From Raillietiella orientalis (Eukaryota): a stretch of DNA of 64,000 bases. The notes under the pieces are model-generated. The model saw nothing but the letters and a program-made list of their open reading frames with translations, made no database searches and was not told where the DNA came from. Both the position numbers and the translations under genes were made by a program. Each line of letters starts with the position of its first letter. Positions within the stretch are counted from its first letter, which is position 1. Of this stretch, positions 1 to 64,000 are shown one piece after another. The stretch is from NCBI GenBank assembly GCA_036172245.1, contig JAYWIR010000026.1, forward strand, positions 496,001-560,000. Reading direction: 5' to 3'.

Positions 1-1249
1 TAGCCTCGTAGTATTCTTGCAGAAGAAAATTCAACCTTCGAACTCTTTACTACCAGTGACGGGATCTGGCTCGATGTGTGCGTCGGGATAAGCACCGTGA
101 AAGTTACGCGTATTCTGTGCATGTCACAGTGCACGCTGTTCGATACCTTTCTTCCTATCTGACGAAACACCTCCCAAGTCTCTTTATCCTCTCAGTTCCA
201 TGGAACACTTTCTCACTTGGCTTCTTCGTGCGTCTTTTCATGTGTGCGAGTGATTTCCTTGGTCACAGACTGTGATTTTCCTCGACACAGTTGTTCGTGT
301 TTGCTGGACAGAGTCCAGAGAATGGGTTGCAGGCTGCCTTTCTTCCAGCCTCAAGCAACCACGGGGGCCGAATACGTCATCAGGGCTGAGCAGCAGCAGG
401 GATTTCACCGATGAGTTTGACTAACGTCTTCCCTTCGGTGACTCAAGAACTGGCTGACCATCTCTCGATCAGCGGCGGTCAGCCTGCGGAGAGAGAGGCT
501 GCTCCCGACATGCAGCTTCGCCATCCGAGCGAGCCCGATCGAGGCGACCCGAAGGAATCGAAGGATCGGTTCGAGAGGAGGAATCGCCCTTCGGCGATCC
601 CGGACACGACAAGCTGCACGGAATGCGCACCGCAGCGCACGTGTCGAGCCGTGTCGATCGCTTCTGTAAAGCGGCACGCGCGTTCGCTGCACACGGCGGA
701 CACCGACCACTCTTCTTCATCGGAGGCGTCCTCCGGACGCGGCGACAGGGAAACGCACGTGACCGCACCTTCGCGCGGAGGCACGCATTGGCGAGCGAGC
801 GCACGTTTTGGTGACGGAATGCGTGCTCGCTTGGGCCGGCTCCGACCTTTCCTTCGGACGATCCGTCCGAAGGAAACGTCACCGAGCCCAATGATGATGA
901 CACCCGTGGGATGTCTTGCGGCTGCCAACAGGTCGCCTGTCGGCGCATCCGCCGCCCCGAAGGGCCGCACGTGAAGGAAACATCGCCCTCCGATGTGCCG
1001 CTGCAGTTGCACGGTTTTGCCTGATGGCACTCCTGGATTTCGCGAGGCTGGAATAAAGAGTTGCTGCAAGTGCCCCCACTACCCCCAACAAGGGCAGTGG
1101 CTTCCGGCGTGGAGGACTCGGGCAATGCCGGCACGTGGGGGTGCGCCAGATGCAGCCGCTAAGGTAAAAAAAAAAAAAAAAAACGACCGCGCAAACCACA
1201 GAGGCGACTGTGGTCGCGCTCGACGCGTCGTAGTGGAACGTGCCAATGA

Positions 1250-4200
1250 TGAGCGAACCCGCCGTTTTTGAATGTGCGAATGGGCCCAGAAGCCGAAGCG
1301 GCGACCTTCAAGACGGAACCCGTAAGGGTCAGGGCAGTGAACGAAATCTACATCGTCGTGTGTAGAGGAAACGCCGACTTCATAAAGATACGGTTCACAG
1401 GGCAGCATGCAAGTGGATCTGCGGGCAGAGACCCTCGTAGATCGGGCCATTAATCTCAACGGGCGGGTCGCGCGCAGGGTGGGAGAGACGACGGATGCTC
1501 ATCGGCAGAATTCGCTTTGGCATGGGCCGTTCCCCCAGTGTACGGAGCCAAAGAGTGGTGCCAGGCTCTCGTTTAGGCCGCTTTTTTGAGGATCCTGCCT
1601 GCTGGAACGATTGCTGAACCACGATTTTACCCACCAGGCGTCTCGTCTCTGCGTCTTTTCTGGTCCAAATCTGGAAGTCGCCCGAGACTTTTCTTTCTGG
1701 CTGCCGTGAATCGGAGAACGCAATCTTTCAGCTTTCCCGACAATTCTTTCCAGTGGCCTATTGCCCCAGAGGAACTTTTACCGGTCTTTCTCGGAGTGGC
1801 TCGATGGAACCCCAACATCGACTTGTTTGCTTCTTTCGAATGCTCATCGCGGTGAGCTGTGCTTGCAGCATCATCCACTCCATTTGTTTTGGAAAAGCAA
1901 ACCATCGCAATGATATATATCCGCGACTGCAAGGACCTAAGCCTTGCATAGGGAGCAGCAAGAACGCGTTTTCCAGCGTATCTGAAGAAACCGCAGGAAA
2001 AAGTACGCTTTGCTTCAAAAATGCAAGGAAGAAACACCTCGTTAGCCTTTCTGGAAATGGGAAGAATGCTTTCCACTTTTGATAGATAGATGACGTTTTC
2101 CGGTTCTGATGAAAATTGCATTTCCGCATGTGGAGCCCTTCAGCAGAAGCGAGGGTAAGCTCCTCTTTCTTCTGCTGGCAGTCCTTGCAGCTCGGCAGCC
2201 ATTTGGCGAAATGGCACAATACGCATCCGAGAATGAGGAAGCTAGTGCAGAAGAAATCGTATACTCTACAACTGTACACACGGATGCTCGTTTTATGCCT
2301 TCACGGACCACAGCTGAGAGCTGCTTGCGCATCGGGAAAATGATTTTGAGCTGCTCATAGGATCGGACTCATGGAATGGTAACTCTTGGTTTGGTTCGCA
2401 TAGGGAAAACCCTGAGGCATCCGAAGGAAGTTTTCGCATTTATGCAGTCCACTGTCCCAGCAATGTCCTGGAAAAGCTTCCTTCCGTGGCTCCGTTGAAA
2501 TTGCAAGGCAGAAGCTGCGCTATTTGCTGGCAGTAACGATTGCTGCTTTCGGCACCCATGAAGCTTAGTTATTAGACTGCTGACGAATGACTGAAATGAA
2601 TAGGTTCATGCATTCTTCCATGAATCGTAGGTTCCTTATTAGCGTGACTTGGGCACTCCCCTTTGTCCACTTGCGCTCCTGCAGGCGCCACGAGATAAGC
2701 AGCGTTTTTTTCTCAGCAGCTATCGCGTGTGCGCGTTCCCGGATGATCAGCTCCAAGAATTCCTGGAGCTCGGCCTCCGGGGTAGACCTAGCAGCAGGAG
2801 AAGCAGGTCGTCCGCGTAGGTCCTAACGGTCGGCGTGCACGGGCGGGGCGCGGCCAGCGTTGTCCTATACCCGCTCAGCACCAGCTCGAAGTAGGGGCTG
2901 AACCCAGGTAGGGCTCATTCCTCGTCGCACAGTGCACGCCGCGGGAGTGGCGACCGCTGAAAATCGTGCCGATTAGCGCATCGCGCCAAAGCGAGGTCAA
3001 GAACTCCAGCAAGGAGGATGCGATTCCGAGGTGCTTCAGAAGCTTCAGATGTAGCTCCCGGAAGTGTGCTGTCCAAAGCCTGGCGGAGATCGACTGCGAT
3101 CGCCAGAGCGCCATGTTCCTCCGCCTGCCCGCGAGTGCCGTTCCCAAAGCCCTTCAGACGCCCAGCGCTTGGCGCACTTCATCGGAAGATCTCAGAAGGT
3201 CGAATACCACTCCGCACAAACTCTCGTCAACAAGGCGCTGCGGGAAGTCAGCCGTAGCGGCAGAGCTGCAACGAGAGACTTTGCTCTTCCTACTTTGTCC
3301 GTCTTGGTGGCTGCCGCCATTTTTTTCGCCGCGTCGCACGAACGGTTAGCTGTGCCGCTCGAAGGCTTCCTGTGGGAAAGCGCGGAGAAGACGGCGCCAT
3401 CTTTCCGACGCAGTTGCGGATTTTCGATCTTCGCGATGGCCCTCACGCTGGAGGGAGAGCGGAGGGTGGGGACACGTGGCAAGCAGCTCGCTCTTTCCCG
3501 AAAAGCCTTTCGAAATCCACACCCACAGGGAAGTAGGTATTGAATCGGCGGGAAGGTTTGCGCGGCCCACTCGTTGACGAGGGTTACCGAGGCAACGGAC
3601 CTGCGTGAATGCTCCTTCTGTAGATGTCGATTCTCTTTCGGAGAGTGTCCGACTGAACGCTGCCGTATGGTTGTATTTTCTTATGATAATTAATAATCTG
3701 AACGGGGAGAATGTTGCATTCACGTCTAGCCAAGGACTTCGTCCTTCGTGTATCCTCCGATAACATGTCCTTGGCCTACGCCACACTTTGTTCACAAACA
3801 CTCCGAGGCAAAGCCCTCCGGCCTTGCTATCCATCTCCGGCATTACATTACTTGAAGTCGGAAGAATCTGTTAAATTAAGCAGGCTCGAAATTTCTTTGG
3901 CCTTTTTTTTTTTTATTGGGAAGACGAAGCATTCCTGAGCTGGAAGTACGAGTTCTTCCTGGACGTCGGTGCGTTTGTGGTCGAAAACTTGAATTATTCA
4001 GATGATAATCCTCTTTTGTGAGAGTCATCATCTAAGAATCGCTGCTCCAAAACGCTGAAGCCGATGATTTCAAGGCATTTTCCTTTCACGATTCATTCGT
4101 TTTTCTTTTCTTTCTTTTTTTGTCCCAGCTGCTTCGGGAAACGGAACCGGAAGCTCATATCATAAGTTTGCAGCTCGTATCTTCGGCTGGTAAGTCCCCC

Positions 4201-5800
4201 TTGGCTTTACCCCTTCGCAGCGATAATTCAGGTTCGATCCTCAATGTCCTCAGGAGCGAAACGCTCTGCTTTTCATATGGGAATTGCTGTCGACAACCCC
4301 CCGGTTCCTGGAATTTACGGAGGATACCATTCGCCTTCCTCTAGATGGGGGCTGATTTTCCAAAGGATCTATTTTCAGCAAGTGCGCTCGATGACTGCGT
4401 CCGCCCCGTTGCAAGGATGTACCCGTGGAGAGCCTCTCCCGTGCCTGGTTACACGCTGGGAGCAGAGACGAGTCGAGAAGCAGGAAAAAATCAAAGCTCC
4501 GAGTCGGGAGTCCCCAGAAAGAGAGGAATCAAAGCAGGGGTTTGCCTGGGAGCGGTGAAAGCACGCGGTAGTCTCGAGAGCACAAAGGTGGGAGCGATTT
4601 ATGGGTCTCCTTCCGTGCAGAGCTTGGCAACCCTTCCCGCAACGTAGAAACCGCCAGCGTATTTCTTGAATGTACACGTATACGCATCCGGCAGGAACGG
4701 ATTAAGGAACGCTCGGTTCCCAGAGATGCCTCCAAGGAGAATCGATGGGGGAAGAGTTGCCGGAAGGCGGAACGAGAAGAGGAAGGCCCAATTTCCGATT
4801 CCGTCCCAACTCTGTCGTCGGCGCGGCTGTCGTCTCCCTGACTCGCGCTCCGAAGAGTCGAAAGCCAAATGAGGCGAAGTCGGCGTCGGATCGGAGGTCC
4901 ACCAGCAATTAGCAGTCACTCAGAGCTGCTCGTCGAAACGTCTCAGCGGTGAGGCACTGAAAATCAAACAAACAAACAAAAAATGAATAATTTTCAGTCC
5001 AGGGAAAATAATTACGCTGGGAGCGGATGATTGAGTTTCGGCGGTGCTTGGAAAACCCAAGGAAGCGTAAATCCACTGTTTCGAATAATAGTGTTGTCCG
5101 CCCAAGCACGGAACCTACGGAGAAAATTTCTCCCTCGACCTCAAGAGCCGAGGAGGGCTTTTCGTTCCCGGTGGTGTTCCGTGAACCCTCGATGGCGGCG
5201 GAAAGGGGAAAATGGGGGGCAGCCGCTTTCTTTGAAAGCAGGGACGGACGGACGGAAGCCAAAGTCAGAAGAAACCAAGACTTGATTGCAGAGGAACGAG
5301 GCTGCCTCGTGGGTGACGACGGCAGGCCGGCTGAAGAGTGAGGGCGATGAGTCACCTTTCCGCGCTCAAGGCGAAGAGGCCGCAACTCTGCCGATCCGAA
5401 GACCTCATCCGCGCCGAAGACAAAGCCTCCTCACCCCTTCCCTTTCGACGGGGCGCGTTCCCCGAGCAGGGATGCGGTGAGGCACGTGAGGAACAGAGGG
5501 TGCAATCATCGTCTTAATGTGCAGTCCCCTCCCCTCCCCTCCCCCCTCGCCCCCCTTCTTCTTCTTCTGTAATTTCCGTCCGCGCCGAGGGTGAGGACAG
5601 AAACTACGGAATTGCCCATTCGTGCAGCGATTTCGGCGGCCACGGTCCACCCACGAGGCAGACACCGCGCAGCTCCCTGAAAATCCTGGAAAGTGGACAG
5701 CGCACGCTTCCCTGCAAAAAAGAGCAAAGAAAAGCTTTTGATTTTCCCTTTTTTTCCCAACGGGTCTCGTTGAACATCCGGGATGCGGAAATCCCGGAGG
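1250..5800 (-). mobile_element. Highly degenerate L1/Tx1-like LINE ORF2 relic (weak APE traces, RT, C-terminal Cys/His)
   Basis: Minus-strand frameshifted motifs in correct order: PADSIPTSLW (~3540), WRRL..AFER (~3390), AIAVDLRQALDS (~3090), intact TYADDLLLL (TAC GCG GAC GAC at 2818-2807), and H..DFVHCP....F (~1340). APE part at 4.5-5 kb is weak. Confidence 0.7.
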
Positions 5801-5859
5801 TGCCAAGGGAGGAAGAAATGCTTGTTGCAGGCATACGTTAATGTGTCAATTGATATACC

Positions 5860-6875
5860 TCGTAAAGATTATAAAAAATAAATACGTGTGTGTTTATTAT
5901 AGATATTAATACATCTGATAACATTTTTATGTACGAATATAGATTAATATAGGGATAAATATGTATTGCAAAGATTAAAAATAAATACATATGTTTATTG
6001 TACATATTATTATGTATAGTGATTTAATTTATATATTAATACATAAATGATATCGAAACCAATACATAGTTTAATACGAATTCGAAAGATTACAAAAAAA
6101 TGAATACGCATGCCTTTCATGCTCACTGATGTATATATTTGTATTGATATACAAATTTAGTTAACGTGCACATCTATATTTGATACTATATTTATATTTA
6201 TACATATAACATATATTTATACATATATGATGTATACATCTTGAACGGATATATAAATAAGGAATTGGAGCGCACACATTTACGAAAGGACCAAAATGCC
6301 GAAATGGAATTCGCCATTTCCTGAGGCGCCTTTCCTTTGTTGAACGCCGGAAATGGCAGGAAAATGAAATACCAAATGACTTTTCCGTTCTTTCAGTTCT
6401 TTTTACTTACTTTTATTTTTTCCAGCACTTTCAATGGTTACCTCCATTTTTGTAAATTCGACATTTATATTCATTTAATGTATATTTGTCATATGCATAA
6501 ATGTATCTATATATGCATTTACGCACATAATAAAGATATCTGTTTATTTTCATAATCTTCAATATATATATACCAATAGTACATTAATTCATATTGTTAA
6601 TTATATAAACTATATATGCTATTATAAAGATCAATAAATAGAAATGCCAAAATAAATTATGTATATTAATCTATCTACCTGTCCATTTTTTATATCTCTC
6701 TATACATTCTTAATAAACATATATGCATTAATATTATATATATATGTTGATAAAATTCATGTTAGTAAATATTAACAAACATACTTGTTTAAATGAATTG
6801 AGATCAATTTATGAATAAATATATATATTTTAATATACGTAATGAACAACCTATTCATTTTTTATTGATCCTCCT
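5860..6875. repeat. AT-rich degenerate tandem-repeat block with inward-facing arms (foldback-like)
   Basis: AAAGATTA(T/C)AAAAA units forward at ~5865, 5971, 6085; reverse-orientation units at ~6552 and 6865. Central less-AT spacer has gccatttcc...ggaaatggc inverted repeat (~6313-6357). Confidence 0.6.
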
Positions 6876-7049
6876 GGACTTTGAACCAAAACCCGACGCT
6901 GGCAGAGCTAAAAACGTTCAGAATTCAGAGAGATCTCAAACATAAATACGCACGATTAACACATATATTAAAGATTACAAAAAAGCAAATGCGAATGCAC
7001 ATTATATATAATTCTATAAATAAGCATGGAAGTTTATTTTAAAATGCAT

Positions 7050-7560
7050 ATTCATTAAATTAATAATGAATTCCGTAGTTTAAATGACTTTATGATAAGG
7101 AATATGCTTTGCAACTTTGGGGTTACAACAGCGTACAACGTTTGCGTATAAAAGCGTAAGTGTGGAATTCCACAAAACAACCTGCAAATTGACACAAAAA
7201 AGCAACAACCAAAGTATTGTTCTATTTGATTAGATGAACAGCTATGAGTTTTGCTGAATCGCATTTGTCATGTATGGGCACAGTCAACTACGTTATAATT
7301 TCGTCATCAAATAGTTCTCGGAAATAGGTCATAGGAGAGAAGGAAGCTTCAGGACAATCAGGACAATTTCCTTTCCGAGGAAGAGGAAGACTGTTTTTCG
7401 GATTGCATATTGATTGCTAAGGAATTTTTGGGGTTTTAAAATTTTCATCATCTGATGACGATTCACCACTCCATTCATCGTCGCTATCCTTACTATTTAT
7501 AGGTCGTCGGGTCGACCGATGTTCGTCCGAGTCGGATTCCAATAAAGAACCCACGGACCT
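7050..7560 (-). mobile_element. piggyBac-like transposase N-terminal remnant
   Basis: Minus strand reads acidic DSDDEWSGESSSDDEN, then SPMTYFRELFDDEII and NQIEQYFGCCFF, matching the P..YF..FF..EI / E...FIG region of piggyBac (PGBD) transposases; stops and frameshifts present. Confidence 0.6.
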
Positions 7561-7713
7561 ATTGCCGCCGATGCTTTTTCTTATTCTTGCTGCTGTTTCA
7601 TTTTCGCATTATGCTTTGGTATTCCTGTTTTAGGCCTCCAGTATATAAAACGGAAAAAAAGAAAAAAAATGAAAAGCACGAGGGGGCACGCAAGTGCACC
7701 GAATGCCACCATT

Positions 7714-8272
7714 TAGGCTCAAGCAATTCACCGGAAGACGGGAAGATGAGGACTGCAGGGCATGTGGAGACACCGATACGAGACTTCTCGTCTTGACGTG
7801 TCCCACATTGCCACACGACTGGCTGATGCTGAAAAGGATCATAGGACTCAACAACAAGTCCGTGATGGAAATCCTCGCGGGGATGTTCCAGGGAGAAGGT
7901 AATGTTCCCTATTACAATCCCATGGTGATGAAGAGGACGACCATCGCCTCTTCATCACCGCCATACTTGTGCGGTGGTGGAAGATGAGGAAAGCCAGGAG
8001 AGCCGCACCCCCGATGGAGATCCTGCAAGGACTCGTCAAGAAGGAAATCGGCATCAGGAACTGTGGGCGACTCCATGCCTGGACGAACCGATTCATCCTG
8101 AAGAGGATTGAGGACGACACCCGGGAAAAACCCACCCTGAAAGCAGAACTTGTGATACCCCCAAGGACTTCAAAGCGATAAAGTGTTGGTATGTTGTATG
8201 AATGTGATTGTAGAATGAATGAGATTTAAAAGAAAATAAATTTACCCCACCCCTTGTGGGTTTTGGGGAAAA
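7714..8272 (+). mobile_element. 5'-truncated Tx1/L1-like LINE 3' end with 17-bp target-site duplication
   Basis: Perfect direct repeat CACCGAATGCCACCATT at 7697-7713 and 8273-8289. Encodes CRACGDTDTRLLVLTCP..., homologous to CKACGDKDTGFHVVTCP of the 29.1-34.5 kb element, and shares its 3' terminal hairpin. Confidence 0.9.
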
Positions 8273-8680
8273 CACCGAATGCCACCATTGCAGTGGCAAA
8301 GCTCCATCATGTGAAAATAATGACAAAATGACCGCTTCGATGCAAACAAAGGTGCAGACCGAGGGCTATGACGTGGGCTTTTCCTTGTCTATCAAAACAG
8401 CGATAGAACAAAAAATAATAACAACTGCACAGAATGGTTCGTACAACTTCTGTGTACAGAAGACTCGCAGAAGCATTCGCCTGGAGACCTCGGGTTCGGG
8501 TTGCTACCCGTTACCAGGGCTGTTGCTGGTCACCAAGGAGACGTCGTGCAGCAAGATGTGTGTGCCACCTTGCGGCGAAAAACAAAATATATCAATAAGA
8601 TCCCCATGTGTATGTGTATGTGACTTCAAAGTCGTACGGGCCTACAGAGGGTTAATACATACGTATATTTATTAACATGA

Positions 8681-9310
8681 ATGTACGCGTTTTGCAAAAG
8701 CGCCAACGTGGCAGATATGAAAAGAACTTCTCTAAAGAAAGGTCAGCACATTGCAAGATATGACAACAAAATCATGTTGTTGAAGTGGCGGGGCAAAAGG
8801 GACGTACTGTTCCTCAGTACAGTACATTGCGCCAACATGACGGAAGCAGAGAACCGACGTGTCGTGAAAAGAAAGCTCGAAGTGGTTTCCGACTATGGGA
8901 AAAAAATGGGTGGAAGGGACAGAGGCGATCGTACCATTGCGGCGTATACGATGGCGAGAAAGAGGCTGAAGAAGTATTACAGGCAGATATTTTTGCATCT
9001 TTTAGACGTCGTGTGCTTGAATTCCTATTTACTGTATGAAAAAGAACAGTGGGAAATTGAGTCTAAAATTGTCGAGGAATCTTCGACTCGGGAAGCTGTG
9101 GCAGCTGACCGACCAACTGTGACTGCAAAGCCCACACGCCTCATCGGGAAGCACTTTCCAAATTTTATACCGTCTACACCATCGAAAAGGAGTGCACCGC
9201 GGAGGTGTACTGTGTGGTGTTCAAACAATGGCATTCGTGAGGGAACACGATGTTGGTGCTCAACCTGCGAGGTGTCGCTTTGCGTTTCCTTTGAATGATA
9301 TCACAGTGCG
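8681..9310 (+). mobile_element. piggyBac transposase C-terminal remnant
   Basis: ORF has KWRGKRDVLFLSTVH, DYGKKMGGRDRGD (YN..MGGVD..D), KYYRQIFLHLLDVVCLNSYLLY and the Cys-rich end RRCTVWC...TRCWCSTCEVSLC. Confidence 0.9.
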
Positions 9311-9579
9311 AATTCAGATCGAACTTCTCACGAGTCTTCCTCATCTTTCCCGTGTGTGAAGTTTGCTGTGCAATGGCGCAATTTTTATGATTTTCCTCCT
9401 CATTGAAATTTTGCAACAGATGCATTTGCTGTGCGTTTCCCATTCCCCGCTTCCGCCAATTTTCGACACACACCCAGAAGCAGACCTGTTGAAAAGAATT
9501 ACTCGTTTAACAGTACACACGCGTTTATTAATGTTGACGATGCAATAAGTCTCACCATATGTAATAAACATGCATGCAG

Positions 9580-10600
9580 GGAGAAAAGAAGGACTCCAGA
9601 AAAGGGCCCGGAAGCGGATTCCCTCTCCCTGCCACGTGCATGGCGGGCGAGCTCGACGCGCGCTCAACGCTTCGTCTGCACGCGTCGGCGGTCCGACCGC
9701 TGACGACGTTCTCGGCTTCGTTTCGGAACCGTCGGCGCAGCCCCCTCTGACCGCCGCTGGCCGTCCTCCAGGAACCGTACTTGGATGACCGGTTGCGGGA
9801 ACGCCCCGTGCCGCCCGCTCGGGGCGCGCATCATTCCGAGCGGCCCAAAGCCAGGAGGGGTGCCGGTCGGCCGCGCTCCGGGGTCAGCGGCGACACTGTC
9901 AGAGGTCACGGCGGAGAGGAGCGATCGGAGTCAACAAAGGATGGGATCCGAGGCGAGGCTGGAAGGCGAAAAGGCCCCACGCGATTGCTCGCATCCGCGG
10001 ACTGCAGACCCCAATTATCTCGGGATGCACCTACGTGCTGATCGGCCGGAAAGGTTGCGATCGTAATTTTGCTTAATGGGGACGCAGATTGATCCTCTCA
10101 GGGGAGAAGGAGTGGATGAGGGCAGGTGGAGAGCAAACGCAGGGTCTCATTCCCAGCTTGCAGTCATTTTCGAGGAATAGCAGGCTGGACGGTGTCCAGA
10201 AGTAAGAACCGTGCGACTGTCAGCCCAGGCGGCCGGGGAGAAAAAGCAAAAGAGGTTGCAGGGATCGCGTAAAGGGCTTCCGGGGGCAGCGGAAAGCAGA
10301 AAAGAAAAAACGAAAGTCGCACGCAGCACTGTTCGGTCCAGCACTCTGATGAGCATGGAGGTTCCTTCTGGACCTCATGAAACCTGCAAGGAAGGTGACG
10401 TTCGTGAGTCCGCAGCCATCGCCAAGGTCTCCGAAGAAGAAAAAAAAGTGGTCACAGCCCTCATATCATGGGAAGCTGCCCTTGGGATATTCCAAGTGCT
10501 GGAAGCAGGGTCGCTTTCTTCGCTCGTATTGCAGTTTCCGATTCCACGGCCTCTTATAACGCGGGGAGATGCGTTCTGCGGGAATGCTACTCACAAAGGA
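9580..10600 (+). mobile_element. Degenerate L1-like RT relic
   Basis: EKGPEADSLS (~RGVRQGDPLS, ~9600), TADDVLGFVSEP (9696-9731), NYLGM (~10013), ISWEAA (~10464). Confidence 0.6.
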
Positions 10601-11489
10601 TGTGAAGTGTGCTCTCAAACGTGGTCGATGATCTCCGTTTCATTTCAGAGCCAAATGAAAAAAAAAAAAAAAAAAGCTGAAAGCTTACTTCGCCCACTTT
10701 TCGTCAATGGAAAAGCTTCTACACTTTTAGCTCCCCGATAACTGCATCTTGTTGCTCCTCCCCGTTAACGAAATGTTGAATGAAGTGGAATTGGCCCTTC
10801 CTAGAGCGCGTGTTCGCGGTCTTCTCGGACGGCAGCTGACCCACGCTGCGACACGAAACACGAAATCTGTGCAGGGCGTCGCCGTACCCACTCACCGCGC
10901 TATACGGGACCGCCGTGCCTCCATTGATTCGTCGCGTTATACGAATCCGACCTATGCGGGAACTACACCCACATTTGCCAAAACTTATGTACACTGAATC
11001 CATTTTCCTCGACACCAGTACAGTGAGTAGTTGGTGTTCGTGTTTCCAGCCCGTGTGATTTCATTTCTCAATGAATTATCTGATGCTGGAGCATGGAGAG
11101 GTTAATGGCGGGGTCTGTGTACATTGAGGGACGCTGTGTACTAGATCTTGCGCCCCCAAGGTGGAAACTTTTGTCCTTCATCCTGTGTTCCTTTCGCCCA
11201 AGATGCAGTCGTTGAAGAAACACTTAGACACTTGGACAGGAGGTCAAAAATGCACCCAGGAGGAACTTTCCGCCGCTAGCGGAGGTAAGTGGGTTGACTT
11301 CACGTCACTCGCCCAGTGGGCCGCTGGGGCGCTCCGAACCTGCCATGCCAGGAGGCTCCGCCATCGCAGCAGGTTGGCCTCCATCCTCGCCTTCGTTGGT
11401 CCTCGCAGGAGTGGCTGTGGATCTCTCTGGGAATCCCGGAAATGCGGCCCAGCCGGTGGTGCACTCATCCCGGAGCCCGTCCAAATCCC

Positions 11490-12415
11490 GAAAGGTGATC
11501 CGAGGAAAAAATACATTTCTCCTAATAAATACACAGATTAATACTCGAATACATTGGAACACGTCATTTATATTGACCAACATACATATTATTGTCGGTC
11601 ATATTACATTTCGGAGCAGATGTGTTTATTACGATTTGCTGACATTCATTTTACTAATAGAATCAATGAGTTGTTGTATGCATCCATCTTTAGGCTTATT
11701 ATATACATCCGTATCTGTATATATATACAAGTGTGTGTGTGTGAATGTAAACGTGTACATATACATAAGTATATAAATCAAATGTGTACACACACACGCG
11801 CGCGCTCACACATATACATACACATATGTATATATCAATACTTGCAATGAGCATGTATTTTTAGTATCTTCACGATATATAGTATTTCACCTTTATGTAA
11901 ATATATATACATATCTGAATATACATAGTGAGCACATGCATTTATTTTTAATAATCTTTAATAATGCATGGCAACAGTATAATCAACAACTTATCCATCC
12001 TATCAGTAAAATAAATATGTCTGTCTAAATCTTAATAAATATGTGTGTTCCAATAATCTTACGCTTAATAATATGTATGTTCATAAATATGAATAACTAT
12101 TATATTAAATAACTCGCACATCAATCTACATAGAGTAAACACATTTGTTTATTTCTTATGGTTTTTCGGGATTTCGATCCCTCGGTAGATACATATCTTT
12201 TTAATCCGACATTCGTATATTCATTCCATATGCATCTATCATATATATTGATATATATAATGATCGCACATATATTTTTTTTTACAATCTTTACAATACA
12301 TTATTAATTGTATTTGTAAATATGCATGCTGAAAATAAATCTGTGCATGCATCTATGTAGAAAGGTGTTTGTCAATACATATAATCAATACGTACATAAT
12401 ATTCCGTGATCTTTC
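11490..12415. repeat. AT-rich block, same family, inward-facing termini
   Basis: Left end gatccgaggaaaaaatacat; right end reverse-complement AAAGATCACGGAATATT; internal reverse ATCTT units; (TG)/(CA) runs. Confidence 0.55.
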
Positions 12416-13395
12416 TGGACTTTGGCGTTTCGGTCGGCCCCGACCTGCTCCCTACGCCAATTATTTTCTCGAGTGCAGCGCGTGTGCCCCGCTGTGACCA
12501 CCAAATGACGCCAAAGGTCCTTCAGGATTGAGTCATCACAAACCACGGCGAGCGCATGGCCGCCCATTCCTAAAAAATGGTTAGGGGTTCGCCACCCTCT
12601 CCTTCTGCAGCCACCACATCTGAGCGAGGAATCCGACGCCGGGAGCGATTTTCGGGTTCTCCGTTTCTCCCGAAGCCTCCGTGCTTGCAACCAATTAGCG
12701 GGACGTGTAATTTCGTCGTCAGGGTGTCCCGGAAGTCCCTTCGCTCCCCCCGCAATCAGCTGCGAGTGTCCACCTCGGGGTGGCGTGGGTGCACCCTCGC
12801 TCCCCTGCCCACGTGGCTGACCGCCGCCGGCTGACCGACCCGCGGAACCGGAACCTGGAGCGAAGAGGGAACCCGCCCGAGGAAAGGCGACGATGGGCGG
12901 GAAAGAGGCGAAGAGTCCGGGATCGCCTGGTTGGGATGCAGTTGCGCCCTCGAGGCTCCCAGCGGATCCCCCCCAGTGCACGCGGAGGTCGACTTTCTCC
13001 CCCATCTCTAGGTGGTAGGTACTCTGCATCTGATATCCGGGACCTCCGCTCCTTTCGGAAGGCTTTCCTGGCTGGTGGCTTCGCTCGCCACTACCTGCTG
13101 CACCGTCCTGACCACTGGCCTTCGGGAACGGCGCTCAGTGTGGCGCTGGCGCGGGCAGAAGACGTTCGGGGACGTTGGCGCTGCACCCATCCGAGTGCAG
13201 ACGGAGGCGGTTTGAGTCCATAGTGGACTTGGCGTGGCGCAAGTGGATCGGAGTTGGCGGCGCCACGGCGAGCACACGAATCAAAGATCGTGGCCCTATG
13301 CGCGATTCCACCATCCTCGGGCACCACTCCTGCCCAGTCCTCTCGGGTCAGCTGGTAGGATGGCTTCAGGGGAAAGTCTGTGCGGTTCAAAATTC
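12405..13395 (+). mobile_element. Degenerate L1-like RT/post-RT relic
   Basis: IFLDF (~12409), GVRHPL (~12585), HLGV (~12770), GG....DIRDLRSFRKAFLA (~13010-13073; L1 GGL...DL..F..A motif). Confidence 0.5.
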
Positions 13396-13397
13396 CT

Positions 13398-14067
13398 AAA
13401 GATCGTGAAGAAACGCGCGTGTTCATTCTACATAGATTAATACACAGATGTATTTTAATATGCATAGTTATTCATATTATCAACAGTAATATTATTGGAG
13501 CAGATACCTTTCTTAACATGCATTTTATTGATATAATTAATAATTAGCTAATTATATTATTCATATGTATATTTGTATGAAAGATTGTAAAACATGACTA
13601 TATATGGTCATTATGTGCATTAATGCACACATTTATATATACATTCATATGCAAATTAATTTTAGCATACACACATGTTATTATTTGTGAACATGTTTAG
13701 TATTGATGTTAATGTTTTGACATACATTTATTAAGATAGACATTATTAACATAATTTAATAAGTTGTTCACTATATTTTATCGATAGACAGATATATGCA
13801 TCTGAAAGATTGTAAAACATGACAATGTATGCTCCACATATAATACATTTATATACAGATTAAAATACAAATTAATTCTGACATGTATTTATTATTATTT
13901 GTTAACATATTTATTATTAATGTTAACATTTCATCATGTATTTATTAGCATTTATTTAGATGGATACCATTAACATAATTAAGCTCTCAATATAACGTTC
14001 ATCGATATACATATATAGGAAGGATTATAATGCGTCACTATATACCTATGTCAAATGTACATGCACG

Positions 14068-14107
<40 letters not shown>

Positions 14108-14280
14108 TATGTATGTGGGCATGTAATGTAATCACTATCACACAATATAATATAATCATTGCTATACATACATATGAGAGATTATAAAGCATAACTCTGT
14201 GCTTATTTGAATTATACATACATACATATACATATACATATGTACATATGTATTTATGTAGATATGTAGGTATCTATATG
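13398..14280. repeat. AT-rich block with ~225-bp tandem duplication
   Basis: TGAAAGATTGTAAAACATGAC at 13578 and 13803 with continuing alignment; block starts sharply at AAAGATCGTGAAGAAA (13398). Confidence 0.7.
14072..14103. repeat. (CA)n microsatellite
   Basis: Uninterrupted CA run. Confidence 0.95.
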
Positions 14281-14649
14281 GACAGCTGCTGCAAAGAAGA
14301 GTACCTATATGGAGAGAGGAAAAAGGGTTACCTTGGTCTCATGAAGCTGTCAGATGAGTCTGATGCCTCCATCAAGGACAGTGCTTCAAATTGCTATCAC
14401 GCTGATGATGCCCTCAAAACCTCAGCCCAAGAAACCCTCCGTGAGATGGTGCCGAAGGAAATCCTTTTGACACCCACGGAGTCACGTTTTAGCAAATTTA
14501 CGTCGGACGACACATCTGGGAAGCCTTCCAGAATGGTTTGGGGGACGTACGGAGCTAGTGGGTCACAGGAAGACGGGCCTCGCTGAGAGCCGGAGGCGGT
14601 ATGGGTTTCAAGGAGAAGCACCGACAGTTCGAATCGGGGAAGTGGTTGC

Positions 14650-16250
14650 TGATGCCAAAACGAGGAGAAAATCTTCCTTCGTGAGAGCTGAACAACGCGA
14701 GAAAGCATGGCAACCCTTACTGAATCTCTATCAAGGGGAAGTTCGTGGACTGGATCGGACTGGACAGCTCTTCGAGCTACTCTCTTACAAGTGGTGACCG
14801 CCTGGGATTCGTCGCCGAGTGCACAGTCATCCACGCCCCAGGGGGGAATGTCGTTCTCCCAGAAGAGGGGCTGCCAGAGGATGCAAATCCGGTCGCTCGT
14901 GTCGCCGCTGTGGCCTGTGGGGCGAGACGATGCCTCACGGAACGAATAACCTCATAAGTCACTTCCGTGTGTACATATGCCGGCGCCATGCGACTCCGGA
15001 CAAGATCAAAACAGCAGCGGTAGAAGCAGCAAGATGCAGACCGATGCGTCTGGTGCATCTGAGGACCAGCTCGTCCATGGTCTTCCGTGTGTCCATGGTC
15101 CAGCTCTGAGGTCCGTTCTGGTACGGCAGGAGGGCAGCGGGATGGTGACGCTGGACATAGCCTGCCCTTCGAGGGAACAGATAAGGAGCCCTTGGCAACG
15201 CCAGGAATGGGAACGCATCGCAACACCCAAGTGTTGCCAGCCAGCAGTCCAAGAAAGACGCAAAAGTGCTGGCCACCATCTCTGGACCTTTGGAAACTGG
15301 GGATCCCGGCAGTCCTCCGTGAGCTGCGTGCACCCCGAGCGCGCACGCGTATGGAACGAGGCAGCTCGTGGCTGCACTCGCGACATCTCTTGGATGGACA
15401 CGTGGGCTTCGACAAACACTGGATGGCGCCCGAACCCCCGACAACCTCATGAAGATGGTGGTGCTTCGTGGGAGGGGCAGTCCGACTGGATCCGACTGGG
15501 GATCCCCACAGATAGTTCAAGTACCTTGGCGTTCCGTTGGGCATCTTCGACGCTGCTCAAACGTTGTCGGATTGTTTTCAGAAGGAAGAGTTGGCCCTGA
15601 GCCCGTTCCTTCGTGGCAAGCTGCTGGAACGAGCAGTGATTTGGAACACCTTCGTGGACCCCTCCATCGCCCCCTGTTTTTGTTTGCGAAACCCCCTGCG
15701 AGGCGAAACAGTGGGCTCAAGAATGCTCTCTGGGGACCGGTGAAGTCCCGAATCCGCCTCAAAGACTTGGCGAATCCGCGTCGGGATGCTGGCTTAAGCA
15801 TCCTGACGCTAGAGCTAATGGAGACGCTGCAAGTGCACTTCTGAATTCTGGCACTCTGTGCCAGCCTGTGGGCTTCCCCGTTGTGTGCTCCTGCGCTCAT
15901 CCTGCTGCGAAGATGTGCCGGCAGCGAAGGACTGCTCTCCTTGCTGCCAGGCACGCACTACAGGATGCGGGTATTCGGCTTTCCCCTGAGGCAACTCGCC
16001 TCTCTGCTGGAAGCCCATCCGTGGATCTCCTGTCGCCCAACAGACTTCAACACCTGGAAGCAGAAGTGTGTGGGGTCCTGGGCTGCGTTCCAAGGAATGT
16101 GCCCTGAAGATCTTTGCCCCCTGCGGTATCTCCTACCACGCGTGCTGGAAGAGGTGCTGCAGGACGAGGTGGTCGACTCTGACACCACATCCTTTGTCGC
16201 AGCACTGTCTGCCATAAGACAAGAGACGACAGTAGTCAACTGGCAAGGTG
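14650..16250 (+). mobile_element. Degenerate L1/Tx1-like RT relic
   Basis: RCRPMRLVH (~WRPISLLN, ~15035), FKYLGVPLG (15516-15542), LRGKLL..IWNTF, ALWGPVKSRIRLKDLANPRRDAGLSIL (FLW....RI....L..P...GGL). Confidence 0.75.
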
Positions 16251-16254
16251 GGAA

Positions 16255-16775
16255 ATATACAAATGGGAATGCACGGATGAAAATGTAAATATATGTGCAT
16301 AAAGGTGAATATATGTATATCAATATGAATATATATCTAAATATATGTATATAAATGTATGCGTGTATGTAAACAAACGTATAAAATGTGGATATCTGTT
16401 TAAAAAAAATAAATTTATGTGTATAAATGCAAATATGCATTTAAATGCATCTATTTAAATATAAACATATGCACTTAAACATAAATGCATGTATATAAAT
16501 ATGGCATGTGTCCTTTAGCATAAATACATGTATATAAATATAACATATGTTCTTCAACATAGTTACGTGCATATAAATAGAGGTATAAAAATGCAGATAT
16601 GTGTATATAGTTATCATATATGTATAAAAATGTAAATCTATAAAGATGTAAGCATAGAAATATAAATATATGTATATAAATATATATGCACATGTATATA
16701 AGTGTATACATATAGATACGTATATATTGCTCTGTGTAAAATGAAGATGTGTGTATATATTTTTCAATGATCGTT
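16255..16775. repeat. AT-rich short-period tandem block
   Basis: Repeated TGTATATAAAT/ATGTATAAAA variants; right end reverse-complement AACGATCATTGAAAAATATA resembles the family terminus. Confidence 0.6.
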
Positions 16776-16779
16776 CGGG

Positions 16780-18600
16780 ATTTCGAACGGCCCCCGGGGC
16801 GATCGGAATGGCTGTGAGGCCGTAGGAAGCGTTTCGAAAGAGTGGGAGCGACGTGGAAGAGTGGAAATCGGACCGGGGCTGCCACGGTATGGGGGGAACG
16901 TTCCCCTTCCGGGAACTTTGCGTTCCCAGCTGGCGGCACTCTCTGCTTTCACCTTCGAGAGCAGGGTTCCCAGATGCTCCCGTGACTTTCGCCCCCTTAG
17001 CTGTTTGGGGCTTCCCCGAACGCGTGTCCGGGATTCCTCTGGAATTTCCGCGCTGTTCCTCGGCGGCATCTCCTGTAAGGTGCGCACTCGCGCCACCATG
17101 GCTCAGGGAAGCTGCCTGAACCAGGAGACCGAGCAGCCGCAGGGTTCGGAAGGAAGGGGTCAGCGACTCGGTCGAGGGCGCGGGCGGGAAACGCGTGACC
17201 CGGGTCGGCCTCAGCGGTTGGGGGCCTCCCCCAGCGAAGCGTTCGCCCCGGAGGAGAATCAATCCAGGAGCCACCGCTTCCCCGTCTGTCACTGCGAGGA
17301 GACTTCCACGTCGGAGGCGTTCCATAAGGCTTTCCGTGCGTTCCAGAAGGTTCGCGAGTTCTCTTCTGGCGACTCCAAATCGAGGGTTTCCGGAGCAGAG
17401 AACAAAGCTAATCACTGTTTGTTCTCCTTGGGCGGTTGGCATCATCTCAGCATCCTCTCGTCCGACCTGCTTTCTTTCCGACTTGGGCGCCGCTCGCCCC
17501 GTCGAGGCGGCGGGCCAGGTGCACAGCCTCCGGCGCGACTCCCTTGCGCTCGGAGCGCGAGCTCCAGTCCTCCGCTAGCGCTGGTTGGCCGCCGCAGCTC
17601 CCACGCGCGCGATGCCGAGCGTCCCTCCCCCCTGGTGGACCGAGGGGTCGCTAGCTGGCCGACTCCATGATTCTCTCCCCCCCTTCCCTCACTGACCTGC
17701 CCGACTCTCGTCGAACCGACCATTCACTTCTTGCTGGCCACCTGACACCCATCTTGGGTCTCATCTTGAGCGATTCTTCCCCACGACCTCCTCCCTCCCG
17801 CTCTCGGATGCGAGCGCTCTAGGGTTGGTGACCGTGAGCGGAGGGGTCGGGGTCGTTTCCCGACGGACCCAGGGCTCCGCGCTCCTCAAAGGGACTTGCG
17901 ATGAGGGAAGGGCAGGCTGGAACGAGGGAGGTGAGTCCTGTTCGCTCCCTCCCATGGCTCCGCTTTCCACCCCTCCGTAGAACGAAGCCTCGAGGGACGA
18001 CCCCTTTTTCCCCCGAGCACCGTCCGCGGCGGCCGTCCTGGGTGATTCCGCTGGGCGAAGAGTCGGAGCGGTCGAGGGCGCTGTAGCTTATAAAAAAAAG
18101 ATCCAGAGGGCCAAGGTTAACTACGGGCCCTTTAGAGCAACTGCTCTCATGGGGTCGGGTCAGGCACCGCAGGGCGTGGTCGCGGATGGCCAGTACACCG
18201 CAGTCTCGGATCTCTCCTAGAATCTCAGGTGTCCAGAAATGGAATGACCAATGGTTTCCGATTAGCACGCAAAAAAAGAGGACAAAATCGGGCCTAGAGG
18301 AATTTCTGGATGGGCGTTGCAGAGTTGGGAACGGCGAGGTACGATCTGGATTCATCGCGGCTCGTCCTCGTCCTGAGCGCTTCCCGGCTCTTGGGTGGAG
18401 GCCACACCTTCTCTTCCCCCTCTCCTGACACGGGTCGATCATGAGCAGTTGAAGGTGGACCGCGCGCCACGGAAACGCGAAGCGGGTGGCCTGGGGCTCT
18501 TTGGAACGCGTCCTGGGACGGACGCAGATCAACGGGCTCGATGTTGACATCTAACGGTTCGCAGGGGAAACACGGCTTACACGAACACATGGAAACCCGG
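16780..18600 (-). mobile_element. Degenerate L1-like RT relic
   Basis: LDL....ALDR (~18090), EVNG (~17725), GVGQL.TP (~17660), LANLLERTESLM...LL, RGIPD (~17035) in expected order; very decayed. Confidence 0.45.
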
Positions 18601-18784
18601 AGAGAGATGAGCGGTCAGAATGCAAATCCTTTGGGCTTCCGCTAATTTACTTTCGGCTTTCCATTTTCTACTTCGTTTTTTCCTCGTTTTTTTTTGGTTC
18701 CATGAGTGCTGAAGAACGGTTCGTTTAGAGAGCCACGAAATTCTTCAGCGCTGTCCACCGGAGGGTGCGTGTGTCTCCTCAAGC

Positions 18785-19385
18785 TCAGGGGTACCCCGGC
18801 AGGGAACCATCCTATGAGTTCAAGAAGGTCTCCGAAAAAAGGAGTCCGGTCTTGCGCTTGGGAAGGAACCCCAAAGGCAACTTTCACCTTGGTTGTCCCC
18901 GAAGTTGGGGTCACTCCTCATTCCTTTTCCTCTCCTGGAATTTCTTCTCTGAAGGGAGGGAAACCCACAAGGGAACCGTTCCTTGTTTACGCCTCCTCCG
19001 AAGAGAACCCAGAAGGGACGCTTCCCAATGTCTGTGAAAGGAACATCCGGCACTCTGGGGAGGCAACCCCCGGGGGGGCCATCAGCCAGGTCCATGGTGA
19101 AAGAAGGACGACTCCATTCTCACAACCGTAGGGAAAACCCTGGAGAGTTGACTTCCAGATCCCGGCCACTCAACGGGGGCACCCTGTTTCCGCCAGCTCC
19201 CGCCAACACCTCCGCACTCGAACAGGATGACCAGCGTCATCTTGCGGGGGACACTCGAAACCCTCAACCCACTGCAGCAGTTTCGCACTGGCGCCAGAGT
19301 GAGGACTCCACCACTCTAACGCTTGGCAGAGGATTCGAACGCGTTACATCACGCGCCGAGACCGTGGCCACGCGGGCCGGTTTAA
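18785..19385 (-). mobile_element. L1/Tx1 ORF1-like relic, inverted homolog of 25985-26592
   Basis: CCTCCGAAGAGAACCC(A/C)GAAGGGACGCTTCCCAAT and several shorter blocks shared with the 26 kb copy; both read LGSVPSGFSSE. Confidence 0.6.
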
Positions 19386-20399
19386 TTCCTAACCTCTGCA
19401 TTCGATAATTCCGGTTACTGTGGCCAAAAGCATGCATTTCGATACCTCTCTGCCTCACAGCACACTTATATTTTTTAAAAATCTTTGTAGAGAAATGATA
19501 GAGAAACAGCATCGCCCCTTCTACTTCGAGGCATCATTTGGTAGGTGCAATTGCTCTCCTTACAGGAGAGCAGCATTGCCACTAAGGTAGTGGAGGTGGC
19601 TTGGACCCAGGTCTTCCTACCGTCCGACTTGATGGACGGGACTATTCAGTGAGAAGTCTGTCCTTGCAAAGCGGATCCAGGCGCCTCCTCTGGTTTTCGA
19701 TCGCGACAGGAATGCCGATCCGTGTAGCTGAGAGGGGATGCTTCCTCAAGGGCGTCTCTTTCACCTTCAGGTGCTCAAAGGGTCAAAGGCACCTTCAGAG
19801 CCTTTGATCTACGGCATCCATGAGCGTGGGCTCGCATATCATACGAGCTGTTGGGAGAGGTGCTCAATTCTGATGCAGAGGCAGCAGCCCGGATATTTGT
19901 GTCAAATAGAGCAACCCTCATTACACCAGGCGCTTTCTGAAACGGCAGCTGCCCTATGATGGCTCTGAACGTGCAAACAAAACAGCCACACCTCTCCTTC
20001 AGCATTTGGGTCTTCTGGGAAACCGCTGGCAAAAGAGAACATCGGCTCTCCCTTCCAGATCCCGCTGGTTTCGCACGCAGCGACATCCGCACGAAACAAG
20101 GAAGAAGGAGTTCGACTCGTCTGGGAATACCCATTTCATATAATCCTAGCCCGGACTATGTTTGTCCTTCCCATGAATTAAAAAGATCGGTCTGACCTCT
20201 TTAGTTACTCTTTCAATTCCTTTCCAATTGCGAGAGCATTCTTACACGGCTGTTGTTCAGCATCTTCTCATACTGAAGACGGCATACTAGATGTTGCAAC
20301 GGTAACTAGAGGCTGGAATAACTCGGTAGAGAAATCATCAGTCGCTGGAGTGGGTAGGATACCGCAAACCGCCTCGTAGGACGGTGGACGTCACTGGAG

Positions 20400-21300
20400 T
20401 GGACTGGGATCCAAAACAAGCAGAGCCACAGCGATCAGCGACGAAGAGGAAGTAGCAACATCTCAAGTAGCCCATTTCCAGGACTCCATAAACACAGTCA
20501 CTGCTATCACAAGAGCAGTGCATAGTCGAGTTTGTGGACCGAGGATCGAAATAGAGAATGGGTCGCGTACCCATGGGAGAGCTAGAGGATAATATCATGA
20601 AACTGGCGTCGTGTCCAACCATTTTGCGACGTCGCATACCAAACACCCCGTGCGCGAATCACAGGAAAGAAATCCCATGATCTACTCAAGTGCACTTCAG
20701 TAGCGGTCAGCTCACTGCGGAGTGCTTTCAAGAAATTCCCGTTGTAAACAAAACTCGAACGTGTTCCTCAGAGCCCAAATCACGAATGCGCGTTCCATAA
20801 AGAACCTCAATGGCCCGCAACCCTCAGCTCTTCCTGCAATCAAACTGGGGAACGCGTGGTTCCATTCATCTCCGAATTTTTCTGGAACATCCGCCCCATC
20901 AACACGGACTCCAGAAGCTGGAGATCAGTCCACGGCCGATGACGTCTGATCTGCACGATTCATTGAATCCCGAGTTATTTCAAAAGAAGTTCCTCTTCGC
21001 GACTGATGCAGCGGCTATCCAAAATGCTCCTGCATCCCGAGCTAGTGGGCACGACAAACAATCTAAACTTTCAGATATCGGTGGAATGTTGGCACCTCGC
21101 TCTTTGTCCAGAATCAGGGACTCCACTTTGGAATACGTGTAGGGGGAATGCCGCAAACTCTCTGTCAACATAGCGGAGTAGAGACGACTGATATTTATCT
21201 TTCTGCTACTAAGATACTTAGTTATCACAATGATTGAGGGAACCTTCTTGTATAAGACATATGGCTGTAGCCACGAATTCCCACAGCTGAGCACACATTA
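20400..21300 (+). mobile_element. Possible degenerate non-LTR RT relic
   Basis: LNG...S...GTRGS (~20806-20862), STADDV (~20930-20946), LEYV (~21128). Confidence 0.35.
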
Positions 21301-22399
21301 TAGTGCGCATTAGTTGCATCAGCAGAACCAGTCGGAAGAAAGCACGAAAGAGGAAGAACAACAGGGAGTACTAACGAGTACGTGTTTTGCAGACCTACAA
21401 ACGTACCACCTGCACAGCCCCATCTTGCCATACCCGACATTTATATGAGTGAGCAGCACACCGTAGATGAAACCCCGGAGCCTACTAGGGGAAGAAACAG
21501 AATTCTCTTCAAGACTTAATTTCGCCCCACTTTAGAGCCTTGCAAATGATTACCATTATAACATGCTGTGTTGAGATGATCACATACAGCGTGTACATCC
21601 TTTGACCAGTGCAATCGTAGTAGATCCCCCCATGTCCACTGCTGCCCAACCGCTAAGGTCTGTTTGCAGAAAAATGGAATCGCATCGAAGAGGTGCGACA
21701 CATCAAAGAGAAGGCCTTCGGCGAGCACACAGAAAACGCGCAGCTGAATCTTCGCGAGAAACTGTGGCTTCCGGCTGAACTCCCGGACCATCGTCCGTTT
21801 CCAACCCGACCAGAAATGCTACAGCACCGAGACTCTGCCCTTTGTCCACGTCCGTGTCGTGGAGAATTGTGAAGCGAATCCGCCACCTCACCATACTGCT
21901 TACGCAGGTAAAGACACGCTCTGGAGAAATCCTGATGATAACCGACACCGAATCAACATGCACTCCACTCGAATGTCCATCTCAGGGAATATTCGAGGCG
22001 TTCTTCTAAACTTGGAACCAGAGAATGGTGTCTGCAGCACTCCAAACCTCGATCCTCATCTTGAATTCGCTGCAAGAGGTGAATGCATTCTTGCGAGACA
22101 TCAGCAATGCAACGTCATGACATCCGTCGTGGCAATACCACAAGCTATGGCGCCCCAGGCACAGAAGTAGGAGTAGGGGGAGCAAAAAACAGAACGATCA
22201 CGGTGCGCATTGGCTGCAATCCACCACTTATGAAACGGAGGCAGCAACAGCCCCCGTTTAGCGTCGGTGAGTCCCTGTGGGCAGCTGCCTTGCGTACAGC
22301 AGGAAATTTCAATCCTGTACGAGACATGGTACCAAATGTTTGTTCAGGTTGGAATATTCGCAGCAGCCGGCTGTCATGGAGCCATTCGCGACGTTGTCA

Positions 22400-23105
22400 G
22401 AAGCGTTCACGTCATGTCTTCGGCAAGTTTGGGTGCCTTTGCAGTACACCTTCTACGGATGAAGCTACGCGCCCAGTAGACAGTCAAAGCAGATTGGTGT
22501 ACAGTACCAGGTCGCGGGCCATTCTGCCACCCCGTGGCTGGGTCATAGCCCTTCTCGTTTTCTGCTATTTCGAGAGAAGAAAGGCTTCCGGGATTATGTG
22601 GTCGCAGATGACCTGGTTTTTACCCGCGTAATGGAGATTTCTGCAAGAATGATCGCTATCATGCTCGCAGGAACATGACGCATGGAGAATGGACTTGACA
22701 CTTTAGGAGCATCACTTAGGGATGTTGGAGCATTATTTCGAACCCATCCCTTCCTATCTTCTTGTGGAAAGTGGTCTTTCTGGAGAGTGTAATCGTGTGA
22801 ATGTCCAAAATGTCTTTTTACACCTATTTTGGCGTAGATCCGCTTAAAAATGTACGTAGTGTGTAGGTCGGAGAAAGAGTGGTCTAGTTGCGCTTCCTGG
22901 AAGCGCATCCGGTTATCGGTCCCCTTCCAGGAAACGTCCAGGAAAGCAACTTTCCTTGCCAGAACGGACCGCAGTTTGGAACACTTTTCTGGATTCCACC
23001 CTCCACCCCTTTCCTACAAGTGCAGGAAGCGCGTTCTCCTTCTCGACCTTCTTGTGCGCGTCGGATTGCTGTGGTGCCGTTCCTTGCCGCAAGATTTATT
23101 CAGTC
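22400..23105 (-). mobile_element. Possible LTR/DIRS-type RT-RNase H relic
   Basis: LVGKGWRV / NPEKC......KVAFLDV (~23030-22930) and SDAP (~22710; TDAS-like); cut upstream by the MULE fragment. Confidence 0.3.
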
Positions 23106-23109
23106 GGTC

Positions 23110-23844
23110 TGCCAGATATGTGGGCAGAGTGAAGGGAATCATCCCTGATGCCACGCAGAAGGAGATTCAGGGAGCTCCGCGTGACGCGTCATTGATCGTT
23201 TAGTTGCCAAGGAATGCATCTCGCCGTCACCACACTTTGGTCAAACGGCTGAAGAGCACCACTGCCACCCAAGGGGGGCCGATCGGCTCATCCCCGGTGC
23301 AGCCGTGCATCTCGCGGACGGTGAGTCTCCATCCTTGCGCTGTGTCTCATCTCCGCTCAGGAGAAATAGCAGCAACTCATTCGGCGTGCACGCTCTACAC
23401 AGAGGTGTGTGACATTTGTGTGCCAATACGGAGCGCGTAACGCAAGCATTACAAACCGTGGAAAGCAAGAAAGTCCCCCCTCAGGTAGTGGCTGACCTTT
23501 TCGCAGAAAGGTTGGTTCCGAAATGTCGAGAGCATTCGACAGCCCACGATACGCTCACCGGACTCTTCATAAGGTCAATTGCCTATTCGATGTCCATTTG
23601 TACAAGACCGAAACTATGGAAAATTGTCCAGCAGCTAGAAGAAGATGAGGTTAATGCATCGTGCATGATGGTCCGCGAGAGCACACAGCACAGGGATAAT
23701 AGGAAAATAGGAAACTCTACGACTACTTTTATGCTGACCAGGCCGTGACAGATGACATGACACCGAGAGATTAATACGAGAGATACTGCTACCAAGCCTC
23801 GAACATGAAAGTGAAGCAACCAATCATGCTACTGCCATTGGGAA
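23110..23844 (+). mobile_element. MULE-type transposase fragment (copy 1 of inverted duplication)
   Basis: ECISPSPHFGQ (~GC.FHF.Q) and RPKLWKIVQQLEEDE (~HP.LW.FI..L..EE); near-identical to reverse complement of 58087-58821. Confidence 0.65.
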
Positions 23845-25984
23845 AATGATAAGTGATGTCTTGCTGAGTGACCCCGAGAGGGCCGTATGGTGCGTCTCTG
23901 ATGACATGACACGATGGGCACAGCGTAATCTTTCGATGGTGACCAAGTGCCAAATCGGAAGTTTCCACGAGTGTAATCTTACATCTGCAGAGAAGCGCGC
24001 CAGAGACTTCTTGACAACATCTATGGCTGTATACAAAGCATGCAGAAAATCGGCGGATAACATCTGGGGAGGTGTTACTGGGCCTCCTGAATCTGGATCA
24101 ACGTGGAAAGTGTACGAAGATTGGAGTCTCAGCGTCGAAGGCCTTCGTATGTTAGCTGGAAGTGAAAGTAATCGCAAAGGTCATCATGCATGCAGACTGA
24201 ATGACTTTGAAGTCTGCGAGCAGGAGATTAGCATGAAGCACTCAAGATCTGGGTCCACAGTGCATGCAAAGATATATAAGACAGCATGCATGATGATGAT
24301 GCTATATGACGACGAAGAAATGCATATTTTTGGTTTCGCAGCCATGGAACAACTGCAAGCTGTCTGGAAATTTGGGGTAGGCGCATGGGGCATATTCCAT
24401 GAATTGCAGACTCAGTGGTGTATCCAATCGGGATGGAACATAGAAAGGACCCACCCAATTCGTGTTGGGAACCTAACTAGAAGAGTCAGTCTAGGGAAAT
24501 CAAAATCCTAAGCGATACCTCGAAAGCCAAAATAGAGCCAAAGCCACAGACTTACACTCCTCAGGAGTGGCAATGATTTCCGCAAAAGGGGAAACCGGAA
24601 ATTTTTAATGCCCAGAAAGACAGAAGACCTTGAATCGGCATCGAGCATCATCCCCCAAAGCTGCACCCTCAGCAAATGCGCATGGAAACATACATGCAAA
24701 CTCCGCGAAGGTATGGCTCAATTCTGGAAGACGCCATTTTCCACCCATGTGTTCAGGTGACCGAGATGGATGCACGGGAAACTTTTGATGAGTCAATCTT
24801 TAGGGACGAGGTGCGCAAAGAGTTGCCCGGATTGTGTAAAGCTCGATGGAAAGCATGAAATCGCAGAACTCAGATTCCACCCAACGGCCGTGTTATTAGA
24901 CATCATCTCGGAACGCGAATCTCCCCTTTGCAAGCTTATGTTCCCAAGGCAAGACGCAACCGGAAGAATTTTGTATTCCAAAGCCAAAACTAAGTTAGAC
25001 CGGAAACTCAAATGATTGTGTGGGAGAAACCCCCGAGCTGCAAATTCCAAATCTCCAGGCAAGAGTACTGAGGAATAAAGGAGGACACAAACGCCGAACG
25101 CAATCTCTCAAGGGAATCACAGAATCTCTCCGCAGAGGTCCTTGGGATAGCAGTAGTGCTGTCTCTGCTCTCACGCCCCATCTCGTGAGCACGAGTCGAA
25201 CAACGTGGTCCAGACGCCCCGAGAAACGGCCTCCACTGGGTCCGAAGAGAATTGCCCTGAAGCATGAAGCAGCCGCTCGCCCCGGATGTGCTGGTTGATC
25301 GTACTGCATTCCTCGCAGGGTGAGGTGGGTGGGGTGGGGGACAATGGGAGCTCCGGTTGCATCGGGAATTGCTCAAGGGAACGAACCTCACGGGCGCGTT
25401 CGAACTCGAAGCGTGCAATGCGTGCATGCAGGGAACGTAATTGCCGTCGACCCCAGAACGTGCACGAAATCATGTTCCAGATGTTGTTGCGTCCAGCAAA
25501 AGCGTCTTCCCGTCTTCTTCCTTGTTCTTGCTTCTCCGAATAACTGCTGATGAATACGATCCATGCCAGGAGCTCGCGAGTCCATCTTAGGCGGATGGAG
25601 ATCGTTTGCACGTCCAGATGTGAGCAGCCAAGTCCGTCAAGAGACAGTCACAAGGAGGTTTCCCTCATTCCGAGCGGACCAGAAATGTCGGCACACGCAA
25701 GGGGTGAAAACCCTGATCCTGAGCCCTTGGCTCTGTTTCCAGTTGTCCCTTCTGAAGTGCCTTCTGTCGCCTGGGTCCGATTTCCCGTTTCTTCGTGTGT
25801 GGAGTGCGTGACTCGCGCATGTGACCCGCGCAGGTCTGGAATCTCCAGACCTGCTTCGAACTCTTCCTCCTGCAGCCGAGAGACGTCGCGCTGCTCTTTT
25901 CGTGAGATTTTCATGAACTTTCGTTTCGAAGAGCAGGCTGCAGGCACGTACACCACTTGTGGATCTTGCTGATCCGCAGGCCAC

Positions 25985-26700
25985 GTAGGAGACCACGTGG
26001 TCACGGTCTCCTCGCGTGGCGCACGGCCAAAAGTCCCGGGTTCGAATTCCATCCGGGGAAAAGCTGATGCCGAGAGATGGAGGGGGAGTCGCGGGTTCGG
26101 GTTCATCCCGCGAGATGACGCTGGGCGGCTTCCATTCATTCGGGTGCGACACAGGTGGTGGTTCGAACCCTGACGAGTGGCCGCGATTGGGAGTCCAACC
26201 TCCGGGGTTCATCTATAAATCAAAGAGTGAATGCTCCTTTCCCACTGATTGTACAAAGGAGCAAGCCTACTCTCCGTGGGGGAACCTCCTTCTCGCACTA
26301 TGGAGTCGGTGTGTTGCCACCTCTACGGAGTGCAAGGAAGTGAGCCGATTCCTTCGGGCTCTTCAGAGAAAATTGGGAAGCGTCCCTTCGGGGTTCTCTT
26401 CGGAGGGGGGAAGAGGGAGAAGGTCCTTTTTTCCCGAGGAGAGATTCCTACTAGCGGTTCGTTTCCCGGGTTCCCTTCGGAGACAACCAGGGTGGAGAGG
26501 TTCCCTTCTCTGATCCCTGACCTCCAGGAGCGAGAGGAACGGACTCCAAGCTTCCTCTGGATTCGAAGGGCGCTCCCCTTCCGGGCACTCCCTATCCAGA
26601 AGTTCTGTCAGTGAAAAAATACGTAGCGGCAAGGATCGGAGGTGTTTATCATTTGGGGACTCTCGTGGTCGGCCCCAGCTCAAGGGACGCCCATGCGATC
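25985..26700 (+). mobile_element. L1/Tx1 ORF1-like relic
   Basis: LGSVPSGFSSE, RTPSFLWIR...QKFC and RRCLSFG (decayed zinc knuckles) parallel KIPGLAHIDG...PTFC...RCFRCG of ORF1 at 33.5-33.8 kb. Confidence 0.55.
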
Positions 26701-27394
26701 ACGGCTCCGATGTCACAGCAACGCACACATCACCAGGAAAGTGCATGGTGTGTACGCAACGAGCTTGGTGAGATCAAAATTTTCTCTTCCGTGGGAGGGC
26801 GCAGGTGGTCTTCGACTTGCGGCGGGGTCACGTTCCATGGTGGCCGTCGCCTCTGACGTCAGCCAGAGACTTTTTTACATTCTTGGTTTGTTGGATTGCT
26901 GTTTTGCATGTCTTGCATATCCCAGGCGGGTTCCCAACTATCTTCAAATGCCTTGAAAAACGTATGAACTTACATGAACATCCGCAAATTGCTCATTCGT
27001 GTATGTGTGAATACATAAACATGTATAAAATTAAGGAAGAAAAATTCACGAAAAGAAAAAACCACGCGCACATATCAAAACTGATGCAAAGATAAACAAA
27101 AAACTTATTAACGGCGTTTAATTCGATGATTTTTTAATTGGAACGACATGCCTATCTTTTTTCGAAAGTGTTTTTTTTTTTAGATAAAAAAATTAGTTCG
27201 CGCCGTCTGTTTTTTTGTTTTGGTTTTTTTCATTTTTCTTCATTTCGTGGAAACATCGAATTGCTTCCCGAATTTGCTTTTCGCCTTTGGCAGAAAGGTC
27301 ATCGCCCTGATCCATATTTTCGAGTAGCCGAAGTCCTCGATTCAGCCTAGAAGACACTTCGGCTAACCCTTTTACGCTGATTTTTTTTTTTTTC

Positions 27395-27655
27395 TTAACG
27401 ATTTCCCTTTCTCATCTTCCTCATTCTTTCTTCATTCCGCTTCAACTCTTCCGTTCTCGAAAGTGAGTCTTGATGAGAGGGTTCACTTTCTTCGTGTGCT
27501 ACTAATTCTTCTACGTCGGTAATATTGATTCCGAGATCCAGCTTTCTGGCAATCCTGACGACCTCCTCGTCAGCTTGTTCTAACATATTACGTTCATTCT
27601 TATGAAGCAAAGAACCCATAACAGAATAGAAGTTGAGACAGTCCCGTACTAGCAA
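27395..27655 (-). mobile_element. Tigger/pogo-like DNA transposase C-terminal remnant
   Basis: EEVVRIARKLDLGINITDVEELVAHEESEPSHQD matches the TIGD-type tail EIV.LA..L...V...DVEELL..H..ELT.EDL. Confidence 0.7.
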
Positions 27656-28952
27656 TCACATTGAACTTTTCCTCCCAACTTGAGATCCACAATTTAATTT
27701 ATTACCTAACCCATCTCTAACCCTGGAACGCTCTTTGGTTCGGTCAAAGTTAGGGAATTGGCCGTCGTAAGTGTTAACCGTCGAGGGCAACGTGCAGCTT
27801 CATGTGGCCACTCACAGTCAAACCGCTTATTAAGCGCTCAGTGGTAAAGGCAGAAGGAGCATTCGGTTGCGACTTGCATGGTGGACAGCCTCCACAGATC
27901 ATTGCTTCAAGGAGTCAGCGAGTTCATCCTCAGAATTGAGGATGCTCGCCGACGCTTTTGGCACTTAACATCCGAGAGCTGCAAATGCCAGAGGCAGTGT
28001 TCAGACTTTCTGGATTTGCACGCGAGAGGAAAAGGAAGAAATGCTTCCTGCGACCTACCCGTGGGGAAGCGTTTTCGTTCTCCCCAACGCGCACTGAGGC
28101 AGCAGCAATGAAATGTGCAGTCGAAGAGATTCCCTCAAGAGAATCCCACTCTCCTGACTGCTGCTTCCACCCTCGAGTGCGAAAAGGCATCGAATCGGAT
28201 TCGACAGATGTTCGATGGAGGTCTCAAACAGCAACCAGGGACTCCTAGGTGTCTCACGTGATGTTATGAAAGCATATTTTATGGAACCATTAATTACAGA
28301 GCGTGCATTCGTTCCTTTTTTTTATTCTCCCACAGCAAATCCTGCCTGATCCACGCTAGCCGGCATTCGTTGGGAAGAGCCGGAGAACTCCACCAAGCGG
28401 TCGGAAGATAAGAAAGAGCAGTCGATCGAAAAGGGCGTTTCAGCGATTCCAAGTCGTTTCGTGGTTGCATTCCTGGAATGAAGGTTCCATTAGTGGACGT
28501 AGGTCCACCACTCATGCAGCTGGCTGCTTCCTGTTTGCGTATTTCAAGGAGGCATCGTCCTCTCAAAGCAATGCCCAGACGGACCCCGAAACAGGGACTT
28601 TTCAGCATTCGGCATCTCTCTGGGAAAAATTTCGAGCTGTCCAATTGCTGCTACATGCGTTACCATGGTGAAAGTCTTCGGAATAAATTGTGTGCTTCCG
28701 ATGGGTAAAAAAAATAGGTGCGCTGATTTATAAGAAGATTCAGCGGTTTCTGGTTTCCTAAGAAGCAGCGAAGATTGCGATGGCCTTCATTTTTGAGAAT
28801 TCTTTCGATAGATTTTGTGGAGAAAAGAGAATATACAGACGGCTGTGTAAGCATCAAAAAAACACACACAAATGCCGCGTGTTTTAATGACCTTAACGTC
28901 AGGGATACGCGGTATTTCATTCCTCCAGAAGCCTTCATTTCCACACCGTTCA

Positions 28953-29088
28953 GCGTAGACACTTCGTGTGGTAATGCCGTGCTAAAAGGAGACTTACCTT
29001 TTTGCTCCTCCTCTTCATTAAATATCGCATTCGAATTCCAGAAGAGTTCCATTCACTTGGGGTGTCACGTTCCAACTTTCGCCCAAAT
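28953..29088 (-). repeat. 136-bp copy of the ORF1 C-terminal segment 33039-33174
   Basis: Ungapped alignment, about 11 mismatches by hand count (~92%). Confidence 0.9.
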
Positions 29089-29189
29089 AATCCTGGCACT
29101 GGTTTCCCCAAGCCCCACAAGGGGTGGGGTGAGTTTGTTTCCTTTCATCACTGACTCTAGATATTCATGCATTCGTTTTCTCCAATTAA

Positions 29190-32100
29190 TTCACTTATGT
29201 CTCCCGGGATTATCACTGAGGTTCGCTACAGTTGGGGAGCTGGGCGGTGTTTATGCCTGGACGTTGTCCTCAATCCTTCTCAGGATATGTCGGTGCTTCC
29301 AGGACTCTACTCTTCCACAGTTTCTTATGTCGATCTCCTTCTAGATAAGCCCTTTCAAGATTTCCATTGGAGATACGGCGGTGCTGGTGGTCTTCATCTT
29401 CCACCACCGCACATCGATGGCGGTGATGAAGAGGGCGATGGTCATTCTTACCATGGGATTATAACAGGGAACGTTCCCATTTCCTTGGAACATGCCTGAT
29501 AAAATTCCCATGGTCGATGTGGTGGGCAGCCCGGTCACCCTTTTGAGGGTGTGCCACTCTTGTTGCATAGTGGGACAGGTGACGACGTGGAATCCTGTAT
29601 CCTTGTCTCCACATGCTTTGCAGGCCTCATCTTCTCTTCTTCCTGTGAATGGACTTATGGTTGTCCCGCACAGCATTCCTCCATGATTAAACATCAGGAG
29701 GTTATCCTGTGTGTCCTGTGGCAAGTCGCTCCCCCACAGCGTCGTTTTGGTCGCCAACAGGTTTACCCCTGCACTCCCGTGGCGATCGACGGCTTCTTGA
29801 AGGGCATGGTGTCTTTTTCCTCTTCGACTATTATGAGGCATAGGTTTCTCTTTGTTACCCTCGACCACACGAAGTTGTTGTGGTTTTTCCACACTTCGCG
29901 TGTCCTGTGGGTGAATCTTCCAGCTATCCTGTCAATGTATCGGAGTACTTGGGAGTGGTGAAGGTACTCTCCTCGTCTCCATGCTTCAGCTGCTTGCAAG
30001 GTAATCCTGGACCGCTGGTGGATCCAGCTCCTCGTATTCGGAGGTACCGGGAGCATCTACGGGATCACAAGGATGGATTCCTCCTGCCAGAGTTCCTTGT
30101 TCCTTGGTATGATCTTCAGCTGGTGCTTGTGTACCAGCTGTTGCTTTCGTCTCCAGGTGGAGTCGATGGTCCCCCATTTACCCACTCCGCCGAGCAGGCA
30201 GTCATCAGTCCTCTCGAGTTATTTATCAACAACGAGCAAGTCCTGTACGCATTATACGGCCAGCCTTCCCGGTTTTTGCGACATGTCCAGGAGTTGTCGC
30301 ACGTCTATGGTGTCCACGGCGTGTGCAAGCGACCTCATCCTCGTACCGCCTTCCTCCTTAGGACAACACAGTGGTTTGAGGAGGACTCTAGGTCGGTAAC
30401 TTTCCCAGAGGGTTTTCCTTCGTAGCTTTTCTACCTGTCTTTTGGTGTATTGATGCATTCTGCAGAAGGCCGCTACGGAGAGTATCTTTGGAAGGAGTAT
30501 TTCGTTCAAAAGGTTGGCCTTCCGCTTCATGCTAAAGTCCAAATGGGTATACTTCGCTCCTTCTTGCTCTGTTTTCTCCAGGATTTCCTTCCACAATAGT
30601 TGAGACGATGAATTGTCGTCAATGTGGACACCCATGTTCTTGGCATTGTCCACCGTTCCGAATCCTTCCTCCATGAGTATGGGGAGATTCAGGATCCCCA
30701 CGGGCAAAAGTTAGCTTTTCTGGGAGTGGATTTTTTAAGCCCAATCCTTCTTCATGAGCTCCGCCACATCCAGAAACACACTGATTTCTCTGCCCATTGA
30801 GGAAGAAGAGAAGATCATCCGCGTAAGCCAGATGGGTGAGCCGTTGATTGTCGACATTGATTTCGCGGAGGTGCCCACTTCTCTCCATGAATGAAGAGAA
30901 AGCCTCCATGTATATGACAAACAGCTCTCATCGGACTCACTGCGTCGCCTTGGCGGACTCCTCGTTCCATCCGGATGGCTGCTGTCTCTTCCCCGTTTAT
31001 CTTGATCTGAAAGTGCTGCTCTTCAAGTATCATCTTCAAGTTTCTGAATTGTTCCGAGAGGTCCAGTCTTCCTAGAATCTTCAGCAGCATCCCATGGTCC
31101 ACCGTATCGAAAGCTTTCTCCATGTCAGTGAAACCCAGTACCAAGTTCTCGCCGATATATCAGCTGAGACCAATGGTAGCCTGGGCACACTTGACATTGT
31201 CCGACATGTGGCGTCCGGGCACGGCGCATGTCTGAACGGGAGAGATGAGCTGTGGCATGACCTTGCCTAAGCGCGTAGCCCAGATCTTTGCTAACCACTT
31301 GGCATCGCTGTTCAGGATTGAGATTGGTCTCCATTGGGTAACCATAGTCAGGTCACCTCCTTTCGGCAACAATCTCATTCTGCTCTCGTAGAAGGATGCA
31401 AGTAGTCGTCCTTCTGGTCGGATGCAGAGCGTGAGCTGGTGGAACAGACGTCGGTAGGCATGCGGGTACCGCTTATAGTGAGAGATGGGGACACTATCAG
31501 GGACCGCCGCCACATTACTGCGAAGTTCCACAAACGCAGCTTTCACTTCTTCTTCCGAGATTTCCTTTTCAAGCATCTTCCGATGGTTTTCACTCGTTCG
31601 TTTTTCCAGGTGTCGCAGAAAATTCCTTGATTAGTAAAGCACAGATGTCTTCGTCGGAAGTGCTCCACGTAACGCCACTGAAAGGCTTGAGAGATGTTTT
31701 CCGACGTGTACCTACTGTGGCCATCATAGTGAATGCAGAAGATGTCTGTTGCCAGATTCTTCTTCTCCAGTACGCCGACTTTTCCTTTTACATTTTAGAA
31801 GACGTACTGACTCTCGTATTGTTCCCAATACTTCGAGAGGGAGAGATCTCGATGTGAAACTCCCAATACGCTTCCTGACTCAGTCTCTTGTCCCAAACTG
31901 CATGTTGCAGAACAGGTGGACTCGGTGTTTCAGGCTATCCCAGTCAGCAACTCCGCGGATGCTGGTCGTCTGCAGAATCGTCTCTATAATTTCTTGATGG
32001 CACGAGAAAGTTTCGAACCAGGCGGGCATGCTGATGAGAGCCACCCTTGTGGCCCTCTTTCGCCGACGGTTTTCAGTCCGTAGGGACCTCACTAACCTCA

Positions 32101-32778
32101 CCAACGGGTGATCGGACAGCAAGGTGGGCGTGTCACGAAACCTCTGCATACGGTTCTCTATATCGGAGCTGTAGATGATGTGGTCGATCGGATTGTGGCT
32201 GGCTGTTAGCCACAGCAGCTCGAAGTCGTCGGACAGCCTCCGATATAGAGAAGTCCATAGATATAGAGACCGATATAGTCCTGCCTCTGGCGCCTTGGGA
32301 ATGGATGATGCTGTCCAGGATGTTGAAATCCCCCACGATGATCACGATGTCCTTCGGTGCGACCTTTTGTAGGAGTGTTCTGTGGAGTTCTTCCGCACAC
32401 TGATGCTATTGGTGGTGTGTCCGTATACGCTCACAAAGAACAGATGAACATTTGTGGACCAGGACATTGGGTACGCCGAATATTCTTCCCGGCACGGAGC
32501 AGATGGTTTCCAGGATGGTGTGAGCGAGCTCGTTCCTTATCAAAATTGCCACTCCCATGGTGTTCCTCTGTCGCTCGCTGGTGAACAGTTTTGCGTTCAA
32601 TCGCCGTTCCACGTCGATGCTGATTTGTTGCCCCATCGCGTGGGCTTCTTGCAGGCACATTATATCTTGATGTGCCATGGTCCGTCACAGTCCTTTTTCG
32701 TTTTGGCTGGTCAGTAAGTCCGTTAACATTCCAGGAGGCGATGTTGATCCTCCTGACGGTGGACAAGGACGAGGCCAT
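29190..32778 (-). pseudogene. LINE ORF2 (AP endonuclease + reverse transcriptase + zinc finger), frameshifted
   Basis: IASWNVNGL, DIMCLQE, GVAILI, IIVGDFN, LSDH, QWRPISILNSDAK, DMEKAFDTVDH, RGVRQGDAVSP, LAYADDL (30814-30825), PKEEGG, CKACG...H...C. Confidence 0.93.
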
Positions 32779-32879
32779 AAAGGGGTTTTATTCTTTTAGC
32801 CTTTCGGAGTTTCTTCTGCCGAGGAGACCGTTGCAGGTCCCGCACAAAAGATTTCTACTACCAGCATTGCTTTCCATCT

Positions 32880-34443
32880 AGGTGAGATCAGTGAATTCTG
32901 CCTCCTCCGTCGGGTTTCCCACCTCCACGATCAGTTAGCGAGGGAGCGTCTCCAGGCTCACCGTCGCACAGAAGTTCGACTTGATGTCGAGAAACTTGTC
33001 TTCCAGCTTCTCACGCTGGATTTCATCCACCACATTATGCGTAGACACTTCGTGTGCTAATGCCGTGCTAAAAAGAGACTTACTTTATTGCTCCTCCTCT
33101 ACATTGGATATCGCATTCGAATTCCAGAAGAGTTCCATTCACTTGTAGTGTCACGTTTCAACTTTCTCCCAAATGTCCTCCTGGACCTTGGAGATGCGTT
33201 GCAGGAGTTTCCTCTGCTCCTCTCCGCTGGTTCCCGGTTGGACCTCTTCATTCAGCTTCGCCACTTCCTCATTGATTTGCAGGGTTTCCGCGTTTCCTTG
33301 ACTGGCTCGGCTGTTTGCATTTTCTCTTCTGCTTTTTCCTCGGGCTTGTCAGAGGTCAGCTGCTCCTTAGCGAGCATCCTCCTCTCCCCTTTTTCCTTAC
33401 TTCGATGAAGCCGTCCTCAGACACTGGGGCGACCTTTCTTACTTTTTTCACCTTCTCGGTGATTTTTTGGGCTCTTCCTTCTGGTGTCTCTCTCGTACGG
33501 GTGAGAGCCCGCGCATGGTACGTCAGTTGGAGTATTCTGGGCAGCTCCACCTCGCCTGGCCCGTTGCCTTACAGAAGGCACACACTTCACGTTGGCTGCA
33601 AGACCGGATCTGGTATCCCTGCTTGCCACAGCGGAAGCACCGAGATCTTGGACAAGCACTGACCCTGTGGCCAAAATGCTTGTAACCCGTACAAAATGTA
33701 GGCTGTTGCCTAAATCGTATGAAGACTTCCAGGGAATTCCCATCGATGTGGGCAAGTCCCGGAATCTTCGTATCTTCAAATAACCTGATCTTAGCGACGA
33801 CATCGCCGGAGAACACCTTTCCGGAGCAGTTCCGGAATTCCACATCCAAAACTTCCTCTTATTTGGTGAGGAAACTCCACATTGCTTCTTTATTTGTTGT
33901 CACGCAGAGTCCTCCAAGAAACACCGCCTTATACGCCATTTCGCCGATTCCGCGGACCATCCTCCCGTGGATATTTATGCCCTTTTCGATCAGGGCCTTG
34001 ATGAAGGGTTTACTGTCCGCGTGGACTGTGAACTCCGTCGTACTCGGTACGATCGCTTGTGCGTGGTCAAAGTCTACATTCTCTTTATAGAGGGCCAAAT
34101 ACACCTCTGTGATATTATTTCCCCGGATGAATCCTGTTTTGAAAGTGATCGGCTTCCCATTCGGACTGATCCGCACGATCGGCTCATCCACATCCTCGAT
34201 TTTGCTGACCGGCTTTCCCAATGTTCGTGGTGGGGGGTAGGAATTTCCGGCTGCCACGGCCACGTAAGAAAATACCGCATCGTTGCAGCCGAACAAGATG
34301 GCTTCGCGGTCTTTGAGCTCCCTGCTACTTTGGAGGTCGCTGACTGCGATGTTATCCACAGTGCCACAGGTGATCAAGTAGACGTGCGCTTCAAATGGTT
34401 CAGTGACAGCTGGCGAACCAGTCAGTTCAGTCGAGAGATCCAC
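32880..34443 (-). pseudogene. LINE ORF1 gag-like protein with CCHC zinc knuckles, disrupted
   Basis: CTGYKHFGHRVSAC, CFRCGKQGYQIRSC, CAFCKATGQARWSC; stop at 33859 and later frameshifts. Confidence 0.85.
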
Positions 34444-35499
34444 CGCCCTTGTGGTGCGCAGAAGGATAGGACCGTACCCACCCGACGTGAAAAGACAGAC
34501 GAAACACAGACCACCTTAGCAGCCTTGGAAACAGCAGACATCCTAGCTCAAGGCGAACTTTATACTGTAGTTCCCGTAATTAGTCCAATGAACTGGCTTG
34601 CCTGTCGCAGCGAGGTGCGTTACGAGTCGCTTCTCGATAGACATGAAGATGGGACCTTCAGCTCCATGGTTGATGCTACCCTCACTATTAAGCTGTGGCA
34701 ATGAGCGCGACATTGAATTTTGTTGTTGGGTATGAGCCTGCGGTGGGGGGATGAGGAGTAGAACGACATCGTCGAGATTAGAGCCGCTCTCAAAATCAAA
34801 GATTTGTTTTCAACACCTTGACCCCCGACCTACTGAGATCTACACGGGTCACAAGGAAGCTTCGGCTTGGAATAGACCGTGCCGCAAAACCACACCTAAC
34901 TGCATTCGCATGCGGCCCCCGCGAGGTAATGGGTTTGTTCTCAGGGCACCGTGGTTTCAACTTTGGAAGGCGCTTCTTGGCTGGGAGACCAAAGGCGAAA
35001 GACGAGCGCCGAGGTAGGTGACAAAAATGAGGAACGGCGGGCACAGCACAGGGAAGTTTGAAGGAAAATCCGGGCCGAAACTGGGGGAAGCAGCGGAGAA
35101 TACTGAACGAAACCTGGATCACCAGGATCAAAACAGGACATCGCATCAACCGCGAATGTCATCTTACCTCAAAATTTGGTTATAAGAAAGGGTTGGGGAC
35201 AATTCACCCCTTATTGAGTCCCGATCAGACGCGGAACCAGAAAGTTATTCGGAAGCAGAAACGAAGAAGGTCGGACCCTTAAACTGTGACCTGGGTTTCA
35301 GAGGTGGGCCCAACCAATTCGACAGAGATATCGTAAGACATGAGCTAAGCAACCAACCCCGCTTGTTCCAAATATCTGCTCCATCGTTTGCTTTGCCCAC
35401 GATCTCCTTCTGGGACGAACGTTGATTCCCGGAAGAGAGAAACGGATGCAAAACCCCAGGCGATAACCCCAGGGCACCTAAATCACTGGCTTCAGGCGT

Positions 35500-36500
35500 C
35501 CTGGGTTATGCCTGGAAACAGGATGCAGTTCGGGCATCATCAACGGCACCATCTACTCGGCATCCACTTGGCCGTAGTAATGCCCCCCGCGGTGAACTTC
35601 CACAGCTGCACTCTTCATCTGAAGCGAGGATACTCGGTGTTGCGACTGTTGCATCCAACCACACCTGGATCTCCTGCTCTCTGACCAATTGCGGAACCCG
35701 GAAACACTTGAGACGAGGGAAGTCATTGGCACGAGCTGGGAATGAACACAACCTGTGCGGCGTTCTATTTGCGTCCGCTGTTCCCTGGACGGAGACGGTG
35801 TGCTCGCAGATGACCCTGTGGATTTTCCTCTTTGAATGGCACTGTCGCTCCTGCGGACATCCACCATCCCGCAAGATGGGGAATGAACTGCCACTTATCA
35901 GGGAAAAAAAGGAGCCACCGGGATGTTGGACATCCGTCCCTGCCGGCCTTTCCAAATGACTTCTCCGCTGAGCTGATCTTTTCGAGAAAGTGGGGATTGC
36001 CGCGGCGTTCCTCGAAAGCTTAGCGCTTTTCCTGAAGCGACGGCACGCGGTGTTGCGCAACCGCTGCATTTGACCATCCCACGCAGCGCACGCTTCTCCC
36101 GCTCAACCAGGGAAACTGCAGCTCCGGCGCGAAAAGGAAACCTTAGCGCACTTGCTTTTCAAGTGTCCGTGTGTGAGGTAATGGACTCATGACCACATCA
36201 CCGAAGACCACCCGAGGGCTTCATTCACACGCCTGTTCACGTGCAGTATGGTGTCGCCTTCCGCGACGACCGCAGCTTCGTGCTGCGCCATCGAGAACGG
36301 AAGCCCCGACGACAGAGAGCGGAGTAACGGAGGTTATCACCTTCGTCTTCTCGTTCCTGAGGGTCGTGTTGGGACGGCTGCATCCGAGGAACAACCAGCT
36401 GGAGCCCACCCTCATCTTCGAGAGGATGCATACGCTACCGGTGAGCAATTTGCAATCCGTTTCCTTACGCCCCTCCACCATCAAACACCTCATTACTTGC
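35500..36500 (-). mobile_element. Degenerate L1-like post-RT relic
   Basis: LRNEKTKVI (~36350), VIWKGRQGR (~35950), CGMVDVR (~35865). Confidence 0.4.
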
Positions 36501-37399
36501 TTTTTTAAAATATTCTGAATTTTCTTATCTCCCTCACTTTACCTTCCAAGCGCTGACCTCTGCTGGCGACTGCTCCGGGCATAGAACTCATCCGGAACAC
36601 GCGGAAGTGGTGGCACCGCACCACCACCACGCACCTCGTGGACTTCCGCATTGGGGCGAGCTGCTGGGAATTACGAAGGAAGACCTGCAGTGGCCGCACC
36701 GCTCGTGGGCACCCACCGCATGGAGTGGTGGGAGTCGCCGCTGCTGCTTCTGCACTGCGTCCTTCCGGGCAACGACAGCAGCTATTGCATCGCTGAACGC
36801 GGGGCAAGAGCAGTGACCCGAACTGAACGGGTTTCCCACAAAACACCGGTAAGAGGGAGCATATACAGCCCAGAGCTGCAACCCACCGCCTCCTATTAAA
36901 GGTAAGTTGCCTCGGTTCTGGAAGTATCAGGACGAATAGAGCGGGCGAGCTTTCGCGTGCAACTGTAAAGAAAGGGAGAGAACTCTGTGGTCATCAAGCC
37001 AAGGGGCCAGTAAGGGGAGCATAAGTTCTGTTCTGCAGAGATTCTCTATGCACAGCCTCCCTTGAGGAAGCCCATCGTAGTGCTGAGCAGGAACGCGCAG
37101 CTTGATCTGCCGAAGTGGATGAAGGCAAATTGGACGATACCGTCGTCAAATGTAGCGCACAGTCTCGTCCAGTTTCCCTTCCCCCACTTCGACAAATGGT
37201 TGTTTTGGTGGTGGAGAACACACGAGTCTTCTGCCTCCCGCGAACTGTACTGCCTGGCTTTGAGGAATCAGTTTCTACGTGGAGAAACATACACGACACG
37301 AGCGCGGAGGAATACGCCAGTCTGCGACGTGGCTAATGTGATCGTCGGTGGCTGCAGGAGATCCTTAGCATAGCGAACAAGATGATGGACTTCGATTAC

Positions 37400-39300
37400 C
37401 CCATTGCTCCAGTGCTGCTCTCCCTAAAAGACGTAAAGAATGGCGTCATCCCAGCGAGGTGGGAAGCGACTTGCGGCATAGCAGAGAAGAAGAAACTTTT
37501 GGGGGAGTAAACAACTCGAGAGATCACGGACGATGCGTCCCCGAGTGTCCCGCCCCACGGACTTTTCTACGCTGAAGAGAGCTGTTCGACAACCCTCCGC
37601 AGGAGGTGAAGTTCTCCAGCGTTGCGAAGCAGCGAGCGTCCTCCTCAAGAGCGGGGGTTGGCGCTGCTGGTCTTGAATAAGGAATCGCATCCAAAGTGAT
37701 TCTTCACCACAGATCACAAAGGAGCGTAGACGCTCAGTACTTCTGGTGCGGGAAGAAGGAAACCCTCCTGCACCTGCTGTTAGACTGTGCTGTCCTCCTA
37801 CCCCTTTAAGATCGCATCGCGACGGCAATAGTTTCCCTGGCGGGTGGACTCTCATGGAGATTTTCAAACGCCTCTTAGTGTGCGCCGCACTGCCGCCGGC
37901 CCCACCCAATCGGCACTCTCTCGAAGGAAAGCGACGGATGCAATCTTCTGCTATTCCGTTCGCGGTTGGTGGCGGTCTGGAACGCGGAAAAAAAAGGGGT
38001 TGGAACGCCATATACTGGGCGTGGATCTTCCTCAGGGCCTCCTTGGAATGCTCCACCTGGGCGTCATACGGACGGAACTTGCCAGCATCCGCAACTGGAT
38101 GCAGAAGATGCATGACAGCGTACCGTGATCCCTTCATCTTCCAGTTCCCTCGTCGTATAAGAATTGCCCTCCCTGGTTTGTGTGTTCATTTGTTCGTGTC
38201 TGTTTTTGTTCTCCCTTCCCCTATGCTGCCGAAGCGGACCTCGCCGGTCTGTGCCCTGCTCTTCGACAGGCCAATTGCACGTGGTAGAACCAACGGTTCC
38301 ACCACATAAAAGTATTTTTAGCTGTTCGATGTTGCGAGCCCGAGTGTCCCACCAAAAGGACTGCTCCGGAGGAGATACAGTGGCGTCGGCGGGATGGAAC
38401 AGTAGTACCCTCCCCCTAAAGTAGAAGGATTCAGCGACCCAACCGGCATTCTCTTGAAGGAAAGCGACGAACGCTTCAAGGGAACGGCTAAATCGCTCTG
38501 GACCTTCCGTGCAACGCCCTCCGAGACCACTGGACCCGGGAAAGTGTGAGCCCAAACTGCAGCAGGTGCGGCGAGAAAAAAGGCCTTCCCGCATCTGCTC
38601 ATAAAGCATATTGTCCTTCGCTTTATGTGGGAATGCTTTGCCGCGTCCTCAAGAATCCCCAAAGGCAACTCCAGAGACGTTTTGAAGCGTCCATTCTCTC
38701 TCGACGCCCTCATGCCGACCGCATCCCTTACAGCACTTTGCTGCCTACACGGTATCGTGTGGCCGTATGGAGCAAGAGGAGGCCAGAACGACAGTGACGC
38801 CTTCTATTGTCCTCTTCATAATAGTGTCAAGATGGCCCCATCTGGGAGCCTCAGGAGACGGCAAGGGTGGCCACTGCGAGAGCGGGAGGTCTCCACTCAG
38901 AGCGACTTTAGCCGCTCCCTTGAAGCGTCCGTCGCTTTCCGTCGAGCGAGTGCCGGTTGGGGAGAGATAAGGATGACTGACCGCTTGGCACGCGAAGCCA
39001 TAGGGAGCGGCAGGGCCCTGATGGACGTCACCGTGGCTACGGACCGATGCCTCACTGGGGGGCACACCCGCAGCCCTGTCGATCGGCAGCTTGTTGCTCC
39101 TGAGTGCCCATCGATAGAAGGAGAAGGCAGACCCTGGCGCCGTCCGATCCCAAAGCTGAGTTGAGGCGGAAGGAAGAACGTGGTCCAGGAGCCTCCATCC
39201 TTGCCGGAAGTGCAGACTGCGTGATCTTCTAAAGGACCCTGCGATCTGTCCACTCTCTGTGGATCTTTAGTCCTCGCCCGCAACGAGATCTCCACCTTCC
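37400..39300 (+). mobile_element. Degenerate L1-like RT relic
   Basis: ALP...NRHSLEGKR (Q..F..GR-like), ILGVDLPQG (~38010), SPVCALLFD (~38240). Confidence 0.35.
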
Positions 39301-40003
39301 CTGACCTTACAGACAATAGCCAGTCAAACTCGAACTTGCGCGTCCGCGACTAAACAGCTCTGGAAACTGTCCCGGGAGACCGAAGGTGGAGCTCTGACTC
39401 CCATGGACTCCCATCGTGCTGCCATGGTAGGGTGGAATCAGCGGCACAGGAACGAACAGAAGATGACCTGCGGCTCCGTTTTTAGAAAGAGAGAGGAAGG
39501 AAACCAGGCGGCTCTTTCCAAGGAGCCGAAATCTCGGGAGCTTCCAGAATAAGCGTTTTGGCGCTGGAAGAGGAGCTTCCGAATGCAGGGGTGGCCGCTC
39601 TGGGGCGAAGCTCCGTGCAACGGCTCTGCCCGGCTGGAGGCGGAAGGAGGCTGACTGGCGGTTGCGGTGGCCACCGAACGGAGTGTCCATCCCAGTGAGG
39701 GAAGAGGTGACTTTGCAGACGGATCGAGGGGGTGGGACCGGTCGGCGATGCAGGTCGGAGCTTTTCGCCGACGCTGGAGGCGATGGTCACACGATGTTAG
39801 CCTTGTGAAGTTGGGCAGCGCCCCGGATGGCTTGCCTGGCGACGACAGGAAGAAGGTCCAATCCCCACTCCTCCTGCTCCTCCTCTCCAGTCCCCTATCC
39901 CGTGAGAACTCACACCCCTCGAATGCTAAGGTTCTGAGAGCATCGATCCCTTTATTTCCTTGGTGACTCTCTACCTCAGGACCTTTTGATCCTCTGCGGA
40001 ACT

Positions 40004-43000
40004 TCATGAGTTTTTCAGATTTGCAAAACCGACATCTTGGCACCCTTCGGGACCGCCCAGGTGCAGAATCGTGTAGTATTGCCTGAGGAGTCCCGTCCCT
40101 AGGGTAAAGAATTTGTCGTCTTTGGGACTCTTTTTGTTGGAGGAGACCGCGAGGCCACAGGAGCCGTCCTGGAAGAGATCGGGCGACCCCTGGCAGTGAG
40201 GATACCCGAAGGGAGAATGGACGGTCGTACCTGGTTTTGTTTATACAGCTCCCGGAAGGTCAGGTTGAAACTGGGGAACTCGAAGGTCAGCAAGAGTTCT
40301 TTAGAGTCGCCTTTGCGGGCAGTGTCCTGCAAACGCAAGAGGAGGAGATCCTCGCCTCAACATCCCCCCCTCGGGTGAGCCTTACTTGACTGATCCTGTC
40401 CGCCTTCCCTTTCTGACAATTTTGGGTCTGTAGTCCGGCCTCCAGCTTCCGATAGAGCTCTCTGGGGACCTCTGAGATAGGTGACCCAGTTTCGATCGAC
40501 ACGTGGCACTCCTCCTCGCAGAAGGTCACCTTTCCTACAGTCACCCTGGAGACGAGGAGGCGGGGGAGAGGCGGGGCAATGTCCTTTCCATTCCCCGAGG
40601 AGGGATCGCTCTGGTCGCGGAAGGAGGGAGATGCAATCGGGGAGGAAAAGCAGGACAAATTGGGCACGGCAGAGCGCCAACCCTCAGCTCCCGTCCCTTC
40701 TCCGAGGAGCGAAGATCGCAAGGAGATAAGGATGGGCAGCCGTTTGCCGAAGGGATGCAAATCAAGAGGGAAACCGCAAACTTCTGAACCCCCCCCCCTT
40801 CTGGAAGAGCTCCCTTTCAAAAAGAGACCTCCTTACTTCGTGCTAATGACGGTCCAGCGCCCGCCCACAGTGCTCACGTAGTTGATCGGATCCTTGTAGG
40901 CGCTCTGGTCCAAGGTGCATACTGCGAGCGACCCCTGTGGACTGGAAAAGGAGCAGGATAAAAAATGGCACCGTTCCTCCTCTCTCTTCTCCCCTTCCCT
41001 CCTTTGCTCTCCTCGTGACGCAAGAGGCGAGGTCAGGAGGTACATCGACCTGCCTGGTGAGATGGAAGCCCAGCACCTTATTGTCGCAGTGCCCGAGCAG
41101 TTTCTTCACCAGGGGGCTCCTAGCGGCAGGCCTGATGATTTTGCTCGTAGGGCTGAGGCCCAAGAACCCGTCCTCTGGGTGCTGCTTTTTTGGGAAGGAC
41201 TGTCTGTCGTCTACCAAGATGATCTCGGAGAGGCTGATGCGCGGAATGGACGCAGAGCCGACCTGGAGAAGAAGGTAGGGAGGTCTCAGGACGCGCCGGA
41301 GAAGTCCACCGCTGCCCCGCCCCTCTCTCGGAGGCAGCTCGTGGGTGTCTTCCGTTCTCTTCCTGCCCGCACGCGAGACCCCAGTGGCTGCGGTGCAGAA
41401 GAGCGACGTCTGCCAGAAGGGAGCGCGCGAGCACGGGAGATCGCAACCGCCCCGGGATCGCCTCCCATAGTCCTCGCAGAGAGAGGCGAGGAGTGGAGGA
41501 GGAAGGAAAGGAAGAGTATGAAACACACCCCGGAGCAAGAAAATGGCAGGCGGGGTGCGGCTGCTGACCTTGACCGTGTCCATCACTTCTTGACCAACGA
41601 AGTCCGTGTCAAAGAACTCATCGATGACAAGTTCGTCTAGAAATTCGCACGTCGAGGACTTACGACAGTTGAACTTCTTGCGCTCCTCTGTAAAGCAACG
41701 ATGTCGTCTGCCGTCCGTTCCTCGTGCGCTGCCGGGCGCGACTTACCGCAGAATTGGTCTTGGCAGCCCTTCGAAGGCAGCCAAACAAACGGCGACTGCG
41801 TATACGGGAGCACCAGAAACTGCTCAGGAGGAGTTCCTATCTGAACTGAAAAGGTGAAGATGCCCTGAAAAGACAAAATGGTGCTGACAATGGGGGCAAA
41901 GACGACGTCTCCGTACTGCGGACGCTCCTGAGGACTCTTCTCTCGTCCCTTTCGAGCAATGGGAGGAAAACGTACTGGTTTCGCAAACAACAGCACTCGA
42001 GTGGAGGGAATTGCCTGAGAGGAGGGGTGAATGGGGAGGAAGAACGGAAGAAGAAGAGGAGGGAGAGAGGAAGGACAGGCACTTTTCGTGGGATGGGACC
42101 CGAGGCTGCTCCACCAGCAGGAACCGCTGCCTTGAGGTGTGATGTCAATGTTGGGACGAAGAATGCCTAGAAATGCATCGGCTGGAAATTCACCAGCTGA
42201 AATCTGACGAACGCACGACCACGCCCTCAACCACTCTCACTTCGTTTTTCGGCACGCCTTAGGAAATAAAGAAACGTGGCGTTCCAAAGAGGAAACTTCC
42301 CCACACGTTGACCTCGAGTTGATCGCTTTAAGCAGTGGCCTCAACTCCACTCGTCGCTTTTCCTCCTCAGAAACGCTCTGCTTCCATGCCGCTTCCAAGA
42401 TGGCCGCACGGAGGCACCAAGCATCACACGGAGGCTACCCAGACGCTTCCAGGCAAGCAGCTGACCGAGGTCGTCTCCAGCAGCAACTGGGATTTGGACC
42501 ATTGGAATCGCCAGCATTCTCTGGCTGGGAGACCTTCAGAAAACAGGTCGCAGGGAACGATAACAGCCGAAGCCTTCGCGTCGCATTTGGCAGTAAGAAA
42601 GGACCCTTCTGGCAAAGCTGCCTCTTGAAGTTTCCATCCCAATTCCGAGCGCAGCGGGCAGGTGGGAGAAGTAATAAAGTGACGCGCGGTAGCGACGTTT
42701 GCGTGAAACCCTTTTGGCCCCGCTCGTCCTGCTCTCCCGAAAACACCGAGCGACCACACCCCGAATAACACAGGGAGCGAGCAAAGTCTACGGATCGAAG
42801 GCGCCGCCCCATTGGGATCGGGCAGCTCCGCCGGAGGGAACGGAACAAATCAAAGTTCGTATGCGCGGAAGAACGGATCCTCCGCGTCGCCGAGGATGCG
42901 AAGCGTCCGAAAGGATCGACGTGCGTGGCTTACTTCTTCCGTTGAGTTCATCGGGATGATTTCACCTGTAATCATCTGACCCTGGCCGTGGGGAGACAAC

Positions 43001-43106
43001 GCTTGTGCAGTGCTGCAAGAGAAAGCTTTAAGAGGCCCCACTCGTCCAGAAAATCTTCTTACCACAGGAGGAACAGCAGCTCTGGGTACAGCATGGCGAT
43101 CTTCAT
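40004..43106 (-). CDS. Secreted pepsin-like (peptidase A1) protein with both catalytic aspartates substituted; ~364 aa, 9 coding exons
   Basis: Exons 43106-43063, 43012-42934, 41864-41747, 41687-41569, 41262-41054, 40941-40837, 40545-40386, 40326-40231, 40168-40004 splice in phase (1095 nt, no internal stop). Signal peptide MKIAMLYPELLFLLCTAQA; motifs QIGTPPEQF, WLPSKGC...C, KFNCRKSST, DGFLGL, YKDPINYV, LGTGLLRQYY, VGFA. Confidence 0.9.
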
Positions 43107-43249
43107 CTTTGGTTGGTAGGACCGGACTCGGTTCTTCTGAAGGAAGCAGCCAGGCTCTCTGGTGCCAGTGGATCACTCACCCTGATCTACTTCGCTTTTA
43201 TAGCCCACGCTGCTTTGTCTGCTCCTTTCCACCAGCAGGCCAAAATTAG

Positions 43250-46200
43250 AAGAGTCTGCAGAGATGCTCGCTCCGGAGCAGCTGCAAACTTTGCAGATAA
43301 TTATTTCTTTCAGATTCGTTGCGTGTCGATAATGGGTAAGCAACCGAATGTCGGAAATTGCGCCTCATCTCAGCTGCAGACTCGGCATGCGATCCGGGCA
43401 ATTACCTGAATCCCTGCGAGGGTGCTCGAGGGCTTCTGGCCGTTCCAGCAAGTGCCTTCCGAGATGCGCTTCCCTCCTTTTTCTCCCAACAAGAAGAAGC
43501 GCTAAAAATAAACCAATTCTCCGAAAACACGGCACTCGCCGATGTGTGCACCGAAGGATCACGCAGCACGGGAGAGGGGAGGGGGGTGGGGCTCGCACCG
43601 GGAACGAGATCAAGTGCACGGGTGTGTCCTCCACCCTCTTTCGGAGCCAAGAAGAAGAGATGCGAGTCGAAGCCATGCAGCATCCTCCGGGAAGCCGCTC
43701 CCGGCCCCAAGAGCCACGCAGCAGGCGGGAACGCGTCGAAGGGGCTTCGGTCATAAAGATTACAGAAAATACATACACACCGCTCACTATTTATATTAAC
43801 AAACAGATTTACGTATAGATTAAAGTGTAGAATGAAACAGATTATAAATATTATAAAAAAGTATGCGTGTTTATAATGTATGTTAATAGACAGGTTTATG
43901 CATAGATTAATGTATATTCTGAAAATTACAGAAAGAAAACACGTATGCTTGTTACATACTTTCAATTTATTGATTTATTTGAGATTTATATGTGGACTAA
44001 CGTAAAGGAAAATGAGTATCATCAAGATTAAAAAATTACATGTATATGCTCTATGTATAGATTTTTATGTATTTCAAATAAATAAAGACTATAGATTTAT
44101 GATAAAATACATCATAAAGATTATAAAAAATAGATATACGTGCTTAGTATATCCATTAATACATAGATTTGTGTGCAGAATAATGTGTATTATAAAGATT
44201 ATACTAAATATATGTATATGCTTGGTATATGTACGCATGCATACATTTGTATATAGATTAATGCATAGAATAGGACATATTATAAACTTTATAGAGAACA
44301 AATACAAATTCATAGTACTTGTATGAATAGAGAGATCTATTTACACATTCATATGCAAATTCGACATACCTATTTATGACTATTGCCAACATTGTGATTT
44401 GTTCATTGCATCAGAATACTCATTTGCATATAGAACTATGCATATTGCAAAGATTATGAAGAATATATGCATGCGATTATTCTATACATCAATATGTATG
44501 TTTATATATGATTAATACATGGATTAATATGCATTATTAAGAGAATAGTACGTGTGTGTTTATCCTAGATACTAACAAAATTACTTATTAGCCTTTTATA
44601 TACATTTGTATATATTACAAAGACTATCAAAAATAAATACATACGGTTGCTTTAATTGAATAAAAGCAAAAGAAGTGATTTTTTATGAGCTTTCTACTAT
44701 GTATCGATCCACACACTGATTCATGTATCAATATATACGTATATTCTAAGCACGTGTATTGGCTTTCCAGGATCTTTGGGGCTTTGGGACCGCACCCGTT
44801 TGAGGGAAAACGAGCGCCTTCGCAGGGGTCACGGAGATGCGGGGAAACGGCGTGCCTGGGGGCAGAACTCTGCCCGCTGGCTTCTCTGGAGGTCGCGCAC
44901 GAGGTCCGAGGTCGCCCGCACCGCATCTCCTCCTCGGAATGGGGGGACTCCTCCGTGGACTCCACCGCGCCGTGAAGGCTCGGCGAGCGGCGGCCAAACT
45001 CCAAGCTGCTGTCGGAAGCGTGCAGGGGGGTCCCCTACGCGGGTGGCAGCATCTCAGTGCCCCATTGCCCCCGGCAAGCGGCACGTGGGAAGCTGCTTGC
45101 CGGAGGGACTGCCGAGAGTGTTCTTCGCGGGCCTGAGATGGCGCTGCTGTTCCGTCCGCGGAAAGCTGTCCGAAGAACATTCGGGATGTTCTCCCTTCGG
45201 TCGCGCAACTTTCTACAAAAGCGAAACGTTCTCTTTTGTTTGGATCGTGACTTTGGGGAAACGGGAAGTGCAACCACCCAAGCACCCACCAAAGGCGGTG
45301 GTTTCTGTTTGGAGCTGCCCCTTCCTTGTGGTTGATGAAACGTGCAGTCTCCGTTTTCTCCACTGGCAGGACTGCGCCGGAAGTGGATGGACTTTGCTTC
45401 TTTGAGCCGCATGCAAGCAAACCGCGGACCCCGGAAGAGCCTGCAGAATACTCGATCGTAAGAGGGACTTTTTGCCTGTGGAAGGCGTTCCAAAAAAGGA
45501 GGCTGCAGTGTTCTCGAAAGGCCGCTTTCCTTGTCCGGAGCTGATGGTGCCGCCACGGCCATTTCGTTGCGCATGCATGCGGTTCTTCGAGTTATGTGGG
45601 GTTTGGAAGAGTACCATCTTCCACACCCAGCGTAAGGCTAAGAAGGTGCTGAGTTGCCACGCGCAAGCGCCGACGCGTACTGTGAAAAAGAGGAAGCAAT
45701 TCCATACAGTTTGAGAATCGGGAGATCCCGGGAAGACTATTCTGGAATGAACGCTGAGAACAAAAGAGGGAAGAGGAAGAAATATTCAACCGCCTCGATG
45801 GCGGGGGGCAAAGCTTTGCGACCATCTCTCAAAGTCGCTTTGCGAGATGGTTTCACTGTGGCAGAGTAAAGCAATAAGGGAAAACACCCCGAGGCACTTT
45901 TACCTTGTCTCCGTTTGCCCGCTTGCCACGAATCGGCTTCCGGGAGCATGCATCCCATTCGGGAGGGTGTATGCCCTGTTCCGATGTTTGGAAGACTCGA
46001 ACGCTTGGAATCGATTCTCATTGGAGGCAGCTGAGGGCCCTTCCCAGCGCTGCCAGCTACGTGTACAGTGTGGTCCAAGAAAATTAGGGTTCAGATCGTT
46101 CGAACTTGAAGAAAGCACGGAATTATTCTTTCCACATTTGATTTATCCGAAATGGAGTCCACCTGGCTCTGCATGCTGCTTTGCGCGGGATTTCAATTTC

Positions 46201-47650
46201 CGCATGGCAATGGCGTAGTGCTTTCAAGGGATCTCCTGCAAGCACAGCTGTCTGAATGTCACTGACGAGCCCCCCTGACCTGCGGTCTCATTCGCCGAAT
46301 AGGAAACGGTCGGGAAGAAGAAAATTCGGCAAGTCCGGGGATGGGGCGACGCCAGATGGGTCTTCTGTCATTCGCCTGCCTTCTTGCGCTGGCGACAGCA
46401 AGCACGGTGACCGATTGCGTGCGCGGTTTGCGGAGTGTCCAAAGTGTCCACCGCCCTTCGAGTTTCCTCCTTGAGGGCAATTTTGCACCGACGGAGACGT
46501 CGCCGTCGGGTGCCCGTTGCAACTGGGCGACCTTTGCGTTCGTCGTCCTTTCGCCGGCCAACCGTCTTCCGTCTCGAAGTCATGTCTTTGGACCATCCGT
46601 GGCTGCGTCCCCGTGGGCCTTTCGAACGGTGGCACTGCGTCCGTAGCCACAACTTTCTTCCTTCACGAAAATTTCGCCAGAGGGCGAAAACCAAAGTCTC
46701 GCGAAACGTCCCTTCACATCAAAAACGAAACACGCAGTCACGTTGGTCGTTTTCCGCACCATTTAAGGAAGGGGCATGGCAAATGGTCCCTCTGCCCGCC
46801 GGTGCACGGCATGACCACTGCAGTCTCAGAAAATCGAGTCCTCAGTCTAACACTCGTGGGTCGGGCTGCGTACATCTCTTTGCATCTTTTAGTTTGTGGT
46901 GTCTCGTACGCCCTCTTTCCTACAGTACATTTTTTCAGAATGGAAGCACAGATGGCAGAGCGGCTCCGCAGGCTCTGGCAACGTAACCAAGGCGATGGAT
47001 GTGTTTCCTTTTCGGTTTCGTGCTAGCATTCTCCAGCGACTGAAGGAGTTTTCCTCTTCTGAAGCCAACACCTACCACTCGCATCCAGTAGTTCCCTTGG
47101 CGCGCCCTCGCAGAGATGAAAATTTCCACGCCTACATCACGAACGATGAACGAAGTGGTTTCCTCCAAACTTGGAAGGAGTCTTTGTGGCATCCTTTACC
47201 CCCGAGCTCCCTTCCTGCTGCTGCTTGTAAGTTCTTCAGGCAAGCAGTACGAAGCGCGAAGAGCGCGGAAGGATTTTGTGAGGTCAAACCGCGTAGAAAA
47301 AAGCGTGAAGCGTACGGAAACGCGTATGTGATTTCGGTTCCGAAAAGCGAACCGTTCCCAATGGACGCCGTCGTCAGTGGCCAAGCGGATGCCGACCGTG
47401 TGAAGTCTTCGATTACCACGACCGAGTTCTCCTTCATGGAACGGAAGACGGCAGCACGGAGTGCGCGCTGTGTGGAGTTCGTTCCGAAAACTGCGGTGCC
47501 CAGAACAGCCCTGGCAGAGCGTGCAAATCCTGGAGTCATCCTGGAGGATCAGATACCACGGAGCAGGGTGTGGCCAAGTAAGTCTCTTTTATTGCTGCGT
47601 GAATCGGGAATGCATCGAGTGTCCCCAATCCCTTGGTCTTGTTACGTGAC
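43250..47650 (-). mobile_element. Degenerate L1/Tx1-like element (ORF1, APE, RT, post-RT) split by the AT block
   Basis: FFLRGL and LGYVARAC (ORF1, 47.3-46.9 kb), VLAGD (~46240), LPQAKSPSYD (~45470), INHKEG..NRNHR (~45320), GVHGGVPHS (~44950); after the AT block, LAPKEGGG....DL (~43640). Confidence 0.65.
43752..44778. repeat. AT-rich foldback-like block inserted in an L1 relic
   Basis: Forward AAAGATTA units (e.g. 43755, ~44115, ~44193; ~78-bp spacing); right end reverse-complement AAAGATCCTGGAAAGCCAATACACGTGC points inward. Confidence 0.65.
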
Positions 47651-48819
47651 GTGGAACGACGCAGGTGGGGAAATGACTCGTTGAGAGGTCAGGCGGTTTG
47701 CCGACCACATTACATGTGGATGGCTACTCTCACGGCTCGAATTCAGTCTTTCTTCCTTTTCATGAAAGTCAGCCAAAGCCATGGATTCTCTGACGGTTGC
47801 TTGCAAGGGCCATACGTTTATGGACTTGGAGCCAAAGGCGGGAAGTTCAGACCTTTCGGCACCTTTGAAATGGTGGTAACTTTGGGGAGAAGGGGGAAGT
47901 CGACTGAGTCTCCCATGGGAACGATTTCGATGTCATCGTTCGATAGGATTCGGAACTGCTGATGTCTGCTGGTTTGGGTGCGTTGGGGGACCTCGGAATG
48001 CTTACTGCAGCCCCGTCCATGTGTCGAGAGTCGTTCGCTTTTGTTTATTTAGCACGGATGGTAAGCAGCCTTTTTGGGCTGGATGGACAGGTGGTGTTCG
48101 TGTGAAGTGTTTCCACCGAAGCAGATGCACTCATCAGATTGTCCAATTTTCGTTTCGCTTCGGGACGCCTTTGTTCCATGCTGGTGACTCTTTGGTTTCT
48201 GGAAAATACGACCTATTTAACGAGTCGTAGAATCGGACGGCGTTTCTGCTGACGTCCAAAGTGCTCAAAACGTCTCAATACTTTTCACCATGTATGTATT
48301 TTCTTCGATGCAGACGTCCCTTTTACAAGAGTTATTATTATAAGAGTTAACCACACAACTTCGGATGCTCAGTGTTGATCCCATGTTGATGGCGCATAGC
48401 GGTTGCACCAACGAAAACTTTGGGAATGGAGTCTGTGTGGTGGATGCTCCCATCACACACACTCACAGGAGTGGAGGTGCTGCACCACTTCAGCTTCCTT
48501 TACTGCTGTCACCCTTACATGGTCGAAAGCGGTAGACAGCTACGGCGTCCGTCGACGCTGAAGCTTCTCTGGCCGATGACATGGACTGCGCAACTTCTTT
48601 CGGTCCAATCAGATGTTCTTACTCTTCTAAAGCTGCCTTGGTCTTCATGCCCATTGTACCATCACCATTCGCCGACAAATTTCGACTTTAAAAGTGGGGA
48701 ATTGGCTGAGGATCGTGGACAACGATGGGACATAGCAGAGGCTGAAGTCGCTGCCGGACGCAATTCGGGACCGGGACCCGCTGTCGGGCAACAGGACCAC
48801 GTAATCCTTGTGGTCCCAC

Positions 48820-48915
48820 GGGATCCATTGGTCACTCCGGCCTTTCCACCGTATGTGCAACTTGGGGCTCCGCAGCTCGTGATGCAATCCAAGATGCGAC
48901 ATCTTTTCCCAAGCT
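48820..48915 (-). other. Possible chromodomain fragment (retroelement/Maverick-type)
   Basis: KLHIRWKGRSDQWIPW resembles YLIKWKG....W.P. Confidence 0.3.
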
Positions 48916-49299
48916 CGGAAATTCTTCGATTGTCTTCGTTTACCTCAGCAGCACGAAACTTTCCTCTGTGGCAGAAGATCGTTCAATCTGAATCGTTTAG
49001 GGCGAATTCTGAAAGGCACTCTGTGGTCATTCGGCAGAAATTACGAGCGCATCTCGTGCGTGCTGCGAGGTGGTTGCGGCAGGGGTGGCACGGGTTTGAC
49101 CGGATCGGTCAGTGCATTGGCTCCGTGGTTTGGTTTCCACCTTTCCTCCCTGTCAATGTTTAAAATCCTACGCCGCTGTGGCGTATGCGTGGATTTCTCG
49201 TGTGCTGTGCGTGTTGTTGTAAATGAAGGGCTCAGAACTCGGTCAGGGTGTCGGAAGTTGGAATGAAAATGTAAGCATTTGCCGAGGAAGTCGCGGTGC

Positions 49300-51400
49300 T
49301 AAGGGATGGTGGCAATGGCGAGTCTCGTGGAGCACTTGAAGCACGTAGCAGCAAATAGTTTGCTGCCGTAGCTGCTGCGCTTTGTTTCTGTTTCTGGAAA
49401 CCTATAGAACTGAAATCGATTCTTATGTTTCACATGAATCGCTATAACACGAAGACATCCTCTGCTCCTGGGAGCGTGCGCGCTGGAAGGAATTTCGCAA
49501 AGCTAAGCACAGAGAGATCGCAATTCGATGTTGGGGCGGTGAAGTATCTGTTCCAAGTGAATGGCTCGCAACATTTTCTCTGGCGCCCTTGGTGGCTTCC
49601 TGGATGTGATGCAGCATTTGGGCGAGGGGGGGGTTGTATGGCGCAGCTTTGCTGTTGTCCCTGCTGAAGCCAACGACGGTGATTGGTTGCCGCTGTAGAG
49701 ATGGGTGTCGTCAGCCTTCCTGCATGACTGCATGCGTTTGGTCTTTTTTCCAGAGTCGAAGGACTTTGGCAAATGTTTTGCTTGCAGTTCCGAGCGGATC
49801 AAGTATCCAGGAGGTGGTTCATGTGTGCGATGACTGTTTGATCCTGGTCCTTCCATGGGATTCTTCTGTATTTATGATCTTGTGATTCGGAAGCAATCCT
49901 GAATAAGGTTTGTTCGTGGCGTAGAATTTCATCTTAACACCCACGGATTTACCGTTCTGGATCAATGGTAGTATTTGGAATTATGGAATTCTTCAAGAAT
50001 AGATGGAAATTTTCCGCATAGGGTTTTCCGGAAATTCTCCTTCATTGTTTTTCGAATGGTCATGTTGTCGAAGGAGATGTGGTGACGGTAAGCAAACGGA
50101 TTCCCATCTTACCACCTGAAGAGGTAACGCACTGTGCTTTTGGCTTAAGGTCCCTCCTGATGCGCTCTGCAAGGGTTGTCTCGAATACCTCGCTTTTCAG
50201 GTGTAGAGTGGTGTGGGCTCGAGTCTGCCTCTATTCTTTAGCTCTTCCTTCCTCTGTTTCCGAGTGTTCTCCTGTCTTCAGCTGGCGTCTCGAAGCCGTC
50301 TGTCCTCTGTGCGTGGTGGCGCGACATCTTTTGAGCATTGCGATCAAAGGATTTTTGGTCTTTACTGAGGGCATGAATGTCGTTGTACGTCGATTCCTTA
50401 GGAATTTTGGTTTCCATTGGTGGTAATGAGCAGAGGTTTGTGAAGATGCTTATCTCTATTGTGATCGTGGTTCGGAGTAGGGCAGACTGCTGGGTTTAAT
50501 AATCGTTGTTGAACTGTGGCTGAGCAAGAGGTCGAGTCTTGCTGAAGGAAGGAAGCCATCTGGATGATTCCCAGGAAGAGAAGGAAGGTGGCGATAGAGT
50601 GTCAGTGTCGGAGAGTATATAGAGGGCGTTCAATGAGGAGCCGTGTTGGCAGTCATCATCGTGGATGTGTTTCTCACGAGGCTACTGTATTCTCTTTGTA
50701 CACGTGTATGGTTGCTTATGGTGAAACTTCACGTGTCCATCGTGTTGCTGAAAAATGAAGTTGACAAAAAGTTGGATATAGGAAGTGTGCTGTGGAAATT
50801 GATGACTATCAATGTTTCTGTGTGGTCGGAAACGGTTAATCTGGTGAGCATAAAAAGCGTTTGTCAATATGTGAAGATTGATGGCAACATGGCTCACCAT
50901 CTCGCACATGATTCCGTTTCTTAAAGACTATGACAGCGTACTGGACCGTGTACGGCTTGTTTTGCAAAAAGTGTACCGAAGGGAAGCTCCTCACCGTTGT
51001 TCAGGAAGCGGCATCCACCTTTTTGCAGCTCTGCATGTGGATGGAGTTTCCTTTGAGGATCAAGAATCTTGCAAATGTGTTTTCTTCTGGTGTTTCTAGC
51101 ATTATCTGGTCAAAAAGGACTATCATGGGATGAGGAATTATTTGTGTTTAGCTGGACTGTTTGTGAGCAACAAATTGCAAGAAAATGGTGCTTCTGAGGA
51201 TGTAAAGAAGCAAATGGATAGGTTTCGTCGTCACCGAATACGACGAGTATGGGCGTGTTCGGTACCTGTGGCACTGGAAAGTACATATACGTTCTTGTGT
51301 CAAGTTGTTGAGAATGTGTGAGGGTGGCCAAAGGAGGCGTGCGATAAAGTGTCTTTGGCTGCAGTGGGAAGATGAGAAGTGTGAGTGTTCTGTTCACATC
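49300..51400 (-). mobile_element. Degenerate jockey/I-group LINE RT relic
   Basis: SEVFETTLAERI (~50190), SFDN (~50070), PPPG...SEL, KADDTHLYS (~49692-49718), AIHLEQIL...NI. Confidence 0.6.
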
Positions 51401-52075
51401 TCCTTGGGAACGTATCATTCGGTCAACTGTTTTACGAATGCGCGGAGGGGCTCATTTGCAGTTTCGACGTCGACCAGTCCTTCCAAATTTCTGGCACTTC
51501 GGTCAGCCCCGTTATGGAGAGCTGTTTTTCTGTTCCACTGCGATCGCGCACCGCCACCTCTGGATTGGCATTCGTTCATATAGAATGGTGCGCTGTTAGT
51601 TGTTTGTCCACAGGTCGTTCTCCATGCAGAAGGTGGGTCGAACCATGCGCTCCAGCTGCGGTGTCCCACCTACTTGCCCGGGAAAAAGGATGCGATTCCG
51701 CAGGCGGGGCCGGAAATTGCCTTCCTGTCAGAGTGCGTCAAGCAACCAGCTGAGGAGGCGGAGGACTTAATTATTCTGAGATCTCCCTGCATTCCATAGT
51801 AATGGCTTCCACATTAAGTGAACTCTGCATACAAATTGGTGAAGGGAGGAATGACTGATATTCGGCGTTGTTGTTCAGCGAATATCATATACTTCAACAG
51901 TCTGTGGTATACGCTCGGAATCAACTGACCACTCCTTCCAGTATCGTAGTGTGATGCGGCGCAAAAGATCGCACTGCTCTGTGGCGTAAAGACTCTTTTT
52001 TGGGTAGAACAAAATCTCCAGAGGCTCAGCCTTTGCGAGAGACGGTGTTACCACGGTAATGGGGACCCAAGAACG

Positions 52076-54330
52076 CTATTTTACTGGCTTTTTCGTTTTG
52101 AATAAATCATCGGCGTAGAAAGTAATGTTAAATCGATTTGAGTATCCAGCACATTCCTTTAAATCGATGTTCTCTTGAGCTGCAAATAGACAATCGTCGT
52201 TTAGAACGGAACTAGGGACTGTCCTGTTGAGATGGCGCAACTGAATGGCATGCAGCAAATGGCTTGAAATTAGCAATCGTGCCAATTAAGCTGGCACCCA
52301 GCGAATCACTAAGAACACTGGTGACAAATTCAAACAGTTCGCAGTCGGGTGTAACCCCGAAAGTGTGCTTGAATGAGCGTTCGCAAAAACGAAATGCCAA
52401 AACCTTTCGGTGGATCCAATTACTGTCCAGCATTCTCCATGCCACATCAAGTATTCGTTCACTGAGACCTAAGGGACTGCTCCTCACTATGGAGGACAAC
52501 ACCTGCAGGCCGGGTACGGAGACACTTGATCCCCATCCCTCGTCGTCCGCAGCCGCACCCTGTTGTTCCATAACCAAGGTGTCCAGACGAAGGCAAAACG
52601 CGTGAAGCGTGCCTTGCACTGTAGGACAACTGGATCCGGTCAACATCTTTCTGATGATGAGCACCTCTTCGGTTAGCTGTTCATACCGTCTCATGAGCTC
52701 ATGGTGCCCAGAGTAAGGGCTTATCAGCACGAAAGGCAAGTCCCACGCATAATGATGTAAATACTGGGCAGTCTCAAATCTCGACCAGGTCTTCTCGGTC
52801 TTGAAATTTATGTCACCGTTTCCAGAGTGCATTTCCCTATTGTGGGCTTCTGCAACTGCATGGAGGTCACGGTCTCCGTTCTCTACTGACCAACAAAGAA
52901 TTTCGCGGTGTAGGACGTCTGATGTTGTTTCAGAATAATTAATGGCGCCGGGGATCCCAACCAGAGGGAGGTTCAACCCCACGGGATTCGTACGAACCAA
53001 CAACCGCTGACACACACATCAGTGGCAGACACGGTTAAGCTCACAGGAACGGCGCCACAAGGACGAGGAGAATGCTCTCCCAAAGTGAGTCAACCGGTCT
53101 CCCGGAATATGCAGGGGTGTGGGGCCCAACGCCTCCTCGCTGGGTTTCTCCACACTCTTGGGGGCTAGGGGCAACTTCGGCCCCTCTCGCTTAATCCATA
53201 AAGTCAAGCTCGACAGCTACCGAGAGACGATGACACGCCCGGTGCTGCGAGCGGGGAGACCATGGTGTCGTACGGCTATTTGCTCCCCCAAATAGCCACA
53301 CATCCTTGTCCTGCGCCAGGAGAGTCCGGCAGACCGCGATGACAAAGCGACTTTCAGAGGGACCCTTATTCACAAAGCGGAATACACGCTTATCACCACT
53401 GATCTGCGTGGCGAACTTGACGGCCCGCTGTCATAACGAGGGCTTGATCTTCGAGTCTCCAAGAGGAGCCATGGGTGATGGTTCGCTTCCCCCTGGTGTC
53501 ACCTCCTCACCACCACTGGAGTTGCAATCCTGAGGCTCACTCTTCTTCCTCGTGGGCAAGATCGTGACCCCGCGGAGTTCCCCCTCCGCAGGCCCTGTGT
53601 CCGGTCATTCATTCGCTTGATAAGGGAGTCGGGCACCCCGCCCGTTAGGCGCTCCGACGTGTGCACTCTATCCAAACTAAGGAGTGAGAACCTCGTAATG
53701 AGGTGGTCCTCCAGAGACGAGCCTAAGTTAGAGGTGGTGCGCACCTCAACGCCAATAGGGCTAATGACGGATCTCAACAGTCTTCTCGGCTTTCTCTACG
53801 TCCACCGTGTACCGCTTTTTTTCAGGAAGGGTAAACCTGACCGTCTTCGGTGTTTTCTAGGGGATACCCCAACCCCGTCCGTATGTACGCTCTCGGTGGC
53901 GCACCCCGTAGCACGTTCGGGAACCTTGGCGGGAACTTCCGACCCCATCCCGGCTCCCTCCCCAAACTCCGCCTTCTCTGGGACTCCATTTTAGTCAGGG
54001 AAAGTCGATTCTGCCCCTACCTCGAGTCTAAGCCGCTTCAGCACCGGTAGCAGAGCGCTGAAGACCCGGGTGCAGCGGAGTTGCCCATTTTTTTTTTCTA
54101 AAATTACTCTACTCAGTTCCCGGGAGGCTATATCGAACTGCATGAGGTTCCGTGCAGTGCTTAGGTCGTATAGCACTGCCCGAGCAATTTCGCCCACCCA
54201 CGAGGCGCTGAGATCCCTGCGAGCTCGCTGGCCCACAATGGGCTCAGCTCGGCCTTCGAATGAGGAAGAGCAGCCATCACATTCGACTCTCAATTCGGGC
54301 GTCCACTGTGCAAATTGTAAATACATTGCT
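52076..54330 (-). pseudogene. Unidentified coding relic, copy A (possibly viral)
   Basis: ORFs 53991-54326 and 52212-53015 are homologous at protein level to copy B (WVGEIARAVLYDLS; HELMRRYEQLTEEVLIIRKMLTGS); no introns seen. Confidence 0.55.
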
Positions 54331-54449
54331 CATAATTCACCAGCTCTGTTATCATCCGGAGCAGATGCCGAATCAGATCATGTCCTAAATTGTAGAGAGG
54401 GTCGCTCATCACTGCTTTCCTCAGCATATTCCGGCTAATCAATCCTTTA

Positions 54450-56660
54450 ATTCTTATTGTCAAAGGGACGATCCAAAACGTCTAATCCTTAAGCTCTGCG
54501 TTCTGGTCAGGTGAGTTCTAAAATAAGTGTTGTCTGAAAAAATCTCATTGATCACCCTGACGTTTCTAAAGGTTTGAGAGGGCTCTCGTAGCATTATGGC
54601 GAGTCTTTCGATAATTAGATCCCTCGTTTTTGTATACAAAACTAACACTACCAGAACAAACACACACAATCTTATGAATGTCACTCATGTTTTGGAATAG
54701 AAACTGAAATTTAGACGTTGTTTGGTCTTCTACAATAGAGATCGAACGCTGAATAATTGGGTCTTTGCAACAGACCGAAGAGAACTGGTACTTAAGTGCA
54801 TCAGGTTTTTGATAGCTATGAAAACTATTATAATTCAGTTCCAATGAATATCCTGCATGCTGACGTTGTGGAATTTTAATTTCTTTAATCTGTTCTTCCG
54901 AAAAGGTTCATGCAACGATTTTTTTCTTCGAAAATTAAGAAATTCCAAAGATGAATCCCAATGAATGAATTTCCAATTCTGTGGGCCGTTGAATACCGCT
55001 GAACCTCGACTGACTGGGAATTCAGCTCTGGATGTGCTCCATCCCCAGGGATGGGATGCATTCTATCGGTAGGTGGTTCTCTTCTGTCATTAGCTCCTGC
55101 TAGTTTTCTAACAGGATGAGCAAGGTTTAGCATCCATCGTTATAGAGGATTCAGCAGCTATAACCTGCTGCATCACTTGGTCTTTATCATCATGTGGTCT
55201 TCTGACATTGCAGACAAGCGTTCAGATCCGCCAGATTAATGAGACAAATTGGAGTTCACAACTGCTATCACACGGCAATTTGGATAACCTGCTGGTATCC
55301 AAATCTGCTTCCAGCTCTTGAGTCTGCAGTGGGTGTATTTCGCTCATGAGGGCTAGCAGCAAAGTTGGAAATTTATGAATCGTTTAACTGTTATTCTCGT
55401 TTGTGGTCCCCGCATCTCTTCAGCATGGCCAAAGCACATCCCGGAGCATATCATTCACAAGGATGGATATTCTGGCATAAGCTTTCATCAAGAAAATGTC
55501 TTCGGAACCACTACCATGGACTTTTCTGGACTCTGTTTCGACGCCGGTGACGATGGTAACGAACATGGTCAATTAGTAGTGCTCATCGGCAGCCTTGGAG
55601 AGGACACGAGGGAGTACGCAACCCTTTTACAAGAGAATATACCGTCTATCAGCATGCGGATGGGACCCAGACGATACAAAATTCATAAGCAAGAGGATCC
55701 TCAATATTTCTGTGTGCATTCATCTCCTTGCTTGTTGAGTGGGAGAAATGTCCACCGTATGCATGCGTATACAACTGCTACTGACGACATCTCCTCAGGT
55801 AATCAATATTGCGCCCTTCAATCCAGAATATCCAAGAGATTTTTGGTTTTTCGTATAATGGGAGTCTTCATTAAGCTGTGGTGGACATGGGCAGGAAAAA
55901 CAAGAAGGATCGGAGCAGAAAGCATTTTCTCTTTCTGGAGAATCCGAGGCATGAAGGAATGAAAACATTGCTTTTGTTGGTGATCGCATTTCTACATGAT
56001 AGTTGGGCTTCCACGCCTTGGGCTTTGAACGGAGTTGCAACTCTTTTACTCAGGGGGTTTTAAAGCCTACAAGTTGATGAGCAGATGCTTCGTATCACAC
56101 ATCAGAATTCACAGACAGAATGACACAAGTGAAGTAAGCAGCCAAGGAGTCAGGTGACGCACGATCTGTCCGCGATGATAGATGAGGCATTTCGCAGTCA
56201 CTGAAGTATGGAGGAGCAAATGCTGCTTCGACGGTTGAAAGCACGCTATGTGCCATTAGTTAATTGGCTGCTTGATAGTTTAACGCCCCAAAACGCTGTA
56301 AATCACGATAATAAGCTGCAAATAATAAGCTCCTTTCTAACCTTATGTTCTCAATGATCTTCAAATAATGTCCATTTAAGAGAAGGTGCCATCGAACCTT
56401 CTCTGTCTTTCTAGCTGCATGAGTCAGCACTTCCATTGGTACTCGAACTTCACTCCCTTCTCAGAAAAATCCATTAAGAAGTAGGTACCTTGAAGAAGAG
56501 TAGATCTTGGTTTTATCGAGTTCAGCTGCTTGTTCCTTCCATGTTTAATAAGTAATTGAGAAATGCCAATCTGTTGCTGTCTGTGTCTTCTTTTCGCTAT
56601 TGCTGTGCTCAGCCACCTGCCCAGCAAGATCTACGACACCAGTTGTCGTGGCTTCTTCAA
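54450..56660 (-). pseudogene. Endogenous negative-strand RNA virus L fragment: CR IV, capping (PRNTase) and methyltransferase region
   Basis: EATTTGV..LLGRWLST (~56650-56600), KGV...PME (~56450), VLGR*T (GxxT, ~56278-56297), GQIVRH (~56160), CFSC...LNED (~55880), TTSK...IVCVCSGS (~54720-54650; GxGxG-like), in L-protein order. Confidence 0.6.
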
Positions 56661-58085
56661 AGAATTACCGCCTCACGGGCAAACTGCCTCACGATTCGTG
56701 ACGGCAAGTCTGGGTGCAGTGCACCAGCAAGCGGCTCGGGTACTTTGCCTATCTCAAGCAGGTGATCATCGGTCAAGCCGGCGGCTGAAATACCGTTGCC
56801 TAACAATCCCACTGATGTCATCCATTCGTTGCCTCCCCACGAGGTCTCGACGGTTGAGTTCTCTCGACCCGGGAGAGTACACGCTGAGTCGGAGAGCTGC
56901 TCTTCCCAACCGCCTTCCTCAAAACCTCGGTCCTGGGACTCCTGGATGTAAAGTCCTCCTGCGTAGACTGTAGGAGTGTAGCGTGCCCTGCACGGTAGAG
57001 CACCGACGGACCCAGTGAGCGTGCCCCTGATAATCTGGACTTCTTCCGCAAGCTGTTCGTGGCGTCTGAGCAGTTCCTGCGTGCCAGAATGGAGCCTCAG
57101 AACCGCCGCCTCTCTGTCGCAGGCGTGGTGATGCAACTCCTGAGCGCTTGGGAAAGTGTTGGAAACCCACACTCACCAACTTTTGGCTGGTGAGTGTGGA
57201 TTTCGCACGGGGCTCATTTGCTCCTTCTCCCTCTTGCCTCCTCTTTCTCAGTTGGGGGTCTTTCTGAACTTCTTTCCCCTTCTCGCCAGGCCTCACCGCT
57301 TGACGCCTAACAAAGACGGTGGACTCTAGCGGAATATTCCGTCATGACTGGTCACCACATGGTTGATGTCTAGGTCCCAGGTTATAGCTCCCGTGGCATT
57401 GGCCTGACTGTGGCCTTGATTTTTCCACATCCAAGCTAAGCGAACCTCCTCACGGCGAGGTCGTGCCGAGACATTGCGTCTATGATTTCGTTCCTAAGGC
57501 TACGAAGGCGTGAGTCGTAGACGGTCGCAATCAACTCACGCTCAGCCGTTATGACGTTGCCGTCAAGGCTTTCCAAAGTGACATCCTCGAAGCTCATTGC
57601 CTTCCTTTGAGGTTCTTTGGTCTTAGTCCGGGGGTTAATGTCCCCTTTATCTTAAGTTTTGCAGTCTCCGCAACGGAGCTCCTGGAGTCGACATTCGTTG
57701 GTACTGCCTGTGGAGTGTTGGGGTCTGCGGTCTGCTTAAGAGCTTCGTCCTCGTCCTCAAGGCGGTCCTCTAGTTCGCCTTGAGGACGTCCTCATGCCTC
57801 TCAGGACGGACCTGAGCGTACTTAAAACGCGAGCACACCGCAGATGCCCTCCTTTATCTTCAAGTATTAACTTTCTCTTTCTGTTTCTGTTTAACTTTCT
57901 GTTTAACGGCTTCATCTAAGCCAGAAAATGTGCACGCGCAACTCAGATCTGCGAGTCGCGCCTCGGCAATTTCCCTCACCCACAAGGCGCCGATCCGAGT
58001 GAGTGTGAGGTGCCAAAACTGATCACCTCCCGGGTCCGTCGAAGGCCGAGCACTCATTGCCCTATTCATTCCTTCTTTCGGTCGG
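56660..58085 (-). pseudogene. Unidentified coding relic, copy B (possibly viral)
   Basis: LWVREIAEARLADLS (~57990-57940) and QELLRRHEQLAEEVQIIRGTLTGS (~57080-57010) align to copy A. Confidence 0.55.
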
Positions 58086-58086
58086 A

Positions 58087-58821
58087 TTCCCAAAGGCAGC
58101 AGCATGATTGATTGCTTCACTTTCATGTTCGAGGCTTGGTAGCAGTATCTCTCGTATTTATCTCTCGGTGTCATGTCATCTGTCACGGCCTGGTCAGCAT
58201 AAAAGTAGTCGTAGAGTTTCCTATTTTCCTATTATCCCTGTGCTATGTGCTCTTGCGGACCATCATGCACGATGCATTAACCTTATCTTCTTCTAGCTGC
58301 TGGACAATTTTCCATAGTTTCGGTCTTGTACAAATGGACATCGAATAGGCAATTGACCTTATGAAGAGTCCGGTGAGCGTATCGTGGGCTGTCGAATGCT
58401 CTCGACATTTCGGAACCAACCTTTCTGCGAAAAGGTCAGCCACTACCTGAGGGGGGACTTTCTTGCTTTCCACGGTTTGTAATGCTTGCGTTACGCGCTC
58501 CGTATTGGCACACAAATGTCACACACCTCTGTGTAGAGCGTGCACGCCGAATGAGTTGCTGCTATTTCTCCTGAGCGGAGATGAGACACAGAGCAAGGAT
58601 GGAGACTCACCGTCCGCGAGATGCACGGCTGCACCGGGGATGAGCCGATCGGCCCCCCTTGGGTGGCAGTGGTGCTCTTCAGCCGTTTGACCAAAGTGTG
58701 GTGACGGCGAGATGCATTCCTTGGCAACCAAACGATCAATGACGCGTCACGCGGAGCTCCCTGAATCTCCTTCTGCGTGGCATCAGGGATGATTCCCTTC
58801 ACTCTGCCTACATATCTGGCA
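58087..58821 (-). mobile_element. MULE-type transposase fragment (copy 2, inverted)
   Basis: 735 bp, ungapped reverse complement of 23110-23844, about 9 substitutions by eye. Confidence 0.85.
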
Positions 58822-58824
58822 AGC

Positions 58825-60245
58825 GCAATAATTATGTCAACAGGTATGTGCTTCGAAAACACGCTGCGTGCTGTCGGCACGTAGATAATCCACTTTAGGA
58901 AGTGCATTTTACACTCATAGGTATAAAAGACAATCTTATCATAAGGAACCTATATCAGCGCGTTGATTCGAAATCGAAAAATGCTCTCCTGAAAAATTTC
59001 TGCACATTAAGTTCATCGGATATATTCAGTTATCCCATGTTGTCACCAATACCATTCCTGTGCCATGGTCTTGCAGACCAATTCAGCATTTGCAACACGG
59101 TTTCGTACAATGTCACTATATGGTAAGTGTACAGAAAAATACCGCACGACTGGACCGTGGAAGGGATGGGCTTTTACCACCGGATGGCATCCTCAGCTGG
59201 ATAGTGACTATCTTTAACAGCATCCTTGAACCCACTGACACGGCTCCCTGCAACTTGGCTGCCTTGGACGCGTGCGTGGGAAGCTTCGACTGGTGTCATG
59301 GCAACGTCGCATTGCTGTGGTTTTCCACCCGAGTAAGCCGAAGCTTTTATTATTAAAATTTTTACATAGAAAAATTCCATAATGAAGTCATCTTTTTGGT
59401 CTTTTTGGCTTTTGTTCTTCAGTCAGAACACATCGTTCTGATTGCCTTGAGGCACTTGTCCTTACCGACCCGCAGGCCGGAAAGGTCCTCATTGCTGTGG
59501 AAGAAAGAGCGAGTAGCGCCCCAGCGTTGCTGTGGTTCCCTTCTTGCCTTCCTATTAATTACTTTTCGTATTCTTGGGTATACTTCATTTGCATCTTTTA
59601 ACAGTCTTGATATACTTTGATACCTTGACTAAACTAAATTGTTACATTTCTTTATCATGAAATGAAATATTCAGTGACACCGAATTCTCATCAAGTTCAA
59701 TTATTGACCCAGTATCAGCAGTTCTATCAAGGCAGTCTAAGAAACCTTCAACTCGTTCTTTCATTTTATGATCACATGCCTGAAAGTAAGCAGGTAAGGG
59801 GATATTTGTGGTCCAGAACAGGAATCATGAATCTGCAGACTGGTTATCACCTTGTCCGATAATGTATCTCTTTATACCTATTCTTCTCTCTATTAAGAAA
59901 GTGAAATGCAGTTGTCGCTAATGTCCGCCCTTCATAGTGCCACCCCTTCAACTCATCTGGATGTCAAAACCAGTATCTCACTTCCTGCTGGACTTCATTC
60001 TGGGTCATTTCGAAAAAGCATTCGGGCGGATTTCGGTCAGCAGCAAGGATGATCATAGATTCTTCGAAGTATTGGCGTGTCTATGTGCATAGTCCGGTTG
60101 TACGAAATATATCATCAGTTGATTGGAAAATGGGATGTACAAATATCCAACTCCAACACATTCCAGCTCTTTCATCAATCCCTCACCTGCTGACGGAGTC
60201 CTTATGCGAGGGCTCCAGGGTGAAGACATACAACTTCTGGGGCGA
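58825..60245 (-). pseudogene. Endogenous Mononegavirales/chuvirus-like L RdRp core, copy 1
   Basis: Motif A GID.KSWN (~60183-60160), motif B VEGVA.KG.TLAT (~59953-59915), motif C IIGQGDNQ (GQGDNQ 59857-59840), motif D GSIIELDENSVS...DKEM (~59711-59645), SRLLKDANEVYP (~59610-59576). Confidence 0.85.
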
Positions 60246-60249
60246 CTAT

Positions 60250-62000
60250 ACAATCATTAACGGTTTTCTCCCTCTGTAATTAGCACTTGTGCAAGGGTTC
60301 CCTTTTGTTCTGCTGGCGTTCTTCCTGTTCAAAGCTTTCGTAAGAAACCAAATTTGCAGATGGTATTTTTTTTCGAGGCAGTGCAGTTCTTGTTGGCACT
60401 GCTTCTCGGGTTTGCTCCTTTGCTTCGGCGCTTTCGTTTGGCTACTGCTCATACTATATATTGGTCGTGTACAAATACATCCTTCAGTCTTGGGGGTTCC
60501 ATCTCTTAAAGGTGCTCTCCGATAGAGTATCGCAGTGGAGGCAACGTATTTTGTTTCTTCTTCCACTTCATCAAGTGGGAGAGCCACTCTCGAGAGCAGG
60601 TTAAAGTGGTCCTCTTCGTGTTTCCGCTCCACTCCTGAGAAGGGTTTCATATCAAAGTCACCTTTGATGCTCGCATGCCCTTACTGTATCACCAAATATC
60701 TCCTTTCCCCGTCAAAAACTGGCCGAATCGCTTATGTTTTTCTGCAGCAGGCATCAATTGGGGAGCATCGCTGCCGTCATCCGAATTTGCAGCGCTCTTT
60801 TGCCTCTGTTTCTGAAACCATGTTGGAACGCAGGTGGTTCGTACAGTGGCAAAGATAAGTTTTCTTGAAGACACTGTTCAGTATCGCTCGGGAGTTTCTC
60901 TAATATCTCAAAGTTTCCCAAGGAAGTTTATCTTTTGCACGCTGCGTACCACGTTTTCCCGTCGGTGAGACGGTAAGCTGTTCTTTGGGGGACTTTCATC
61001 AAAAGTGCTCACATCAAAATGAATTTGTGATCATAGACTTCTCCTTCCACTCTCATTCGCAAATTAACTGATTCATGTGGTTTTCTTGTGATGTTTTTTC
61101 TGATGGTGAATTAACTAATCAGTGTGAGTTCAATGCCTCCTGACAATATTGGTTTAGGGTGCCGTCTGAATCACCAAACGACATCGTTGGTTATTGTGAC
61201 ACTGGCTGCTTGCTCTGTCCAAGAAATTGAATAGTGATGTGGAATTTCGGAGATTCCTACCAGCAGAGAATAAATCTCAGAGGAGGAATGAGTAGAGTAC
61301 TCTGTTAAAAGGATGGTTTTCCGAATCATTCCGGGTGAGGCCAGTTGGCAACTTTTATGCACCGGGAGCTGTAAAGATTGTTTGCTCTGTTACTTTCGTT
61401 CACCCAATCTTGAGCAAGAAATCGTTTGGTCCACCAGCAAGCATGAGGGTCTAAAAATTGATATGGCATCGTGATTCTTTCCGTGGGTTCTTTGCATCAC
61501 CAAAGTTTCAATAGCACGTTGGGCGTTCCGAGGTCTTTAGGTCCAGAAATGGCAACGCAGTGAGGACAGTGTGTGAAGGGTATCCAAAACGAAGTCTTGC
61601 CGTTGAGTGCGAAGAAACCTTAGGTGTTTTGCATAATGGCAAGAAAAGTGAGTTGGGATTTCTTCGAAGGCCATTCGTTCCTATAGGGACGTCGTGTAAT
61701 ATCAAGGAGATTCTCGGATTAGTCTCAGTCTCCCATCGCAGCGTATTCCTTTTTCATGTTGTGAGGACAAAACGTTGTTCATACGCAGACCTTCGCCTGA
61801 GGCGTTCTCCCGGCATTGGATCTCTGATCGTTGGCTTATCCTCACGCTCTGATTTGCTTATCAGTTGCCTTTCGAGTCGTTGTGAAACTCCCTGGATATG
61901 ATGTTTTTAAATGAAACGTTAATTACTGCCTGCAAATCGGAATCAAAGAAACTGCTGTTCGACAGTGTGCGTTCAATGCCTTCTGTCGATCGTACACTAA
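60250..62000 (-). pseudogene. Endogenous L RdRp core, copy 2
   Basis: RLRFGYP (R.WGHP, ~61590), motif-A-like ~61060, FQKQRQK (motif B, ~60810), LTGKGDIW (60715-60692), LPLDEVEEETKYVASTAILYRRAPLRDG (motif D, cf. GL.IN.DET..S....YGK.P..RG). Confidence 0.75.
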
Positions 62001-62289
62001 AGTGTCTTACATGATTAGGAACTCAAACCATCACTTCATCAATACTACCTCTCAGACACATTTCATCACTCATCTACTTTACATTCTTCATTATATTCCC
62101 CCCCGTCTACACCACCAAAGGGACATGGAGAGGGTGCTGCCTTACTGGATGTTTGGGAAATTGGAGCAGCAAGGGAAAAGGACGAAATTGTTTGCATTTC
62201 AGCTTTTACCATCTTGCGAGAGAGGATCGCCGCGATGGAAGATGAAAATGTATTTGTGGGCCCCGTGAACTGGGCAGCAGCACCTACTA

Positions 62290-64000
62290 CTTCAAGGACA
62301 GAATTCGAAGGAGGATAGCATCGGAAGCAACTGATTCGAGTGTTCCTTCCAGAGGATCCGCGACTAAATCCGAGTGCGGTTGACCAAGCGCAGCCAGAAG
62401 GTATCCGTTTTCTTCGCTCTTATCATTTGCAAGCGGATTTCTGCATGGAGTTTTCTCTCCACTCGTGTAACTACAAGCTTTCACTTTTTTAAGGCATCGC
62501 ATATAGTGGGATGCGTTTAAGCCTCTCTAATTCTTGGTTGGCAGTGTATTCTAAGAATGCAATGAGCTCGTTTTATTGCATTCCATTTACACATTCACGC
62601 TCATTGATTTGATGACTCCTTTATGAGATGTGAGTGAATTCGGAGACTCATGTGCTGGCCATGCAGACAACTGTAGGATATCCATTTAATCTTCGAGGTG
62701 CAAGAGCAGCGTTGATGATAAGAAACATACTGCAGGACACTGTCCGTTTCGTCGATTTGCACATCAAGTCGAGAGGGCAAAACGGGGCACAGCAGTACTC
62801 TGCAAATGGGCATTCCTGGTTTCCAAGAGCTGATGGAAAAAACGAGACTTGGTCCAGTTGCGAGAACATACCACAGAATCTTCCGTGTGCCTCCATATCA
62901 GCTCTCTCCAACGCCTTCATGGGCACCAAAAACTCATACTCTTTCGCTGAAGAATCTTTTCAAATATAGAAACTCGGAGAAGTTGAAAAAAATGGGTTTA
63001 TGTTTTGCTGAGCTCTGATGCAAACTGCTTCCAAGTCTGACACGTGACGGTAAAAGTGTTGTCGGTAGCCGCTTCTGCTCTATCATTGCCCAAGTCAACG
63101 GGTTGAACACCATCATGGATAAGCCCCGCCGTGGCTGTTCTTTCTAATGATTGCGCGTATCGTCTCCTCTTCGCTTCGCTGCGCTAAACAGGGAAAATCT
63201 AATATTCATTGAACTATTCGTTGTACCTATTAAGTGTTTCGAGACCATTAGTCAAGTCATCCGCAGATACGACTTCGCTTGCGCAAGAGACTGAACCTTC
63301 TTCTATATTGTCTCAAATACTGGTAATCTGAGCATTTGTTAGTATGATGTACACAGTCGTGATGGGTAGGGCAAGAATTTTGGCCACCCGAAAGACTCCA
63401 CACACTTGTCCACAGCACTTTGTTAGATATGATTGCTGTATGCACTTTCTTTTCTGTCAATCTAAAGTTGAACCATATCGAATATCTCGCTGACGTGTCA
63501 GTCGTTTTTTTCTAGAGCTTCTTTTGTATCAGTTAGCTGCATTCATTCCAGAACAGTCACAGATCGTAATCAACTCTATGGTGATATCGTCTCCTGACCA
63601 TGTTTCCTTGATATTTTCGCCGGGTTCAATGTTGTTTGATTTAGCTGCAGCAGCATCTAGCCAGTTCCATTAGTGTTTTTCGTTTTTTACAACTTTTCTC
63701 ATCTTCATAGGTGAGTACTCCTCACTGATCTTGGGATATGGGAAAGTGCATATAGCAGTTTATCATGATCTTCCTTTGGGATCCCCCAAGACTAGAAAAT
63801 ATCTGCGTAGAGACAACTGCCTTCACATGAGTAACGTCTGCAACTTCATAAAACCGAGCTCTGATTATGCAAACCCTCAAGTGTTTCTGCAACCAGACCT
63901 TTCCATGTTCTCATCGGGTGGCAGAGTGCACTGTCCTTTGATGCACCTTTTGACCCAAGTTTCCTCTTCTGGAGAACATCTCGGAGGTCCAGCATTCTAC
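62290..64000 (-). pseudogene. Endogenous L RdRp core, copy 3 (may extend beyond window)
   Basis: GENIKE (~63615), RYSIWFNFR (motif A, 63487-63461), RGDD (63170-63159; one substitution from GDN), SEFLYLKRFF (motif D), LAPRRLNGYP (LP..LGG.P), LVADPL (~62360). Confidence 0.65.

Follow-up and report, generated by a model that had tools for sequence, protein, structure and literature searches.

A decayed partiti-like RdRp relic shares its strand with neighbouring repeats in gene-poor DNA of Raillietiella orientalis

The window analysed here is a 64,000-nucleotide stretch of a Raillietiella orientalis contig, the final third of which (43250-64000) combines decayed repeat DNA with a relic of viral origin (Table 1). 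As judged by homology searches, the sole identifiable relic in this region is a pseudogenised copy of the RdRp of a partiti-like (dsRNA) virus, lying in two halves on the minus strand. In and around it lie two copies of a repeated element, here called X, a short duplicated fragment, here called R, and two long plus-strand open reading frames; about 77% of the region carries no annotation.

Table 1. Features located in the region 43250-64000.
Feature	Position	Strand	Remarks
Last large AT-rich block	43701-44800		78-bp tandem repeat at 44114-44263
Long ORF, 263 aa	46893-47681	+	Without homolog; same frame as the next long ORF
Weak partiti-like RdRp motif, putative	47472-47537	+	Within ORF 46893-47681
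Long ORF, 257 aa	48390-49160	+	Without homolog; same frame as the previous long ORF
Partiti-like RdRp EVE, C-terminal half	51826-52454	-	Matches P0001 aa 244-456
Element X, copy A (X-A)	52455-54310	-	Gap in P0001 alignment, between the RdRp halves
Partiti-like RdRp EVE, N-terminal half	54311-54856	-	Matches P0001 aa 48-231
Element X, copy B (X-B), diverged	56949-57994	-	Same orientation as copy A
Fragment R, 735 bp	58087-58821	- (inferred sense)	Inverted copy of 23110-23844 (blastn)
GDNQ tetrapeptide in 33-aa ORF	59840-59851	-	Probably the spot read as 'L core'

An exhaustive phmmer search, covering only ORF 52215-53018, retrieved P0001, a 459-aa RdRP_1 protein (E 3.5e-8; Pfam RdRP_1 assigned to P0001 itself at 2.8e-47), two segments of which are collinear with the two minus-strand blocks. 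In tblastn comparisons with P0001, the N-terminal half matched at 37% identity over 189 aa (E 5e-25) and the C-terminal half at E 6e-17 and 1e-11, while a clade HMM scored 61.5 bits on the former and 22.9, 14.6 and 3.5 bits on the latter, against a maximum of -0.1 among 30 decoys. Motif C is present as NDD at 52193-52201, replacing GDD, and the motif B region of the C-terminal half is degenerate, yet alignable; motif A (RdRp aa 232-243) is missing and a 1.86-kb insert stands in its place. Each half bears four in-frame stops (eight in total), at least two frame changes fall in the C-terminal half and, with the 1.86-kb interruption, the reading frame is disabled. RdRp similarity, collinear motif-bearing coverage and a disabled frame are as expected of a non-retroviral EVE. 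A further match, to P0002 (DUF5666), was discarded as a low-complexity chance match.

Relatives of P0001 (n=55) include partiti-like viruses of brine shrimp and tick and one associated with Scaphoideus titanus, as well as genome copies in Trichogramma and Apolygus; a search of viral_contigs returned no close relative of P0001. The relic grouped in a quick tree as sister to P0001 (SH-aLRT 91), within a clade of 19 rows (99), on a long branch (2.15), and even P0001, its nearest relative, is only 34-48% identical to it. Partiti-like viruses are common and persistent in arthropods and poorly understood, and genomic relics date old infections and connect virus lineages to host lineages. The relic has an origin in the RdRp of a partiti-like virus associated with arthropods, in common with the RdRp-like copies that the genomes of Trichogramma pretiosum (LOC106655011) and Apolygus lucorum contain and with partiti-like NIRVS described from Ixodes scapularis and Phlebotomus papatasi (PMC6580184). 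Like other arthropod partiti-like NIRVS, it falls within an insect-associated clade, and it appears to be embedded in cellular repeat DNA beside retrotransposon relics; unlike those known, it is heavily decayed, with its eight stops and frame changes, and is cut at motif A. As matters stand, it adds another to the decayed EVEs that lie in repeat DNA.

The insert at motif A is X-A, and the 'unknown copies A and B' of the initial annotation, which placed both on the minus strand, are real features. X-A contains a stretch resembling P0003 (52542-52856, tblastn E 1.5e-11), its frame runs on into the C-terminal half of the RdRp to form the 268-aa ORF 52215-53018, and one frame of its minus strand is specifically depleted of stops (4, compared with 19-20; p 7.6e-4). 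X-B, some 600 bp shorter between the blocks common to both, matches X-A in four collinear minus-frame segments (55% over 49 aa, 67% over 18 aa, 54% over 28 aa and 48% over 29 aa), with DNA identity of only 68% over 110 bp. The two copies may not be independent and could share a single origin. Searches of Pfam, PDB and Atlas gave no match for X or P0003, and neither had relatives in viral_contigs or metagenome_contigs.

The two copies of R are 98.6% identical, with sharp ends and unrelated flanks in the alignment. We assigned R to the minus strand because the longer copy at 23 kb has its ORFs on the plus strand, where stop depletion in the plus frame was also found (23701-24900, p 6.6e-4). The ORF in that copy (23756-24508) had no Pfam family, no relative in viral_contigs or PDB and none among 644 longer candidates, with nothing usable from Atlas, and its single-sequence AlphaFold model reached a pLDDT of 33.9.

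All four verified units (RdRp relic, X-A, X-B and R) thus lie on the minus strand, as had been claimed for some ten relics of transposable elements and viruses; the claim of a shared strand holds for these four, of which only one is a virus relic, and from a different virus than the one named. Four of four on the minus strand gives a two-sided binomial p of 0.125, and long ORFs occur on both strands, so that an orientation beyond chance is not upheld. ORFs of at least 200 aa number four on the plus strand and three on the minus strand, and those of at least 250 aa number four (two plus, two minus) against 0.12 expected from 200 dinucleotide shuffles.

Both of the longest plus-strand ORFs lack a Pfam family and relatives in viral_contigs, and the second of them (48390-49160) shows no RdRp likeness. 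The putative motif within the first was returned by three related tblastn queries at E 0.043-0.099, but it does not rise above background: HMM scores of -6.8 and -4.3 fall within the decoy range, and hhalign gave a probability of 11% over 23 columns. It is an unproven motif that, if real, would violate a one-strand rule.

Fragments had been described as abutting with little spacer, which is true of the nested pair EVE and X-A and of X-B and R but not elsewhere, the verified pieces summing to ~4.8 of 20.75 kb (23%). Two further observations on the wider window agree with the initial annotation. Orientations in 1-43 kb are mixed, with PiggyBac on the plus strand (8681-9295) and an RT on the minus strand (30818-31630), and AT-rich blocks (GC<0.35 over 300 bp) are lost after ~45 kb, six blocks of 400-1600 bp up to 44.8 kb giving way to just two of 300 bp. 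The 64-kb window also carries a pepsin-like exon fragment. Scans for Rfam families, tRNAs and tandem repeats turned up only the 78-bp repeat, and a relaxed self-comparison found no additional repeats in the region above decoy level.

Base composition is skewed along the region. On the plus strand of 43250-64000, A (4969) is outnumbered by T (5828), a skew of -0.080 (~8 SD) against 0.000 in 1-43249, located mostly in the unannotated parts. G exceeds C on the same strand at 45-52 kb, the GC skew reverses at 52-60 kb, and the minus strand at 57-64 kb has a strong excess of A over T. The T>A skew fits either A-rich relics in minus sense or transcription of the plus strand.

We consider it somewhat more likely than not (about 55%) that this is decayed repeat DNA with few genes, probably of an arthropod, in which a single dead copy of a partiti-like RdRp can be identified on the minus strand, and that the sharing of a strand needs no special mechanism. 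What the EVE, the X copies and the R duplicate are, how they are arranged and how they have decayed is observed; to this the reading adds a history. Viral RNA would have been reverse-transcribed and then integrated in the germ line, a route that we infer, and the integrated copy would next have been broken in two when 1.86 kb of element X came to lie at motif A, and would have acquired stops and frameshifts. Just upstream, and likewise on the minus strand, are the second X copy and a young 735-bp fragment of another element, R; the common orientation of the four units fits chance plus local duplication. On this reading the locus probably has no cluster function. Weighing on the other side are the 77% without annotation, the T>A skew of the plus strand, the strand common to every verified unit and the enrichment of arthropod EVEs in piRNA clusters (PMC6580184, PMC7161354).

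Among the alternatives, the one that survives best is a uni-strand (flamenco-type) piRNA cluster, in which a long plus-strand precursor antisense to the EVE, X and R would supply primary piRNAs against virus and elements; on our analysis it is unlikely, and the structural argument for it is much weaker than had been stated. All of the verified units share the minus strand, one insertion is nested in another, a young fragment has been captured amid old relics, and the setting is gene-poor, with a plus strand rich in T and, at 45-52 kb, in G. Against this, the four-of-four orientation is not significant, X-A and X-B possibly have one origin, verified relics make up less than a quarter of the stretch, and long ORFs are as frequent on the plus strand as on the minus strand, one of them with the weak partiti-like motif.

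The idea of a cluster stays plausible because arthropod EVEs often lie in piRNA clusters, and there are precedents in tick and mosquito. In Ixodes, 22% of NIRVS lie in piRNA clusters, where 90.9% of small RNAs are antisense (PMC6580184). Cluster 38 of Aedes aegypti is a 143-kb, same-strand, 'flamenco-like' EVE cluster with 17 EVEs, 73 TEs and a Ci site, for which a single antisense transcript and phased 24-29 nt piRNAs were shown (PMC7161354). Our locus resembles it in having EVE and repeat fragments on one coding strand, repeat-rich intergenic DNA and juxtaposition of TE and EVE, but measures 21 kb and has one EVE and three other units. Drosophila flamenco likewise has element fragments arranged on the same strand (PMC7161354). 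It exceeds 100 kb and is dominated by gypsy-type LTR elements, whereas our locus gave no signal of LTR, gag or pol.

In its fuller version, which we rate as slightly less likely still, the locus would be a small uni-strand piRNA cluster whose plus-strand precursor carries antisense memory of a partiti-like virus, X and R, and the near-identical inverted copies of R, plus-sense at 23.1 kb and minus-sense at 58.1 kb, could pair in one long transcript, seeding siRNAs. If true, a persistent dsRNA virus would be remembered here in heritable form, and antisense small RNAs made at the locus would bring a family of dsRNA viruses, to our knowledge a class rarely linked to piRNA immunity, within the reach of EVE-based piRNA memory.

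The initial annotation had listed several relics that our searches did not recover. No TE or viral Pfam family was found in any of the 243 ORFs of at least 50 aa, nor in frames translated with stops read as X, where L1, chromodomain, jockey-type RT and MULE relics had been reported, although the positive control in 1-43 kb worked (PiggyBac at 2.7e-16, and RVT_1). For an 'L C-terminal half' and 'three L cores', Pfam, PDB and a large protein collection likewise gave no homology to a viral L polymerase of the Mononegavirales/Bunyavirales type. The GDNQ on which an L core probably rested had no PDB or Pfam match at E<=10 and none at E<=1 among 362 candidates; the tetrapeptide turns up three times when the window is translated in all six frames, and the one at 59840 is probably a chance match. 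'FYADD' at 52106, proposed as RT, falls within the partiti-like RdRp relic. Motif-level reading (GDNQ, YADD) can thus mislabel relics, and by homology those of L1, chromodomain, jockey, MULE and L were not detectable in any form.

Pfam has a sensitivity limit here, returning no family at E<=10 even for the proven N-terminal half of the RdRp, so its negatives are compatible with further diverged relics. That such virus relics escaped detection, for example highly diverged pieces of an L-type or other polymerase in 58.9-64 kb, is nonetheless improbable in our estimation. The miss of a proven relic by Pfam, the reality of copies A and B and of the spot read as RT, and the strong excess of A over T that the minus strand carries at 57-64 kb speak for it; the negative results at GDNQ in all three collections speak against it, as do the segments of 58.9-64 kb, which have no mutual similarity at E<=0.05 and no frame-specific stop depletion.

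Intronic insertions show an antisense bias, since sense ones disturb splicing and polyadenylation, and transcribed DNA tends to T>A and G>C on its sense strand. If the stretch lay within a host gene on the plus strand, in a long intron or UTR, or were otherwise transcribed from that strand, mostly antisense insertions would have survived and the skew would be transcription-coupled. This would accommodate the T>A over 21 kb and the G>C at 45-52 kb, but is marginally the least probable account, as the GC skew turns over at 52-60 kb, no plus-strand exon or Pfam domain of such a gene was found in the window, and the only host-like exon piece, the pepsin-like fragment at ~41741-41846, lies on the minus strand.

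The best-supported reading of the 43.25–64 kb region is an old partiti-like EVE, the RdRp pseudogene of a partiti-like virus, nested with two repeats (X and R) in decayed, gene-poor DNA. An exhaustive phmmer search, run for the single ORF at 52215–53018 (−) against 1.84 billion representatives, returned three proteins. One of these, P0001 (459 aa, with RdRP_1 over nearly its full length; Pfam 2.8e-47), aligned with the window as two collinear blocks on the minus strand. When a profile was built from the 17 closest proteins, the relic blocks scored 61.5, 22.9, 14.6 and 3.5 bits, compared with a decoy best of −0.1 (n = 30). From 6508 candidates, 55 relatives of P0001 were recovered at E ≤ 1e-5, on contigs of ~1.5 kb; these included Scaphoideus titanus-associated partiti-like virus 1, brine shrimp partiti-like virus 4, Lhasa Parti tick virus 1 and one deltapartitivirus, as well as genome-encoded copies from Trichogramma pretiosum and Apolygus lucorum. 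In a quick, preliminary ML tree, the relic N-half adjoined P0001 (SH-aLRT 91) on a long branch (2.15), both falling with insect-associated sequences in a 19-row clade (support 99). Each half of the relic contains four in-frame stops, and the reading frame changes at least twice; its motif C reads NDD (52193–52201, −) and motif A (P0001 aa 232–243) is absent.

The halves are separated by 1856 bp of element X (copy X-A), the minus frame of which is stop-poor (4 stops where the remaining two frames have 19–20, p 7.6e-4) and matches P0003, a 218-aa database protein without a family, at 52542–52856 (E 1.5e-11). Copies A and B of an unknown element, listed in the initial annotation, proved real: X-A and X-B share four collinear minus-frame blocks (55% over 49 aa, 67% over 18 aa, 54% over 28 aa and 48% over 29 aa), with only 68% identity at the DNA level. 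The phmmer query itself is a 268-aa open frame that joins the P0003-like end of X-A in frame to the RdRp motif-B region; the shared frame is probably fortuitous (1 in 3).

Read along the minus strand, R lies directly upstream of X-B. The stop-poor plus frame at 22838–25600 (18 stops vs 36–39 in the other two) is the parent of this 735-bp copy. We infer the minus sense of R only from its 23-kb copy, which extends into an intact 251-aa plus-strand ORF (23756–24508) with frame-specific stop depletion, for which relatives were sought and none detected, and of which a structure model was uninformative.

Coordinates of relics and repeats in the window
Feature	Position	Strand	Description
RdRp relic N-half	54856-54311	-	P0001 aa 48-231, 37% identity, E 5e-25
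X-A	52455-54310	-	insert between RdRp halves
RdRp relic C-half	52454-51826	-	P0001 aa 244-415 (E 6e-17) and aa 395-456 (E 1e-11)
X-B	56949-57994	-	old second copy of X, same strand as X-A
R	58087-58821	- (presumed)	735 bp, inverted copy of 23110-23844, 98.6% identical, sharp ends
PiggyBac-type transposase	8681-9295	+	DDE_Tnp_1_7, E 2.7e-16, profile 246-349 of 349 (C-terminal part)
RT relic	30818-31630	-	two ORFs, RVT_1 E 5.5e-6 and 1.9e-5; YADD at 30814-30825

The transposon relics listed for the region (L1, chromodomain, jockey-type RT and MULE) were not recovered. Translations with X at stops gave no Pfam family at E ≤ 0.01 in all six frames of 43000–53501, and none at E ≤ 0.1 in the three minus frames of 53199–64000. 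All 243 stop-to-stop ORFs of at least 50 aa overlapping 42.85–64 kb were also scanned against Pfam: 121 gave a single weak match (DUF5746, E 0.0074) and the other 122 gave six (RIC1, TERT_C, DUF7483, LSM12_LSM, Sigma_1s and CSF-1, E 0.0029–0.046), every one below curated cut-offs, and transposon and polymerase families were absent among them. The scan did recover the PiggyBac-type transposase and the RT relic when run, as a positive control, on the 150 longest (≥104 aa) of 534 ORFs of at least 50 aa before 43 kb, so moderately preserved TE relics would be detectable. Pfam was blind to the proven RdRp N-half, even at E ≤ 10, and its negatives elsewhere are therefore weak evidence. Within the RdRp relic, FYADD at 52106 sits ~30 residues past motif C; if this was the source of the jockey-type reading, it is a chance look-alike.

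Putative L-polymerase relics, reported as three cores, are likewise unconfirmed. A motif scan placed QGDNQ at 59840–59851 (−) within a 33-aa ORF, and GDNQ turns up three times across the window's six frames, about the chance level. There was no match at E ≤ 10 in PDB for a 500-aa X-read around GDNQ or in Pfam for a 184-aa tile, and none of 362 word-sharing candidates (660–2100 aa) from a 5.8-billion-protein collection reached E ≤ 1. Segments of 58.9–64 kb showed no mutual similarity at E ≤ 0.05, whereas three copies of one polymerase core would be expected to match one another.

All relics here had been placed on one strand, as in a uni-strand piRNA-like cluster. The four verified units (EVE, X-A, X-B and R) are indeed all minus, but this does not exceed chance (two-sided p 0.125, rising to 0.25 should X-A and X-B have a single origin), and they span ~4.8 of 20.75 kb. 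Long ORFs are in excess over 200 dinucleotide-preserving shuffles, both at ≥200 aa (7 vs 0.76 expected; four plus, three minus) and at ≥250 aa (4 vs 0.12; two on each strand), and their strand split counts against uniform orientation. Two of them, at 46893–47681 and 48390–49160, occupy one common plus frame; within the former, 20 residues resemble a partiti-like motif (tblastn E 0.04–0.1 with three related queries), at a level inside the decoy range and with an hhalign probability of 11%. Mixed orientation in 1–43 kb was borne out by the PiggyBac and RT relics, and the large AT-rich blocks do end, at 44.8 kb.

The structural premise of the piRNA-cluster reading is thus weaker than first stated, and we consider such a cluster unlikely. 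Analogy does make the idea reasonable. Of the 143 NIRVS in Ixodes, 32 fall inside predicted piRNA clusters, and antisense molecules make up 90.9% of the small RNAs from NIRVS (PMC6580184). Aedes has a 143-kb cluster whose 17 EVEs and 73 TEs share one strand; it is transcribed as a single antisense RNA and yields phased piRNAs (PMC7161354). The plus strand of 43.25–64 kb is also richer in T than A (A 4969, T 5828, ~8 SD), with no such skew in 1–43 kb as a whole; the skew is concentrated in unannotated parts (48–52 and 57–64 kb), and has the same direction at 26–34 kb around the minus-strand RT (AT skew −0.137). A-rich minus-sense relics decayed past recognition and plus-strand transcription fit this skew equally well. 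Among the rival readings, further relics beyond detection seem more doubtful than a cluster; marginally less probable again is an intronic or otherwise transcribed plus-strand context in which surviving insertions would be antisense-biased.

Elsewhere, the window has a GC content of ~50% without CpG depletion (o/e 0.79–1.14), and tRNA and Rfam scans found no genes in it. Together with the clade of the virus, the undepleted CpG suggests that the host is probably an arthropod. The sole host-like signal near the region is an isolated 40-residue stretch resembling one exon of a pepsin/cathepsin D-type aspartic protease, at ~41741–41846 (−) (PDB gastricsin E 6.5e-5, residues 15–52; Pfam Asp 5–41), with no further Asp pieces in the minus frames of 34–43 kb. 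The longest ORF in the window (377 aa, 16444–17574, −) shows frame-specific stop depletion (1 vs 7 and 15) and has no Pfam family. Two short partiti-like RdRp-like bits were seen: 'VRLVWEYPFHIIL' at 20089–20175 (+), which scored 5.0 bits with a broad profile (decoy maximum −3.4, n = 20) and was unremarkable with a narrower one, and 19342–19479 (−), at tblastn E 0.008 only. Nearby, 18992–19038 and 26409–26362 match briefly in inverted orientation (90% over 48 bp), and 19.0–19.2 kb and 26.2–26.5 kb share weak protein-level similarity. Two repeat pairs flank the RT region, one inverted (7726–8118 and 29650–29263, 74% over 394 bp) and the other direct (28940–29088 and 33026–33174, 89% over 149 bp).
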